Source of the DNA: Candidatus Latescibacterota bacterium
Lineage (GTDB): Bacteria; Latescibacterota; UBA2968; GCA-2709665
Assembly: GCA_965219455.1 (NCBI GenBank)
Contig: OZ244744.1
Span: 3,456,001-3,520,000, forward strand
Length of the DNA: 64,000 nucleotides
Reading direction: 5' to 3'
Program-made: the position numbers and the translations under genes
Part shown: positions 1 through 64,000 of the stretch, piece after piece
Numbering within the stretch: the first letter of the stretch is position 1
Layout: each line of letters begins with the position of its first letter
Notes under the pieces: model-generated
Databases searched by the model: none
Seen by the model: the letters and a program-made list of their open reading frames with translations, nothing else
Told to the model about the DNA's origin: nothing

Positions 1-1376
1 ATCCCCGGGCTATCGCCGCTGACGATACCGGCTGGGTGTATTTCGGTATCGGCAGCACTGCCAGTCAGATTATCTCCCTGGACCCGGAAACCGGCAAAGC
101 GGAACCCCTCCTGGCCGAAGACGAACGAACCCAGGCCCACGCGCCTGTGTACCGCGACCTGAACGGGAAGGTCTACGGTCACACAAACGGCGGTTCCGAG
201 GATGGATGGATGGAACTGTACCGCGGTGTGCGAACGAACGTCGGCAAGATTGAAAACAGGCGCGAAAAACCCATTATTGCCGGCAGCCAGGGCCTGTTCC
301 ACACCGATTTTCCGGATGGGAAACGCATGGTGGCCTGCAGCCTGGTCGACCGCAGACTGGCCGTCGAGGATCCCCGAACCGGCGCAACCCGCGAAGTTTC
401 CTTCGACTACACAAGCGAAGGCGCTCACATGATGGGCGTGGCCACGGCTCCGGACAACACCATCTGCGGCGGCACCGCCTTCCCCATGCATTTTTTCAGC
501 TTCAATCCGGATACCGACAGCTGGATCAACCGCCCGGCCCTGGGGCAATGGAATACCGTTGCCAGAGAGGGCGACATGTTCTTTGTCGGCGCATACACGC
601 ACGGCCTGCTGGAAGAATGGGACCCCGCCAAACCATGGGTACACACCGAGCGAGACAAAGCCGGTTGCAACCCGGAACTGCTATACGAATGCCACGAGGT
701 CATCAACCGCCCCCACATGCTGCTTGCCCATCCCGATGGAAGAACCGTCGTCCTCGCCGGCACCCCCGGGTACGGGCTTACCGGGGGCGGCATGCTATTC
801 TGGGACAGACAGACCCGTGAGCACACGCTGCTCGAACACACCGATATCCTGCCAGATCAATCCACCATGAGCCTGGTTCCCCTGCCCGACAACAGGCTTC
901 TGGGTGGCACCACGACAAGCCCCGGCACCGGCGGTGAACAGAAGGCCGAAGAGGCGGAGCTTTATATCATGGACATGGCCACGAGACAACTCGATTGGCA
1001 CGGGGTCGTCTTCCCTGGCGTGCAGGGGTATACCGACATGTGTTCGGGTCCGCAGGGTGTCGTCTACGGCATTGCCGACCGCAGGCGCTTTTTCGTCTTC
1101 GATCCCGGCGGCAGAAGGGTGGTCCACCAGCACGATCTCGAATCCGAGTTCGGTCCCACGACATCGCAACAGGGCCCGAGGGTGTTTGTCACTGCGCCGG
1201 ACGGCGCCATTTACATGCTCTTCACAAAGGGCATCGCCATTGTGGAACCCGATACATACGCCATACGGATGCTGGCGGAATCGCCCGTATCTATCGGTCC
1301 GGGAGGAGACATCCTCAACGGCCATATCTACTTCGGCAGCGGATCCCATCTCTACAGCTACCGGGTTTCCGAATAA
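1..1376 (+). CDS. Beta-propeller repeat protein (PQQ/WD40-like), 5' end outside the window
   Basis: The frame is open from the window start (PRAIAADDTGWVYFG...). Repeated blade-like motifs such as DGKVYG, PDNTICGGT, PDGAIY and NGHIYFGSG. Confidence 0.6.
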   Translation, partial: PRAIAADDTGWVYFGIGSTASQIISLDPETGKAEPLLAEDERTQAHAPVYRDLNGKVYGHTNGGSEDGWMELYRGVRTNVGKIENRREKPIIAGSQGLFHTDFPDGKRMVACSLVDRRLAVEDPRTGATREVSFDYTSEGAHMMGVATAPDNTICGGTAFPMHFFSFNPDTDSWINRPALGQWNTVAREGDMFFVGAYTHGLLEEWDPAKPWVHTERDKAGCNPELLYECHEVINRPHMLLAHPDGRTVVLAGTPGYGLTGGGMLFWDRQTREHTLLEHTDILPDQSTMSLVPLPDNRLLGGTTTSPGTGGEQKAEEAELYIMDMATRQLDWHGVVFPGVQGYTDMCSGPQGVVYGIADRRRFFVFDPGGRRVVHQHDLESEFGPTTSQQGPRVFVTAPDGAIYMLFTKGIAIVEPDTYAIRMLAESPVSIGPGGDILNGHIYFGSGSHLYSYRVSE

Positions 1377-1563
1377 TACGAAACGCGGACAGCAGGTTCC
1401 ATCCGTTCGGGGCAAGAGTCAATGGGGCTATGCAGCTGTTTTGGAGGTAGATTGTCCAAACGGAGGTTGGACGAGGAAAGGGAGCGGCGTCTTCTCAGAG
1501 GAGCGCGAAGCACATGAAAATCGCGACATTCAGTCCATCCACGCTGCCACGACAGCGCCTGCT

Positions 1564-2838
1564 TTACCCGGAATCCAAAAAATCCGGCATCACCTCGTTT
1601 ACCGTAATCTGTTCCAGCGTTTGTCGTTTCCTTATCAGGTGCAGTGTGCCGTCCGAGGCCTGCAGAACCTCGGCGGCCTCGGGAAACGAATTGTAATTCT
1701 TGGAGGTCATGCTGGAACAATACGCGCCGGATCCCCCCACAGCCAGCAGATCGTCAGTCCTCGCCTCGGCGAGCAGCCGGGGCCGCAATCCCTCCGGATC
1801 GCCCGGCGCCGGTGTCAGCACGTCCCCGCTCTCACAACAGTGGCCGGCAATCAGATATTCCCTCAATCGCCGCGTCCCCGGGTGTGCGGGCACGGCCACA
1901 ATCGGGTGCTGCGCACCGTAAAGGCTGATGCGTAATACCTCCGTCATACCGGCGTCTGCTTTCAGGAAATCGTAGCCGTCCTTGCCGGTATCGACACAAT
2001 CGATCACCGAACAAATCATCACCCCCGCATTGGCCACCAGAAACGTGCCCGGTTCCACCTCCAGCCGAAGTCTGCGCCCATGTTCGCTCCCAAAGGCTTG
2101 GAACGCTTCCTGCACGTGCAGTCCGATCCGCTTCAGGTCGGTAGACGTCTCCCCCGCCATACGCCCCACTTTAAACCCGCCTCCCAGGCTGAGCACCTTC
2201 ACCTCGGGCAGCCGGGCCGCCATGCGCAGCGAAATCAACGCGCAGTGTTCCCAGACCTCAGGATCGCTGCCCGAACCGATGTGGGTATGCATACTCGAAA
2301 TCTTTAAATTGCAAGCCTTTGCAATGGCCAGCACCTCATCCAGATATTCGTGCCAGATCCCGAAACTGGCGGATGGTCCACCCACGTTGGTCCTTTTGCT
2401 GTGACCCGACCCGAGACCGGGGTTGATTCGTACGGTCAGGGAACGACCCGGAAACAGTTCGCCATAGGTCCGCAGTTGCTGCAGCGAACAGGCATTGAAT
2501 ATGACTCCCTGTCTCACCAGGTTCTCCAGATTTCGGGGCGTTCGCTGCGCCGTGAGCTGGATCTGTTCCGGAGGCACGCCGGCCCGCATGGCCCGCTCCA
2601 CTTCGTATCCGCTGCTGGCGTCGATGTGCAGCCCCGCCTGATTCAGAATTCGCACAACGGCCGCCGTGGGTAACGCCTTCATCGCGTACCGGGCGGTCAA
2701 TCCATACGCGTGCGGAAAATCCAACACGTCCCTGGCGCGAGCTTCCAATGTCTCCTGGTCATAGACGAAGACTGGCGTGCCAAAACGGCGCCTGATCTCA
2801 CGGATTTTTTCTTCGGTCAAGAACGCAAGCTGCTCCAT
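1564..2838 (-). CDS. lysA: Diaminopimelate decarboxylase
   Basis: Motifs FGTPVFVYD, YAMKA (PLP lysine), HTHIGSG, LGGGF, EPG, GHCCESGD and GAY...NYN. Confidence 0.93.
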   Translation of the reverse strand: MEQLAFLTEEKIREIRRRFGTPVFVYDQETLEARARDVLDFPHAYGLTARYAMKALPTAAVVRILNQAGLHIDASSGYEVERAMRAGVPPEQIQLTAQRTPRNLENLVRQGVIFNACSLQQLRTYGELFPGRSLTVRINPGLGSGHSKRTNVGGPSASFGIWHEYLDEVLAIAKACNLKISSMHTHIGSGSDPEVWEHCALISLRMAARLPEVKVLSLGGGFKVGRMAGETSTDLKRIGLHVQEAFQAFGSEHGRRLRLEVEPGTFLVANAGVMICSVIDCVDTGKDGYDFLKADAGMTEVLRISLYGAQHPIVAVPAHPGTRRLREYLIAGHCCESGDVLTPAPGDPEGLRPRLLAEARTDDLLAVGGSGAYCSSMTSKNYNSFPEAAEVLQASDGTLHLIRKRQTLEQITVNEVMPDFLDSG

Positions 2839-3097
2839 CGTCGCTCCCCGGGGTACATTTTACCAGAATTCGGCTTGACTCACTTGCCGAAAAACGGAAT
2901 ATTCATTAGAAGTTGCCTTAAAATGCCTGGCGCGTTCCCGAGCGCGCGTGTAAAAGTTCGGTTCATGAGGCGAGCGGGGGCGCACTGCGCCGACTGGCGG
3001 ATTCGCCTATGATCGTCTGTACAAGACGAAAGCCGTGCGCCAGAAAAAAGGCAGCGCACGGCCGGAATTTTCGGAGCCCGCCGTCCGGCTTCAACGT

Positions 3098-3183
3098 TGG
3101 TGCGGAAGGGGGGACTCGAACCCCCACGGGCGAAGCCCACCAGATCCTAAATCTGACGTGTCTGCCAATTCCACCACTTCCGC
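3098..3183 (-). tRNA. tRNA-Leu (anticodon TAG), CCA encoded
   Basis: Reverse complement GCGGAAGTGGTGGAATTGGCAGACACGTCAGATTTAGGATCTGGTGGGCTTCGCCCGTGGGGGTTCGAGTCCCCCCTTCCGCACCA. It shows the acceptor stem, D-loop GG, a TAG anticodon, a long variable arm and the GTTCGA T-loop. Confidence 0.97.
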
Positions 3184-3266
3184 ATTAATTACAATGAGTT
3201 AAGATTTTACCAGCTTTCAATCTGCACAGCATTTCCAACCCATGCAGTGCGGCAGAGACACCGCCT

Positions 3267-3296
3267 ATAATAACGCGAAAAACATAAAAAAGTCAA
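3267..3296 (-). promoter_or_regulatory. Putative sigma70 promoter for tRNA-Leu
   Basis: Minus strand TTGACT-18 nt-TATTAT followed by GC-rich AGGCGG. Confidence 0.45.
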
Positions 3297-3374
3297 CTGC
3301 TATTGGCTTCTCATGAACATGGGGTTGTCCCTGTGCGGCGCGCCAGGAGACGAGAACGCCGACACCGCAAAGAT

Positions 3375-5747
3375 ATGAACATGCTACAGGTGAAACCCGC
3401 GACTGCTCAATGGAAGGCGATCCACCGCGCCTCCGGCGCGCTTTTCTTTCTGGTGTCATTTCTGGTCAATGCGGCTTTCGCGCAAATGGAACCCGGCCCG
3501 CTTCCCGTCCGTCAGGCGTCTACGGCGATGGACTCCATGCTTTATGAATATGAGGCCGACCGGGTCGTGGACGATATCGCTACAGGGCGCGTCGTCTTCA
3601 CGGGAAACGTCGTCCTCAAATATCAAGATGTGGAACTGCGCGCGGGACGCATCGTTCTTCACCGGGAGGTGCTGCGTCTGGAGGCCGAGGCGCTTCCGGA
3701 CTCCACCGGCAGGAAAACCATTGGTATGCCTGAGTTTATCCGCGGCGCAGAGCGGTTTACCGGATCGTCAATGGTCTACAACCTCGAAACCGGCCGCGGC
3801 CGGGTGCGGGGTGGCCGGGCGCGTCACCGGAGGCGATATTACAGGGGCGAGCAGATCCTCCTCGATCAACAACGTGAACTTCACGCCCGTACGATTTCCA
3901 TGTCCTCCTGTGACAGGGACCACACCCACTACGACTTTCTATGCCAGGCGCTAAAGGTCGTGGAGAACGACAAGGCCATCGCCCGCTCCGTGACGTTTCG
4001 CGTCGGTCCGGTCCCGCTGATGTGGCTCCCGTTTTACGTTTTTCCACTCACGCAGGGCAGGCGCTCCGGCATTCTGACCCCCCGAATCGGCAGCAATAGC
4101 CGCGACGGCGTTAACGTAAGCAACATCGGATACTATTGGGCGCCCAGCGACTACTGGGATGCCACGCTCAGGACAGCCCTGCGGGAACGTAATGGTTTTC
4201 TCGTTGACGCAGGCATCGACTACGCCGTGCGCAAACGACTCAGCGGGTATATGAATCTCTCCCATGAACGTGGGCGACAGCCTTCGGGCGATTCCCGCCG
4301 CGACTGGCGTTTGAACTTCCACCATCAGCATCGGCTGAACCCCACGCTCAACATGAGGGCCAGGGGAGATTTCACGAACAGTTCCAGCTTCGACCTTCAC
4401 AATGCCAACAACCTCTATCGATACCTGAACCGGCAACTCCGGTCATCTTTTTCCATTGACAAGCGCTGGACGGAAGCCCGGCGAAGCATGGATCTCAATC
4501 TCAACTACTACCGGGACCTCGATCAGAATCAGAACCGGTTCCAGGGATTCCCCCGCCTCTCGTTCCGCCAGGGCAGACGACGCATTTTGGGTCAACCCGA
4601 ATCGAACCGGGAAGCGCTCTGGTACCACGCGTTCTATTACGACGTTTCCGGCGGCTTGTCGAACGCTTTCACACGCAACGAGGATCGGGCCGACAACACG
4701 CACAATCTGAACCTTAACTCCCGCTTGGGCGTCAGTAGCCAGCACCGCCCCTTCGGCTGGCTGGATCTCACCCACAGATTCAACATCAGTCAGACCTCCT
4801 CACGCCTGAGCCGGGACGCGCGCACGCGCCGGGAATCCTACAACGCCAGTCTCGCCGCCGGAACCGCGCTCTATGGCATCTTTCAGCCTCAGGTCGGCCG
4901 GCTCAGGGGAATCCGCCACCGGTTTCAGCCGCAGGTAGACTTCAGGTATTACCAGAATGCATCGGTCGATGGCGCCACCCTGGGCTTCCACGGCCGCCGA
5001 GACTGGAACGACCCCAGGCGCACCCTCAATATGCGGCTCAACAACACGATTGAAATCAAAACCGAGGTAGACGGCAAAGTACGGCGATCCAATTTCGCCA
5101 CCGCAAGTTTCTCTACCGGATACGACTTCGACAACGATCCGACGCGCAAATGGCGCGACTTGCGGACTTCAGCCTCGATAAAGCCGGCCCGCCGGATAGA
5201 CGTTCGTCTCAACATGACCCACACGTTCTACGACGCGCTGGACCGCCTGTATCTGTATCGTCCTCATCTGCGCAGCCTCACGGTCAACACCAGCCTCCGC
5301 TTCAGGGGCCGCAGCGAAGGCCGATCCGATCGGCGCCAATACCGCGGGTCCATGCTCCCCGCCGCCGGTACCGGCTTTAACTTTGAAGACGACATTTACC
5401 GTGACTTCGGCGACGCCACGCAGCCCTGGCACTTCAATCTCGGACACTATTTCAGCCATCGGGAGGCTTTCACCACAGGTTCAGGATCGACCAGGCGTTC
5501 CTGGGTGAAGGCCGATCTGGCATTGAATCCCACGCGCGCCTGGCGCTTCAACTACTCCGTCAACTTCGACCTGTTAAACACCCGGTTTATCTCCCAGTCC
5601 TTCTACGTCTACAGGGACCTGCACTGCTGGCAGGCCACGTTCAACTGGTATCCCACCGGATTCAACAAGGGTTTCCATTTCAAGGTCAGTATCAAGGAAT
5701 TCCCACAGATCAAACTGGAACATCGCCGGGGCGGTTTCGGGCTTTGA
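3375..5747 (+). CDS. lptD: LPS-assembly outer-membrane protein, LptD-like
   Basis: Signal-like N-terminus, OstA-like domain (YEADRV...FTGNVVLKY), VPLMWLPFYVFP...RRSGILTP, GYYWA and C-terminal YRDLHCWQ. Start uncertain (3303, 3375 or 3381). Confidence 0.85.
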   Translation: MNMLQVKPATAQWKAIHRASGALFFLVSFLVNAAFAQMEPGPLPVRQASTAMDSMLYEYEADRVVDDIATGRVVFTGNVVLKYQDVELRAGRIVLHREVLRLEAEALPDSTGRKTIGMPEFIRGAERFTGSSMVYNLETGRGRVRGGRARHRRRYYRGEQILLDQQRELHARTISMSSCDRDHTHYDFLCQALKVVENDKAIARSVTFRVGPVPLMWLPFYVFPLTQGRRSGILTPRIGSNSRDGVNVSNIGYYWAPSDYWDATLRTALRERNGFLVDAGIDYAVRKRLSGYMNLSHERGRQPSGDSRRDWRLNFHHQHRLNPTLNMRARGDFTNSSSFDLHNANNLYRYLNRQLRSSFSIDKRWTEARRSMDLNLNYYRDLDQNQNRFQGFPRLSFRQGRRRILGQPESNREALWYHAFYYDVSGGLSNAFTRNEDRADNTHNLNLNSRLGVSSQHRPFGWLDLTHRFNISQTSSRLSRDARTRRESYNASLAAGTALYGIFQPQVGRLRGIRHRFQPQVDFRYYQNASVDGATLGFHGRRDWNDPRRTLNMRLNNTIEIKTEVDGKVRRSNFATASFSTGYDFDNDPTRKWRDLRTSASIKPARRIDVRLNMTHTFYDALDRLYLYRPHLRSLTVNTSLRFRGRSEGRSDRRQYRGSMLPAAGTGFNFEDDIYRDFGDATQPWHFNLGHYFSHREAFTTGSGSTRRSWVKADLALNPTRAWRFNYSVNFDLLNTRFISQSFYVYRDLHCWQATFNWYPTGFNKGFHFKVSIKEFPQIKLEHRRGGFGL

Positions 5748-5942
5748 AAACGGCAACGAAAAACGGGACCCCGGCCTTTCCGTCCCCGAGTCCGGTTCTC
5801 GATCTCCCGGCACGTTCTTTCCCTTGCTTCGCCCTTGCGAATCGGCTAAATTACATGCTGGTATGACGCTTTGCGCCTCGTACCACTATATTTCCATCGC
5901 AACCCACCTTTTGGTGGCGTTCATTGAATTCCAGGAACCAGG

Positions 5943-6380
5943 GTGCGCGCGCTAGTACAACGGGTCAGCCGTTCCGCGGTGTTCATCGACGGGCGCCTCA
6001 CGGCCGAAATCGGCCGGGGGATGCTGATTCTTCTGGGCGTAGGCCGGCAGGATACCCCCGAAAATATCCAGTACGTGGCCGGCAAATGCATCCACCTTCG
6101 GATTTTTGCAGACGAGCAGGGCAAGATGAATCGTTCCCTCGTTGACATCGGAGGGCAGGCCCTGGTTGTCTCACAGTTCACGCTCTACGGCGATACCCGG
6201 AAGGGCCGCCGTCCCGGCTATTCCAGTGCGGCGCCCCCCGACGTGGCCGAGGCGTATTATAACGAATTCGTGGATGTGCTGCGCAACCAGGGTGTATCCG
6301 TACATACGGGGCAGTTCGGCGCCAACATGCACGTTGAAATACAAAACGACGGCCCCGTTACCCTGATGGTTGAGATATAA
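5943..6380 (+). CDS. dtd: D-aminoacyl-tRNA deacylase
   Basis: MRALVQRV, SQFTLYG, KGRRP and NDGPVT signature motifs. Confidence 0.96.
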   Translation: MRALVQRVSRSAVFIDGRLTAEIGRGMLILLGVGRQDTPENIQYVAGKCIHLRIFADEQGKMNRSLVDIGGQALVVSQFTLYGDTRKGRRPGYSSAAPPDVAEAYYNEFVDVLRNQGVSVHTGQFGANMHVEIQNDGPVTLMVEI

Positions 6381-6543
6381 TGTCCTTTCCCGGAAATATG
6401 TCACCACTCATCAGCCGGTCGAAGGATGCGAGCCGGGCGACCCGTCGGCCGAATTTCGGCAACCTGTATCCGGGACAGACTCCCAGGCGCGGGATGCGGG
6501 ACTTCGCCGCCGCGCCGCCGTAACAGGCATCACTATTCCCACC

Positions 6544-7149
6544 ATGAAAAAACTCATCCTGGCCTCCGCATCACCGAGGCGGTCCGACCTTCTGCGCCTT
6601 CTCGGTATGTCTTTTGAGGTCGTGCCCAGCCATGTTTCGGAAACCCTGGATAGATCGATTCCACCGGCCGACTACGTCCGTGAAATCTCTTCACGCAAGG
6701 CACGGAAGGTCGCCGCCAACTTCCACAAGGAGATTGTTCTGGGCGCAGATACCGTGGTCGTTCTGGAAGGCGACATTCTCGAAAAGCCGGCCGGGGAAGA
6801 CGAGGCAATTCGAATGCTGAGCAGACTCTCGGGGAAGACGCATCGCGTGTATACCGGCCTTACGCTGATCGATTCGGAGTCCGGTCGTTCTCTACGGGAC
6901 GTGGCTGTGACGGATGTCGCGATGAGACCGCTCACGCCGGAGGAAATTCTACTCTACGTGAAGACGGGAGAACCCATGGACAAAGCGGGCGCGTACGCGG
7001 TTCAGGGAAGGGCAGCCGCGTACGTCCACTCCATATCCGGTTGTTTTTACAACGTTGTGGGGTTGCCGCTCTCGCTCTTCTGCGCGCTTCTCGAACGCAT
7101 GGTGGGCAAGTCGCCCTTGCTGTTTGCCTCTGGGCATTGGAAAGATTGA
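6544..7149 (+). CDS. maf: Maf/YhdE nucleoside-triphosphate pyrophosphatase
   Basis: LILASASPRR, GADTVV, LSGKTH, DKAGAY and NVVGLP. ATG at 6544 preferred to the ORF-track start. Confidence 0.93.
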   Translation: MKKLILASASPRRSDLLRLLGMSFEVVPSHVSETLDRSIPPADYVREISSRKARKVAANFHKEIVLGADTVVVLEGDILEKPAGEDEAIRMLSRLSGKTHRVYTGLTLIDSESGRSLRDVAVTDVAMRPLTPEEILLYVKTGEPMDKAGAYAVQGRAAAYVHSISGCFYNVVGLPLSLFCALLERMVGKSPLLFASGHWKD

Positions 7150-7163
7150 TTTGGGAGCCGTTA

Positions 7164-8066
7164 ATGCGAAAATTTGCATCAGAATTGCGAGCACATCGTG
7201 AAGCCATCGGCATGTCCCTGGAAGAACTGTTCGAGCGTACGCGGATCAATCCGGAGTATCTCCGCGCCATCGAAACCGGCAACTACGACGTCCTTCCGGA
7301 AATCTATATTCGCCTCTTTCTGAAAAAGTACGCGCAGGAAGTCGGCCTCGACGTCGAGGAGACCCTGGACAAATATGACAAAACCAGACCCCACTCGAAA
7401 TCGCCCCAGATCGTTGTGCGCCGGGAGCCAGACCGTTCCCTGTCGCAGGGTCCCATCCTGGCGATTCTTTGTGTACTTGCACTCGGCGTTGTCATCGCTG
7501 CCATAACGCTCCGGCGTGATTCGACGTCTTCGGCACCCGTAGAGACGGAGGCGCCGATGTCTGGAAACGGAAGCCGATCGACGCCATCCGGCGGGGAGAC
7601 TTCTACACCGCCGGAACCCGAGATTCCCCCCGCTGCGCCCGAAGGCCAGGCCGCAGCAGCGACCTCCGAATCCCTCCATACCGCCCTCCCGGAACCAGAA
7701 AACGCCGGGAATTTGCCGCCGCGCGAGCGGGTTGTGTCATCCTATTCGCTTCCACAGAAGTACTCAGGTATCTGGGAAGACGAGTTAGTCCTGTCCGTAC
7801 GTGTACTGGTGGATACCCGGGTACGTATTTTCAGCGACGGCGATTCAACCTTTGAAAACCGGCTGCTTTCCGGCACCCAGCGGCAGTGGACCGCCCGTGA
7901 ACGGTTCCGCGTGGAAATTGAAGACCCCGCTGCCGTCACCCTTTCCCTGCAGGACAGGCCTGTATCCCTCCCTACAAAACACGGCCGGAAACACCGCCTC
8001 TTCATCTCCCGATCCAATATTTGGGTTGAAGAGATCGAATCTGTGGTGCCGGCACCCGCGCGTTGA
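7164..8066 (+). CDS. rodZ: RodZ-like HTH/transmembrane cell-shape protein
   Basis: HTH_25 pattern (LEEL...TRI...YLRAIE...LP..YIRLFLKKYA..VGLD), one TM helix, a Pro-rich linker and a DUF4115-like C-terminus. Confidence 0.8.
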   Translation: MRKFASELRAHREAIGMSLEELFERTRINPEYLRAIETGNYDVLPEIYIRLFLKKYAQEVGLDVEETLDKYDKTRPHSKSPQIVVRREPDRSLSQGPILAILCVLALGVVIAAITLRRDSTSSAPVETEAPMSGNGSRSTPSGGETSTPPEPEIPPAAPEGQAAAATSESLHTALPEPENAGNLPPRERVVSSYSLPQKYSGIWEDELVLSVRVLVDTRVRIFSDGDSTFENRLLSGTQRQWTARERFRVEIEDPAAVTLSLQDRPVSLPTKHGRKHRLFISRSNIWVEEIESVVPAPAR

Positions 8067-8072
8067 TCCGCA

Positions 8073-10502
8073 ATGGATTTCAACTACGCGCAAATTGTCC
8101 CCCTCGCCACGCCAATCGACCGGGAAATGACCTATCTGGTTCCGGACGACATCAAGCAGCAAATTAACGTCGGAAGCAGAGCGCTCGTTCCTCTGGGGCC
8201 CAGGTGGACGACCGGCATTGTCGTCGGTTTTCAAGACCGGACCGAACTGGACAATGTCAAGTCGATCGGTATCCTGCTCGACTCCTATCCGGTTGTCTCA
8301 CCAGACCTCCTCGACCTATGTCGCTGGATGGCGGGCTATTATGTCTGCACCCTGTCCGAAGTCCTCACGGCCGCGCTTCCCGCCGGCATCCACACCCATA
8401 GCGGACAGCGCATCGCTGTTAACGACCTCAACGGCGCTGGTCGAGGGCCGATTACCGCCTTTCAGCGAGAGGTGCTCGACCAATTACAATCGCGGGGCCC
8501 GGCCAGCCTTCGCCAACTGCAGCGTCGCCTGCGCGGCAACGAGATCCGCAGTGCCGTCTACGGACTGATTCGAAGGGGCATGCTGACGACCTATCAGACC
8601 ATTGAAGACCCCCGAGTCAGGCCCATGCAGGAGCGCATGGTTCAACTGGTGCCCGATGCGCGGTGGTTCGAACTCGAATGGCCCGCACTGGAGCGCAGGG
8701 CGCCCAGACAGGCGGAATGTCTCAGGCGCCTCAGGGCTTGTGGGGGCGCGATGCCGACCGCAACGCTTAGCCGCACGGGGATTGGATCCGGTATCCTCAA
8801 AGCGCTGGCGGACCGCAGACTGGTACGGATATTCCAGCGCGAAGTCCGGAGGGACCCATACGCCGAAGTGGAACCCACTCCCCCGGAGCGGCAAACACTC
8901 ACCGCGCATCAGCAGAAAGCCTTAGAGGAAATCGAGTGTTCGTTCAATCCCACAAAATTCCGTCCCTTTCTCCTGCACGGGATCACCGGGAGCGGCAAAA
9001 CGCTGGTCTACATACAGGCCGCCGACCGTATTCTGAAATCCGGGCAGGGCGCAATGATTCTTGTACCCGAGATCTCGCTCACCCCTCAAACGGTACGCCG
9101 CTTCAGATCCCATTTCGGCAACCGGGTCGCCGCCATCCACAGCGCCCTGTCGGAGAGCGAACGCTACGACGCCTGGCGGGACGTCCGCGAGGGCCGACGG
9201 ACCATTGTCATCGGTGCTCGTTCCGCCGTCTTTGCGCCGGTATCGAACCTGGGCCTGATCGTTGTGGACGAGGAGCACGATAGCGCCTACAAACAGTCGG
9301 ATCCGGCACCCCGTTACAACGCTCGCGATGTCGCGGTGATGCGGGCTAAAATGGAAAACATCCCCGTCATCCTGGGCTCGGCAACGCCCGCGCTCGAGTC
9401 TTTTCACAACGTCGAAACCGACAAATTCCATCTGCTTTCACTGCCGGAACGGATCGATTCCCGCCCCCTGCCCGAAGTCACCCTGGTGGATATGAGGAAG
9501 GAAAGCGGCGGCCTCTTTTCACGGATTTTGCGGGAAAAACTCAGGGACCGCCTAACAAAAAAGGAGCGAATCATCCTGCTGCAAAACCGCAGAGGATACG
9601 CTCCCTTCGTACAATGTCTGGATTGTGGCGAGGGGTTACAATGCCCGAATTGCCAGGTCACGCTCACCTACCATGCCCCGGGCCGACGGATGGTGTGCCA
9701 CTACTGCGCCTTCGATACCTCGGCGCCGTCCGTATGCCGCTCCTGCGAGGGAACGAACCTCCGGCTGTCCGGTGTGGGTACGCAGAGGGTGGAAGAAGCT
9801 CTCAAGGAACAATTCCCAGACGTACGCCTTCTCCGCATGGACGTCGATACGACCCGTAGAAAAGGGGCGCACGACCGTATCCTCGAATCCTTCAGGTTGG
9901 GTCAGGCGGATGTTCTGCTGGGCACGCAGATGGTGGCCAAAGGCCTGGATTTTCCCGGCGTTACCCTGGTCGGCGTCATTTCGGCCGATACCGGCATTCA
10001 TTTACCGGACTTCAGAGCCGGAGAACGTACGTTCCAGTTGCTTACGCAGGTGAGCGGCCGGGCCGGGCGCGGTCATTCTCCGGGCGAGGTCGTGATACAG
10101 ACTCACCTGCCGGAGGGCGAAGCCATGCGGTGCGCACGGAAACACGATTTTCAGAAATTTGCTGAACTTGAACTCGAGGGACGACGAAGCGTGCTCTATC
10201 CGCCGTTCGGCCGTATGGCCCTGCTTCTCTTCAAGGGCCGGCATGAACATGATGTCGCCCGTACCGCCGGGTTGTGCGCCGAGGCTCTGCGCGCAATGGC
10301 GGTGCCGGACGTTGACGTCATGGGACCCGCACAGGCGCCGCTTGCCCGTATTCGCAGGAGCTACCGGTGGCAGGTCGTGCTCAAGACGCCCTCATCCAGA
10401 AACCTGAACGTCCTCGCCCGCCGGGCTATGCGCGAATTCGGCCGAAATCGCCGCGCCGCCGTGACCCTGGACGTGGACATCGACCCTGTTTCAATGTTGT
10501 AA
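8073..10502 (+). CDS. priA: Primosomal protein N'
   Basis: LLHGITGSGKT, LVPEISLTPQ, DEEH, four CxxC pairs, QVSGRAGR and DIDP. Confidence 0.97.
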   Translation: MDFNYAQIVPLATPIDREMTYLVPDDIKQQINVGSRALVPLGPRWTTGIVVGFQDRTELDNVKSIGILLDSYPVVSPDLLDLCRWMAGYYVCTLSEVLTAALPAGIHTHSGQRIAVNDLNGAGRGPITAFQREVLDQLQSRGPASLRQLQRRLRGNEIRSAVYGLIRRGMLTTYQTIEDPRVRPMQERMVQLVPDARWFELEWPALERRAPRQAECLRRLRACGGAMPTATLSRTGIGSGILKALADRRLVRIFQREVRRDPYAEVEPTPPERQTLTAHQQKALEEIECSFNPTKFRPFLLHGITGSGKTLVYIQAADRILKSGQGAMILVPEISLTPQTVRRFRSHFGNRVAAIHSALSESERYDAWRDVREGRRTIVIGARSAVFAPVSNLGLIVVDEEHDSAYKQSDPAPRYNARDVAVMRAKMENIPVILGSATPALESFHNVETDKFHLLSLPERIDSRPLPEVTLVDMRKESGGLFSRILREKLRDRLTKKERIILLQNRRGYAPFVQCLDCGEGLQCPNCQVTLTYHAPGRRMVCHYCAFDTSAPSVCRSCEGTNLRLSGVGTQRVEEALKEQFPDVRLLRMDVDTTRRKGAHDRILESFRLGQADVLLGTQMVAKGLDFPGVTLVGVISADTGIHLPDFRAGERTFQLLTQVSGRAGRGHSPGEVVIQTHLPEGEAMRCARKHDFQKFAELELEGRRSVLYPPFGRMALLLFKGRHEHDVARTAGLCAEALRAMAVPDVDVMGPAQAPLARIRRSYRWQVVLKTPSSRNLNVLARRAMREFGRNRRAAVTLDVDIDPVSML

Positions 10503-10629
10503 ACTTTCCAGCCATCCGACTCCCTGGTCGGGAACCGGAATACGACATGCGTTATTCAGGTCTTATAACGTGCGGGACCGTCGGTTGTCGTTTCCAACGC
10601 CGGCAAAGGTGGATGGCCCCGTATTATCC

Positions 10630-12141
10630 ATGCGCTTCCGACACGTCAAATCGCTAGCAAGACACACTGTCGTTTACGGAATGGGCGACATGCTCGGAAA
10701 GGCCACGGGCATCTTTCTGTTGCCGGTCTACGCCCGCCTCCTTTCGCCATCCGAAAACGGCGACATGGCCCTCGCGTACGCTTTTGTCAGCTTCACTGTT
10801 CTCCTGTACGCCCTGGGTCTGAACCATGCGCTCGTCCGCCACCTTGCGGTCGAGCGCGATGCCGCAGGCATGCGCCTCAAGTTCAGCACGTCATACTGGA
10901 CGCTTCTGGCTGTTGGCGTCCTTCTTTCCTGCCTGGTTTGGAACTCTGCGGCACGCCTGGCCGTCGTTTTTCTCAACACCGCTTCCTACACCGACATTTT
11001 CCAGATAGTCGCGGTCATTCTACTGCTGGACACCCTGTCCGAGCCCTTTTTCACGTTGTGCAGGGTGCGGCAGCGATCCGGAATCTACGCGTTTGTGCGG
11101 TTCGTCCAGCACACTCTGCAGCTTGGTCTCACCGTTTACCTGATCGTGTGGGAAGGGCAAGGGGTACGTGCCATTTTCTGGAGCAATCTGGTCAGCTCCA
11201 TTTTTGCCTTTCTGGCGCTGTGCCCAATCGGGTTCCGTGTACTCCGGCCCGTCTATTCGCCATCGATCCTGCGCGAGCTTCTGCGCTTTGGTCTGCCCTT
11301 TGTTCCCTCCGCCGCGGCCCTTCTTCTGATTAACCTTTCGGACCGGTTGCTGTTGAATTTCTTCCTTGGAAAGGATCCCGTCGGGATCCTTCAGATCCTC
11401 TTCCGGTTCTGCCTTCCCATGCAGATGCTTACGCGCGTATTCCGCACCGCGTGGGCGCCGGGCATCCTGGCCATTCCGGACGCAACCGAAGCCCGCACCG
11501 TTGTGGCTCGAACGACCACCTACTTTTCGGCGGGAGCAACCCTGCTACTGCTGGCACTTTCCACCTTCGCCCGGGATCTCATACTGCTGGGATGTGGGAG
11601 CAAGGCCTCCGAATATCTGCCCGCGCAGGGGGTCATCCCCATTGTAACCCTTGCTTTCCTGTTTTCCGGAATATACATTATATTGACAGCTGGAGTTTAC
11701 GCGGAGGGCCGTTCACGCATGCTGCCCCTCGTTGTGGGCCTGGGCGCGAGCGTCAATGTGGGATTCAACCTTCTGCTCATCCCGCGTCTGGGCGTGCTCG
11801 GCGCGGCCTGGAGTACACTGGCCGCCTACGGGGTAATGGTTCTTTTCCTTTATCTCTACACGCGACGGTTTTACCCGGTCGCCTACGAGTACGCCCGGCT
11901 TGCGAAGGTCGCGGCCGCCGGCGGAATCGTTTTTCTTGTTGTATCCGGATTTGTTCCCGATGCGAGCCCGTCGGGAATCGCGTCCCGGTGCATTCTGTTG
12001 CTGGCCTATCCGCTCATCCTGTGGGGCTGGAACTTCCTTGAAACCGGAGAGTGGCAGGATATCCGTCAACTGTTCCGGCTACCGAAGCCGGCAGGCGTAG
12101 AAACAGGTGGATCCTCTGGGGACAGAACCGAAGTCCCCTGA
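10630..12141 (+). CDS. Polysaccharide/oligosaccharide flippase (Wzx/MOP-like)
   Basis: About 14 hydrophobic segments, with LLPVYARLLSP, LLRFGLPF, SDR and LLIPRLGVLGAAWSTLAAY. Confidence 0.82.
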   Translation: MRFRHVKSLARHTVVYGMGDMLGKATGIFLLPVYARLLSPSENGDMALAYAFVSFTVLLYALGLNHALVRHLAVERDAAGMRLKFSTSYWTLLAVGVLLSCLVWNSAARLAVVFLNTASYTDIFQIVAVILLLDTLSEPFFTLCRVRQRSGIYAFVRFVQHTLQLGLTVYLIVWEGQGVRAIFWSNLVSSIFAFLALCPIGFRVLRPVYSPSILRELLRFGLPFVPSAAALLLINLSDRLLLNFFLGKDPVGILQILFRFCLPMQMLTRVFRTAWAPGILAIPDATEARTVVARTTTYFSAGATLLLLALSTFARDLILLGCGSKASEYLPAQGVIPIVTLAFLFSGIYIILTAGVYAEGRSRMLPLVVGLGASVNVGFNLLLIPRLGVLGAAWSTLAAYGVMVLFLYLYTRRFYPVAYEYARLAKVAAAGGIVFLVVSGFVPDASPSGIASRCILLLAYPLILWGWNFLETGEWQDIRQLFRLPKPAGVETGGSSGDRTEVP

Positions 12142-12177
12142 TCGCGTCTCTGCGACAGAGGGAAATACGGAGCATAC

Positions 12178-12525
12178 ATGAAATTGCCGCTAAAGGCGCG
12201 ACAGGCTGCGGGGAAAGTTCGCCGTTTTTTCTTTGTTTACTTCCGAAAACCCTATGTCGCCGAGCAGGCAACCCTCCTGGTGGGCGAATGCAACCGGTGC
12301 GGCAACTGCTGTGAAATTCTTTTCAAATGCCCGTTCGTAATCAAACAGGACGATGGGTTTTCCGCCTGCAGCATCTACGAAGACCGGCCACGCCAGTGCA
12401 GCGCGTTTCCGATCGACGAGCGTTGTCTGGCCGACGTGGAATTTGATTGTACGTTCAGTTTCCAGAAGAATCCACTCCTGGAACCGGACCCGGCGAAACC
12501 ACTGCTTCAGATCGACTCCGATTGA
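12178..12525 (+). CDS. YkgJ-like cysteine-cluster (Fe-S/Zn) protein
   Basis: CNRCGNCC...CPF...CSIYEDRPRQCSAFP. Confidence 0.75.
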   Translation: MKLPLKARQAAGKVRRFFFVYFRKPYVAEQATLLVGECNRCGNCCEILFKCPFVIKQDDGFSACSIYEDRPRQCSAFPIDERCLADVEFDCTFSFQKNPLLEPDPAKPLLQIDSD

Positions 12526-12646
12526 CCGGAGCCCTGAAACTTCCACTCTTGCACCACGTCTAAACCGGGGTTGGGCGCCGGAAAGCGGGGCCCCGCTTTC
12601 CCTTGTCCGGCCCCGGTTTCACTGAACTGAAGGGATATTCTCGAGA

Positions 12647-13369
12647 GTGATGAACCGGAAAGAACAGCAGAACAACGCCGCGGGATTACCCGTACGATGG
12701 GGTGTAACATGCGCCGTTTTCTGCCTTCTGACGGTGGGCGCCGCCAGATGCGAGGCGCAGCTGTCAGGTCCACCGGCGTCGTTCACAATGGCGAGGCTCA
12801 AATTCGGGGGCGGCGGAGACTGGTACAACGGGCCCACCGAGATACCCAACCTTCTGGCCTTTATCCGAAGCCGAACGACGATCGATGCGGCAAAGCAGGA
12901 AGCCCGGGTCGAAATCATGGACGAAAATCTTTTTGCCTTTCCTGTTCTCTATCTCACAGGGCACGGAAATATCCGATTTACCGAAGATGAAGTCAGGCGC
13001 CTCCGCACGTACCTTGAACACGGCGGCTTCCTGTTTGCCAACGACGACTACGGACTCGACAAAGCGTTTCGCCGTGAAATCCAACGAACCTTCCCCGACA
13101 AGGAACTGGTGGAGTTGCCGCCTTCGTTCGGCATCTTTCAACACCCATTCCCATTTCCGGACGGCCTGCCCAAGATCCACGAGCACGACGGTAAGCGGCC
13201 ACAGGCCTTCGGCATCTTTCACGAAGATCGGCTTGTGGTCTTTTACAATTACGAATGCGACCTCGGGGATGGTTGGAACGATGCCGCCGTTCACGAAGAT
13301 CCGCCGGAAAAGCGGGATGCCGCCTTGAAAATGGGGACAAACGTCATTGTCTGGGCGCTCACGCATTAG
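12647..13369 (+). CDS. DUF4159 family protein
   Basis: ARLKFGGGGDWY, YLTGHG, LRTYLEHGGFLFANDDYG, DLGDGW and KMGTNV; signal-like N-terminus. Confidence 0.85.
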   Translation: MMNRKEQQNNAAGLPVRWGVTCAVFCLLTVGAARCEAQLSGPPASFTMARLKFGGGGDWYNGPTEIPNLLAFIRSRTTIDAAKQEARVEIMDENLFAFPVLYLTGHGNIRFTEDEVRRLRTYLEHGGFLFANDDYGLDKAFRREIQRTFPDKELVELPPSFGIFQHPFPFPDGLPKIHEHDGKRPQAFGIFHEDRLVVFYNYECDLGDGWNDAAVHEDPPEKRDAALKMGTNVIVWALTH

Positions 13370-13387
13370 TCGCCCGACCGGCCCGGG

Positions 13388-16300
13388 ATGAAAAGGTGGA
13401 TCCGTAACGTCGCCTCCCGTGCCTCGTTCATGCCGGCAACACTCGCCTCCGTCCTTGCGCCCCGCTCACTTATGTCCAGACCCTTCGCAAATTCCGCACA
13501 CCGGAACCTGCTGCGCAGGCTGTTCGCGCTACGCAGAAGGCAAATTGCCGCCCGCAGCCTGTACGGCGTTGGTTTGACCCTCTGCTGTGGGCTGGGGTGC
13601 TTTCTCATTTTGCTTCTCCTGGAAACCGGCCTGTATCTTTCGCCCGCCGTGAAGTTGGCAGCGGAGGGGGCCGTGGCGCTTGTTCTGGGCGGTCTTGCGG
13701 TATTGTACTGCTTTCGCCCGCTGTTGTTTCCGCCTTCACCCGAAGACGTCGCATTGGAGGTCGAACACGCGTTCGGAGGCCTGCAGCAACGCCTGATCAG
13801 TGCAATGCAACTCTGGGGTCCTGGCAGGGACACCGACTATTCGTCCCGGATGGTCGAAGCCGCCGTAATTCAGGCGGATGAAACCCTCGCGAAGCTTAAC
13901 CTGAATCCCCTGGTCGCCCGCACCCAACCCCTGCGAATGGCTGCCCTTTGCGGCGCGCTCGGCCTGGTCATTCTCGTCGCATTCGCGGTTCTGCCCGGTC
14001 CGCTTACCGCGGCCGCCCGCCGGCTTGCTCATCCCTCGACGGTCTATGTCCGCCCGCCCCAGACGTTTATTGCCCTCCATCCCGGGAGCGCTGAAATCAT
14101 CGCCGGCGAACCCTTTGCGATTACGGCAACCCTCACCGGTCTCGTGCCACTCGATGCCCATATCTTCTTACGGGAAAACGACGCGTGGACACCTCTTGAG
14201 CTTTCGGTCCGCAACGGGCGGATCGCGCACAGGATGCCCGCAGTAACACGGTCGTTCCAGTACCGTCTTCGTGCGAACGACGCGGTAACGCCGGTTTACA
14301 CGGTCACCGCGAAACCCCGGCCGATGGTTGTGCGGCTTCGCCACGACAACCGCTATCCGGCCTATACCCGGCTGGAGGAAGTCCGTGACATAGACGGGGG
14401 CGACATTGTGGCCATTGCCGGAACTTCCACCGCCCTTCATGTCGAATCCAGCCTTCCGTTGAGCACGGCGGAAATCGTCTTCGACGACAGCACCGCTTCC
14501 ACGGCACGGATAGACGGAAGTTTCGCTCTTGTGAATCTGATCGTCAAACAGAACAGGCGATATACAATCGTTCTCCGCGAAACACACGGAATAACCAGCA
14601 CGAATCCTGTAGAATACCGCGTTGTGGCCCTTCAGGACCATCCTCCTGAAATTCGCCTTCTCCGCCCGGGCAAAGACACCGAGCTCGGGGAAAACATGCG
14701 GGTTCCTCTGTTCGTTGAAGCCCGAGACGATTTCGGAGTTGCCCGGATCGAAATTCGTTACCGCCTGAACGATGACGAGGCGGCAGAGGCCCTTCCTTTT
14801 CCCCTGGACGCCATGGGCGACGGAGAACTCACCCAGACCTATGTCTGGGATCTCTCAGGCCTGGACTTGCTGCCGGGCGATCGGGTCGTCTTCCGACTAC
14901 GCGCGTATGACAACAACACCCTGTCCGGCCCCGGCAAATCGGAAACTCCGGACTTCACCATTCGCTTTCCTTCTCTACTGGAAATCCATCGGCAGGCGCA
15001 AAGGGCCCAGGAAGAGGGCCTGGAACGGATGGCAGCCATCCAGGAAGGGGGGGAGGCGGTGCGGGAACGCCTTGAGGAGATTGCGCATCGAGTGTTGAAA
15101 GAACGACAGATGCAATGGCAGCACGGCAAGGAACTGGAAACCGCGATCGATGACCAGGCCACCGCCGCGGAACAGCTCGAGAAAGTGAGCGAGAAACTCG
15201 AAGAAACGCTGGACAGGCTGCAACAGAGCGGACTTCTGGGGGATGAAACCCTTCAAAAGCTGAACCAGATTCAGGAACTGCTCTCCGAAATTGAGACGCC
15301 CGGGTTGAAAGAAGCTATGGAGGAACTCCGCGGCGCCATGCAGCGCGTCGATCCTGAAGCCGTGGAGGATGCCCTGAAGGCGTTCCGCGCCGAACAGGAA
15401 GGGTTTCAACAGTCGCTGGAACGGACGATCGCCCTGCTGCAGCAACTTCGCAAGGAGCAGGCCCTTGAGGCGTTGGTCCGAGCTCTGGAAGCGCTGTCCG
15501 AAGACCAGCGTCGCGTGGTTGACAACATCGGCGATGAACGCGCTCCTTCGTCTCTGGCAGGGCAGCAGGACGCGATTGAGAGGCGGGCCGATTCATTCGA
15601 GGACGAACTTGCGCTGACCGCCGAGAAAATGACGGGGTATCCCAAAGCGGCGAACGAACTGGGACGCCTGGCGGACCGATTTGAAGAGCAGCGGATCTCC
15701 GAGCGAATGCGGCTTGTCAGTCGCGATCTGCGCAAGGGAGCAGCAAGGTCCGCTCGAACCCGCGGCGCAAGGATAACCGGAGATCTCGACAGGTTCGCGA
15801 AGGAACTCAAGGCGGCCAGGCAGGCCTTCGTCGGCCGCCGGAAAGAGGCGCTGACGCGCCAACTCGATCAATTGACGCACAACCTGCTGGGCCTTTCTGC
15901 CGCGCAGGAACAGACCGTGCGCAAGGCGGGGGAAATTTCGCGGGACAGCGATCCAACGGCGCTGGCGATCGAACAAGCCCGTATTCTGGCCGGCGCAACG
16001 CGTCTGGCGAACCACCTGATGGAAGCCGCTCACAGGACCTATTTTGTGACGCCTGAAACCGGCGCCGCGCTGGGTCGGGCGCTCGACAGGATCCGAGAGA
16101 CTGCCGGTCATATCCTGGCCGGCGCCGTTTCCCGGGCAACCGGTTCCGGCCAGGACGCCATGGGCGCCTTGAACGACGCCGCGTTGGCGCTCCGGAGGGT
16201 TGTCAAGGACATCGCCGCTGCCGCTTCTTCGGTCGGTTTTGAAGAAATGCTTCAGCGCATGCAGGAACTGGCCGACCAGCAGGCGGGCCTGAACGCCCGG

Positions 16301-16807
16301 AGTGAATCCATGTTCAACTCCCGGCGCCCGTCGGAGGAGGGCAACGGTCAGCAATTGACCCTTGCTCGCATGGCCGCCCGGCAGAGAGCCATCCAGCAGG
16401 CACTACGGGAAATCCGCCAGCAGATGGGTAGCCGTAGACAGGCGCTGCTCGGCGATCTGGATAATATCGCTTCTGAAATGGAGGCCGTCATTCAGGAGAT
16501 GAAGAACCGGAACGCAGGCAGCCGAACGATGGAGCGCCTACGCAGGATTCTCGCGCGTCTGTTGGATGCCCAGCGATCGATTCAGGAACGCGGCCGAAGC
16601 AAAGAGCGGCACGCCCGGCGGGGATCGGACCTCGCGTACCAGGGTCCGGGTTCGTTGCCCCCGAATCTCGGCGAAGCCGACAACCCGCTCCGAGACCGTC
16701 TCAGGGAAGCGCTCGATGCGGGCTTTGCCACCGAATACCAGCGACTCATCCGGCGCTACTTCGAAGCATTGATGCAGGACGCGCTGAAACGAGAAGATTC
16801 CCGATGA
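13388..16807 (+). CDS. Large membrane-anchored Ig-like/coiled-coil protein (DUF4175-like)
   Basis: N-terminal TM helices, beta-rich domains (ARDDFGV, LLPGD...RAYDN), a long Q/E-rich coiled coil and terminal YQRLIRRYF. Start uncertain. Confidence 0.7.
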   Translation: MKRWIRNVASRASFMPATLASVLAPRSLMSRPFANSAHRNLLRRLFALRRRQIAARSLYGVGLTLCCGLGCFLILLLLETGLYLSPAVKLAAEGAVALVLGGLAVLYCFRPLLFPPSPEDVALEVEHAFGGLQQRLISAMQLWGPGRDTDYSSRMVEAAVIQADETLAKLNLNPLVARTQPLRMAALCGALGLVILVAFAVLPGPLTAAARRLAHPSTVYVRPPQTFIALHPGSAEIIAGEPFAITATLTGLVPLDAHIFLRENDAWTPLELSVRNGRIAHRMPAVTRSFQYRLRANDAVTPVYTVTAKPRPMVVRLRHDNRYPAYTRLEEVRDIDGGDIVAIAGTSTALHVESSLPLSTAEIVFDDSTASTARIDGSFALVNLIVKQNRRYTIVLRETHGITSTNPVEYRVVALQDHPPEIRLLRPGKDTELGENMRVPLFVEARDDFGVARIEIRYRLNDDEAAEALPFPLDAMGDGELTQTYVWDLSGLDLLPGDRVVFRLRAYDNNTLSGPGKSETPDFTIRFPSLLEIHRQAQRAQEEGLERMAAIQEGGEAVRERLEEIAHRVLKERQMQWQHGKELETAIDDQATAAEQLEKVSEKLEETLDRLQQSGLLGDETLQKLNQIQELLSEIETPGLKEAMEELRGAMQRVDPEAVEDALKAFRAEQEGFQQSLERTIALLQQLRKEQALEALVRALEALSEDQRRVVDNIGDERAPSSLAGQQDAIERRADSFEDELALTAEKMTGYPKAANELGRLADRFEEQRISERMRLVSRDLRKGAARSARTRGARITGDLDRFAKELKAARQAFVGRRKEALTRQLDQLTHNLLGLSAAQEQTVRKAGEISRDSDPTALAIEQARILAGATRLANHLMEAAHRTYFVTPETGAALGRALDRIRETAGHILAGAVSRATGSGQDAMGALNDAALALRRVVKDIAAAASSVGFEEMLQRMQELADQQAGLNARSESMFNSRRPSEEGNGQQLTLARMAARQRAIQQALREIRQQMGSRRQALLGDLDNIASEMEAVIQEMKNRNAGSRTMERLRRILARLLDAQRSIQERGRSKERHARRGSDLAYQGPGSLPPNLGEADNPLRDRLREALDAGFATEYQRLIRRYFEALMQDALKREDSR

Positions 16808-18630
16808 AGATGCGGACTTCATCCTGTGCTTTCACGGTTTTTGCGGCCCTTGTCGTACTCTTGCCGGTGAGTCTCCCCGCCGGCACTGTCCGCGAGACCC
16901 TGAAACAGGCCGATGCGAAGAAAGCATCCGGCGACCTGAAGGGCGCGTTGCACCTTTACAGGAAGCTCTTGAAACGGTATCCGAACCGCGCAGACATTCT
17001 CCTCCGTATGGAATCCCTTCTCTTCCGCACGGGGCGCCGAAGCGAAGGCATTCGCCTCCTGGAATCCCATCTTCAAAAGAGACCGCGGGAGAGGTCGGTC
17101 CGTTTCCGCCTGGCGGACGTCCAGTCCGAAACGGGCAACCTGGATGGGGCAATTGCAAACTGGAACCGAATCGTCAAGGAAGCCGCCGATGAGGGAACGT
17201 TTGAGCGGGTTGCGCAACGCCTCCTGAAACACAACCTTCCGTCGCGGGCGCTTTCCGTTTGCCGGCAGGGACGAAAAACCCTGAAAAATCCACGGCTCTT
17301 CGCCAGGAAAATGGCTGAAATCGCCGACCGGCTCGCGCGTTATCCCGACGCCGTCGCCGAATACCTGGTTTTTGTTCGGCAACAGCCGCAGTCTCTCGGG
17401 TTCGTGGAAACCCGCTTCAGGAAATTCGCCCGGGAGGGCGATCAGCAGGAACGGATTCTTGCCACACTCGGCCAGGAGGTCCGGGCCCATCCAGGAGACG
17501 GGATTTCCCTGCGGCTGTTCACGGAATACGCCCTCGCGGCCCGACGCGAGGAGGCGGCGCTGCGGGTCTTTGCGACGTTCTCACGCCTCAATCCAATGCA
17601 AAAATTGCATCTGTTACGTGTCGCCAAACACGCCTTCAACGCCGGCGGGTTCGCGGCGGCGGCCGCCGCCTATCGAATGCTCCTAGACGGCTCCGACGCC
17701 ACCGCCAGGCTGCCCGGCGCACTGTTGGGTTTGGGGAGGGCAAGCGAAGGATTGGCGCAGGTCGACACGGCTGCGGCCCTGTACCGGAGCCTGATTGGCA
17801 AATATCCCGGAGCCTTGTATGCTCTTGAGGCCGGTTATCGGCTGGGTCGTCTCTTGCGCCAGGCCCATCGGGATACCGCGGCCGCACTAGATGCATTCCG
17901 CGCGGTCGCCGCGGCGAAGCGGCGTTCATCCTGGCGTTATCACGCCCTTTTCGAAATCGCGGATATGATGGTTATTGCGGACCGGCTTGCCGAAGCCGAA
18001 TCGGTTTACGGACGTGTCGCACGTGAACAGCAGGGCAAGGAAGACGCTGTCCGGGCTCGTTTCGGCATTGCGGAGTGTCGTTTTTTCAAGGGTGACATCG
18101 ACGCCGCCCGCGCCATCATCGACAGCCTGCTGTCGGGCTCGTCAAATCGATTCACGTTCAATGATGCGCTGGCTCTCTCGGTCCTGCTCGAGCAGGCAGA
18201 CCACGAAGATGTCCGCGTGCTTCAAACCTATGCGGCCGCGTCCAGGCTCGTTCGCCGGCAGAAACCGGATGCGGCTCTGAGCGCGTTCCGGACGTTTGTG
18301 GAAACCCATCCGGGGTCGCGGCTTCTGGATCGTGCCCTGGCAACTCAGATTGCGCTTCTGGACAGACTCGGCAGGTACAACGAGGCCATTCAGACCTCGC
18401 GGCGCCTGCTTTCGAGCGTCCCGTGGAGCCCGCTCTGCCCCGAGGCGATGGTCACCATCGGCAGGATCTACGATCAGAAACTGGGCCAGTACCACGACGC
18501 ACTGCACACGTATGAATCTGTGCTGGCAGCATATCCGCACAGCCTGGAAGCGGATGTCGCCCGGGAACAGGTACGGGCGCTTCGAGAGAAAATAAGAGCA
18601 CTTGAAACCATCCGCAAGGAGCCCGGATAG
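16804..18630 (+). CDS. Secreted tetratricopeptide-repeat protein
   Basis: Signal peptide and many TPR-like repeats ending YP.S; start overlaps the upstream stop (ATGA). Confidence 0.8.
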   Translation: MKMRTSSCAFTVFAALVVLLPVSLPAGTVRETLKQADAKKASGDLKGALHLYRKLLKRYPNRADILLRMESLLFRTGRRSEGIRLLESHLQKRPRERSVRFRLADVQSETGNLDGAIANWNRIVKEAADEGTFERVAQRLLKHNLPSRALSVCRQGRKTLKNPRLFARKMAEIADRLARYPDAVAEYLVFVRQQPQSLGFVETRFRKFAREGDQQERILATLGQEVRAHPGDGISLRLFTEYALAARREEAALRVFATFSRLNPMQKLHLLRVAKHAFNAGGFAAAAAAYRMLLDGSDATARLPGALLGLGRASEGLAQVDTAAALYRSLIGKYPGALYALEAGYRLGRLLRQAHRDTAAALDAFRAVAAAKRRSSWRYHALFEIADMMVIADRLAEAESVYGRVAREQQGKEDAVRARFGIAECRFFKGDIDAARAIIDSLLSGSSNRFTFNDALALSVLLEQADHEDVRVLQTYAAASRLVRRQKPDAALSAFRTFVETHPGSRLLDRALATQIALLDRLGRYNEAIQTSRRLLSSVPWSPLCPEAMVTIGRIYDQKLGQYHDALHTYESVLAAYPHSLEADVAREQVRALREKIRALETIRKEPG

Positions 18631-19989
18631 GTGAAAACTTACGGCCGGATGAACCGAAAAACGCCTGTCGCGGGTCCACGCGGGGACATGTGCCTCGAGT
18701 ACCCTCCGCGTACGTCTCCCCGCCTTTTTTTCAGCGTCCTGGCCCTGAGTCTGTGTCTGCTCGGGGCCGCTTCGAATGCGCGCGCCGATAAACTGCTCAT
18801 CCCCATGGATCTTGGGCAGACGAATCATCTCAAGGCCTATGGGCTGGCGTACTGGGCGCTGCAACAGCGTATCGACGTGGAGTGGCTGCTCAACTACCGG
18901 GGCGGCGCTTTCATGTTGGACTACGTGGATACGGCGGCCGGGGAGGCGCGTCTGCGCGACGTTGTTTTCGAGCGTATCGCCGGTGCCGATGCCGCTCGAA
19001 TCTACGCGGAGATCGAGCACGGAAACATGAATCCGGTTCGGATGGAGAAGGCGCCGAAGATCGCGGTGTATACCCCACCCAACAAACAACCCTGGGACGA
19101 CGCCGTCACCCTGGCCCTGTCCTACGCCGAAATCCCATACGACATCCTCTGGGACGAAGAAGTGCTTGCGGGGAAACTCGCGGAGTACGACTGGCTGCAT
19201 CTGCATCACGAAGATTTCACCGGTCAGTATGGGAAATTTTTTCGCAGCCACGGCCATGAACTCTGGTACCGCCGCCAGCAGGCCCAGTTCGAAAGCCTTG
19301 CCAGTCGCCTCGGTTTCAAAAAGGTCTCCGGGGAAAAGGGCGCCGTTGCCCGGGCCATTCTGAAATACATTTCCGATGGCGGGTTCGTGTTTGCCATGTG
19401 TTCCGCGACGGACACCTTTGACATTGCGCTGGCTGCGACCGGTTTCGACATTGTGGATACCGTCTACGACGGGGACCCGCCTCACCCTGATGCGCAGGCC
19501 AGGCTGGACTTTTCAAGAACCATCGCCTTTGAGAACTTTTCCCTTGTCACGGACCCTATGGAATATGAACACGCGGACATCGACGTCTCGCCCACCACCG
19601 GCGCGCAGCTGCGAGGTCCCGACGCGGACGCATTCACCCTGTTTGAATTCTCGGCCAAATTCGATCCGGTGCCCACCATGCTCACCCAGAACCACGTGCC
19701 TGTTGTCCGCGGGTTTCTGGGGCAGACCACCGCATTTCGAAAGAGTCGAATCAAGAAGTCCGTCACCATAATGGGCGAGGTCAGCGGAACGGACCAGGTC
19801 AAATACATACACGGAAACGTGGGCCGGGGTACGTTTACATTTTACGCCGGCCACGACCCGGAAGATTATCGCCACTTCGTGGGCGACCCGCCCACGCAAC
19901 TCGCCCTGCGTCGGAACTCGCCAGGGTATCGCCTCATTTTAAACAACATCCTTTTCCCGGCTGCCAAAAAGCAGAAACGGAAAACCTGA
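18631..19989 (+). CDS. Conserved secreted hypothetical protein (family often labelled asparagine synthetase B)
   Basis: LIPMD..QTNHLKAYG, WLLNYRGG, PWDDAVTLAL, WLHLHHEDFTGQYGKF, FAMCSATD and GHDPED. No AsnB N-terminal Cys or SGGLDS motif. Start uncertain. Confidence 0.7.
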   Translation: MKTYGRMNRKTPVAGPRGDMCLEYPPRTSPRLFFSVLALSLCLLGAASNARADKLLIPMDLGQTNHLKAYGLAYWALQQRIDVEWLLNYRGGAFMLDYVDTAAGEARLRDVVFERIAGADAARIYAEIEHGNMNPVRMEKAPKIAVYTPPNKQPWDDAVTLALSYAEIPYDILWDEEVLAGKLAEYDWLHLHHEDFTGQYGKFFRSHGHELWYRRQQAQFESLASRLGFKKVSGEKGAVARAILKYISDGGFVFAMCSATDTFDIALAATGFDIVDTVYDGDPPHPDAQARLDFSRTIAFENFSLVTDPMEYEHADIDVSPTTGAQLRGPDADAFTLFEFSAKFDPVPTMLTQNHVPVVRGFLGQTTAFRKSRIKKSVTIMGEVSGTDQVKYIHGNVGRGTFTFYAGHDPEDYRHFVGDPPTQLALRRNSPGYRLILNNILFPAAKKQKRKT

Positions 19990-20071
19990 ACGCGATTCCG
20001 GCGGCCAGCGGCCGGCATCCCGGAGAATCGCCGAAAACGGTACCTTCCGCCCCTCGAAGGATTGTCCAACC

Positions 20072-21067
20072 ATGCCTGAACGACCCGCAGACGACCTCGA
20101 AGCCGTCGAAAGACTGAAAACCGCCCACACCCGTATCACGGAGGGAATTGGCAAGATAATCGTGGGGCAGAAGAAGATTGTGGACCAATTGCTCATCGCA
20201 CTCCTGTGCGGCGGCCACTGCCTGCTTGTCGGGGTTCCCGGCCTGGCCAAAACGCTCCTTATCAGCACGCTTGCCAGAACGCTCAACCTCAGCTTCAGCC
20301 GCATTCAGTTCACGCCGGACCTGATGCCCTCGGATATCACCGGCACGGAAGTTCTCGAAGAAGACCAGCGCACCGGCCACAAGACCTTCCGTTTCGTCAA
20401 GGGTCCCCTCTTTGCGAACATCATTCTTGCGGACGAGGTCAACCGCACTCCCCCCAAGACCCAGGCCGCCCTGCTCCAGGCCATGCAGGAACACGAGGTT
20501 ACCGCCGGCGGCGACACGTTTCGTTTGGAAGAACCGTTTTTTGTGCTGGCCACACAGAACCCGATCGAACAGGAAGGCACGTATCCGCTGCCTGAAGCGC
20601 AGTTGGACCGGTTCATATTTAACCTCTGGATAGACTATCCAACCGAAGAGGAAGAGAAACAGATCGTTCGCACCACAACCAGCGCCTACACCGCGGAAAT
20701 CGAACCGGTATTCGACGCACGGGAAATCGTCGAACTCCAGCATCTCATTCGAAAGGTACCGGTGGCCGACTATGTGATTGACTACGCCGTGGGCCTCGCC
20801 CGCAAGACCCGGCCGGGAAACGACGGCGCGCCGGATTTCGTCTCCCGCATGGTCAACTGGGGCGCAGGTCCGCGGGCCTCCCAATTCCTCATCCTGGGCG
20901 CCAAAGCCCGTGCCATCCTCGAAGGACGGTACGCAGCCTCGATTGACGACGTCAAATCCGTCGCCGTCCCGGTTCTTCGCCATCGCATCGTCACCAGCTT
21001 TAACGCCGAGGCCGAAGGCGTCACGGCGCTTGAACTCGTGCAACGCCTTCTGGAAGAAACCACCTGA
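20072..21067 (+). CDS. moxR: MoxR-family AAA+ ATPase
   Basis: GVPGLAKT, RIQFTPDLMPSDITG, DEVNR, ATQNPIEQEGTYPLPEAQLDRF and VLRHR. Confidence 0.95.
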   Translation: MPERPADDLEAVERLKTAHTRITEGIGKIIVGQKKIVDQLLIALLCGGHCLLVGVPGLAKTLLISTLARTLNLSFSRIQFTPDLMPSDITGTEVLEEDQRTGHKTFRFVKGPLFANIILADEVNRTPPKTQAALLQAMQEHEVTAGGDTFRLEEPFFVLATQNPIEQEGTYPLPEAQLDRFIFNLWIDYPTEEEEKQIVRTTTSAYTAEIEPVFDAREIVELQHLIRKVPVADYVIDYAVGLARKTRPGNDGAPDFVSRMVNWGAGPRASQFLILGAKARAILEGRYAASIDDVKSVAVPVLRHRIVTSFNAEAEGVTALELVQRLLEETT

Positions 21068-21088
21068 ATCCTCAATTCCTGGCGCCAG

Positions 21089-21985
21089 ATGCCCGATTAC
21101 CGCACCTACCTCCAGCCCGAAGTTGTCGCCCGCCTGTCCCGCCTCGACCTGGTTGCCCGCCTCGTGGTTGAGGGCTTTATCACGGGCTTGCACCAGAGTC
21201 CCTACCACGGATTCTCGGTTGAATTCTCCGAATATCGTCAATATATACCGGGCGACCCGCTCCGCAACGTCGACTGGAAGGTTTACGGCAAAACCGACAG
21301 ACTGTATGTAAAACAATACGAAGAAGAAACCAACCTCAAGGCCTACATCCTCCTGGACGCCAGCGCGTCAATGGCCTACGGCTCGAATGGCCTCACCAAA
21401 TTTCAGTACGCTGCCTATACCGCTGCCGCGCTCTCCTACCTGATGCTGCGCCAGCGCGACGCCGTGGGCCTGGTATCCTTCGACCGCGGCATCCGATCCT
21501 ACCTGCCGCCCAAATCCGCGGGGACCCATCTTCACGCTCTGCTTGAAACGCTGCAGAATACCGACCCCGAGGGCGAAGACACCGACCTTGCCACCACCTT
21601 CCACAGCCTTGCCGAGCGCATTGTGCGCCGCGGCCTCATCGTGGTCCTGTCCGATTTGATGGACGATCCGCGCGCTCTGCTTTCCGGCCTGAAACACTTC
21701 CGCCACCGAAAACACGAAGTCATTGTGTTCCACATACAGGACCCCAGGGAACGCGATCTCGAATTCGGTCGCGAAACCCGATTCGTCGATCTCGAATCCG
21801 GCGCTTCCGTAACCACCGAACCCTGGCACGTCGCCTCCGATTACAGGGACCATATGGACGCCCTTACCGGGCGATTAGCCCGTGAATGCCGTGAAAGCCT
21901 CATCGACTACGTTCTGCTGGACACCGCAATGCCGTTCGATACCGTGCTGTTCAATTATCTGGCAAAGCGCAAACGCCTGATGTGA
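21089..21985 (+). CDS. DUF58 protein with VWA-like domain
   Basis: GFSVEFSEYRQYIPGD, DWKVYGK, KQYEEE, LLDASASM and VVLSD. Confidence 0.92.
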   Translation: MPDYRTYLQPEVVARLSRLDLVARLVVEGFITGLHQSPYHGFSVEFSEYRQYIPGDPLRNVDWKVYGKTDRLYVKQYEEETNLKAYILLDASASMAYGSNGLTKFQYAAYTAAALSYLMLRQRDAVGLVSFDRGIRSYLPPKSAGTHLHALLETLQNTDPEGEDTDLATTFHSLAERIVRRGLIVVLSDLMDDPRALLSGLKHFRHRKHEVIVFHIQDPRERDLEFGRETRFVDLESGASVTTEPWHVASDYRDHMDALTGRLARECRESLIDYVLLDTAMPFDTVLFNYLAKRKRLM

Positions 21986-22032
21986 CGTAAATCGTTCGTC
22001 TGCTTACCTTTTTCGACACTTGTGAGGATCCC

Positions 22033-23073
22033 ATGGATCGTGTGCGCGTGGGTATCGTCGGCGCGGGGAAAATGGGGCGTACGCATATCGACGCCCTCAG
22101 AGACGTGACGCAGGGCGAAGCCGTTGCCGTGAACGATCCCGCCAACCTTCCGGGAGTCGGCCCCGGCCTTGCCGGTCAGTACGGCCTGGACTACGAGAAT
22201 AGCCTGGAATCGCTTGTTGCCAGGGACGATATCCACGCCGTCATCGTGACCACGCCCCACGCCCTGCACGCCGAACACGCCATTGCCGCACTCGAGGCAG
22301 GCAAACATGTGCTCGTGGAGAAACCCCTGGAGCTTACGTTGGACAAGTGCGACGCGATTATTCAGAGCGCGGATCGAATGAAACGCAAACTCATGGTCGC
22401 GCAGAGCCACCGGTACTGGGAGGGCGACGCCGTATCCAAACGCCTTCTTGATGAGGGCGCAATCGGTCGGCTGCTTATGTGCAGGGATACCCTCGCCACG
22501 CCCGGCTACCGCAGACCCAATCCCGATCGTGCATGGTTCACGGACCCGGATCTCTACGGTCGGGGCGGCCTCATCGCGTGGGGCGTCCACAATATCGACC
22601 GTCTGCGCTGGTGGTTCGAAAGCGAAGCCGACTTTGTTTTCGCCCGGTCCTATGCCCTTCGTACCGAGGTTCCCGGCGATCTCACGTCCAACATGGTGAT
22701 GATTGCATTCCGGGACGGCGGCAGCGCCCACCTCATCTACTCCGAAGCCCTGCCTCCGCCGGGCTGGAAGGGCTTCAGTTGCGGCGCTGAACTCGTCGGC
22801 GACAAGGGCCTGATGGAAGTCGACCCTTACAATACTGTCAAAGTCGCGCGTGAAGGCGCGACGGAATGGGATACGGTTTACGACATCGCCGCGGTAGAGG
22901 ACCCGCGGCAGAAAGCATTTGCGGATGAAGTTCGGGACTTCATCGGCTGTATCGTCAACGACACGCCACCCCCGGTCACCGGGGAAGACGGCCGGGCGGC
23001 CGTGGAGATCGCCCTGGCCGCTTACCAGTCCTCCCGGACCGGCGAAGCGATCAAGCTGCCCCTCGTAGATTGA
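22033..23073 (+). CDS. Gfo/Idh/MocA family oxidoreductase
   Basis: GIVGAGKMG, GKHVLVEKP and GVHNID. Confidence 0.9.
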   Translation: MDRVRVGIVGAGKMGRTHIDALRDVTQGEAVAVNDPANLPGVGPGLAGQYGLDYENSLESLVARDDIHAVIVTTPHALHAEHAIAALEAGKHVLVEKPLELTLDKCDAIIQSADRMKRKLMVAQSHRYWEGDAVSKRLLDEGAIGRLLMCRDTLATPGYRRPNPDRAWFTDPDLYGRGGLIAWGVHNIDRLRWWFESEADFVFARSYALRTEVPGDLTSNMVMIAFRDGGSAHLIYSEALPPPGWKGFSCGAELVGDKGLMEVDPYNTVKVAREGATEWDTVYDIAAVEDPRQKAFADEVRDFIGCIVNDTPPPVTGEDGRAAVEIALAAYQSSRTGEAIKLPLVD

Positions 23074-23155
23074 TTCGTGTGGGTTGTCTGTCACCGCGCC
23101 GAATGATTCTTCACGGCCAATGCGCGTTCCTCGCAGGTGAAAGCGAACCTGGACC

Positions 23156-23767
23156 ATGAAACCTGACACCGCTGAAGAATCGGACGCCGTCCTCGGAGCA
23201 CGCATGAAAGAACTCTTTGTGGCGCAACACGACAAGCCTTCTGCGTTGGGAGAAATCAACCTGTCCCGTCTCACTCCGTTTCAGAGGGGGATGCTGGTTA
23301 CGGACGGGACCGTGACACGGTTCATCGAAGCGTATACAATGGCGCCGGTGGAGGTTTTCCGCCTCCAGCAGTCGGAACGGACGCTCTCCGGCGGACATCC
23401 GTGGTTGGAGTTACCCATCGGGGCGAAGGTGATCTCAAGGCAGTCGGTGATTCGAGTCCACACGCCCGACGGCTCTCCATCGACCATTCATGTGTACGCA
23501 GACTCGTTGATCGTGCCGCATCGTCTGCCGAAATCCATTCTGGATGGGTTGGCGTCCGACAGGGAGGGATTGGGCGGGCTCCTGCGGCGAATCGGTCTGG
23601 AGAGTCGGCGCGAACTGCTCTGGTGCGGTATGGAGTCATTGAGCGGTCTGCCGGGTGCCGTCGCGCACCTTGAAGGCGGGAAGTTCATCAGTCGCTCCTA
23701 CCGGGTCATTGCGAAGCAGAAAACGCTTATGCTGATCAATGAGAAGTTCCCACTTTCTGTGACTTAG
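23156..23767 (+). CDS. Chorismate pyruvate-lyase-like protein (UbiC/DUF98 type)
   Basis: LVTDGTVTRFIEA, YADSLI...RLP, LESRREL, SRSYRV and MLINEKFP. Confidence 0.72.
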   Translation: MKPDTAEESDAVLGARMKELFVAQHDKPSALGEINLSRLTPFQRGMLVTDGTVTRFIEAYTMAPVEVFRLQQSERTLSGGHPWLELPIGAKVISRQSVIRVHTPDGSPSTIHVYADSLIVPHRLPKSILDGLASDREGLGGLLRRIGLESRRELLWCGMESLSGLPGAVAHLEGGKFISRSYRVIAKQKTLMLINEKFPLSVT

Positions 23768-23953
23768 ATTGCCCGCTGGAACCGGCTGTCAGGTTACCCG
23801 AAAGTATCGCAGCCACAGAGGAAGTTTCAAGGGATTGGGGTTAAACCTCGGGATACCCTGCGGGAGCGTTTGAGGTGCGGGGTTTTTGTGTTTTGGATCG
23901 GTAACCGTCGAGTGTGCGACGGCTTTTTTGTCTTCGCGTCTGGAGGATTTACG

Positions 23954-24691
23954 ATGAATGACGTTGCTCTTTTGACCGTGAACCCGCTCGACTACGGGCG
24001 CTCGTTCCTGATTGGGAAGGGGCGAACAAATGAGGTACGCTTCTGGATCGAGTCGCGCACCCGCGTTATCGACGAAAGGGAGGGGATCAGCGAGGATTTC
24101 TACCAGACCGCCTCCTGCAAGAGCGAGAACACGTTTCATAAAAGGGATTTATTTCAACGTGACAACTACGATTATCTGCCGATCTTCAGCGCCGGGTACG
24201 GACTCATCTTCCGGCGTCCCGCCTGTCTCAGCGCCCGCTACCGGGAAACGCGGCCGTACGAGGAGATGTTCGGCGGCTACGACCTCCACCTCGTCGAGGG
24301 CGAGCGCATTCGGGAGTTGCCGTCGAACGCGTCCATCCGCGAGGAAACGTATCGCTTCGCGCCGCTGGTCTCGCAGACCGAAATCCGCAACGAAGAAACC
24401 GGGCTGAGGGCCCTGATCGAATGTCCGGTGAAGACCATGAACACCCGCCGCGAGGACGACCGCTACCAGGTCGACACCGGTCCGCTCGCCTTTCCCGATC
24501 TCTCCACGAGGCCTGAACGGCTTGTCGACTGCCTCTCGCTCGCCTTCGTTGCCTTCAACGCCTCCCACTTCGCCGATTTCGTGGTCGAAGCGCCAACCCC
24601 CGTCGATGCCCGCCATCCCGATCTACAAGTCCACCACTTCTCGAAGATCGTCAGCCTCCCGGCGCGCAACCGGCTTTTCGCAGTTGAGTAG
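23954..24691 (+). CDS. Hypothetical protein
   Basis: GGAGG ribosome-binding site before ATG 23954; host-like codon pattern; no recognised family. Confidence 0.65.
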   Translation: MNDVALLTVNPLDYGRSFLIGKGRTNEVRFWIESRTRVIDEREGISEDFYQTASCKSENTFHKRDLFQRDNYDYLPIFSAGYGLIFRRPACLSARYRETRPYEEMFGGYDLHLVEGERIRELPSNASIREETYRFAPLVSQTEIRNEETGLRALIECPVKTMNTRREDDRYQVDTGPLAFPDLSTRPERLVDCLSLAFVAFNASHFADFVVEAPTPVDARHPDLQVHHFSKIVSLPARNRLFAVE

Positions 24692-25036
24692 GGTTTTAGC
24701 TACATTATAGCTACAATATCGGAGGTGTTCTTGCGACATTCAAGTCCTGCGGTTTGCCGCAGGGTGACGATGCCGTCACTGGCCGCTTCCCTGATGCGAG
24801 CCTCTACAGCAGATCTGTATTGAACTTTACCATGATGGCACGATCGTTGCCTGTGTTATGCTCCTTGACAGCGCATTGGAAAAGGGGCATTTATTGTAGG
24901 AAATTGTACTTCGATTTCTTGCATTAAGCGCGCGACTTCAGTCGCGACGCGGATCCCGCATTCTCCCGAGAGGTACTCGACTGCCGGAAACGCACACTGT
25001 AACGACGTCGAGAATTGAATCGAAAGGTATTTTCTC

Positions 25037-26329
25037 ATGATTACTGAGATTGAGATCGGGGGCTACCGGCTTCTAGACGAATTCAAGGCGGACCTCACGC
25101 CGACCACGGTGGTGATTGGTGCGAACGCGGTTGGCAAGAGTACGCTTATTGATTGTCTGCAACTGATAGGGGAGTGTTGCGAGGTCCCGCTAAATACGGC
25201 AATGGGTTGGCATCACGGGGCAGCGTCGATGCTTTCTTCGGGCAATGTTAACAGACAGTTGACATGGAACATCACTTTTCATCACCCCACCCTATCGGAC
25301 ATATTGCACTTAGATGCAGAAAAATCGCTGATATACGAGGTCGTATTGGTGCCAGATACTCAGAACCAAATGTATTCCCGATACGAAGTTCTCAAAAATC
25401 AAGTGCCAGCACCTGGTCATAAGGAACCCTTCAAGTTCTTGGAGGCGACCCCATACCGGCAGCAGATATTCGACAGAAGACAGGGAAAGTTCACAACGTT
25501 TGATGAAGCGCAATCGTCAACTGAAATTGTACGTGAGTCCAATTCCGGAGAGACTGCCCACCCGAGCGTTCCGGCACAGACCGCGCAACAAGAAGTGGCC
25601 TTGCTGCTTTCGCAGATTAGGTTTTTCAACGAGTTTCCCATTCCTTCTTTGGTGCGGATTTTGTTGGCACATATGGCGTTCTATCCGGGCTTCGATGTAA
25701 CACGTTCATCCTCGCTTCGCACGAAGGCCGCCGACATTTCGCCAGTTACGACATTATCGGGCAATGGCGACAATCTCGGTACGGTGCTGCACGAAATTCT
25801 GACTAGATATGACTACCGGTCATCTGCAGAGGAATTGCGCGAATTTCTGCGCGTAGCTTACCCGGCATTTGAGGAAATTCATTGCGACACTACCTATGGA
25901 ACGCCGCCGCAGGTGCTCGTGGGCGTGCGCGAGAAGGGCATGCGCAGGTCCATGAATCTCTGGGAACTTTCGGACGGTATGCTACGATTCCTCTGCCTGG
26001 CGACGGCTCTATTGAATCCAGTGCCTCGCATGACGGTAGCAATTGATGAACCCGAATTGGGCTTGCACCCTGGGCTTTTGCCCGTTGTCGCCGAAATGAT
26101 CAAGACAGCTGCTGAGCGCGCCCAGGTTCTGGTCACGACACACAGCCCGGATCTGCTCAACTGTTTCGATATAGCCGATGTGGCTGTGATGGCTCGTGAT
26201 TCGGATAATGCAAAGGTCGTATGGCATCGTCCGGCGAACCGTAAGACGCTCGTGGAAATGCTGGAGAATGTTGCCGGCGACACGCTTGGCGACCTACATC
26301 GCTCCGGCGAACTGGAGGCCGGCGCATGA
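25037..26329 (+). CDS. ABC/AAA_21-type ATPase
   Basis: Walker A GANAVGKS, signature ELSDGMLR, Walker B/D-loop IDEPELGLHP, H-loop TTHSP and C-terminal LGDL..SGEL. Confidence 0.9.
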   Translation: MITEIEIGGYRLLDEFKADLTPTTVVIGANAVGKSTLIDCLQLIGECCEVPLNTAMGWHHGAASMLSSGNVNRQLTWNITFHHPTLSDILHLDAEKSLIYEVVLVPDTQNQMYSRYEVLKNQVPAPGHKEPFKFLEATPYRQQIFDRRQGKFTTFDEAQSSTEIVRESNSGETAHPSVPAQTAQQEVALLLSQIRFFNEFPIPSLVRILLAHMAFYPGFDVTRSSSLRTKAADISPVTTLSGNGDNLGTVLHEILTRYDYRSSAEELREFLRVAYPAFEEIHCDTTYGTPPQVLVGVREKGMRRSMNLWELSDGMLRFLCLATALLNPVPRMTVAIDEPELGLHPGLLPVVAEMIKTAAERAQVLVTTHSPDLLNCFDIADVAVMARDSDNAKVVWHRPANRKTLVEMLENVAGDTLGDLHRSGELEAGA

Positions 26330-26991
26330 AGGTCTGGGTGTTTGTGGAGGGGAGGTCTGACATTGGGGCATTAAAGGCGTTGTGGGACGGGTGGAGGCGG
26401 AAACTTGGTGAAAGAGGTTGGGGGATTCAATTCATATCTCTCGAAAATAAGCACAAATATCTTAGAAAAATCGGCGCACAAGCGACCGGGAAATTGGTAG
26501 ACGATCGACTCGACCTGGTCGTGGGCCTACCAGATCTCTATCCGAATAAGGGCATTGCTGCGGAATACAAGCACAGGAATTTGGAGGATCTACGAGACGT
26601 GCAAAACCGGCTTGTCAGGCAGGATTTGGAAAAGCGGGGCATCAGAAGGGCTGATGTTGACAGCCATATAGACCGTTTTTACGCAAGCGCGATGAAACAT
26701 GACATGGAAGTGCTGCTCCTCGCGGCGACGAGTCAACTTCGGTCCCGCCTAAACATGTCGAACGAACCCGGAAGCTGGCAACGACCGCCCGAAAAACAGA
26801 ATCAAGAAAGACCACCGAAGAGAGTCGTCGAAGAACTCTTCAAGAGACATCTCAAGCGGTCCTATCGAGAAATTACGGATAGCGATGCCATCCTGAGAAA
26901 CGCAGACCTTCACGACATCGCGGAGCATTGTCCAACATTCGGCGCCATGATCGATTGGATCGGCGAGAAAACACACGTCCCCGGATATTGA
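26326..26991 (+). CDS. DUF4276-like (TOPRIM-type) protein
   Basis: VFVEGRSD, LPDLY, HDMEVLLLA, PE...PPK..V, Y....D and CPTF..M..W; ATGA overlap with the ATPase. Confidence 0.75.
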   Translation: MKVWVFVEGRSDIGALKALWDGWRRKLGERGWGIQFISLENKHKYLRKIGAQATGKLVDDRLDLVVGLPDLYPNKGIAAEYKHRNLEDLRDVQNRLVRQDLEKRGIRRADVDSHIDRFYASAMKHDMEVLLLAATSQLRSRLNMSNEPGSWQRPPEKQNQERPPKRVVEELFKRHLKRSYREITDSDAILRNADLHDIAEHCPTFGAMIDWIGEKTHVPGY

Positions 26992-27030
26992 TCCACCGGC
27001 CTATTCCGTTGCCTCCGCACGAAAACAGAC

Positions 27031-30000
27031 ATGAATAAACCGATCTCCCAGTCTGAATCACCACGGTGTCCGTCCTGCGGTGCCTCAATGGCGCTTCGCA
27101 CGGCGAAGAAGGGACGAAACCCCGGAGAGCAGTTCTGGGGCTGTACAAAATTCCCCAGGTGTCGAGGTACGCGGAATGTCAGGGATGAATCGGAGCCGGC
27201 TGAACCCTCCCGCAAGAGCCGGTTGTCGCCGGACGCCCTGCTTCCGGTCGAATGGATCGAAGGCGTGCGGCGCGCGGACTTCATCCCCGAGTACGTGTCC
27301 GTGGGAGCAGTGCCCGGAATCCTTCAGGATCGGCTCGGCGACGACGCGCGTTTGACACGGGCCCTCAGCCAGTGCGTGCTGCTCTCGCGCAGAAGCCGCG
27401 AACGCGGGGAAGGGGTCGAGCACGTCCGCTTCGCAACCGCGCTGCTTCTCAAGTTGCTGCGTCGCGGCCATACGCCCCTGGCGACGTTGGATGTCGAACG
27501 CGAGGGACTGCGTTCCCGCGGCCTTTTGAATAGGGTAAGCGAAATCGACGAAGATGGGACGGATGTCGGTTGGGCGCCACAGCCCGGCGCGTTGCTGCGT
27601 TTGACAGCCGAAGCCGTCCTTGCCGGGGTAACTGAAAAAGTCCCTTTTATTCTCGACCCTGCTTTCGACTTCGATACCGGTTCGGACGAATCGCTGCTGC
27701 AGAGCCAGGCCGAAGCCTGGTTCCTCAATCAATGGGTGCCCACGGCGCTCGGGCCCGCGTCCGGCCACTGGTTCACCCCGCAGGCGCCATTGGACAGGTT
27801 GGTTGAATCCGCAGGGGAATACGGGAGCGGCGCCCGTCGTGTTGACTTTCTCTTCAGCCACCCCGGTGGATCGCCTTTCGCCATGGAGATCGATGGTCCG
27901 GAACACGAGGGATCGGTCGAGGTGGACAAAGCGCGCGATGAATCATTGCGTTCCATCGGGATTGACGTTCTACGCATCACCAACGCGGAAGTGCAGAATG
28001 GCCGTGGAGCGATGCTAGAAAAGATTCGCGGTCGATGCCAACGGGTACTCACCGCATTCGCCCGGGCCACAGGCGAGGAGAGGGCTGTCGCGTCACTCGC
28101 CGTTGAGTGCGCCAACGCGGCCAGGGTGCAGTTCGTCGTCGCCCGCGCCCTGGCGTATGGATGGCTGACGCCGGGCGAAAGCTGGGAGATCGATATCCGT
28201 GGGGCCGGATCGCCGGCCGCGTCCGGCGTGCTGGACGCGCTTCGGTTACTGGCAGGCATCGATATTCTGTATGGCGGCTGTTCGGTCCCAACCGGATGTA
28301 CTGTACGCGCGGATAACGGGTTCGTCAGGACCTGGATGCGGGAGGGCGGCGGGCGGTGGGTGACGACCACTGTTTTCGACGCACCCGTGGACCGGTTGGC
28401 CATTGCCGTCGAGTCCACAACGAGCCCGTTCCATCGCGTCAGTGGCGAAGGGCTGGATTTCGTCATTCGCCCGGTGTACGTCCCGGCATTGATCGCGGCC
28501 GGGCAGTCGTTCGATCTGCGCCGGCGAGCAACGGCGGTGTCGACCTACGAAGAGGCCCGCGCGCCGCTCAGGATGTTCCTCCGGAACATATTTCGCAAAC
28601 GGGATTTCCGCCCCATGCAGGGGCAGGCCATCTTCAATGTGCTTCGACAAAACGACAGCGTCGTGCTGCTTCAGACCGGCGGGGGCAAGAGTATAATCTA
28701 TCAGCTCGCCGGGCTCCTGATGCCCGGCGTAACACTGGTGGTCGATCCCATAACCGCGTTAATTGAAGACCAGGTCGAGGGTCTAAGGTCCTACGGAATC
28801 GATCGGGCGGCTTCAATTACCAGCTATCTTGCCTCCCGGGAAGAGCGCGAGCGTCTGCTCCGCAGGGTCGAACGGGGCGAGTACCTGTTCGTGCTGCATG
28901 CGCCTGAACGGCTGCAGTCGCCCCAATTCCGGACGTCGCTCCGCGCGCTGGTGGAGTGCACGTTTGTCAACCTGGCCGTCATCGATGAAGCGCACTGCGT
29001 ATCGGAGTGGGGGCACGACTTCCGGCCAGCGTATCTGAATCTCGCGAACAACCTGAGGAGGCTCGGCGCGGACCGTGAATTTCGTCCGCCGCCGCTCCTG
29101 GCCCTGACCGGAACCGCCTCGCGCGCGGTCCTTAGGGATATGCTTGCCGATTTAGGTATCGACAGGAACCGCTCGGACGCGTTGATCCGCCCCGAGTCGT
29201 TCGACCGTTCCGAAATTCGCTTTGAAATCGTACGCACCTCCCCGGTCCAGGAACCCTCGGCGGCACTGCGGGGCGTACTGAACGCATTGCCCGGTAAATT
29301 CGGGTTGCCACGGGCGGAGTTCTACCGGTCGTCTGGCGCCGAAACGGCTTCGGGTATCGTATTCGTTCCCACGGTCAAGGCTCGTACCTACGGGGTGCAG
29401 GATGCACGCCGTATTGTGCAACAGGCAACGGGTGCGGACGTCACCATATACTCCGGCAACCCGCCCTCGTCCCTGGATGCCGACAAATGGCATGCGCAGA
29501 AACGCGAGAACGCGGCCGACTTCAAAGCCAATCGTGTGCCCGTGCTCGTTGCCACAAAGGCGTTCGGGATGGGGATCGACAAACCGAATATCCGATATAC
29601 CGTGCATTTCGGAATGCCCATGTCCCTCGAGAGCTTCTACCAGGAGGCCGGCCGCGCGGGGCGAGACCGAAAACTCGCGCGCGCGACGGTCGTGTTTTCG
29701 GAATACGACCCGGGTCGCTCCGGGGAACTGATTGATCCCGACCTTGATCTCGAGTCCCTTCGCGGCAGGTTTGAAGAGATTGAAGGGAATCGCCAAACAG
29801 CGGATGACCTTTCCCGCGCGTTGTGGTTCCACCTGCAGGCGTTCGGTGGGGCGGCGCGCGAAATCGACGATGTAACCGATCTGCTGAATGCGCTGGGAGA
29901 TCTCTCTGCCAGGCAACGTATTGAACGACCCTATGCAGACGGTGACAACCGAATCAGACAAGAGAAAGCTATCTACAGGCTAATCAGGCTCGGCGTGATT

Positions 30001-30891
30001 GACGACTATGAAGTCGAGTTCGGATCCCGCCGCTTTGTGCTTCACGTGGATGCGTTCGATTTCGATCGCTGTAAAGGCAGACTGCTTGAATTCGTCCGCT
30101 CGGCCCAACCGGGGAGGACCAGGCCTCTCGTTCGAAGGGTCAATGGGGTCGATACCGGCCAGCCGCGGGAAGCGGCGCTTGCGCTCGCGACGATTCTGAT
30201 CGAGTTTACGTACGACCTCGTCGAACGTTCGCGGCGGGGGATGATCCGGGAAGCCCTGCTCCTCGCCCGTCAGGCGCGAGACGACGCGGAGATTCGCGTA
30301 AGGCTGCTCCACTACCTTCAGGAAGGCTTTGGCGCCGAGCACATCGAAGGACTGCTACAGAACGAGGACGTGGAGTTGGCCGCATGGTGGGATCTTGTTT
30401 CCAAAGTGCAGTCGGTGATGGACGCGGGCGAGCTTCGTGGTCTATGTATTCGCGCGCTCGAGTCCTACCCGGACCACCCGGGGCTTCTGTTCGCCCGCGC
30501 GCTTTCCGAGTCCATGTGCACGGATCATGATGAAACCGTGAGCTCCCGGGGAATCGGCGCCGCGATCCGGTCCGGCGTTGAGAAATATGGGATTTCGCGG
30601 ACGGATATCGAGGCGGCTGTCGACGAGATGTACGACCTCGCTTCAACTCGCGCGGCTGATCTCGGTCCGTCGCTCACCGTTGCGCTGCTCGATCTCGCCG
30701 ATGCGGCGCCGGGTTTTGAATACGTGGAAAAAAGAGGATTTCAGCGTGCGGTTGAACTCGATGATCCTCGCATCAGCGCAGTAATTGCAACGCGGCGGCT
30801 TGGCCGTCTCGTCGGTCAGTTGAAGCGAGCGGCTGACCGGGTGACGGGCCAGTTTGAGGCGCCTGGCGTTGCGAAAGCTTTGGGAGCGTGA
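27031..30891 (+). CDS. RecQ-like SF2 helicase fused to a topoisomerase-type C4 zinc finger and a DUF559/Vsr-like nuclease domain
   Basis: Zinc finger CPSCG...FWGCTKFPRC. Nuclease-like RVDF...EIDGPEH...DKARD..LRSIGIDVLRI. Helicase TGGGKS, APERL, IDEAHCVSEWGHDFRPAY, ALTGTA, ATKAFGMGIDKPNIR and QEAGRAGRD. Confidence 0.88.
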   Translation: MNKPISQSESPRCPSCGASMALRTAKKGRNPGEQFWGCTKFPRCRGTRNVRDESEPAEPSRKSRLSPDALLPVEWIEGVRRADFIPEYVSVGAVPGILQDRLGDDARLTRALSQCVLLSRRSRERGEGVEHVRFATALLLKLLRRGHTPLATLDVEREGLRSRGLLNRVSEIDEDGTDVGWAPQPGALLRLTAEAVLAGVTEKVPFILDPAFDFDTGSDESLLQSQAEAWFLNQWVPTALGPASGHWFTPQAPLDRLVESAGEYGSGARRVDFLFSHPGGSPFAMEIDGPEHEGSVEVDKARDESLRSIGIDVLRITNAEVQNGRGAMLEKIRGRCQRVLTAFARATGEERAVASLAVECANAARVQFVVARALAYGWLTPGESWEIDIRGAGSPAASGVLDALRLLAGIDILYGGCSVPTGCTVRADNGFVRTWMREGGGRWVTTTVFDAPVDRLAIAVESTTSPFHRVSGEGLDFVIRPVYVPALIAAGQSFDLRRRATAVSTYEEARAPLRMFLRNIFRKRDFRPMQGQAIFNVLRQNDSVVLLQTGGGKSIIYQLAGLLMPGVTLVVDPITALIEDQVEGLRSYGIDRAASITSYLASREERERLLRRVERGEYLFVLHAPERLQSPQFRTSLRALVECTFVNLAVIDEAHCVSEWGHDFRPAYLNLANNLRRLGADREFRPPPLLALTGTASRAVLRDMLADLGIDRNRSDALIRPESFDRSEIRFEIVRTSPVQEPSAALRGVLNALPGKFGLPRAEFYRSSGAETASGIVFVPTVKARTYGVQDARRIVQQATGADVTIYSGNPPSSLDADKWHAQKRENAADFKANRVPVLVATKAFGMGIDKPNIRYTVHFGMPMSLESFYQEAGRAGRDRKLARATVVFSEYDPGRSGELIDPDLDLESLRGRFEEIEGNRQTADDLSRALWFHLQAFGGAAREIDDVTDLLNALGDLSARQRIERPYADGDNRIRQEKAIYRLIRLGVIDDYEVEFGSRRFVLHVDAFDFDRCKGRLLEFVRSAQPGRTRPLVRRVNGVDTGQPREAALALATILIEFTYDLVERSRRGMIREALLLARQARDDAEIRVRLLHYLQEGFGAEHIEGLLQNEDVELAAWWDLVSKVQSVMDAGELRGLCIRALESYPDHPGLLFARALSESMCTDHDETVSSRGIGAAIRSGVEKYGISRTDIEAAVDEMYDLASTRAADLGPSLTVALLDLADAAPGFEYVEKRGFQRAVELDDPRISAVIATRRLGRLVGQLKRAADRVTGQFEAPGVAKALGA

Positions 30892-30892
30892 G

Positions 30893-31312
30893 ATGGATAT
30901 ATTGGAAGAACTACAGGAACGGCTCAATGAAACCGAGCGTCGGGCCACGGACGTGGTGCAGCGTCTCGAAAAGTTCGATGCGCTCCAAAATTCTCTTGCC
31001 AACGCAGGCAGAGGGCTCGGTGAAGCCAATGTCATCGTTTCGGATCTCGCCTCTGTGGCGAGAGACGCGATTGATTCGCTGAATAGTGCCCTTTCAGCGT
31101 TCCAGAATGCCGTTGAACTCTTGCAACGCACCGAACCGTTGCAGGTCGACGAAAGGCTCACGGCGATTGAGGAAGCGCTCGCTCGAATCAATGAAAAGCT
31201 CGGCGTCGTAGACGAGCTTTCGTCGGATATCCGCAACACTCGAAAAGCCGTGGAACGACTTTCGCGGAGGTCAATTTTCCACAAGATCTTCGGAAGGAAC
31301 GCGGAGACCTGA
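30893..31312 (+). CDS. Small coiled-coil protein
   Basis: ATG 1 nt after the helicase stop; heptad-like L/E/R-rich sequence ending SIFHKIFGR. Confidence 0.7.
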   Translation: MDILEELQERLNETERRATDVVQRLEKFDALQNSLANAGRGLGEANVIVSDLASVARDAIDSLNSALSAFQNAVELLQRTEPLQVDERLTAIEEALARINEKLGVVDELSSDIRNTRKAVERLSRRSIFHKIFGRNAET

Positions 31313-31693
31313 TCGAGAACCGAAAACGGAAACCCGCGACCGGATCTTTATGTAGCGTCTCCTGAGAGCCCCATCACCCCAGCACGGACGGCACCAAGGC
31401 ATCGTGATTAAGATTCTTCCGCACAGAACGTCTGTGAAGCTAACGCATCATTGTGGAAGACATCCCAGCTGAATCTGTCGGACCACGAGTCGATCTCAGC
31501 AAGCATCGGACGCTGTCTGCAGCCTTCCGGCCGCACATGCGGCCGTTGGGGACATCGCCCGAACGGTGCTTGTACTAAATCCCTTGACAGAGAATCAAAA
31601 TGAGGCATTAATGTTTGAATTCTATAGTAAGACCCCAGACGTTATTGCTTCAAGTTTCTTAGTGGCATTTGCGGTATAGACCGAAAAACCTAA

Positions 31694-33390
31694 CCCGATT
31701 AATTCATGAATCGTCAAGGAGTGTATTTCAATGAAGCAGAAAGAGCTTGCGAGTAAGACGAGAAACGAAAGCGCACGGGCTGTGACGGATATGGCGTGTT
31801 CAAGCCGTGTGGGCGGCGCCTGCTGGCAGCACGTTTGCTCCGTGGCGTGAGTTTTCCCTGAATTCCGCTGTCAAGAGCACAGACGTCTCCATGGCTGTTG
31901 GTCGTGTCGGTCCAAACGTGAAGTCGGGGTCAGCACGTCAATGGGTTATGGAACATCCGTTGCCAGATTATAGAGGATCTTGCCGTAAAGGTGTTTGAGT
32001 GGAAACGCCGTTGGCAGATGGAACGTGATTTTGGTTTTCAGTTCACAAACGCGCCCGGCGACTTTCAAGATGCGGTTTTGCAGCGTATTAAACTGGGCGT
32101 TCGTCCACGTAGTGCCGCGCAACCCGATATGGGCCAGGGCGTGCACCAACACATAGGCGGCGCTGTGGAGAAAGAGCCGGAAGTGATTGGCCTGGAAGGT
32201 GTGGCAAGAGGTGCGATCGGAATGCAGAAAGGTCTTGTGATTCTTGATGAAGTTTTCCATCCTGCCGCGTGAGCAATAAGCGGTTTTGTAGATGAATGAC
32301 GGTTGTGCGCCGTTCAGGTTGGTGACCACGAATCGGATATTGTGACCTTGCGGGGTGACTTCTGCCTTGCAGATGATGCGGCGTGGGGAAGACCAGCTGC
32401 CGGCCTGATAGTCCCACGAGCGATACAGGCGCACAGGTTTTCCCCCATCGGCATACAGCGCTTTGGCTTGGTCCATCAAGGGCTGTGCCAGCGGCAGCAG
32501 CAGAGCGTTTCCGCCTTGTCCGAGGATAAAAAACACATCGTTTTCGTCACACATCGTGTGCACTTCCGGACACGAAAAATGTGAATCGCCACGCAACAGG
32601 ATCTTGACATCGGGCCATGCGTGACGCAGGTAGGCGATCACCCGTTTGAGAATCGACACGATCTCTTTGCCCGTGGGTCGGCGGCCCGGACGCAAGACCG
32701 TCGTGATCAACTTGCCGGTTTGCCCTTCATAGATATGCAGGGGTTGGTAGCAATAGCCCTTGAAATACGCATTGAATAACGACAACTGCTGGGATCCATA
32801 CACCTTGTCTTCCGTGTCATCGATATCCAACAGGATGGCTTCGGGGGGGTGCTTATACGAGGCGATAAACGCATCGGCAAAGGCCTTCGCGATCCGATAT
32901 AAATCACCTCTGGTGATCCGGTTCTCGAACCGACTCATCGTGGGTTGACTGGCCAGGTTGGCACCGGTGACCGGCAACCGATCGCAGGCCGCCTTGAAGC
33001 CGGGGTCGCTACGCAACGCATTGCAGTCGTTCGCATCCTCATACCCACACGCCATCTGAAAGACACGCTGAGTCAGCAGGTCCATCGTCGGGTGATCCAC
33101 GTAACTTGGATGCCGACGATCTGTTATCGCCGCAACGATCCGACACAAAATGCCGATTTTGGACTCCACCTCTCGAAGCAGCATCGCCCCGGTGTCGCTG
33201 GTCAGGATGCCCCCGTCGAAGGTGGCTTCTACCCGTTTGCCAGAAACACTTGCGAAAGACATCCTATGTTGTTTATCTTGACCTGCCACGGTAGTTTCCT
33301 CCCGGTTCATTGTTATTAGGTTATTCGCGTAACCATAATATAATACAATGACTTGGGTAAGGAAACTACCTTTTTTGTGAATTATTCAGA
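31694..33390 (-). mobile_element. IS1380-family insertion sequence, 1697 bp
   Basis: Imperfect terminal IRs (CCCGATTAATTCATGAA vs reverse-complement TCTGAATAATTCACAAA, 12/17). Flanked by CTAA at 31690-31693 and 33391-33394; contains the transposase. Confidence 0.85.
31946..33310 (-). CDS. IS1380-family DDE transposase
   Basis: FDGG.LTSD.G, GYED.ND...LRSDP, LASQPTMSRFEN, LDIDDT, RGDSHF, Y.SRGRMENFIK and ANHFRL. Confidence 0.95.
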   Translation of the reverse strand: MNREETTVAGQDKQHRMSFASVSGKRVEATFDGGILTSDTGAMLLREVESKIGILCRIVAAITDRRHPSYVDHPTMDLLTQRVFQMACGYEDANDCNALRSDPGFKAACDRLPVTGANLASQPTMSRFENRITRGDLYRIAKAFADAFIASYKHPPEAILLDIDDTEDKVYGSQQLSLFNAYFKGYCYQPLHIYEGQTGKLITTVLRPGRRPTGKEIVSILKRVIAYLRHAWPDVKILLRGDSHFSCPEVHTMCDENDVFFILGQGGNALLLPLAQPLMDQAKALYADGGKPVRLYRSWDYQAGSWSSPRRIICKAEVTPQGHNIRFVVTNLNGAQPSFIYKTAYCSRGRMENFIKNHKTFLHSDRTSCHTFQANHFRLFLHSAAYVLVHALAHIGLRGTTWTNAQFNTLQNRILKVAGRVCELKTKITFHLPTAFPLKHLYGKILYNLATDVP

Positions 33391-33403
33391 CTAAGAGACT
33401 CCA

Positions 33404-34618
33404 GTGACTGATAAACGCACATCCGATTTTTCCGCCGTCGATTCCACGCTTGGTTATCTCTATCAAGTTCGATTGGCATTGTTCTGGACGCTTAGACGGC
33501 TAAAAACGGACCCCGGGTTCTTGATTGGCATCGAGACGCTCGACGATGTTACCTTTGAAACCACGGGCGGCAAACCTACCGAGCTGCTTCAGACCAAACA
33601 CCACAAGAACGGCGTCGGCTCATTGACCGACGCCAGTCCAGATATATGGAAGACCTTGCGCATCTGGTTTGAGGGTCACCGGTCAGGACAAATTCCCGGG
33701 AGCAGTAATCTATATCTGGTCACCACCTCTTCTGCGCCGGATGGAAGCGCGGCCTGGAATCTTCGTGCTAGACCGCGAGATGTGTCTGCCGCACGGCAGA
33801 CACTCACAGCAACAGCAACAGCTTCTACGAACAATGCGAATGCCAAGGCTTACCAAGTCTTTCTTGATTCCGACCAATCCGTACAAATCGATATCTTGAG
33901 TAGAGTGACGGTGTTTGATGCGGCTCCCAACGTCATAGATTTGGATAACGAGCTTAAACAAGAAGTTTATTGGGCCGCGGGAAGGGAACACCATTTCGCA
34001 TTTCTCCAGCGACTGGAAGGTTGGTGGTTCCACCGAATTTTGCATCAACTTGCGAACGCTTCATCCGACCGTGTCGGATCAATTGAACTGGAAGCACAGA
34101 TGTCGGACCTTCGTGAGCAGTTTAAGCAAGAAGCTTTACCTATAGATGATGATCTTTTAGAATTCTCGCTTGATGAGGCAACGAGAGAAGCACATGAGGA
34201 TTACATATTTGTCCGGCAGATCGAGCTTACGAAAGCTGGAAGGCGCCGAATAGCAGCTGCCATTCGAGACTACTACCGAGCATTCGAACAACGATCTCGT
34301 TGGTTCCGTGACGATCTAGTGGTCGATATGGATTTGCACAAGTATGAGAAGCGCCTTGTAGAAGAGTGGGAGCTCGTATTCGATGCAATGTGTGATGAAC
34401 TCGGCGAGGCTGCGATCGAGACCGCAAAAGAAGGCGCGGCCCGAAATCTTCTCGCATGGGCCGAACAAACGCTATTTCCAATCCGCCCCAACGTAACCGA
34501 GCCTTTCGTCAGTCGCGGCTCCTTGCACATGCTATCCGATGACCTACGGGTCGGTTGGCACATTGATTTTCAATACCATCTCGCTCGTCTACTAGGCGCG
34601 AATATGGGGACGTCATGA
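33404..34618 (+). CDS. lmuA: Lamassu/ABC-3C effector with Cap4-like PD-(D/E)XK nuclease domain
   Basis: GYLYQ, IETLDDV, LLQTKHH, LTDASPDIWKTLRIW and C-terminal GSLHMLSD...GWH; first gene of the triad. Confidence 0.8.
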   Translation: MTDKRTSDFSAVDSTLGYLYQVRLALFWTLRRLKTDPGFLIGIETLDDVTFETTGGKPTELLQTKHHKNGVGSLTDASPDIWKTLRIWFEGHRSGQIPGSSNLYLVTTSSAPDGSAAWNLRARPRDVSAARQTLTATATASTNNANAKAYQVFLDSDQSVQIDILSRVTVFDAAPNVIDLDNELKQEVYWAAGREHHFAFLQRLEGWWFHRILHQLANASSDRVGSIELEAQMSDLREQFKQEALPIDDDLLEFSLDEATREAHEDYIFVRQIELTKAGRRRIAAAIRDYYRAFEQRSRWFRDDLVVDMDLHKYEKRLVEEWELVFDAMCDELGEAAIETAKEGAARNLLAWAEQTLFPIRPNVTEPFVSRGSLHMLSDDLRVGWHIDFQYHLARLLGANMGTS

Positions 34619-35112
34619 CCCGATGGCATGAACGCTCGCGTGAGGAACAAACGCTCCTAAACCCGGCGTTCTGTTCTCTCTTGCTCTGGTGCGCTGCACG
34701 CGGGTATGCCAGTATCAACCTGCGTGGCTTATCCTTCGAGGAAGCATTCCTGGTCTTGCCGATGGTACTTCACCGCACAACTAGGGAAGCGCTTCCACGC
34801 GATACTCGCACGTCTTTGGCTGTATGGATCAATAACAATCCCCTCGCTCAAGGAAAGATTGCGACTAGAGCGAAACTACTGGTCGAATATACTAAAGAAG
34901 GCATGTTCTTTGGCGGAACCCATGGCCTGATCAGCATTGACGAAGGTAAACTCCGCGCCAATGAAGACTTGCGGCTAACTCTCAATCGTACGTTGCAAGG
35001 AGCGAGTGATGAGGTACGCCTTTGTACTCGCAGGGCAGAATTTGTCGGCAAGTGGTTCGGGCAAACTGGTAGCGGATCAACGGTCTTCGCATTGATAGGG
35101 GTGCGTCCATAA
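34615..35112 (+). CDS. lmuC: ABC-3C middle component (Lamassu LmuC-like)
   Basis: LLNPAFC, FLVLPMVLH..TR..LP, GKWF and LIGVRP; ATGA overlap with lmuA. Confidence 0.8.
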   Translation: MTRWHERSREEQTLLNPAFCSLLLWCAARGYASINLRGLSFEEAFLVLPMVLHRTTREALPRDTRTSLAVWINNNPLAQGKIATRAKLLVEYTKEGMFFGGTHGLISIDEGKLRANEDLRLTLNRTLQGASDEVRLCTRRAEFVGKWFGQTGSGSTVFALIGVRP

Positions 35113-35114
35113 CC

Positions 35115-37055
35115 ATGCAGATTCTTGATATAGTTGTGTACAGCCACGATGGTCGACAGCGCGTACTGTCGCTCAAACCGGGTCAGGTCAACATCATTAC
35201 CGGCGCATCCAAAACAGGAAAATCTGCGCTCGTCGATATAGTCGACTACTGTTTTGGTGCTGGCGAGTGCCGAGTTCCTGAAGGACCGATTCGACGCTCT
35301 GTATCATGGTTTGGACTCAGGTTTGAACTGGACAGCGGTGAAGCATTCATCGCTCGTCGATGTCCCGGTCCTGCGGCCGCTTCGAGCGAGGATTGTTTTG
35401 TAGACGTCGGCGGCCAGGTTGTTATCCCTGAATACAGTGGTCTTCGACAAACGACGAATACGAGAGGACTCGGTGCGCTGCTCACAGGTTGGGGTGGCAT
35501 CAAAGATTATATCCATGAGCCCGCGCAAGGTCAAAGCAGACCACCCCTAACGGTGACTATTCGCCATGCCCTCGCGCTCTGTTTTCAGCCGCAAGATGAG
35601 ATTATCAGGCGTCAACAGCTATTTCACGGAGCAGCGGACAATTTCATCGCACAAGCTCTGAGGGATACACTGCCTTATCTGTTAGGTGCTGTGGACGACG
35701 AATACATTAACAAACGCGAGCAGCTTAGGCGGCTCCGCAGGCGGCTACGTCAATCTGAAAGGCAGCTTAATGAACTCTCGTCTTTAAGGGGCGAAGGCGT
35801 TACGAAAGCATTGACTCTTTTGGCTGAGGCACGTAATGTCGGCCTGTCTGCGTCATTGGCAAGCACTTGGGAGGAAGCGGTACCCGCACTTCGTGAAGTC
35901 GCAGAGACTCCCGGAACTTCCATTGATATTGAGATATCAGACGAAGCAGAGTACCATCGGCTCAGCGACGAACGAAATCGACTTCGCAGCCAGTTGCGTA
36001 GACTTCAAGATGAAATTGCCGCGGCTAAAGCCTTCGAACACGATACGTCCGGTTTTTCGCGTGAGGCATCCGAACAACGCGCCCGGCTGATGTCGATCGG
36101 GATCTTTGAGGGGACGGAACAAAGTCATGCCTGTCCGTTTTGCGCTCAGGACCTGCGTGAAGCAACAGATCTCCCAGAGATGAGTGAGCTAAGAGAAGCA
36201 CTAACGGAAATTTCATCGCGCCTTGACACAGTTTCTCGTGCATCTCCTCAGATCGAGCGGGCGATTGCTGAGCTCGAATCAAAGCTGCAAAGCGTTCAAG
36301 CGAACCTAGTGAGAAACCGTTCGGAGATGGAAGCAGTACGAACCGAAAGTGACCGAGTTCAGCAACTAAGAGATGAGGCTTCACGTCGCGCGCACACCAT
36401 GGGGCGCATTAGCCTATATCTTGAGAGTCTGCCCGAATTGCCAGACAGCCAAGCCCTTGAGCGAGAGGCTGAACGATTGCGAGAGCAATGTGAAAGCCTT
36501 GAGGACGAGTTAAGCGAGGGACGAGTTAAGGAACGTATTGATTCAATCACTTCAATTCTAAGCCAACAAATGAGTGGTTGGGCACGCACTTTGGATTTAG
36601 AACACTCTGGATCTCCGCTGCGGCTAGATCTCAAGAAACTAACGATCGTTGCGGATACAGCCGACGGACCCGTGCCGATGGATCGCATGGGGAGCGGCGA
36701 AAACTGGGTCGGCTATCATCTCATCGGCCACCTAGCCCTCCACAGATGGTTTGTAGACCGAGGTCGGCCGGTTCCGAGGTTCTTGTTCTTGGATCAGCCC
36801 TCGCAGATTTACTTCCCGCCAGAGACGGATATGGACGTTGACGAGTTAATTTCATCGGTTAGCGAGAATGATCGGGAGGCCGTATCGCGAATGTTTCGAT
36901 TCGTGTTCAAGATTGTTCAGGAAGTCGCGCCACAGTTCCAAGTTGTAATTACTGAACATGCTGACATCAACCAAGACTGGTTCCAAGAAGCCGTCACTGA
37001 ACGATGGCGGCAGGGTCTTAAGCTTGTCCCGCCAGACTGGCCTCGGAATGCCTGA
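35115..37055 (+). CDS. lmuB: SMC-like ABC ATPase with DUF3732 domain (Lamassu LmuB)
   Basis: NIITGASKTGKS, DYCFG, coiled coils with a CPFC hook, GSGENWVGYHL, FLDQPSQIYFP and QVVITEH. Confidence 0.88.
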   Translation: MQILDIVVYSHDGRQRVLSLKPGQVNIITGASKTGKSALVDIVDYCFGAGECRVPEGPIRRSVSWFGLRFELDSGEAFIARRCPGPAAASSEDCFVDVGGQVVIPEYSGLRQTTNTRGLGALLTGWGGIKDYIHEPAQGQSRPPLTVTIRHALALCFQPQDEIIRRQQLFHGAADNFIAQALRDTLPYLLGAVDDEYINKREQLRRLRRRLRQSERQLNELSSLRGEGVTKALTLLAEARNVGLSASLASTWEEAVPALREVAETPGTSIDIEISDEAEYHRLSDERNRLRSQLRRLQDEIAAAKAFEHDTSGFSREASEQRARLMSIGIFEGTEQSHACPFCAQDLREATDLPEMSELREALTEISSRLDTVSRASPQIERAIAELESKLQSVQANLVRNRSEMEAVRTESDRVQQLRDEASRRAHTMGRISLYLESLPELPDSQALEREAERLREQCESLEDELSEGRVKERIDSITSILSQQMSGWARTLDLEHSGSPLRLDLKKLTIVADTADGPVPMDRMGSGENWVGYHLIGHLALHRWFVDRGRPVPRFLFLDQPSQIYFPPETDMDVDELISSVSENDREAVSRMFRFVFKIVQEVAPQFQVVITEHADINQDWFQEAVTERWRQGLKLVPPDWPRNA

Positions 37056-37537
37056 CCTCAATTCGTCATATTTCGGCGCCACAAGCTTGGATTATCCCAG
37101 AAGTATACAGGTGATCTGATGTCACAATTCCGTGATTCTTAAGCTCACCGGATGTGAACAGATAAACAGCGTATCTGGGCGGAATTAATTCCACATTTCT
37201 CGCGGCTTGGCAGAGCTTTCGATCGCTTGGTTTGTCGAATTAAGGTTATCCATTGGGCGCCGCCTCGTTAAATAGTCAATGTAACCATGCCCTTGGACTG
37301 AATCCGAAGTAGGCTGCGCCAGACGTTTATCGAGTAGGGCCCTACGTGCCAATATATAGTGAGACAACTCCCCATCCGAGTTTAGTGTAGTCTTGAGGGC
37401 GGAGAGGAGAGCATGAGATGCGTTCAGCCGCCGCGTTACCGCAGTCGAAACCGCTCCCAGCGTTTTCAGTTCGTACGAGAACCACGAGGAGTCTAGACTC
37501 CCTATCATTCCGTTATTGATCGCAAAAAGGAGACTCC

Positions 37538-39940
37538 ATGCGACCCGAAATATTGACCAACCGCCGGCGGACGTCGGTGCCTGCCGTGGAAACCCCGCTG
37601 AGCAGGCGTTATAAACGCATCCTGGAAAACTGGGTGCCAATAGGCCTGAACTATTTCGAAGATTGGCCGGAGCGTCCCAACTGCGGGCATTTTTTCGGCG
37701 GGGCCCACTGGTACGGCAGCGACACGGCCGGACCGGCCTTCGTCTTTGCCGCGCTTGCGAATTCCCCCGAATACGACGCGCAACGGACCGGTTGCTCTAA
37801 AAAGGAGCTTCGGGAGATGGCACTCAAGGGCATCCGCTACCTCTGCTATACCCACGACACGGGTCCGGCTGACTGTATTCGACCCGAAAAGAGCCTTGGC
37901 AATCCCGCTACCTGGGGCACCAAGTGGGGCGAACGCGGCCGGGGGTTTTTCCCCGAGAGCCAATGCGGCACGAACCTTTCCGACGTCGGCCTGGTCGCCC
38001 TCTTGCTGGGCGACATTGTAGACGACGAGACGTGGACGATGATTGCACGCATGCACGAGGACTACGCCGAGCGGTTCGGAGCCATGGCGCCCAAGAGCGG
38101 CGTCTTCACCAACACGCAGATGGAAGAGAACGGCTGGACGTCGTGCGGCCTGGCTTCGGTTGAATGTTTCCTGAGCAACTCGCCCCACGTCAAATCCTGG
38201 GCCGAAACAGCCCGTCGCTGGATGTTCTCCACGGCCACAACCCAGCAGGACACGAAGAACCTTGCGCCGTTTTCAGACGGTCAGACCGTACGGGAACTCA
38301 CCGGCCAGACTTTCACCGCGCTGCCGGACTACATGGCCGAAAACCACGGCATGGTGCACCCAAGCTACACCGGCAGTTCGGTCCTGTTCCTGGGGCGGCT
38401 CGGCATCATCTACGGGACGTTCGGCGCGGATGTTCCGGAACATGGCCTATTCAACCGGCAGGAAATCTACGACCAGCTCAAACGTACCACGGACCGGACC
38501 GGCTCGATGCATCCCGTGCAGGGCATGGACTGGCCGTATCTCTCGCCCGACCCGGGCACGCTCACCCATGCGACGGCCGCCTTGTTCCTGAACGACCCGG
38601 ACGCCGCGTATTTCGAACGCCAGGCGCTTGAGACCCTGGAACAGCGCGCTGAGAGCGCCGGCGGGCGCGTGCACGATCAACAGATCGCCGAAATTGTGCA
38701 TGGACCCCAGGATCCGCTTATCATCCGGGAACACAACATCGTCAATCCCGCCCACACCTATTTCTTCCACAGGATCTTCGGCGACGGACCGGATCCTGCA
38801 CCCTCGTCGCACGTCGAACGCAGCCTGAGGGGCGTAAAGGTCTATCCCCAATCCGGTTTCGTCTTTCAGAGACATCGCACCGGTCAAACTTCACTCTCGT
38901 GGCGAAACGACATCATGGCGCTGCCGTTGAACAAGGACGGCCTCTACACGGTCGCGCCGGCGTCAAATTCGTTTCTGGCCAGCATCGATGTTCAGGACAG
39001 GCCCGACAGCCACGACCTGATCTCCGTTCGAGTGGACGAACATCAGGAAGGTTTTGCCGCCGCGCTGATCCTGAACCGCGCCCAGCGATCGGTACGCCAG
39101 GAAGTGCTCTTTGCGGGCCTGCCCTCCGGCATCTCACTTTCCTGCGAGCGGCTGACGGCCAGAGAGAATATTACCGTCAATAGTGTCGACCAGGGTTTCC
39201 TTCGCATCGTCAACGAAGACTTCGACGCCCTGAAAGGAAACTGCAACGGTTACCGTACCGTCCACACGCCGGGCGGTTCGGTTCGCTTCAAGAGTCTCGT
39301 ATCGAGGGATCCCAACAGCGACGACGTCGAGACCTACGATCATCCGGCATGGCTCAACGTCGACAATCGTCTGGGCATTGTCTACACGGGTACTGGAAAG
39401 ACTGTCTACCACAACCGGCACTATTACCAGGTCTGGCGCGCCGTGGCGGATGACCTCATCCTCAGCCGCCTCGACGAACCGGTTCAGGTAACGTCGGGCA
39501 ATACGATCTCCGAACTCACTGCGCTGGTGGCCGCCGATCGCACCCATAGCAAAACGGGCGGCATCGAGTTCGTAATCATGCAAACAGAACGACCCGCCAT
39601 CGGCCTTCTCGCGGACGATCACCTGGCCGTGGCGAACTTCGGCGAAAAAGCCGGTGCGTTTACCTTCACGGCGAATCGCTCGGACCTCTCTGAGATTCCC
39701 ATCTTCGGAGGCGTTACCTGTGTCGACGGAGACAGCGTCGCCTATCCGCGAAGCCTCGGTTCAGGCGAAGCCCGTTTGCAGGAAGCGATCCTGAACATCG
39801 CCGCGGAGGGCGCGCTGGAAATCAACGCCGCCGAGACCGGCGTGGTGTGGGCCAGAAACACGGGCACGGCGCCGGCGCAGGTGACGCACAATGGCGCCGA
39901 AACGCAGATCCCGCCAGGGGCGATCGCAATCCTGAAATAG
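37538..39940 (+). CDS. Large hypothetical protein, possibly polysaccharide lyase/heparinase-like fold
   Basis: GGAG ribosome-binding site, 800 aa. Helical N-half with NT.MEEN.W, ENHG.VHP.Y and GMDW, then a beta-rich C-half. The fold is an inference. Confidence 0.6.
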   Translation: MRPEILTNRRRTSVPAVETPLSRRYKRILENWVPIGLNYFEDWPERPNCGHFFGGAHWYGSDTAGPAFVFAALANSPEYDAQRTGCSKKELREMALKGIRYLCYTHDTGPADCIRPEKSLGNPATWGTKWGERGRGFFPESQCGTNLSDVGLVALLLGDIVDDETWTMIARMHEDYAERFGAMAPKSGVFTNTQMEENGWTSCGLASVECFLSNSPHVKSWAETARRWMFSTATTQQDTKNLAPFSDGQTVRELTGQTFTALPDYMAENHGMVHPSYTGSSVLFLGRLGIIYGTFGADVPEHGLFNRQEIYDQLKRTTDRTGSMHPVQGMDWPYLSPDPGTLTHATAALFLNDPDAAYFERQALETLEQRAESAGGRVHDQQIAEIVHGPQDPLIIREHNIVNPAHTYFFHRIFGDGPDPAPSSHVERSLRGVKVYPQSGFVFQRHRTGQTSLSWRNDIMALPLNKDGLYTVAPASNSFLASIDVQDRPDSHDLISVRVDEHQEGFAAALILNRAQRSVRQEVLFAGLPSGISLSCERLTARENITVNSVDQGFLRIVNEDFDALKGNCNGYRTVHTPGGSVRFKSLVSRDPNSDDVETYDHPAWLNVDNRLGIVYTGTGKTVYHNRHYYQVWRAVADDLILSRLDEPVQVTSGNTISELTALVAADRTHSKTGGIEFVIMQTERPAIGLLADDHLAVANFGEKAGAFTFTANRSDLSEIPIFGGVTCVDGDSVAYPRSLGSGEARLQEAILNIAAEGALEINAAETGVVWARNTGTAPAQVTHNGAETQIPPGAIAILK

Positions 39941-39981
39941 CCCTGCCAAACGACGACGAGGGGTTCGTCGTAACAGCAGAA

Positions 39982-40016
39982 AGAGGGTCGAAGCAGATGC
40001 TTCGGCCCTCTCTTAT
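39982..40016. terminator. Hairpin terminator between convergent genes
   Basis: AGAGGGTCGAAGC-AGAT-GCTTCGGCCCTCT: 13-bp stem with one G-U pair. Confidence 0.6.
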
Positions 40017-40079
40017 ATGCGTGGTCCATGCCCTCGGGCGGCCAAATTTCGGCAAGCTATTTCCGGGACGGGACACCCG

Positions 40080-42137
40080 TTACCACCTTACTCTGAAGCG
40101 CGTTTCCGCCAATGCTTTTCGACCTGTGTGCAGATCCTCCACCACGACTCTAAACGACCTCAGTCCCGTCGATGCGCCGTCCATATCCACGCGCAGGTGG
40201 CGCGGCTCCCAATCCCGGGCGCCCCGGTACGAGTAAGAAACTGCCGTGGTCCAGTCGGCCGTGGAACTGTCGCCCGCCCGTTCCGGCAGCGATTGTATCT
40301 GATAGCTGATGCGGTAGTGGGTGACGCCGTAGTCGTCACGCGAAAGATTGTAGATCTCAAAGTAGAACCACGCCTGTCCCTGTCGGCGGCAAACCTGCAA
40401 TGGATTCGGCAGCACGGCAAACTGCCCACGGCCGTATGGGGCGTCCTCCCGCATCTTAATGCGTCTTGCCATCAACAGGCTGCTGACCTCCAGTGTGTCC
40501 TGCCCGAATGATCTTACACGCAGCCGCTCCCGAAACGTGCCCACCCGCTTCGTCTGCCGGTCTTCGGCTTCGCCCGCGAGAAAATACGGCCCCGGCGCAA
40601 GGACTACGCGTTCCGCCGCCAACAGGAAGCCCTCTTCCGTGGATTCATACGCGACCCGCGGCATCTGCGCCACGCTAACGACGTTGTGACTCACGGTATC
40701 CCAATCGGAATCGAATAGAAAAAGCGCCTGTCTGACGTCCACTGCGGCGTTCCCGCTGCCCTCCGATCGTGCATGCCGCAGGTGTTCATCCAGAAGCGCG
40801 TAATACACTTCGACGCGCGTATTGCCGTTGTCATGCCGGAACTGCGCAGTCTGGTAAGGTGCGTCATACTGCAGGGGATGTTTATAGATGTCGGGTACCG
40901 CCTTAACCAGTTGCTCAAGAGTCAGGCGTTTGTTCCCCAGTCTGGCCATTCCGAATAGCCAGGAGTCCCAGGAAACCGTATTGGAGAACACCACTGTAAA
41001 CGAACCATAGTCCCATATTTCCTTCCGTCCCCTGGCGGGATCTTTCATGAAGCGGACGCGCGGATCTCCGTATCGGATATAGACCTGCCCCCGGTCGGTC
41101 TGCCAACCATCCCACCCGTTTATTGGATCGGAGAACCGCAGGTTCGCGTACGCCACGCGCCGGCACTGTTCCAGCAGGCGTTCATTGACCGATGTCAGAT
41201 ACATCGGGTCCTTTCCGAACCAGAACTTGCGGATCTCCTCTTCGCTCGGGACCGGCTCACCCGGTTTATCCTGACCGGGGTCTCGAATCAGGAAGACCGA
41301 CTGCATGAACCTGCGGGCCGTTTCAGTCATCCGGTTCAGTCCATCCACATAGGCCCGATGGGCAGCATCCAGATCCCCCTTCATCTGATAGCCCAGGCCC
41401 GCGAAAAAGTGGGCGTTCCAATTCTCCGGCCGGCGCTTTCGATAGGCTTCGAAGAGGTCGATCAGGGGCTCGGGCATTCCGGCCGCGTAGAAGGATAGGC
41501 CGAGGTACTGGTGAGACGGCCAGTGGACCGGATCCACGCCGATGGCGTGGGTCAGGTACGCGATTCCGCGGTCTATTTCCAGATCCGGATACTCGACGTA
41601 CGTGAGCGTTTTTCTACCGACGATTGAATGTCTTCCCACTCCCGCTTTGGCATCGTCATCAGGCATATCGGTGAAATAGGTCATCTCCCAGGACCAGACC
41701 ACAAAGCGCCCCGCCCAGAATAACGCCTCTACATGATCCGGATCCAGCGCCAGAGCCTCGATCGCTTTTCGGAAAGAATTCGGACGCTGTAAAGTCCGCC
41801 AAAACAACTCAGCGTAAGTTGCCAGATAGTCCGGGTTTTCCCGCTCCCGCATCAGTGCGCGCAGCAGCCATTTGCCCGCTGTCTGACGGGATACCGGCGT
41901 GCCCTTCGCTATGTAAAACCTCGCCAGCGCGTGCATTGCCTTTCCGGACCGGTCATGGCTCAGCGCATCCTTCATCAGGGCTTCACGACGGTCCTGATGA
42001 AGCAGCGTATCCGCCGCAACGGCCAGTAGCGAGTCCATCCTTACGGGATCGGACCGTTTGGCATCGACACGGATGGTACTCAAAACCAACAGGCAGACAG
42101 CTAATGAAAGGTGAACCATTTTCGTGGCTCCTTGCAT
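40080..42137 (-). CDS. TPR + GWxTD domain protein
   Basis: Signal peptide, TPRs, FW..KDP...NE...RRVAYAN..F and GWQTDRGQVYIRYGDP. Start may be the second Met (MVHLS). Confidence 0.88.
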   Translation of the reverse strand: MQGATKMVHLSLAVCLLVLSTIRVDAKRSDPVRMDSLLAVAADTLLHQDRREALMKDALSHDRSGKAMHALARFYIAKGTPVSRQTAGKWLLRALMRERENPDYLATYAELFWRTLQRPNSFRKAIEALALDPDHVEALFWAGRFVVWSWEMTYFTDMPDDDAKAGVGRHSIVGRKTLTYVEYPDLEIDRGIAYLTHAIGVDPVHWPSHQYLGLSFYAAGMPEPLIDLFEAYRKRRPENWNAHFFAGLGYQMKGDLDAAHRAYVDGLNRMTETARRFMQSVFLIRDPGQDKPGEPVPSEEEIRKFWFGKDPMYLTSVNERLLEQCRRVAYANLRFSDPINGWDGWQTDRGQVYIRYGDPRVRFMKDPARGRKEIWDYGSFTVVFSNTVSWDSWLFGMARLGNKRLTLEQLVKAVPDIYKHPLQYDAPYQTAQFRHDNGNTRVEVYYALLDEHLRHARSEGSGNAAVDVRQALFLFDSDWDTVSHNVVSVAQMPRVAYESTEEGFLLAAERVVLAPGPYFLAGEAEDRQTKRVGTFRERLRVRSFGQDTLEVSSLLMARRIKMREDAPYGRGQFAVLPNPLQVCRRQGQAWFYFEIYNLSRDDYGVTHYRISYQIQSLPERAGDSSTADWTTAVSYSYRGARDWEPRHLRVDMDGASTGLRSFRVVVEDLHTGRKALAETRFRVRW

Positions 42138-42368
42138 CCCTTAAGCGGCAGGATCTCGCCCGCCATTCGTGATTGGATTCACTGTCTGGAAAGACAACCT
42201 GGCGCAAGGGTTTGCAACTGGGTTGGCGGATTCAGCCCCTTCACATTGTAAGACACTCGTTCTCGAGCCCGGGTTCGATAAAATCCGGGATAATTCTCCA
42301 TCCTTACACAAAAAAAAGGGCCTTACATACTTAACTTGACAAAAGGCTGGGGTTTGAAAGGAGTGGTT

Positions 42369-42617
42369 TTATGGGTTTGGTTCGTCGTCATCAGGAAGAG
42401 ACTTGCGAACACTGTCAGCGACTTTTTGAAGTTCGGTTTCGGCGTATGCTTCCTTCAAGAGAGGAAGTTTCGAAAGGCAGTCAGCGCGGTTTTGAAGGTC
42501 TAATCGAAGGCTATGTTTTTGGGAATCTGGTAAAGTCCGAAGAGTAACTTCGACGACGTTCTCGATGGCCAGTATGCGGAGTTCGAGATCTCGGAGTATA
42601 ATGCCTTTGATGTCCAC
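42369..42617 (-). CDS. Small hypothetical protein (element cargo)
   Basis: AAAGGAGG ribosome-binding site before GTG; 82 aa, helical. Confidence 0.6.
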   Translation of the reverse strand: MDIKGIILRDLELRILAIENVVEVTLRTLPDSQKHSLRLDLQNRADCLSKLPLLKEAYAETELQKVADSVRKSLPDDDEPNP

Positions 42618-42881
42618 AGAGAATCCTCCTTTTTTCTACCTAAGTCAAGGTGAAGTGCTTGACAAAAGGCTGGGGGTTTATGGAGCCCATTGAAAGCAGG
42701 GAGGGGCAGGGTGCATCCGAAGATTGAATAAGACGACGGATTCCCTTGAGAAGTTTTAAGACTGTCCTGATTAACCACTTCCAAAAAATGGTTCGGGGAC
42801 TTCTTCCTCAAAGATAAACAAACGAGATCCAAAACGGTTCATATAGATATCTTGTAGAGCGCCTCAGAGAAGCCCAAACAG

Positions 42882-42920
42882 AAAATCCCCGACACACCTC
42901 TTCCAAGGTCGGGGATCTTT
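42882..42920. terminator. Putative intrinsic terminator
   Basis: ATCCCCGAC...GTCGGGGAT 9-bp stem, flanked by AAAA and CTTT, downstream of the 183-aa gene. Confidence 0.55.
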
Positions 42921-42954
42921 GTGCTTTACACAACACCCAGGAGCGCTTCCTGGG

Positions 42955-43506
42955 CTATCTTCGAGAAAAGCTACTCCCTTCTAAGTGCTGACGAAACTCT
43001 GCATATGCTTGATCGAGATTTGCCTTTCTGCCTTCCCACAGCACCTTCGTCGAATAGGTGGTCATTGCCGCTCCTACAGCCCCAACCATAAAGCCATAGT
43101 ATTCTTTCTGGTGGTCAACTGCCGGGTCAGTCAGTGTCTTATTTCCGCGAAACAATACAGTTTGATCGTACCGTGGACCCAGATCCTTTAATTCAAATCC
43201 AGCAGCCATAAGACCCACTCCAAGGAATATCTGTAATGCTTCACGAAATTTCTTCACTGGTTCTTGACGAACCTTGGGCTTACGTTGATCCCAGAGATGC
43301 TTAACCGAAAGGGTGATGAGCGATGAACCTGCTATTCCTCGAAGAAATGCCATACTCTCAGGAACATCTTCATCAGCACTAAAATAAATTTGTTGTGTGC
43401 GCTCCGGCCAATACTCAACCGTATAGTTATCATCTATACCCCTGAGCCCACTGACAAACAAGAAGCTCCCGGCTAACAGACCCAAAATTCCGATTTTCAT
43501 AATCAC
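42955..43506 (-). CDS. Hypothetical membrane protein (element cargo)
   Basis: 183 aa with four hydrophobic segments that look like two internal repeats (..SVKHLWD / ..STKVLWE). Confidence 0.65.
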   Translation of the reverse strand: MIMKIGILGLLAGSFLFVSGLRGIDDNYTVEYWPERTQQIYFSADEDVPESMAFLRGIAGSSLITLSVKHLWDQRKPKVRQEPVKKFREALQIFLGVGLMAAGFELKDLGPRYDQTVLFRGNKTLTDPAVDHQKEYYGFMVGAVGAAMTTYSTKVLWEGRKANLDQAYAEFRQHLEGSSFSRR

Positions 43507-43818
43507 CTACCAATGTGTGTTTGTTTCAATAATTTTTACTTGAGCATCTTTTTCGTCGCTATCCGCTTCATTTCGTCTAAGTGTTTGATAACTACCTCGA
43601 TGCAGACGAATATCCTGCCAGAAAGCAACATTATCATCAGAACTGGTTGGATCTGCTTCCCAAATCTGAAGTTTATCTAAGTCCTGATTGCAAGTTCCGT
43701 GTATCTCAGACGATTGCCAATTGGTGTATACTGAATCAACAACATCAAGCTCAGGTAATGGTTTACGGTCTATGTCTATCGAATTATTATAATAATACAG
43801 TTCTAACCTGGTTAATAC
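43507..43818 (-). pseudogene. 3' remnant of a gene lacking its start (not in the ORF track)
   Basis: About 104 stop-free codons (VLTRLELYYYNN...KLQIWEADPTSSDDNVAFW...NTHW*). Its TAG abuts the GTG of the next gene, and there is no in-frame start codon. Confidence 0.6.
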
Positions 43819-43819
43819 T

Positions 43820-44473
43820 AAAGATTGGTGGGAAATTCCTATGATCGCTACATCAAATAAAACTGAGCGCGTAGGCTATCCAACCCAGAAACCAATCGCC
43901 TTGTACGAACGAATCATAAAAGCCAGCAGCAATGAAGGTAATATCGTCCTTGATCCATTTTGCGGTTGCGCAACAACACTAATTGCAGCCGAACGCCTGG
44001 GTAGACAATGGGTAGGCATGGACATATGGAATAAAGCCCACGACCTCGTCATAGAACGACTCAAAAGGGAAGGACTGGCAGGACCGGACGGCGATACAGG
44101 AGGCAAGCTGGCCTTTGGGGATATCACGTACACAAAAAAGCCACCTGAGAGGACGGACAGTGGTATTGATGTTGCCCCTTTTCTACGTGTTCGGGAAGTG
44201 GTAAAAGAACCGAAAGATAAATATTCGACAAACGCCCAACGGCGGGCGTTCCTACTTAAACAGCATGGCTGTGTCTGTCAAGGTTGCAACCGCTCATTTG
44301 ATGACGACAGGTATTTGGAACTGGATCACAACACACCCAGAGCTGACGGAGGTTGGAACCATATTTCCAACCGTGTCTTACTCTGTGGCCCATGTAACAG
44401 ACTGAAAAGCCATGTTTATACATTGTCGGGATTAAGGCGGGAAAATAAGAAGAGGGGATATGTGGTAGATTAG
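43820..44473 (+). pseudogene. 5'-truncated N6/N4 DNA methyltransferase fused to an HNH domain
   Basis: KDWWEIP precedes the ATG in frame, then ERVGYPTQKP and VLDPFCG; no DPPY-type catalytic motif. C-terminal CQGC...ELDHNTPRADGG.N...N..LLC.PCN..K. Confidence 0.8.
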
Positions 44474-44533
44474 ATGAAAACCAATTCAAAAATGTGCTGA
44501 TAATTAGTTTGTCAAGCTAAGTATATAAGCCCC

Positions 44534-44556
44534 AAAAAAAAGGGCCGGTAGGCCCT
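44534..44556 (-). terminator. Intrinsic terminator downstream of the second GWxTD gene
   Basis: Minus strand AGGGCC-TACC-GGCCC followed by T8. Confidence 0.7.
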
Positions 44557-44672
44557 CCCTTCCCTCTCTGGATGCAAGTGACGGAAATATCAAACCATTT
44601 CAGTTTCAAATTCGTGATTCGACCAGGATCGGGACCGGTCGAATACAGTCGAGCGATAGGAGCGGTCCGTGA

Positions 44673-46886
44673 CTATCCATCCAACCGGAATACGGCGTTC
44701 CTGGAAGCCGAAGTACTCGAATTCAGATCTGCCACCGTGACTTCTATCTGATGAAGACCCGGTTTTACCTTTTTCATATCCAGCTCAAAGTAGATGGGCT
44801 CGGAGGAATCCGTACCCGCTCGCTCATAGCTTACCACCAACTCCGGTTCCGTTTTGCGGACAAACTGGCGTATTTTCGCCGCCAGGGCGCCGAACGGGTT
44901 GAATCCCCGCCTGATGTTTTGCCGTAGCGTGTAAGATACCCGGTAACGGGTTTGACCGAACTCATCCTTCAGTAAGCGATACACCTCATAGTAAATGAAT
45001 ACGCTCTGGCCTCTCCCATAACTCCGGCTGGGCATGGGAACCACCGAGACATCGCCTTTCTGGAATTTGGCGGCTCCGCGGGTCTTCGATATTCCCCACG
45101 CCAGTTCCAGGTCGCTCAGCTTGAGAGAATCTCCATATGCAGGCACATCCAGATCCTGATGATACAGCCCCCACTTGTCCGAATAGAGGTCCGTCAACTG
45201 AACGGCGAGCCGATAGGCCCCCGGCGGCAGCCGTACCGTCATTGTCTGAGGCACGAACGTGCCGGGTTTCGCGTTCTGCTGTCCTGTAAACGCGAGCCGG
45301 TCCCGTACCCTGTGGATCACGTCGCCTTTTTCGTCAACCACGGCAACCGTATATTCAACCTGGGACAGAAGGCGATCTTCGATTTCTCTGCTTACAACGT
45401 GTTCCACGGGGATGCCGAAATAGACCTCCAACTTCGTGCGGTCAACCCCTCCATAGAAGGTGGCAAGATCATAGTAGAACTCCAGGGCTTCGACACCGGG
45501 GGGCAGGTCGAAATAATCCGGCGTCCTGGAGGCCACGTCTTTAAAAACGACCGCAGGATTGTACTTCATGAATCGGCTGAATTTCCCGATGTCGGTGTTA
45601 AACCCAATTTTCGGCGGCGGCGCGAAATCCCAATTTCCATTTCCGACCTCATCCGTGAACACAAATTCAATCCCTCCCCCGACGCCGGTGTAAACCCATG
45701 ACTCCCAGGCGACCCGGTTTCCGCCGAGACGAAAACTCTTTACAGGATAGATGGGCTCGGTGATCGCCTGTTCGTATTTTCCCACGTCAAAGGTCTCCAC
45801 CCCATACAAATGGAAATGGATCAATTCCTTCACTGACTGTACGTCCAGACTGGCCGGTTGGTTTGTCCGGTCCGACCTGGAACGATAGTCGGGCTCACCG
45901 TAGCGGATGTAAACCTCCCCCCGTCGATCCCAGGGATGCATTTTGTCGGAAAAATAGGTGCGCGCGTACCAGATACGCCGGTAGTGTTCCGCCTGGCGGT
46001 GCGCTCCCCCGGATACCAGGGTTGGATCCCGCTGGCGCCAGAACGGCTTCAACGAGTGTGCCGCCGTTCCGGAATGTGTCGAGGTGTACGCTTTCAACTC
46101 CTCGGGAGAAGCAATCAGTGAAATATCCTTGTAGAGCTTCCGCTCTGTCTCGGAAATGAGTCCTAAATAGGCTTCAAACAGGTGCAGAGCTTTATCAGCG
46201 TCTCCTCGTGCGGCGTATGCCTGCGCAGCCAGCGGCAGGAAACGGCTGGACCCGGGATGTTTCTCGAGTACCCGGTTCGTGATTGCTAGTACCAGAACAT
46301 ATCGCTGTTGCCCGGTATATGCCATTGCCAGACCGAAGTGTCCGTCCAGGTCGTCCGGCCGCAACTCCAGGTACCGCTCATACAGGACCACCCTCCGGTC
46401 TTCGTATCCATCCGAAAGCCATTCCGCAAGGGTGAAGTACGCGGGCGCGTAGCCCGGATGGTGCTTGATGACGTCCTTCAGGGCCTTCTCAGCGTCCAGT
46501 TGCCCCAACTGTTTCTGCAGGCGGGCGATATTCATTCTGGCCTCGGCATAGTCGGGATCTGCCGCCAGTGCCCGTCTGAAGTACTCGAAAGCCTTCCTGT
46601 TCACCGCCCTGGAGCTCGGATCAAGCATGTAAGCCAGCCCCAGACCGTTGTATCCATCGGCCCTGTTGTTGCTTCGAATGCCCTTCCTGAACGCCCCTTT
46701 TGCCCGCTTGAAGTCACCCGCGGCAAGATAGGCGTGCCCGAGGCGCACCCATGCGCGCCCGTCCTTCGGATCAGCATGTGTTGTGGCCTCAAGTGCCTTT
46801 AGCGAATCCGATTCAGCTGCAGGTGAAACCAGTGGAATGAATACAACGACCACCAAAAGGAAAGCAGTCCCGATAGAGTTTCTCAT
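44673..46886 (-). CDS. TPR + GWxTD domain protein (variant motif)
   Basis: Signal peptide from ATG 46886, TPRs, FWRQRDP...EHYRRIWYA..YF and PWDRRGEVYIRYGEPD. The ORF-track extension runs through the MITE. Confidence 0.85.
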   Translation of the reverse strand: MRNSIGTAFLLVVVVFIPLVSPAAESDSLKALEATTHADPKDGRAWVRLGHAYLAAGDFKRAKGAFRKGIRSNNRADGYNGLGLAYMLDPSSRAVNRKAFEYFRRALAADPDYAEARMNIARLQKQLGQLDAEKALKDVIKHHPGYAPAYFTLAEWLSDGYEDRRVVLYERYLELRPDDLDGHFGLAMAYTGQQRYVLVLAITNRVLEKHPGSSRFLPLAAQAYAARGDADKALHLFEAYLGLISETERKLYKDISLIASPEELKAYTSTHSGTAAHSLKPFWRQRDPTLVSGGAHRQAEHYRRIWYARTYFSDKMHPWDRRGEVYIRYGEPDYRSRSDRTNQPASLDVQSVKELIHFHLYGVETFDVGKYEQAITEPIYPVKSFRLGGNRVAWESWVYTGVGGGIEFVFTDEVGNGNWDFAPPPKIGFNTDIGKFSRFMKYNPAVVFKDVASRTPDYFDLPPGVEALEFYYDLATFYGGVDRTKLEVYFGIPVEHVVSREIEDRLLSQVEYTVAVVDEKGDVIHRVRDRLAFTGQQNAKPGTFVPQTMTVRLPPGAYRLAVQLTDLYSDKWGLYHQDLDVPAYGDSLKLSDLELAWGISKTRGAAKFQKGDVSVVPMPSRSYGRGQSVFIYYEVYRLLKDEFGQTRYRVSYTLRQNIRRGFNPFGALAAKIRQFVRKTEPELVVSYERAGTDSSEPIYFELDMKKVKPGLHQIEVTVADLNSSTSASRNAVFRLDG

Positions 46887-46900
46887 ATTGGCAACCTTAA

Positions 46901-47059
46901 CAGCCCGTTGAAAAAGTCCATCCGGGCTGCGTCCGGCCCTTGTGTCCGAATTACTGCGTTGCGCTCCCTCCCCGAATCCCCGATTCGACGCGGTCGCGCG
47001 CCTTGTCTTCGGCCACAATGACTCGGCCTCGCCTGCAGAGCGACTTTTTCAACGGACTG
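46901..47059. mobile_element. MITE, 159 bp
   Basis: TIRs CAGCCCGTTGAAAAAGTC / GACTTTTTCAACGGACTG (17/18), flanked by TTAA on both sides; second copy at 58340. Confidence 0.85.
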
Positions 47060-47472
47060 TTAAGTTGGGAATCCATCCCTGCTTTGAAGTTGATGGTTTG
47101 GTCGAGGTCGGTCGGCATCAGGCGCCGCCGCGCCAAGGATGCAGAGGGCGATCACGGCCAGGACTGCCGCGCGCATAAAGTCTCTTGGCACAGTGCCGCC
47201 TGAGTTTGGTCGAAGAATGGAGCCTGGACGATATTTCACGAGTATTCCTGTCTTTGAGGGAATGGCACGATCGGCCTGCGTCATACCAGGGCGGCAGACG
47301 GCGTTGGGATGCCCACGTGCCCGATCATTCCACACGTTGATGAAATAGTATAGCGATGAAACGTAAGACGGGGAGAGAATGTCGACAGGATCGAATAGGG
47401 GATTATTCGCGAGTTCCCCGCCAACACACCGGATCTGGGTAGAATCCGGGCCTCAAAAATCCTGCAAATTCG

Positions 47473-47991
47473 CTAAAACAGAATTTGCCTTCCTGCAAGA
47501 TTGCTCAACATTAGCTGAAACTCGTCTATTCGCAAATTGCCTCTGTATATCAGCAGGTTCACGCCTTCGATCCCTTCAGGCGTCGGGAAGTCGATCTGGT
47601 CGACAAAGGCGGCAAAAGCCTCGTGGAAGGTGGCCAGCCCCTGCTCGTACCGGTCGTGAATCCGGCTCAATTCAGCGTCATCCGGCCTTATGTTCCTGAC
47701 CCGCTCCTGCAATGCCTCCAGGCGGACGATCATATTCGACATGAACTGCCGTGTCCAGTACCTTGAAACCACGCCGCCCGACCATCCCTGGGAGATGGAC
47801 GCGAATTCGGCATTCATCAGATTCACTGTCTCGTAGGTCCGCGAGACGTTTACCAGGTACGCATTCAGATCCGATACAGCAACCGACAACATCACAGCCG
47901 TGGTGTCGGGTGTCGGCTCAACCACCCCTACGGGATCCGACGATCCGCAGCCCAGGCAGAAGATCAATAGTATTCCCAGCCAACGCTTCAT
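47473..47991 (-). CDS. Putative lipoprotein
   Basis: MKRWLGILLIFCLGC lipobox-like signal; helical body. Confidence 0.7.
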   Translation of the reverse strand: MKRWLGILLIFCLGCGSSDPVGVVEPTPDTTAVMLSVAVSDLNAYLVNVSRTYETVNLMNAEFASISQGWSGGVVSRYWTRQFMSNMIVRLEALQERVRNIRPDDAELSRIHDRYEQGLATFHEAFAAFVDQIDFPTPEGIEGVNLLIYRGNLRIDEFQLMLSNLAGRQILF

Positions 47992-48033
47992 TTCCGTCGA
48001 CCTCTCACCCGGCCAGATTCCACGTTGTAGCGT

Positions 48034-48972
48034 TCAATCCTGTGAAATGAAGGACGGCTTGCGACTTCCACCCAACCGCTTCTCGTACACCGCGCGCCGG
48101 AGAACCACCTCAAAGCCCAGCCGGTGGTACAGGCGAACGGCCGATTCCAGCGTTTCACTGGTGTTCAGGATCGCTTCCCCGTACCCCAGTTCCTTCAATT
48201 TATGCACCGCCCGGACGTTCAGCACCCACCCCAAACCTTTTCTCCGATGTTCCGGTACAACCGCCACCCAGTGAATCAGACCGACTTCCTTACCCCGATT
48301 CATGGCTGTCCAGGCCGTGGTCGTGCCCACGGGTTCACCGTTGCAAATAGCAAACAGGACCCGCGCCGGCTCGAAATACGGTGAGTCGAGATATTCTTTC
48401 CGGAAGTCCACTTCCGTCCACGCCCGGCCGCCGCCTTCACTCAAGAAAGCGGCATTCTTGATCCGAACGAATGCCGAATCGTCGCCCGTTTCGTAAGTCC
48501 TGATTCGGTACCCCGCCGGCGGTTTCGCCTCGGGAAGATCAGTCAGTTCACGCCACATTCGCAACCCCGCGCCGAACATGGGTTTCCAGCCTGTCCGTTC
48601 GAGCAGTCGAACCGCCGCAACGTCGTCGCTGGCAATGTTCGTGCCCGTCCGCAAAGATTCGTACCCGTTTCTGCCGGCAACCACTTCCACGTTCGCCAGT
48701 AGATGCCGACCCACACCCGCGCGGCGGTGTTCGGGAAGTACCCCCAGAAATCTTAGCACCGCGGCACGGTCTTCGCCTGTTGACCTCAGAATGCAGACAC
48801 CCACGGGCGTCGCACCATCGAACGCCAGCACAATCTGGTCACTACGCAGATTTTCGAGGTTTTCCAGGGTCGGCGGCGTCAGATCTCCGCCCCCCTCGGC
48901 ACAACGCGCCATCAAGTCCACGAGACCCTGAATTGAAAGGGACCCATCCCGCAGACGAAGCGTTGTGTTCAC
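48034..48972 (-). CDS. Tandem GNAT acetyltransferase (mycothiol-synthase-like architecture)
   Basis: Two acetyl-CoA motifs (VLPEHRRAGVG and VVPEHRRKGLG) plus AVRLYHRLGF. GTG start overlaps the SDR stop. Confidence 0.85.
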   Translation of the reverse strand: MNTTLRLRDGSLSIQGLVDLMARCAEGGGDLTPPTLENLENLRSDQIVLAFDGATPVGVCILRSTGEDRAAVLRFLGVLPEHRRAGVGRHLLANVEVVAGRNGYESLRTGTNIASDDVAAVRLLERTGWKPMFGAGLRMWRELTDLPEAKPPAGYRIRTYETGDDSAFVRIKNAAFLSEGGGRAWTEVDFRKEYLDSPYFEPARVLFAICNGEPVGTTTAWTAMNRGKEVGLIHWVAVVPEHRRKGLGWVLNVRAVHKLKELGYGEAILNTSETLESAVRLYHRLGFEVVLRRAVYEKRLGGSRKPSFISQD

Positions 48973-49757
48973 GTGAGTTTGCCTTCCACATGATCCAGAA
49001 AAGCCGGATTTCCCGATGTCACGCCCCCATCGGCAACAACAACCGCACCGGTAACGAACGATGCCTCGTCCGAGGCCAGAAAGAGCGCGACGTTGGCGAT
49101 TTCCTCGGGTTTTCCGACGCGCTTGAGGGGATAGACCTGCGCAATGCGTTCGAATATTTCCGGATCCTTTTCCAGTACGGGCTGCCACCCTTCCGTGTCA
49201 ATGGTTCCCGGGCAGATTGCATTCACCCGCACCCCCTCCGGGCCGTAATCCACCGCCATTGTTTTCGTGAGTGAAATGACGCCCGCCTTTGCCGCGCTGT
49301 ACGCGCTCTCTCCAAACGACATAATCGCGTTGACGGACGAAATATTCACGATCGATCCGCCGCCGCGATGGATCATCCGGGGAAGCGCCGCCCGGCTGCA
49401 CAGGTAGGCGCTCTTCAGGCATCCCTCGATATTCCGGTCCCATAATTCCGGCTCGATCTCCAGGACATGAGTCCCATGGCAATAATAGGCATTGTTCACC
49501 AGAATATCAAGGCCGCCATACCTTTTCATGGCCATTTCGAGCGCGCGTTTTACATCCGCCTCATCGGTGGCGCTGCCAACCACCAGCGTCGCCGCGCCGT
49601 CCGCCCGGTGGATCGACTCAACGATGGCCTCTCCGCGCGCCTGGTCCAGTTCCAGTACAACCACCTTTGCGCCTTCCTTCGCGAACCGCATTGACGCGGC
49701 CCTGCCGATACCTGCGCCGCCGCCCGTAATCCAGGCGACCTTTCCATCTAACCGCAT
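48969..49757 (-). CDS. Short-chain dehydrogenase/reductase
   Basis: TGGGAGIG, NNA, YSAAK and VNAICPG. Confidence 0.93.
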   Translation of the reverse strand: MRLDGKVAWITGGGAGIGRAASMRFAKEGAKVVVLELDQARGEAIVESIHRADGAATLVVGSATDEADVKRALEMAMKRYGGLDILVNNAYYCHGTHVLEIEPELWDRNIEGCLKSAYLCSRAALPRMIHRGGGSIVNISSVNAIMSFGESAYSAAKAGVISLTKTMAVDYGPEGVRVNAICPGTIDTEGWQPVLEKDPEIFERIAQVYPLKRVGKPEEIANVALFLASDEASFVTGAVVVADGGVTSGNPAFLDHVEGKLT

Positions 49758-50153
49758 CGAAAACTCCTCTGGCGTCGCATCGTCGAAATTGCCCTTAGCC
49801 ATCGACTACGTTGCCAAATAATAACATCTTACGGCCTTGAACCAATATACAACAGCCGCTGGTACATGTCAACGAACAGTGCCCGAGTTCAGACTTCGTA
49901 AGACACGCCGAAAGCGGCCGGAATCAAATATACACCTCGAATGTTGATGAATGAAAACAGTGTCTTGCGTCGATTCGACGGTGATTTCCAATCACGTCCA
50001 AATTTTGCTGAACCGGTATTAGCAAATTGGTGTCTTTACGCGTTGGAGCGTCGATCCCGGGACGCTCACCAGATTTCACGATTTTTAACATTTCTCGATC
50101 CTGACCCATAGTCAGGCAGTCAGAAAGGCGTTATCCGATAGGAAGGTAGAGCA

Positions 50154-50410
50154 ATGCGTCCAAAATTACATGGGTCGACGATGTTGGCCCTGCTGATTCC
50201 AGTTTTTCTACCGGTCTGCGACGGTGCTGCCAGTCAGCGCGCGCGCATTCATTAGTACGAGGATCTGTCGCTTGAGACCTTGACGGCCAAGTCGGGCAAG
50301 AAAAAGGAGGAATGGCTTCGGGCCTTCTGGAAGAAACGGGATATGGTGCTGGTGTCGGCGGGTACAGCCCGGGAGGCTGCGCACGACCGGAGGGTGTGGT
50401 ATACCTGGCC
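50154..50410 (+). pseudogene. Decayed GWxTD-protein gene remnant
   Basis: Ribosome-binding site plus signal-like start, an in-frame TAG, then YEDLSL...LRAFWKKRDMVLVSAGTAREAAHDRRVWY. This matches YKDISL...LKPFWRQRDPTLVSGGAHRQAEHYRRIWY of the gene at 44673. Confidence 0.7.
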
Positions 50411-50438
50411 GTTTTCGTTTCCGTCCTCAGCCACAGGA

Positions 50439-50819
50439 TCAGGCGCGTCGAATCCTCGGCGCAATCTCCGAGCAGTACATCCTCCGCCTGCCCGCCCGAA
50501 TATCGAGGACCTCCGCCAGAGCCGCCTGCGCGGTTTGAACCACGTCCCCCATATCGAGTCCCCTGTGGCCGGTGGGGAATGCCTCCAGCTTTCGAATCCC
50601 CCGTGTCAACAGGTGTTCCGCGCCCGCGTAATTCTCGCACGTCAGATGATAATAGCCCACGGCCACCTGAATCATCCCCTGAAAAAAAGGTTTTTCAGGG
50701 CCCCTCACATCCATCCAGACGTCCTCCCACGTGTCGTGAGATGCATAAAAGTCGCCGGAATTGAACTCCCGGACGCCTCGTTCGAACCTCTCGGTAATAT
50801 CAGGTGTGGGTTCCACCAT
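50439..50819 (-). CDS. DUF309 family protein
   Basis: GVREFN.G.FY..HD.WE..W, FFQGMIQVAVG.YH and N..GA..LL. Confidence 0.85.
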   Translation of the reverse strand: MVEPTPDITERFERGVREFNSGDFYASHDTWEDVWMDVRGPEKPFFQGMIQVAVGYYHLTCENYAGAEHLLTRGIRKLEAFPTGHRGLDMGDVVQTAQAALAEVLDIRAGRRRMYCSEIAPRIRRA

Positions 50820-50909
50820 ACAGGCTTCCTATGGCTCCAGCGGTACGGTGAACCAATAATAATGGCGGGCTCCAAGTCATACAGAGCCCGCCTGTCGCAG
50901 TTTTCGACG

Positions 50910-51431
50910 CTAATCCTTCGATTTCAAGCCCTTGTAGACTTCCCTCCGTCTTATGTATCCATCGGTATTCTTCCTGAAGCGCGCGATCTCATCATCCGTC
51001 AGTTCCCGCCGTACCCTGGCTGGCACGCCCGCCGCCAGCGTCCGGGCCGGTATCTCCATGCCCTCCAACACAAGCGCACCGGCCGCCACGAGCGATTCCT
51101 CGCCGACCCGTGCGCGATTCAAAACCGTTGCGCCCATCCCGATGGTTGCCCCCCGAGCCACCTCACAACCGTGCAGAATCGCGTTGTGGCCAACTGTTAC
51201 GTAATCACCCACGGTGCAGGGGCACCCGGGATCGGTATGCAGGACCGCTCCGTCCTGGATATTGGACCCTATGCCGATCCGGATCGGTTCCTCGTCGCCT
51301 CGCAACACGGCATTGAACCAGACGCCCGCTTCGGCCGCGATCCACACCCTTCCAACAAGTATCGCACCTTCAGCCAGAAATGCCGAGTCGTCAATTGCCG
51401 GCGTTGCATCCTGATACTGCAAGATTCTCAA
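50910..51431 (-). CDS. Gamma-carbonic-anhydrase-like hexapeptide repeat protein
   Basis: WFNAVLRGD, SNIQDG.VLH, TVGHNAILHGC and GVPARVRR; GGAGG before TTG 51431. Confidence 0.92.
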   Translation of the reverse strand: MRILQYQDATPAIDDSAFLAEGAILVGRVWIAAEAGVWFNAVLRGDEEPIRIGIGSNIQDGAVLHTDPGCPCTVGDYVTVGHNAILHGCEVARGATIGMGATVLNRARVGEESLVAAGALVLEGMEIPARTLAAGVPARVRRELTDDEIARFRKNTDGYIRRREVYKGLKSKD

Positions 51432-51538
51432 TATATCCTCCCGATATCGAGGCAATCGGCAATTGGCTTCCAGCCATCCACACTCAACGTCTTCGAGGAT
51501 ATCACGGGTGCAATGCGGGGCGGGATTGGAAAATCAGC

Positions 51539-52594
51539 CTATTCGCCCCCGAACTCACGTTTCCCCTCTTCCAGTTCGCCGTCGGATTTACGATCCCGTT
51601 TGTCGCTTACGGGACCCAGCACAAACTCACGTTTTCCAGGACCGCCTCGCGATCGGAACAGACCGGTGAGAAATCCGATTCCTCCCGATATCGATGCGAA
51701 CAGAATGGCTGTCTCTTTGACGGGAGAGTCCGACTGCCAGGCGGCAAGTGTACCCAGAATGGCGCCGGACACGGCGCCCCCTACGCCCATCCGGATAGCG
51801 GTGCCAAGCTTTGTCGAACGCTTCCCCCGAAGGAACAGGACACGTTCGATATCATCAACCGGAACCCGCCGGGCATCGATTCCGGATTGGACCAGTATGG
51901 TTCCGTCGTCGAATTCCGGCAACAATTGCCCCTGTATCCGCTCTCCGTCCTTCAAAACGACCCCGCCTGGAAGACGGCGCGTTATCCCGGCGCGCGTGCG
52001 TCGTTCTACGAAGGAAATTTCCCGATCGGTATACTTGGGATACTCCGCATCTTCGGGCAATTTGGATTCGAATCCAATCTTATATTCGCCCTTCCGGACC
52101 TCGTCGAAATGCTCGACGTATTCACGTAGCCGTCGGAGCGCATCCTCGTCCTTTACCGGCATCGTCCTGTCCGCGATCTCCGAGCCCGACCGGTACCGGA
52201 TCCTCACCATCACGCGCTCGCCAAGTTTCAGAAAAGTGGCTGTCTGGAGACCCGGAACAGCCACGTCTAAAAACCGCAGTGGAACCCTCTCGTTATAGAC
52301 GCTGCGCCCGTGGAAGAGAGAGTACCGGTTGCTCTCCTCCAGGTCGATTTCCGGTCCCACGAGTGGGCTGAGTACTACCAGCTTCCCTTTAATCTGTCTG
52401 ATGTCGACGATGGACCAGCCTTCGTCTTCCAGGGCTTCGATCGTCCGGGTGGTTTTGGGGCGTTCTTCGCCATTCTCTTCTACCGTCTCCGCCATTTCAC
52501 CGGTGGATTCCGCCGCCCACGTCTGACCCGCTCCAACCAGGCTGGCCCACAGCAGACAACAGGCGCAAAGCATAGCGATTGATTTTCGAAACAT
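51539..52594 (-). CDS. Hypothetical exported/membrane protein
   Basis: GGAG ribosome-binding site, signal peptide and C-terminal glycine-rich TM pair. Confidence 0.65.
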   Translation of the reverse strand: MFRKSIAMLCACCLLWASLVGAGQTWAAESTGEMAETVEENGEERPKTTRTIEALEDEGWSIVDIRQIKGKLVVLSPLVGPEIDLEESNRYSLFHGRSVYNERVPLRFLDVAVPGLQTATFLKLGERVMVRIRYRSGSEIADRTMPVKDEDALRRLREYVEHFDEVRKGEYKIGFESKLPEDAEYPKYTDREISFVERRTRAGITRRLPGGVVLKDGERIQGQLLPEFDDGTILVQSGIDARRVPVDDIERVLFLRGKRSTKLGTAIRMGVGGAVSGAILGTLAAWQSDSPVKETAILFASISGGIGFLTGLFRSRGGPGKREFVLGPVSDKRDRKSDGELEEGKREFGGE

Positions 52595-52688
52595 AACCTT
52601 CTCCCTGGATGTGAGGTGGTCTCCCGGCACGACTTCAATGTAAGGCGGATATTTCGGATGGTCACGCGCCCGAGCCGACCACGCAAAC

Positions 52689-52710
52689 AAAAAAACGGGT
52701 CGTCGACCCG
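52689..52710 (-). terminator. Putative terminator of the arg operon
   Basis: CGGGTC-GAC-GACCCG stem followed by a T7 run on the minus strand. Confidence 0.55.
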
Positions 52711-52786
52711 CGCACCCGACCTTAGTCGGCGCACAACACTGCCTCGTAAACGCCCCATCCGACCCAAAGTTCCGTCGCGGGCGTGG

Positions 52787-53422
52787 CTAATCCGGTTCGT
52801 GCTCTATATCCTCGATCTCAGCCGTAATGCCGTCCATGATGTAGGGTCGATACTTCTTAAACACCGCTCGACGCTTGAACCATCCACCATCCGGCATCGC
52901 CGTTCCCGCCACCCGTACGAATTGCATTAAATCGATGCTGTCTGAATCACATTTTCCGTAAAGCCATATTCCCAGCCGCCGCCGGACTTCTCGCTGCGAT
53001 TCCCGGGTTACCGGCATCGCTTTATCGAGTGCAAGCAAAACCTCCCGATCCGCAAGCACCGACGCGTCGCGCAGGTATTGCCGCGCAGGCCGCACGAGCC
53101 GTTCCGGATCGAAGACGGCCATGCCGGTTATAAAGTCGATGTCTCCTTCCGCAACCACGTCCATGAACAGCGTGCGCATACGGTTTTTTAACCCGCCATA
53201 GTCATGCAGCAGGCGATTAGACCTCGGGTTCACACCCACGCATAGCGTGCCCAGGCCATTGTACCGCCGGCACTCTGAAACGAAGTCGGCCTCGTTATCG
53301 AACAGCCCGATGCCGATGACATGGTCTCCGTCCATGGCTTTCAGTTGCGTGAGGCCAAGTTCCGGACTGTGTTGCAGGAGGTCGTGGTGTCGCCGTACGT
53401 CGCGCTCGCTGAAGGACTTCAA
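52787..53422 (-). CDS. Hypothetical protein coupled to argH, possibly a degenerate primase-polymerase fold
   Basis: TTGA overlap with the argH stop; motifs GLFDN, VGVNPR, DIDFI and VRVAGT. Confidence 0.65.
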   Translation of the reverse strand: MKSFSERDVRRHHDLLQHSPELGLTQLKAMDGDHVIGIGLFDNEADFVSECRRYNGLGTLCVGVNPRSNRLLHDYGGLKNRMRTLFMDVVAEGDIDFITGMAVFDPERLVRPARQYLRDASVLADREVLLALDKAMPVTRESQREVRRRLGIWLYGKCDSDSIDLMQFVRVAGTAMPDGGWFKRRAVFKKYRPYIMDGITAEIEDIEHEPD

Positions 53423-54825
53423 CCTTCCGCTCCCCGTGATCTCCGGTTCAACGTCTGCCTCCCGGTGCGGATCTGGGCCAGCACGGCCTGGTAACCCGTC
53501 CCACCGTCCAGACCCCGCCGGTTGACACTGTCCTCGGCGCGAAGCGACTCCCCGACATCAGCCTCAATCAAATCGCACTCCGATCGGAGCGTCGGCAGGT
53601 CAGTTTCGTCCAGGCGCCGACCCTCCGACACGGCCTTCCGGACCAGTCTGCCCACGATCCTGTGAGTTTCCCGAAAGGGCAACCCTTTCCGCACCAGGTA
53701 ATCCGCCAGATCCGTCGCCACAACGGTGCCGTCGAGAGCTTCGCGCATTCGCCCGGTCAGGACCGTCATTGTCTCCCACGCGCCGGCAAACACCGCCAGC
53801 ACCTGATTGATCGTATCGACCGTATCAAAGAAGGCCTCTTTGTCCTCCTGAAGATCCTTCGAATAGGTGAGGGGCAATCCCTTCATCACCGTCAAAAGCG
53901 ACATCAGATTGCCGTACACCCGTCCTGTCTTTCCCCGGATAAGTTCCAGAGAATCCGGGTTCTTTTTCTGCGGCATCATGCTCGATCCCGTGCTGTACCC
54001 GTCGTCGAGTTCGACGAACTGAAACTCGGACGATGACCACACGATCAGATCCTCACAAAACCGGCTCAGGTGTCCCATCAGAATTGCCGCGGCGGACATA
54101 TACTCCAGCAGATAATCCCTGTCGCTCACCGCGTCGATGCTGTTTTCGGTGATCCGCGAGAAACCCAGCTCCGACGCCAGAAATTTCCGGTCGACCGGAT
54201 ACGCGCTGCCGGCGAATGCCCCCGACCCTAGCGGCATGGCATCCGCCCTATCGGAGCATGCCATGAATCGTCCCCGGTCCCGATCCAGCATCCAGAACAA
54301 TGCCATCGTATAGTGTGACAGGCGCACGGGCTGCGCCTGTTGCAGATGTGTATATCCCGGCATTAAAGCGTCGATGTGCCGATCCGCGAAGTCCACGAGA
54401 ACGGCCTGCAACCGGTCGATTCCGCCAACGGTATCCCGTGCCGCCTCCCGCAGGTACAGGCGCTCATCCAGCGCCACCTGATCGTTCCGGCTGCGCCCCG
54501 TATGCAGCTTGCCGCCCACCTCGCCCACAATCTGGATCAGCCGCGCCTCCACCGCCATATGTATGTCTTCCAGGTGTTCGCCCATCGAAAGGCGCCCTTC
54601 GGCAGCTTCCACTTCCACCCGGTCCAGCCCCTTAAGGACACAATCCAATTCCTGCGAGTTCAAGACGCCAATCTTCGCCAGCGCTTTCGCTTGCGCCCTG
54701 CTCCCGGCGATATCCACCCTGTAGAGCCGCCGGTCGAACCCGATGGACGCGTTGAATTGCTCCATGAGTCTGTCCGACGGCTTATCAAACCGCCCCGACC
54801 AGGGTTTTTCTACAGATCCTTTCAT
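53419..54825 (-). CDS. argH: Argininosuccinate lyase
   Basis: WSGRF, LHTGRSRNDQV, PGYTHLQ.AQP and GSSMMPQKKNPD. Confidence 0.97.
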   Translation of the reverse strand: MKGSVEKPWSGRFDKPSDRLMEQFNASIGFDRRLYRVDIAGSRAQAKALAKIGVLNSQELDCVLKGLDRVEVEAAEGRLSMGEHLEDIHMAVEARLIQIVGEVGGKLHTGRSRNDQVALDERLYLREAARDTVGGIDRLQAVLVDFADRHIDALMPGYTHLQQAQPVRLSHYTMALFWMLDRDRGRFMACSDRADAMPLGSGAFAGSAYPVDRKFLASELGFSRITENSIDAVSDRDYLLEYMSAAAILMGHLSRFCEDLIVWSSSEFQFVELDDGYSTGSSMMPQKKNPDSLELIRGKTGRVYGNLMSLLTVMKGLPLTYSKDLQEDKEAFFDTVDTINQVLAVFAGAWETMTVLTGRMREALDGTVVATDLADYLVRKGLPFRETHRIVGRLVRKAVSEGRRLDETDLPTLRSECDLIEADVGESLRAEDSVNRRGLDGGTGYQAVLAQIRTGRQTLNRRSRGAEG

Positions 54826-54861
54826 CGAAATCTCCGCAACAATAAACCGTCTCCGGATTTC

Positions 54862-56115
54862 TCAGTTACCCTGCCGCCCTTCATCCACCTGTCCCGAAGC
54901 ACTCAGGGCCCTGGCGCTGACACTCAGCACATTCAGAAACCCCTCCGAATCCCGATGGTCGTAATCGCCGATCGCTTCCATCGAGGACAATTCGGACGAA
55001 TACAGCGAATGCGCCACGGCCGAGGAGGATTGATAGGTAACCGTTCCCTTGTAGACCGACACCGTCACCGATCCCGCCGCCAACGTCCGCACCGGAGCCA
55101 GGGCGCCGCGCATCATCTGCGACGACAGGTCGAAATAGTACCCCTGATAAATCTGCTCTGCGAGTGCCAATGAAAGCGTATCGTAGAATCGCCGCGCCCG
55201 CCGGTCCAGCACCTGCTGCAACAGGAACTGATAGCAGGCTCCCAGCAAGGCGAGCCCCGGGCTTTCGTACACGCCGCGGGACTTGATCCCCACGAAACGG
55301 TTTTCGACCGTGTGGATCCCGATGCCCACTCCGTGACGCCCGGCAACCTCGTTGGCCGTGGCGATCGCGGACACGGCGTCCACGGGCTCCCCGTTCATGA
55401 GTACCGGAAGACCCGCCTCCAACGTCACGGAAAACGTCTCCGGGCGGTCGGGTCCGTTCCGCGGAAAAACGCCCATGCCGGGCTCGATAAAGTCTGCTGC
55501 CACGTCCAGATATTCGAGTTTGCCGGCCTCATGGGTCAGGCCCAAAAGATTCGCATCCGTCGAATACGGCTTATCCTGCGTGGCCGTAATCGGGAGTTTT
55601 CGTGCCTGGCAGTAGGCGATCATCTCCCGCCGTCCGCCGAAATGCTCCAGGAACGCGTCGTCGCGCCAGGGCGCGTAAACCTTAACGGCGGGCGAAAGCA
55701 TGTTGGCGACAAGCTGGAAACGCACCTGATCGTTTCCGCGGCCCGTGGCCCCATGCGCAAGCACGTCGATATCGCGCGGCTGCATCTCCTTAAGGATCCC
55801 CTGCGTGGTCACGTGGCGGGCAAGACCGGTGGTATTCCAGTACCCGCCCTCATATACGGCGTTGGCAAGAAGCATTGTGATCGCCTCCCCGGCCAGATCC
55901 GCCTTCAGGTCCAGGATAACCGATTCCACGGCCCCGCAGGCCAACATCCGCCGCCCGATATCCTCGATATCGTCCTCGTCCGGCTGCCCGATATCCGCAG
56001 TCATGCTCACCACCTCGACCCCCTGGTCGGCCAGCCAGCGCGCGACCGTGCAGCTGTCAAGCCCGCCGGAGGCCGCCAGCGCAATCCGCTTTCCCCGAAT
56101 ACCTTCCACCGTCAT
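54862..56115 (-). CDS. argG: Argininosuccinate synthase
   Basis: SGGLDS, HGATGRGNDQVRF, APWR, YSTDANL and VENRFVGIKSRGVYESPG. Confidence 0.95.
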   Translation of the reverse strand: MTVEGIRGKRIALAASGGLDSCTVARWLADQGVEVVSMTADIGQPDEDDIEDIGRRMLACGAVESVILDLKADLAGEAITMLLANAVYEGGYWNTTGLARHVTTQGILKEMQPRDIDVLAHGATGRGNDQVRFQLVANMLSPAVKVYAPWRDDAFLEHFGGRREMIAYCQARKLPITATQDKPYSTDANLLGLTHEAGKLEYLDVAADFIEPGMGVFPRNGPDRPETFSVTLEAGLPVLMNGEPVDAVSAIATANEVAGRHGVGIGIHTVENRFVGIKSRGVYESPGLALLGACYQFLLQQVLDRRARRFYDTLSLALAEQIYQGYYFDLSSQMMRGALAPVRTLAAGSVTVSVYKGTVTYQSSSAVAHSLYSSELSSMEAIGDYDHRDSEGFLNVLSVSARALSASGQVDEGRQGN

Positions 56116-56145
56116 TACACACGCTCCTTTTCCATCGGCCGCCAG

Positions 56146-57345
56146 CTAGCCTTTCAAGATTTCGTCAAATACCTCCATGACGTGGTCGATATTCCCCGGC
56201 TCAATGACCAGAGGCGGCAGAAATCGCACCACATCGGGACCGGCGGTACACACCAGTATTTCCCGCTCCCGAAATGCGCCCATCACGTCCGCGGCCGGGA
56301 CGTCGGCCAATACGGCGCCGGCGATCAACCCCATGCCACGAACCTCCGTGATTTTCTCCGGATAACGATCTTTCAGCGCGTTCAGCCGGCACCTAAGATG
56401 GTCGCCCTTCGCCCTGACACCCGCGATAAATTCCGGTTCGGAGAGTTGCCCGAAGACCTCGATGCCAACGGCGCAGCAAACCGGGTGCGCGCCGAACGTG
56501 GCCGCGTGGTCACTCGGCTCCACGGCGTCGGCGACGGCCTGGCTCATCAATGTTGCGCCGATCGGCAGCCCGCCGGCCAGGGGTTTGGCCAGTGTCATGA
56601 TATCCGGCGTCACGCCGTAGTGCTCGTAACAAAACAGGGATCCGGTCCGGCAGAGTCCGGACTGGATCTCGTCGAACACCAGTAGCATCTTCATCTCATC
56701 GCACAACTGTCGCAGCCCTTCGAGGAACGATGGGTCTGCCGAATGAATACCGCCCTCGGCCTGGAGGGGCTCCAGAATCACCGCCACCGTCTCCGCGTCA
56801 ACCAGCCGCTCCACGGATTCGAGATCGTTGAAATCCGCGAACGAGATTCCGGGCAACATGGGTCCGAATCCCTTGTGGTACTTCGGCTGACCCGTGGTGG
56901 CAACCGACCCCATCGTGCGTCCGTGAAACGAGTTGTTCATCGCAATGAACTTGTACTTCGCGCGGTCCTCGAAATTCCTGTACCCCCACTTCCGCGAAAA
57001 TTTCAGCGCGGCTTCCCAGGACTCCGTTCCGCTATTGCAGAAGAATACGCGATCCGCGAATGAACGTTCACAAAGCATTCTCGCCAACTGAGGCGCGGGA
57101 ATCGTATGGTACAGGTTCGAGACGTGGATCAGCTTCCGCGCCTGCGCCGACATCGCGTCGCCAATGGTCGGGTTGTTGTATCCCAGTGCATTCACGGACA
57201 AGCCGCTCACGAAATCCAGATACTGTTTCCCGTCGGTGTCGAACAGATGTACCCCGTCTCCACGTTCCAGTACAAAGTCGGGCCGTGCATAGGTCTGCAG
57301 AATGTAGCTTTGCTCCAGATCGATTATCGCCTTCGTATCCATCAT
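56146..57345 (-). CDS. argD: Acetylornithine aminotransferase
   Basis: HVSNLY, FFCNSGTE, SFHGRT, EPLQAEGG, DEIQSG and TLAKPLAGG. Confidence 0.93.
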   Translation of the reverse strand: MMDTKAIIDLEQSYILQTYARPDFVLERGDGVHLFDTDGKQYLDFVSGLSVNALGYNNPTIGDAMSAQARKLIHVSNLYHTIPAPQLARMLCERSFADRVFFCNSGTESWEAALKFSRKWGYRNFEDRAKYKFIAMNNSFHGRTMGSVATTGQPKYHKGFGPMLPGISFADFNDLESVERLVDAETVAVILEPLQAEGGIHSADPSFLEGLRQLCDEMKMLLVFDEIQSGLCRTGSLFCYEHYGVTPDIMTLAKPLAGGLPIGATLMSQAVADAVEPSDHAATFGAHPVCCAVGIEVFGQLSEPEFIAGVRAKGDHLRCRLNALKDRYPEKITEVRGMGLIAGAVLADVPAADVMGAFREREILVCTAGPDVVRFLPPLVIEPGNIDHVMEVFDEILKG

Positions 57346-57398
57346 CCACTCCCCGGTTGGTTGGGTTCCCTATAATCTACACAGTCCGCGTATCCGCT

Positions 57399-58274
57399 TC
57401 ATTGAACAATCTCGGTACCGATCCCCTCACGCGTGAAGACTTCGAGAAGCAGCGCGTGTGGAACTCGTCCGTCTATAATGTGGGTCTTATTCACGCCCCC
57501 TCTCACCGAACGCACACAAGCCTGAAGCTTCGGAATCATCCCTCCCTTTGCCGTACCGTCATGGATCAGGCTCTCCACGTCGTTTACGTGCAATGTTGAA
57601 ATCCTGGAATCCGGATCGGCGCTATCTCTCAAAATGCCATTTACGTCCGTCAAAAAAACCAGCTTCTCCGCCTGAAGCGTCCGCGCAATCTCCCCTGCGG
57701 CCGTATCCGCGTTCACGTTGTAACTCCTGCCATCGGCGCCCAGGCCGATTGGCGCGATCACCGGAATCGTCTCATTCTCGCACGCGCTTCGAACCGGTTC
57801 CGGGTCCACCCTGTGCACATCGCCCACAAACCCGATATCCTGCTTTCCGTCGGACGCCAACTGCGCATAGTGTTTACGGACGTGCATAACGCCGGCTTCC
57901 TTCGCCGACATCCCGAGTGCGCAACCGTCAAGTGCCTGGATTCCCTCGACAATCCGTCTGTTCACCACCCCGAACAGCGTGTCTTCGACCACATGCATCG
58001 ACGCCGCGTCCGTAACGCGCAATCCGTTTATCCACTTCGACTCCAACCCGGCGTCCTGCAGGCGTCTGCTGATTTCCTTGCCGCCGCCATGCACGACCAC
58101 CGGCCGCATACCCACCGTTTCCATGAAGACCAGATCCGCCAGAATCGTCTCCGACCCGCCGTCGTCCGGCTGTGTACTGCCCCCGTATTTCACAACGACG
58201 ATTTTGTCTCGAAACGAACGGATATAGGGAAACGCCTCTACCAGCGTCGCTGCTTTCTGGATGAATTGCTCCAT
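57399..58274 (-). CDS. argB: Acetylglutamate kinase
   Basis: VVKYGG, VVHGGG, GLRVTD, NVNAD, GGMIPK and HIIDGR. Confidence 0.96.
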   Translation of the reverse strand: MEQFIQKAATLVEAFPYIRSFRDKIVVVKYGGSTQPDDGGSETILADLVFMETVGMRPVVVHGGGKEISRRLQDAGLESKWINGLRVTDAASMHVVEDTLFGVVNRRIVEGIQALDGCALGMSAKEAGVMHVRKHYAQLASDGKQDIGFVGDVHRVDPEPVRSACENETIPVIAPIGLGADGRSYNVNADTAAGEIARTLQAEKLVFLTDVNGILRDSADPDSRISTLHVNDVESLIHDGTAKGGMIPKLQACVRSVRGGVNKTHIIDGRVPHALLLEVFTREGIGTEIVQ

Positions 58275-58339
58275 CGTACAATCCTTACATCAATTACCCG
58301 GCGCCAGAACCCGTATCCGGCAAGATACCGCGCGGTTAG

Positions 58340-58519
58340 CAGCCCGTTGAAAAAGTCCATCTGGGCTGCCTGCCTGTGCGTACGCACGCAGACAGGCGGC
58401 CGGCCCTTCTGGCCGAATTACTGCGTTGCGCTCCGTCCCCGAATCCCCCGATTCGACTCGGTCGTGCCTGTCTGCGTGCACCGCACAGGCAGGCGCCTTG
58501 TCTTCGGCCACAATGGCTC
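58340..58519. mobile_element. Truncated second MITE copy carrying two REP-like inserts
   Basis: Left TIR CAGCCCGTTGAAAAAGTC and internal sequence match the 46901 copy; right TIR absent. Confidence 0.8.
58369..58493. repeat. Inverted pair of 27-28 bp REP-like hairpins
   Basis: CCTGCCTGTGCGTACGCACGCAGACAGG (58369-58396) and CCTGTCTGCGTGCACCGCACAGGCAGG (58467-58493) are near reverse complements and are absent from the first MITE copy. Confidence 0.8.
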
Positions 58520-59464
58520 AGTTCGTGCTGTAAACCCCGTCAATACCGTATAGTCTGGGCAGCCCGAACATCAGGTTCAAATTCTCGACCGCCTGGCTGG
58601 CTGCGCCCTTGCCCAGATTATCTTCCATTGAGCAGATGTAGGCAAACCCTTCGTCTACGCCCACCTTGATCGCCAATTTATGCGTACCGACGACGTCGCG
58701 CGTGCCCCACTGTCTGTCCGCCGAATCCTCCACGGGACAGACGAGGTCCTCGTCAGTGTACGCAGATGCGATCGCCTCGATCAATTGCCTGCTTGCCTCA
58801 GGCGGGGGAAACGCCTTTAATCTGTCGGCCAGTTCGATTCGTATATTGGCATTGATACCCGCGAATACCGACCGCAGGACAACAGGCGTGAAGTTCACCC
58901 GAAACCCGGAGTAAAACTCCATTTCCGGCACATGTTTGTGCCGCCGGCCGAAACTGTAGGTTACCTCGTCAGGTTCCTGTTGCACCTCCCTGCGGGCGCC
59001 CGAGTTTCCCGACGTGGCCACAACCGTTGCCTCCCCCTGCACCATTCCTTCCAATGGTTTCAGAGCCAGAATGACGCTGGTTGGATAACAGCCCGGATTG
59101 CCCACCAATCGCGCGCCGGCAATCCGGTCGGCGAACAGCGCAGGCATCCCGTAAACCGCCTCTTCAAGAAGCGCCGGCGCCCGGTGGTCCAACCGTAGCC
59201 GGCTTCGAACAGCCGTCTCGGCAACCGGAATGCACCGCTCATATCGATCACTCTCGCGCCCGCGTCCAACGCCTGCGGCGCGAATTGCATCGACTCCGGG
59301 TCTTTGGTAGCCAGAAAAACCAGTTCGCACTCGTCCAGGGCCCCCTGCCGACGCCTTGAATTCTGTCGGAAACCGATCTCCGCACGGTCGTGGTGTGCCA
59401 GTACCCGTTCTATCTCCTGGCCGACCATCCCCGTATCGCCGTAAATGCCAACTCTCAATACCAC
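58518..59464 (-). pseudogene. argC: N-acetyl-gamma-glutamyl-phosphate reductase with a frameshift (real or sequencing error)
   Basis: The N-half (GIYGDTGMVGQE, VIDMSGAFRL) and C-half (AVYGMP, NPGCYPTS, HKHVPE, DNLGKGAASQAVENLN) lie in different frames; shift near 59191-59194. Confidence 0.88.
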
Positions 59465-59620
59465 GCGGATCCTCCCGCAGATCCATGTACGCCATCTTGT
59501 GTCGTTGGTTCGGAAAACCGTGAGGGACGCCATTCCTCTCGCTTCGTTCCCCTTCTCGCCGACACAGTCGAGACGCGGCTTGCTGCATCGTTCGGCATGC
59601 GATTCACTCTCCGGATCCGA

Positions 59621-60085
59621 TCATCCCGAAACCGCCTGAATCCGCTGCCACAATTCCTCTCGTTTCTCCACGGATTGGCACAGGATGAAGATCGTATTCT
59701 CTCCAGCGATCGTACCGACGACCTCGGTCCATCCGGCCCGGTCAATAGCTTCGCACACGCCCTGAGCGTGTCCGGTTATCGTCTTGAGTACGAGTGTATG
59801 TCCCGCCCCGCCCGATTCGACGACGAAATCCCTCAACTCTCTCGCGAGCAGATCCGACCGACTGCCATACGGTTGAGCATCTTCGACCGGCGCCCGATAG
59901 CGAAAACCACCCGCGCCGTCCGGCGACTTTACAATGCCCAGTTGTTTCAAATCTTTCGAGAGCGTGGATTGTGTGGTCGATATTCCCGCTGCTCTGAGCG
60001 CGTCGCTTAACGCCCGTTGGGTCCCGATTGCCCGGGATGCGATGAAGTCGAGAATCCGCCGCTGCCGTTCCTGTTTTTCACGCAT
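59621..60085 (-). CDS. argR: Arginine repressor
   Basis: TQ..L...L, TQSTLSKDLKQLGIVK, LVLKT..G.A and VGTIAGENTI. Confidence 0.93.
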   Translation of the reverse strand: MREKQERQRRILDFIASRAIGTQRALSDALRAAGISTTQSTLSKDLKQLGIVKSPDGAGGFRYRAPVEDAQPYGSRSDLLARELRDFVVESGGAGHTLVLKTITGHAQGVCEAIDRAGWTEVVGTIAGENTIFILCQSVEKREELWQRIQAVSG

Positions 60086-60164
60086 GGAATATTATTCCAT
60101 AATATCGGATTATTATTCCAATAATACCCAAAAATTAACCAGAAGTCAAGAATAAATATGCAAT
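60084..60164 (-). promoter_or_regulatory. arg operon promoter with tandem ARG-box-like operators
   Basis: TTGACT (60149-60144)-17 nt-TATTAT (60126-60121). Palindromic cores GGAATATTATTCC (60086) and GGATTATTATTCC (60107) are 21 bp apart; AGAATAAATATGCA lies next to the -35. Confidence 0.75.
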
Positions 60165-60195
60165 ATTGCGAATTCTCTGTTGTTTTTTTTCGAAC

Positions 60196-61620
60196 TCAAA
60201 TCTTCACGACCTTTCCCGGATTCATAATATTGTGCGGGTCCAGTGCTTTCTTAATCGCCCGCATCACCTTTACCCCTTCGCCATGTTCATCCTCCAGCGC
60301 TGCCAGTTTACCCATTCCGATCCCGTGTTCACCCGTACAGGTTCCACCCATCTCCAGGGCCAGATCTACGATCCGTTCGCCGAATTCACGGGCTTCGGCA
60401 AGCTCTTCGGGGCGGTTCGGGTCGATCAGAAAAACGACGTGGAAATTCCCGTCGCCTACGTGTCCGAACAGGGGCGCAATCAGTTCTGAAGCCCTCAGTT
60501 CTTCTTTGGTTTTCAAGATACAATCAGCCAGTCTTGAAACCGGAACGCACACGTCCGTCACATATCCCACCGAACCCGGCCGCATGGTCCGCGACGCGTA
60601 ATAGGCGTCGTACCGCGCCTGCCAGAGCCGGTCGCGTTCTTTTTGACCGGTCGCCCATCGGAAGTCTTCACTGCCGTACCTGCCGGCGACCCGCCTGGCC
60701 GCCGCCACGCGCTCGGCAACGGACGTTTCGGAACCGTGGAACTCGAAAAACAGGGTTGGCGCCACCCTGTAGTCAAAACCGGAATAAACGTTGATGGCAC
60801 CCATCTGGATCTCGTCCAGAAGCTCGATCCGGGCCATGGATATTCCCGCTGACATGATTTCAATCACGGTATTCACTGCCGCCGAAATGTCCGGAAACGC
60901 ACAGACTGCCGCGGATACGGCCTCAGGAACCCTTGCCAGCTTCAGAGTCACCTCCGTTATGACGCCCAGGGTGCCCTCAGATCCGACGAACAGATGCGCC
61001 AGATCGTACCCCGCGGACGATTTCCTTGCGCGTCCGCCGGCGTGAATGACACGCCCGTCAGCCAGTATGACCTTCAGTCCCAGGACATTCTCCCGCATCG
61101 TTCCGTAGCTCACCGCCGAACTGCCCGACGCTCGTGTGGCAGCCATTCCACCGAGCGATGCATCCGCTCCAGGATCCACAGGGAAGGTCAGTCCCGTCCG
61201 CGTGTCCGACAAATGCCGGTTAAGCTGCTTCCTGGTCACCCCGGACTCCACCGTTGCGTCCAGGTCTGCTTTGCCTACCCTCAAGATACGATTCATGCGG
61301 CTCATATCGATACATACGCCACCCTGGACGGCGACGATGCCGCCTTCCACTGCGGTCCCTGTCCCATACGGCACCATCGGTGTCCGGTGTTGCGCGCAAA
61401 GCCTCACAATCTGCGACACTTCTTCATTGCAGACGGGAAAGACCACCGCATCCGGCAACCTGGGCGTATGGTACGAAGCGTCCCGGGCGTGGGCTTCCCG
61501 GATTTCCTCGTCCGTATGCATCCGATCGCCCAGCATCAATCGGAGTTCCCCGATGACACCTGCCTGGTTTGGATCCGAAGATCCCCTCGCCGTCCGTCCT
61601 TCGTTCGTCATTCTTATCAA
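60196..61620 (-). CDS. FAD-linked oxidase, D-lactate dehydrogenase/GlcD family
   Basis: PDAVVFP, PVDPGADASLGGMAAT, SAGYDL..LFVGSEGTLG, GHVGDGNFH, GEHGIG and LDPHNIMNPGK. Confidence 0.92.
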   Translation of the reverse strand: MIRMTNEGRTARGSSDPNQAGVIGELRLMLGDRMHTDEEIREAHARDASYHTPRLPDAVVFPVCNEEVSQIVRLCAQHRTPMVPYGTGTAVEGGIVAVQGGVCIDMSRMNRILRVGKADLDATVESGVTRKQLNRHLSDTRTGLTFPVDPGADASLGGMAATRASGSSAVSYGTMRENVLGLKVILADGRVIHAGGRARKSSAGYDLAHLFVGSEGTLGVITEVTLKLARVPEAVSAAVCAFPDISAAVNTVIEIMSAGISMARIELLDEIQMGAINVYSGFDYRVAPTLFFEFHGSETSVAERVAAARRVAGRYGSEDFRWATGQKERDRLWQARYDAYYASRTMRPGSVGYVTDVCVPVSRLADCILKTKEELRASELIAPLFGHVGDGNFHVVFLIDPNRPEELAEAREFGERIVDLALEMGGTCTGEHGIGMGKLAALEDEHGEGVKVMRAIKKALDPHNIMNPGKVVKI

Positions 61621-64000
61621 CCTTCTATCGAGCCGCCTTCACGATTCTTCAGGTAGCGGGCCAGCCATTCCGTCATCTCCCAGAATACATGCATTACCGA
61701 TTCCCGCGCTCTGTAGCCGTGGCTCTCGTGGGGCAGCATCACCAGGCGGGTTGTCGCGCCGTGACCCTTCAGCGCGTTGTAGAGCCGCTCGCTCTGCATG
61801 GGAAACGTCCCGGAATTGTCGTCGGCGTGGCCATGGATCAACAACAGCGGCGCCCTGATTTTATCGGCGTGCATGAATGCGGACATGGCAAAATAGACCT
61901 CTGGCGCCTGCCAGAACGTGCGCTCTTCCGACTGGAAACCGAACGGCGTCAGCGTACGGTTGTACGCGCCGCTCCGGGCAATGCCCGCCCGGAACAGATC
62001 GCAATGCGCAAGTAGATTGGCAGTCATAAACCCGCCATAGGAATGGCCCCCGATCGCGATGCGGTTACGGTCTGCAACGCCCCTACGCACGACTTCCTCC
62101 ACCGCCGCCTCAGCGCTGGATACCAGCTGGGTTACGTACGAATCGTTGGCTTCCTGGCCGTCTTGTCCCACAATCGGCATGGTGGGGCCGTCCAGGACCG
62201 CATATCCCTGTGTCAACCATGGCAGGGGCGACGTCCAGGTCACAGGGGTGAATCGGTACGGAGACCCCGTCACCTGCCCGGCGGCATCGGCGCTCTTGAA
62301 CTCACGCGGATACGCCCACATCAGCAAGGGCAACGGACCCTGCCCATCGGAATACCCCGGCGGCAAATAAAGGGTGCCGTTCATGCCAATCCCGTCCGCC
62401 CGCCGGTAATGAATGATCTCCTTCCGAACCTTCGAAAGCCGTGGCGCCGGGTGGGGAAACGCCGTCAGCTGTCGGACGCCACCGGATTTCAGCGCCCGCA
62501 AAAACACGTTTGGCGGGCTTTCGGCCGACTCACGCAACGTCAACAACAGACAATCGGTTTCATTTATCAACTTGACGGGGCGTTCGTAATACGGCGGTTC
62601 GCATTGCCACAACCGCTTTGTCGCTTTCGTGTTCAGGTCGAGCCGGTCCATGAATGGGAAATCCCCGTCCGGAGATGCCCCGCCGCCCGCCAGGAAAAGA
62701 TGCCCGCCGCCATCACCCGTCAACAACACACGCCGCCCTTCGGGATTTGACTTCAACAGCGGCGTACCCGGATCTCCGTACCTGTCTTCCCACGACCGGT
62801 CGAAAAGCAACTCACGGTCAGTGGTTTCCGCATCGGGTGCAAACCGCCAGGTCCTCGTCCGGCGGGTCTTCCACCACCGCTCGGTTACCAGCGCCGTCGC
62901 GCCGTCTCCCCAGGTCAACCCGGCGTACCGAAATTCAAGAGACTGCAACAACGCCGGTGCGCCCTCAAAAGGCTCGGATAGCGCGTACACGCGATCCCTC
63001 ACGTCGGTCGCTACGGACGGGTCGCCGCCATCCTGCGCCTCCACCCAGCACACCGTCGCCTCCGCGTCATCGCGCCACCGGAACGAGCGCGGGCCCTCGG
63101 GTACGGCGTCAAACGCGACGGGTACATTTTCCGCCAGGGGGGCATCGACCAGTTCGCGAACGACCCGGCCAACCCTATCCCGGACTTCAACCCGAACGGG
63201 AAACCGATAGTGCGGCACCAGATAGGAAAACGGCCGGTGGAGGGTCTCCACCAGTAGAAAGGCGCCTCCCGGCGCCGGCTCGGCCCGGCGAATGGTTCCC
63301 GGCGCGCCCACCTCCCGTTCGGTTCCATCCGAAGTGATTACAACGAGCCGGGACGCCGCATAGGTTTCGAAGAGCGCTTCGTCGTGCGCCCCTTTCAACA
63401 GATCCTGATAGGTCCGCGACGGCGCCAACTGCCCCGCATTCTCCCGTATCTCCGGCCCGACGGGAAACGCAGGCGCCACGGGAATTTCACCCGGGTCTTC
63501 CAACACCGCCCGGACGATCAGCGAACCGACGTCCCCCCTTCCCTGTCCGGAGGGTATCCAGGCGAACGGCGCGCCGAAGACCCCGTTTAAACGGATGTCC
63601 GATACCCGCCGCGACACCCCGGAATCCACGTTGGCCAGCCACAGCCTGATCCCGCAGCCGTCGCGGACCCCAAAGGCGAAAGAACCACCGTCCGGCGCCC
63701 ATCGCGGCCATGCAATCCGGGTCTCCGGCGGCAGACCCGTCACAGGGCGCTGCAATCCATCGGAAATCCGTACCAGCGTCAGTCCCGTATAGTACCCCGA
63801 CCGGCTCAGCCCGTTGGCGCCGGGGTCGATACGCAGGCCCGCCAGGCGCAACTCCGGCCGGGCCAATTCAGAGATGGGCGGCAGGCTCGGCTTCGTGAGC
63901 ACGAGCATCCACCGCCCACCGGGGTCAACGCTGATATCCGGTGATGTTGGCGCGTCCAGAATCGCCGCAATCTCGCCCGGCGGCAACCGGTATTCGGGCG
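61617..64000 (-). CDS. S9 (prolyl oligopeptidase-like) peptidase, 5' end outside the window
   Basis: GGHSYGGFM, ARSGAYNRTLTPFGFQ, HG..DDNSGT and ESHGY; the frame stays open to the window edge. Confidence 0.92.
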   Translation of the reverse strand, partial: PEYRLPPGEIAAILDAPTSPDISVDPGGRWMLVLTKPSLPPISELARPELRLAGLRIDPGANGLSRSGYYTGLTLVRISDGLQRPVTGLPPETRIAWPRWAPDGGSFAFGVRDGCGIRLWLANVDSGVSRRVSDIRLNGVFGAPFAWIPSGQGRGDVGSLIVRAVLEDPGEIPVAPAFPVGPEIRENAGQLAPSRTYQDLLKGAHDEALFETYAASRLVVITSDGTEREVGAPGTIRRAEPAPGGAFLLVETLHRPFSYLVPHYRFPVRVEVRDRVGRVVRELVDAPLAENVPVAFDAVPEGPRSFRWRDDAEATVCWVEAQDGGDPSVATDVRDRVYALSEPFEGAPALLQSLEFRYAGLTWGDGATALVTERWWKTRRTRTWRFAPDAETTDRELLFDRSWEDRYGDPGTPLLKSNPEGRRVLLTGDGGGHLFLAGGGASPDGDFPFMDRLDLNTKATKRLWQCEPPYYERPVKLINETDCLLLTLRESAESPPNVFLRALKSGGVRQLTAFPHPAPRLSKVRKEIIHYRRADGIGMNGTLYLPPGYSDGQGPLPLLMWAYPREFKSADAAGQVTGSPYRFTPVTWTSPLPWLTQGYAVLDGPTMPIVGQDGQEANDSYVTQLVSSAEAAVEEVVRRGVADRNRIAIGGHSYGGFMTANLLAHCDLFRAGIARSGAYNRTLTPFGFQSEERTFWQAPEVYFAMSAFMHADKIRAPLLLIHGHADDNSGTFPMQSERLYNALKGHGATTRLVMLPHESHGYRARESVMHVFWEMTEWLARYLKNREGGSIEG

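Follow-up and report, generated by a model that had tools for sequence, protein, structure and literature searches.

Hhe, reportedly described by Gao et al. in 2020, is said to be a single-gene defence that combines a helicase with a Vsr endonuclease. Its helicase is of the SF1 type and its nuclease is C-terminal. In Zorya (ZorAB + ZorC/ZorD), a helicase-nuclease is coupled to a coiled-coil component that is anchored in the membrane. The nuclease of Hhe is needed for defence, according to the accessible part of a preprint (bioRxiv 10.1101/2022.06.16.496414), and the available portions of the PsyrTA/RqlHI literature describe a RecQ-like helicase restrained by a small partner, the antitoxin of PsyrTA being DprA-like. 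For Druantia, the portion available of a further preprint presents DruE-DruH as a partner-controlled translocating helicase-nuclease (bioRxiv 10.64898/2026.05.13.724313). Another group of systems, including PARIS, OLD, and Gabija, combines an AAA_15/AAA_21 ABC ATPase with a TOPRIM-superfamily nuclease (PMC11464382, accessible part). HEC-01, or Hma-embedded candidate 01, is a two-gene pair of this kind; the accessible text of Payne et al. (bioRxiv 10.1101/2024.01.29.577857) reports no protection against the phages tried in E. coli. Its TOPRIM component belongs to DUF4276, which is placed in the TOPRIM superfamily in the available parts of that preprint and of PMC12065111, and Mad4 of MADS has been called a DUF4276 homologue (PMC12065111).

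Here we compare with these systems a locus of four adjacent genes, g1 to g4. We conclude, with a probability of about 0.8, that it consists of two two-gene modules that are independent of each other and lie one after the other in a chromosomal hotspot for defence genes.

Gene layout and the g1-g2 pair

The window, namely the whole 64,000-nt stretch of DNA analysed, contains four plus-strand ORFs at 25037-31312 in its ORF listing (Table 1). The first-pass annotation had described them as co-directional and tightly spaced, and this was confirmed: g1 and g2 overlap at an ATGA and g3 and g4 are separated by 1 nt, both as read directly in the sequence, and the coordinates leave 39 nt between g2 and g3. 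We took the ATG as the start of g4, for which the ORF lister also offers a longer form from a TTG at 30854. Because all four ORFs are long and have orthologues in seven same-genus genomes (62-90% identity), chance ORFs are not an issue. The GC content is 0.51-0.53 in g1 and g2 and rises to 0.62 in g3, a difference of about 10 points. Lamassu lies downstream with an IS between, as had been noted at first pass (PADLOC LmuA 2.4e-67, LmuC 1.4e-08, LmuB 5e-140; Pfam CTD7, MC3 at 1e-39 on LmuC, and DUF3732), which bears out the proposed defence-island setting. The earlier domain calls for the four genes were also correct, in agreement with Pfam, PADLOC, and NCBIfam profiles.

Table 1. Positions of the four genes, the domains of g3, and neighbouring elements in the window
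Feature	Position	Strand	Length	Assignment	Basis
g1	25037..26329	+	430 aa	ABC-type ATPase, HEC-01A-like	
g2	26326..26991	+	221 aa	DUF4276 (TOPRIM-superfamily) protein, HEC-01B-like	
g3	27031..30891	+	1286 aa	Zn ribbon + Vsr/DUF559 nuclease + RecQ-family helicase + C-terminal domain	
g3 aa 13-50	27067..27180	+		Topoisomerase-I-type C4 zinc ribbon (CxxC...CxxxxxC)	Pfam Zn_ribbon_Top1
g3 aa about 215-345	27673..28065	+		Vsr/DUF559-type PD-(D/E)xK-like endonuclease domain	Pfam, AF2
g3 aa 513-905	28567..29745	+		RecQ-family SF2 helicase core	TIGR00614, PDB RecQ
g3 aa 906-1286	29746..30888	+		C-terminal domain: winged-helix-like element, then alpha-helical repeat	AF2
g4	30893..31312	+	139 aa from ATG	Coiled-coil partner of g3	
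IS transposase	31946..33310	-		Context, outside both modules	Pfam DDE_Tnp_1_4 2.5e-155
Lamassu LmuA-LmuC-LmuB	33404..37055	+		Context, third module in the hotspot	PADLOC + Pfam

The product of g1 matched Pfam AAA_21 (3.6e-29) and AAA_15 (2e-18), and its best PADLOC match was HEC-01A (7e-54), with AriA (1.3e-29) and mad3 (1e-16) also found. Its translation, with motif labels assigned by eye, contains a Walker A (GANAVGKST), a signature-like motif (LSDGM), a Walker B (IDEPE), and an H-loop (TTHSP). The g2 product matched DUF4276 (7.5e-16, 59.4 bits; cut-off 30.2) and, weakly, PADLOC HEC-01B (3e-06), and its residues E8, G9, S11, D63, D70, D126, and E128 are invariant in 25 orthologues. Judged from its sequence, g1-g2 is a HEC-01-type pair with the same overlapping two-gene layout of ABC ATPase and TOPRIM (DUF4276), although no helicase-methylase-ATPase (Hma) system surrounds it here. 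The pair falls in the broad class of PARIS, OLD, and Gabija, and the AriA, GajA, and Old profiles of PADLOC match g1 in part; however, the TOPRIM of g2 is DUF4276, whereas AriB is DUF4435 and the TOPRIM of OLD is fused. PADLOC detected neither an AriB match in g2 nor GajB at the locus. Although g1 resembles Mad3 of MADS, its NCBIfam MAD3 score (105.5 bits, 3.4e-30) is far under the equivalog cut-off of 420, and methyltransferase and other mad genes were absent from the locus in Pfam and PADLOC searches.

The g3-g4 pair

The zinc ribbon of g3 scored just above the Pfam cut-off of 32 (33.8 bits, 2.9e-08), and C13, C16, C38, and C44 are invariant in an alignment of 11 sequences. In the nuclease domain, Pfam DUF559 matched aa 284-335 (1.7e-07), and the AF2 model (pLDDT 86.9) aligned with 3hrl (Z 9.9, rmsd 3.1, 94 aa), 3r3p (Z 9.6), and Vsr 1cw0 (Z 8.0); R270, D272, F273, E286, D288, H292, D299, and D303 are kept in at least 90% of 26 sequences. 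The helicase core carries Walker A TGGGKS and motif II DEAH, with K553, D652, E653, and H655 invariant in 20 sequences, and matches TIGR00614 (235.3 bits, above the NCBIfam cut-off of 219.8) and the PDB entries for RecQ (4tmu, 3.7e-52; 1oyw, 2.9e-51) and RECQ5 (2.9e-48). For the C-terminal domain (AF2 pLDDT 87.4, pTM 0.81), Foldseek gave no match at E <= 0.001 and VIA-align gave a best Z of 9.0 to generic helical repeats, with model residues 22-200 aligning to RecQL4 5lst at Z 5.9; neither search found a specific structural relative. Homologues of g3 form at least 120 protein clusters at 46-92% identity, most of them near full length, and relatives at 30-60% identity span many phyla and include one archaeon.

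No family matched g4 at a curated cut-off in Pfam or NCBIfam, its coiled-coil matches all being sub-threshold, and in the genus of the window it has a basic-aromatic tail (RRSIFHKIFGR...) without a transmembrane helix. Across phyla, g3 and g4 are linked: in each of the 21 distant loci with a full-length g3, the helicase stop is abutted by a small coiled-coil ORF in the same direction (109-304 aa, starting -16 to +38 nt from that stop), the stop and start codons often overlapping, and 14 of these ORFs carry a C-terminal transmembrane helix. g4 is probably translationally coupled to g3. A g4 profile built in its first round from own-genus g4 sequences and L001 ranked 13 post-helicase ORFs, including the training row L001, and zero others among 2024 background ORFs; the 21 matches of the second round, six of them training rows, all lie directly after a helicase gene. 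The profile did not match the downstream ORFs of L024 and L042 (2/21) or of L098-L100, which are g4-like by position and composition alone. The pair also occurs on one metagenome contig. Searches of PADLOC 2.0.0, Pfam, NCBIfam, and PHROGs gave no dedicated model for g3-g4, which on their evidence is apparently a conserved pair without a name so far. The first-pass annotation had considered the whole combination unnamed and proposed a PADLOC check for an already modelled system; that impression stands for g3-g4 and fails for g1-g2, which PADLOC lists as the candidate HEC-01 (HEC-01A/HEC-01B).

As in Hhe, helicase and Vsr-type endonuclease share one polypeptide in g3, but the nuclease is N-terminal, the core is RecQ (SF2), and g3 additionally has a zinc ribbon and a small, obligatory partner; among the 25 PADLOC families matched by g3, none was Hhe-named. 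In PADLOC, the g3 core matched DpdF best (9.8e-86), but this similarity involves the helicase core alone (profile positions 7-356 of 610), the NCBIfam DpdF score of 148 bits is below the cut-off of 550, and no PADLOC Dpd model matched the ten other proteins around g3. A helicase-nuclease with a coiled-coil, often membrane-tailed partner recalls Zorya and the partner control of Druantia, but the sequence relation of both to g3 ends at the SF2 fold, and g4 is a single small protein with no MotAB-like complex. The g3 relative L042 adjoins a ZorC/ZorD pair, as a separate gene.

The g3 core also matches the PADLOC PsyrT profile (2.5e-62), and g4, like the small, tightly linked partner that restrains the RecQ-like helicase in PsyrTA/RqlHI, is strictly tied to g3. 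It is therefore possible, though we regard it as doubtful, that g3-g4 acts mainly as an addiction pair resembling a toxin-antitoxin system, in which g4 neutralises a genotoxic g3 and any defence arises through abortive infection. In contrast to the DprA-like antitoxin, however, g4 is an unrelated coiled coil, often transmembrane-tailed in other lineages, with no PsyrA match in PADLOC, and PsyrT is without the zinc ribbon and nuclease and has a different C-terminal domain. This possibility overlaps with, and is compatible with, the existence of two modules.

It is unlikely that g3-g4 instead serves DNA repair or recombination as an accessory helicase-nuclease, being a specialised paralogue of RecQ that lies in the island through chance or hitch-hiking. 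The TIGR00614 score and the mismatch-repair role of Vsr-type nucleases fit such a paralogue, strong defence neighbours are missing from about 13 of the 21 distant loci, and several loci lie among housekeeping genes. By its sequence, however, g3 differs from housekeeping RecQ (TIGR01389 265.7 against a cut-off of 640.2), and its spread over many phyla, its position alongside Lamassu and an AbiP-like gene in a variable hotspot, its patchiness within the genus (a full-length orthologue in 7 of 14 other genomes, one of the seven being split), and its frequent decay (disrupted by an IS in G005, split in G011, reduced to a remnant in G016) argue against this reading. PADLOC matches at E <= 1e-50 within about 4 kb were found at 8 of the 21 g3 loci (type I MTase, DruE, ZacC, AbiEi/Eii, PDC-S01, HEC-09, ZorC/ZorD, and a PD-T4-6-like kinase) versus 2 of 20 ordinary-RecQ control loci, a modest enrichment in a comparison of few loci with crude ORF calling (one-sided Fisher 0.04; 7/21 and p = 0.076 without the generic kinase match).

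Independence of the two pairs

Within the genus, the hotspot site is empty in G002, G006, and G008; in G007 it contains g1-g2 and an AbiP-like gene but lacks g3-g4. In G004 and G014 the order is g1-g2, AbiP-like gene, and g3-g4, and the 3' end of the upstream flank gene is repeated just ahead of g3. The site holds g1-g2-g3-g4 in G001, G009, and G013, and the same four genes with Lamassu in the window and G011, the only members of the genus with Lamassu; all four genes thus occur in six same-genus genomes and the window. The g2-g3 gap is 37-42 nt in the window, G001, G009, G011, and G013. In G016, from another genus, g1-g2 lies elsewhere in the chromosome and has a g3 remnant about 40 nt downstream, which implies that the block was moved or retained as one piece. 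The g2-g3 junction is spanned by a contig from an RNA library of a related strain, though such libraries may contain DNA and the contig cannot prove a single transcript.

Elsewhere, the two pairs occur independently. By tblastn, g1 and g2 were absent from all 80 loci fetched with g3, and Pfam and PADLOC searches of the 134 neighbour ORFs of 21 full-length g3 relatives revealed neither an AAA_21+DUF4276 pair nor a conserved third gene. Orthologues of g1-g2 were found in 19 genomes of two other families (g1 69-80% and g2 58-71% identical), with g2 beginning at the g1 end and no g3 match within about 1.5 kb downstream of g2, and G039 and G047 carry both modules at unlinked positions. Among the loci compared, g1-g2 beside g3-g4 is confined to one bacterial family.

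That all four genes form one functional system here, in which the ABC ATPase/TOPRIM pair senses or acts first and feeds the nuclease-helicase and its partner, is very improbable: co-directional tight spacing, joint occurrence in the genus, the tight junction shared with the G016 remnant, and the RNA-library contig favour it, but same-genus synteny reflects shared descent and is no independent evidence, and the pairs found alone (21/21 distant g3 loci without g1/g2, 19 g1-g2 loci without g3), the G007 site, the AbiP-like gene and duplicated flank fragment between g2 and g3, the unlinked modules, and the GC difference all speak against it. Between one unit and two adjacent two-gene systems, both of which had been entertained, the evidence favours two and disfavours the single four-gene system, as each pair occurs alone in many genomes.

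By analogy with PARIS, the g1 ATPase would sense a phage cue and then license the g2 TOPRIM nuclease. For g3-g4 we infer an anti-phage function in which g3, with a putative ssDNA-binding zinc ribbon in one chain with the Vsr/DUF559 endonuclease and RecQ-type helicase, may load on ssDNA or on the ends or forks of incoming or replicating foreign DNA. Once loaded, g3 would translocate and cut, and g4 would restrain or position it, in most lineages probably as a tail-anchored membrane protein and in others with a basic-aromatic tail.

Two modules in one locus

The four genes comprise g1 (ABC ATPase), g2 (DUF4276/TOPRIM protein), g3 (a fusion of zinc ribbon, Vsr/DUF559 nuclease and RecQ helicase) and g4 (small coiled-coil protein). 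The first-pass annotation had described them as co-directional, tightly spaced and lying directly upstream of a Lamassu locus apart from an insertion sequence (IS), and this layout was confirmed: all four are plus-strand ORFs; the ATGA overlap of g1 and g2, the 39-nt gap between g2 and g3 and the 1-nt gap between g3 and g4 were read off the sequence directly; and a transposase gene and then the complete Lamassu operon follow. The identities proposed for the first three proteins were borne out by Pfam, PADLOC and NCBIfam matches and, for DUF4276 as a TOPRIM domain, by the literature; PADLOC matches in this work are those of a scan of its profile library. The locus apparently consists of two modules, one a known candidate (HEC-01) and the other a helicase-nuclease variant that seems to be unnamed. 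A promoter and terminator scan of positions 24500-32000 was uninformative because the counts were no higher than in shuffles, and a repeat search over 24000-38000 found no meaningful repeat.

Coordinates of the locus, its flanks and related features elsewhere (window positions unless a locus or contig is named)
Feature	Position	Strand	Remarks
Upstream flank gene	23870-24691	+	273 aa; 77-94% identical across genus
g1	25037-26329	+	430 aa
g2	26326-26991	+	221 aa
g3	27031-30891	+	1286 aa
g4	30893-31312	+	139 aa
DDE_Tnp_1_4 transposase	31946-33310	-	downstream of g4
Lamassu operon LmuA, LmuC, LmuB, complete	33404-37055		PADLOC LmuA 2.4e-67, LmuC 1.4e-08, LmuB 5e-140; Pfam MC3 1e-39 for LmuC
Downstream flank gene	37538-39940	+	800 aa; 77-94% identical across genus
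AbiP-like gene, G014	L095:12223-12993	-	directly after g2
AbiP-like gene, G004	L093:6816-7595	+	directly after g2
AbiP-like gene, G007	L133:13403-14245	-	directly after g2
Start of contig C8, G005	L096:1-133
g3-like gene and partner after ZorC and ZorD, Rhodoferax MAG	L042:2507-12677		ZorC 3.6e-216; ZorD E = 0
g3-like gene in two ORFs, Spongiisociaceae	L015:8899-13602		ORFs 8899-11361 and 12202-13602
g3 relative, planctomycete	L016:24-4811		1595 aa
g3 relative, planctomycete	L020:107-5581		1824 aa
g4-like partner, G023	L100:6332-7300	-	322 aa
Another RecQ core, G000, outside window	C1:1216826-1217845	-	within ORF of ~1760-1790 aa

Matches of g1 to Pfam AAA_21 (3.6e-29) and AAA_15 (2e-18) identified an ABC-type ATPase. 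Its best PADLOC matches were the profiles of HEC-01A (PDLC04175 at 7e-54, further models at 4.3e-47 to 4e-22), the ATPase of Hma-embedded candidate 01 (Payne et al., bioRxiv 10.1101/2024.01.29.577857), and the AriA, mad3, GajA and Old profiles gave weaker, partial matches. For g2, the Pfam match to DUF4276 was above cut-off (7.5e-16), the PADLOC matches to HEC-01B were weak (3e-06, 4.7e-06 and 2.7e-05), and residues E8, G9, S11, D63, D70, D126 and E128 were unchanged across 25 orthologues. PMC12065111 assigns DUF4276 to the TOPRIM superfamily, and Payne et al. describe HEC-01B as TOPRIM-like and report that HEC-01 protected against none of the phages in their assays. Judged by these profile matches, g1-g2 is already known, as candidate HEC-01. 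The first-pass suggestion that the combination is an undescribed one thus falls for g1-g2 and stands for g3-g4, to which no dedicated model matched in the libraries searched. PARIS was rejected for g1-g2, AriB with its DUF4435 TOPRIM being absent and g2 matching only HEC-01B (PADLOC) and DUF4276 (Pfam). The Mad3 equivalog of MADS was rejected for g1 (NCBIfam NF047739, 105.5 bits against a cut-off of 420). The g1-g2 pair may act in the manner of PARIS and OLD-type systems, by analogy with which a mechanism can be proposed.

The two modules were found apart in searches from either side. With g1 and g2 as queries, tblastn gave no match in any of 80 g3-derived loci, and 134 neighbour ORFs of g3 relatives, scanned with Pfam and PADLOC, included neither an AAA_21+DUF4276 pair nor a third gene that recurred. 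Gene order was kept for g3-g4 in 21 of 21 distant loci, none of which had g1 or g2. For the converse, 168 genomes of the phylum were searched with g2; beyond the family of the window, it turned up in family f2 (nine genomes) and family f3 (twelve). Full-length matches at 19 loci of these two families showed g1 69-80% and g2 58-71% identical, with g2 starting at the end of g1, and no g3 match within ~1.5 kb downstream of g2. Two genomes (G039 and G047) have both the g1-g2 pair and a divergent g3-like gene (~37-38% identical) accompanied by an overlapping coiled-coil partner of its own, which ends in KRGIFFSWR; the modules are unlinked there, lying 778 kb from each other in G039 and on separate contigs in G047.

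It is therefore very improbable that all four genes form a single system, one of the two options initially put forward, given that g1-g2 and g3-g4 each occur without the other in distant genomes. The four do stay together in the window and in six genomes of its family; the g2-g3 gap is just 37-42 nt in the window and four congeneric genomes (G001, G009, G011 and G013), with similarly tight spacing before a g3 remnant in G016, from another genus; and an RNA-library contig of a related strain covers 26357-27066, crossing the g2-g3 junction. However, synteny within one family reflects shared descent, and such contigs cannot prove one transcript; metatranscriptome contigs of a related strain cover g1-g4 in part, the uncovered stretches being uninformative. 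The other option, two adjacent two-gene systems, is favoured, as the two modules occur separately. In the window's family the g1-g4 block is inherited as a unit and perhaps also transcribed as one.

The nuclease-helicase g3 and its coiled-coil partner

In g3, a zinc ribbon of the ssDNA type is joined to a Vsr-type nuclease site and a RecQ motor, both of them conserved. Family profiles placed a topoisomerase-type C4 zinc ribbon at residues 13-50, DUF559 at residues 284-335 (Pfam, 31.5 bits against a cut-off of 20.6) and a RecQ-family core at residues 517-897 (TIGR00614, 235.3 bits, above the curated cut-off of 219.8); solved structures matched by sequence only at residues 513-905 (RecQ, RECQ5, BLM and RECQ1, 1e-42 to 1e-52). 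An AF2 model of residues 1-520 (pLDDT 86.9) contained a Vsr/DUF559 fold at about residues 215-345, and this nuclease domain aligned with 3hrl (Z 9.9, rmsd 3.1, 94 aa), I-Bth0305I (3r3p, Z 9.6) and Vsr (1cw0, Z 8.0). For the N-terminal model Foldseek returned nothing at E <= 0.001, and its top rows agreed with the VIA-align result. The model of residues 900-1286 (pLDDT 87.4) comprised a winged-helix-like element and a helical repeat; fold searches with this C-terminal domain gave generic helical-repeat matches only (best Z 9.0), and therefore no function was drawn from them. The Walker A lysine and DEAH motif were invariant in 20 relatives, and nuclease residues R270, D272, E286, D288, H292, D299 and D303 were conserved in 90% or more of 26 sequences.

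Several assignments were rejected. As a housekeeping RecQ, g3 scored only 265.7 bits with equivalog TIGR01389 (cut-off 640.2), and as a DpdF 148.2 bits with NF041063 (cut-off 550). The PADLOC profiles of DpdF and PsyrT gave only generic RecQ-core matches to g3, that of DpdF covering the helicase core alone and that of PsyrT aligning over its positions 9-208 of 689. PsyrTA/RqlHI was rejected for g3-g4, g4 having neither a PADLOC PsyrA match nor a DprA-type Pfam match. The additional RecQ core in G000 belongs to a second large RecQ-like fusion protein, which is present in that genome and most of the genus.

Homologues of g3 made up at least 120 protein clusters among the matches listed, with 46-92% identity and most nearly full length; for relatives of full length the figure is at least 141 clusters. 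Species-representative genomes yielded 80 loci when scanned, 55 of which were ordinary RecQ genes because the scan used RecQ-core patterns; 20 of the 55 were taken as controls, and about two dozen of the 80 extended past the core. Record titles of these longer loci named Bryobacterales, Dehalococcoidia, Alcanivorax, Bacillota, Acidimicrobiia, Saccharibacteria, Opitutae, Planctomycetes, Cryosericum, a Woesearchaeote and others. On viral contigs, 0 of 19 loci covered more than the RecQ core, so that the full-length family shows no sign of being phage-borne. A metagenome scan with the g3 N-terminal alignment was swamped by generic zinc-ribbon matches; only two of the 80 loci kept exceeded the first ~110 query residues, and one of these, contig L167, has the g3-g4 pair without g1 or g2. 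The two planctomycete relatives are far longer, with several hundred extra N-terminal residues. In the Spongiisociaceae locus the halves of the g3-like gene lie ~840 nt apart with two short minus-strand ORFs between them, possibly through an insertion, an intein or a frameshift.

An obligatory neighbour of g3, often with overlapping stop and start codons, is g4: a co-directional ORF of 109-304 aa begins between -16 and +38 nt relative to the helicase stop in all 21 full-length loci examined. The partner is a coiled coil of divergent sequence, with a mean column identity of 17%, and tblastn with g4 over the 80 loci matched only the closest, L001. A profile of L001 and eight own-genus g4 sequences, run against all 2024 ORFs that reach 60 aa or more in 25 loci, recovered 13 ORFs at E <= 0.026, all directly after the helicase and including L001 by construction. 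The second round gave 21 matches at E <= 0.21, all post-helicase ORFs (six of them training members), among them the ones from L017 and from the archaeal locus L019; this second profile missed the post-helicase ORFs of L024 and L042. The partners have one of two C-terminal endings, a transmembrane helix or a short basic tail: a hydrophobic helix (Kyte-Doolittle mean of 2.07 or more over 19 residues, within the last ~25) closes 14 of the 21, and tails of basic or basic-aromatic type close the remaining seven and each of the eight own-genus g4. No family was assigned to g4, all database matches being sub-threshold coiled-coil noise, and its best ESM Atlas score (0.84) was below the meaningful level. 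The predicted complex of g3 (residues 500-1286) with g4 scored 0.06 against a mark of 0.32, which speaks neither for nor against binding. The G023 partner is far longer than its orthologues in G047 and G039 (176-178 aa) because an internal ~37-aa unit (...NELHNLVEKLAEKQQLNEIDEEVKQIGNFAKETAKSSTDAIADIDTQV...) is repeated in tandem. The coiled coil is evolving in length by expansion of this repeat.

The integration hotspot within the genus

Two conserved flank genes, which matched no family in Pfam, NCBIfam or PADLOC, delimit an integration hotspot; three genomes (G002, G006 and G008) have the site empty. In G003 an IS lies beside the upstream flank; G007 holds g1, a frameshifted g2 and an AbiP-like membrane protein gene without g3-g4; G004 and G014 have g1-g2, the AbiP-like gene and g3-g4; G001, G009 and G013 have g1-g2-g3-g4; and G011 and the window have all four plus Lamassu. 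The AbiP-like protein, absent from the window, is 256-280 aa long with two N-terminal hydrophobic segments; the G014 copy matched PADLOC AbiP at 1.9e-15 and the G007 copy gave no match at 1e-08. Just before g3 in G004 and G014 the final ~70 nt of the upstream flank gene occur a second time, together with a short intergenic segment, from which we infer a scar of two alternative cassettes joined in tandem.

Decay of g3 was seen in several genomes. It is split near residue 362 in G011, and in G005, in whose fragmented assembly no g1 or g2 orthologue was found, an IS-truncated g3 accompanies g4; this g3 is interrupted by an IS insertion. The start of the G005 contig reads like a transposase 3' end, g3 beginning only at about residue 102. 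In G016, g1-g2 are followed after ~40 nt by residues 5-107 of g3 only, at a different chromosomal place. GC content was 0.53 for g1, 0.51 for g2, 0.62 for g3, 0.54 for g4, 0.51-0.53 for Lamassu and 0.58-0.62 for the flanks. Around 42000-45000 it falls to 0.46, against 0.58 for the window, possibly marking another acquired segment.

A possible defence role for g3-g4

A PADLOC neighbour at E <= 1e-50 was present in 8 of 21 g3 loci and in 2 of 20 ordinary-RecQ control loci treated alike (one-sided Fisher 0.04, or 0.076 without a generic kinase match), in a comparison of small samples with crude ORF calling. The neighbours were a type I MTase, DruE, ZacC, AbiEi/Eii, PDC-S01, HEC-09, ZorC/ZorD and a PD-T4-6-like kinase. 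The placement of g3-g4 in a variable hotspot, its patchy and often decaying occurrence in the genus and its spread over many phyla and an archaeon also favour defence; the ~13 of 21 g3 loci without a strong defence neighbour count against it. From this genomic context, the chances that g3-g4 is a defence module appear about even. In the Rhodoferax locus, the g3-like pair directly follows ZorC and ZorD and precedes a WYL/WCX regulator, which may be plain stacking or a hint of Zorya association.

The pair would work much as Nhi does, without being a member of that system. The same holds for PsyrTA, g4 not being PsyrA-like. Hhe likewise combines a helicase with a Vsr nuclease, and g3-g4 would work similarly but is apparently not a member; none of the 25 PADLOC families that matched g3 (E <= 0.01) is named Hhe. 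Druantia DruE-DruH (bioRxiv 10.64898/2026.05.13.724313) would also be alike in its working and is distinct in membership. A limited literature search found no published description of the g3-g4 pair, on which the HEC/PDC candidate tables of the bioRxiv papers may bear.

The boldest reading, to which we give a probability of about 0.45, is that g3-g4 is a new, widespread two-gene anti-phage system of at least ten bacterial phyla and DPANN archaea, with a tail-anchored partner at the inner membrane. The zinc-ribbon/Vsr-nuclease/RecQ-helicase effector g3 would be held or positioned at the inner membrane by this coiled-coil partner and be released or activated on foreign DNA, at the entry point or at replication forks. 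On such DNA g3 would act as a translocating nuclease, and g4 may either tether g3 at the membrane or restrain it until triggered, as RqlI restrains RqlH.

The locus is a worked example of stacked cassettes in a chromosomal hotspot (HEC-01, an AbiP-like gene, a nuclease-RecQ pair and Lamassu), and it guards against a natural misreading, since defence-island genes can share an orientation and be tightly spaced without forming one system. The frequent stand-alone HEC-01 in this bacterial class offers native hosts for testing that candidate. The lasting interest lies in g3-g4, a conserved nuclease-helicase fusion with an obligatory, often membrane-anchored small coiled-coil partner, which raises the question of what a tail-anchored coiled coil does for a DNA-degrading motor. 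If g3-g4 proves to be immune in function, it would add a RecQ-based member to the helicase-nuclease class of defence systems.
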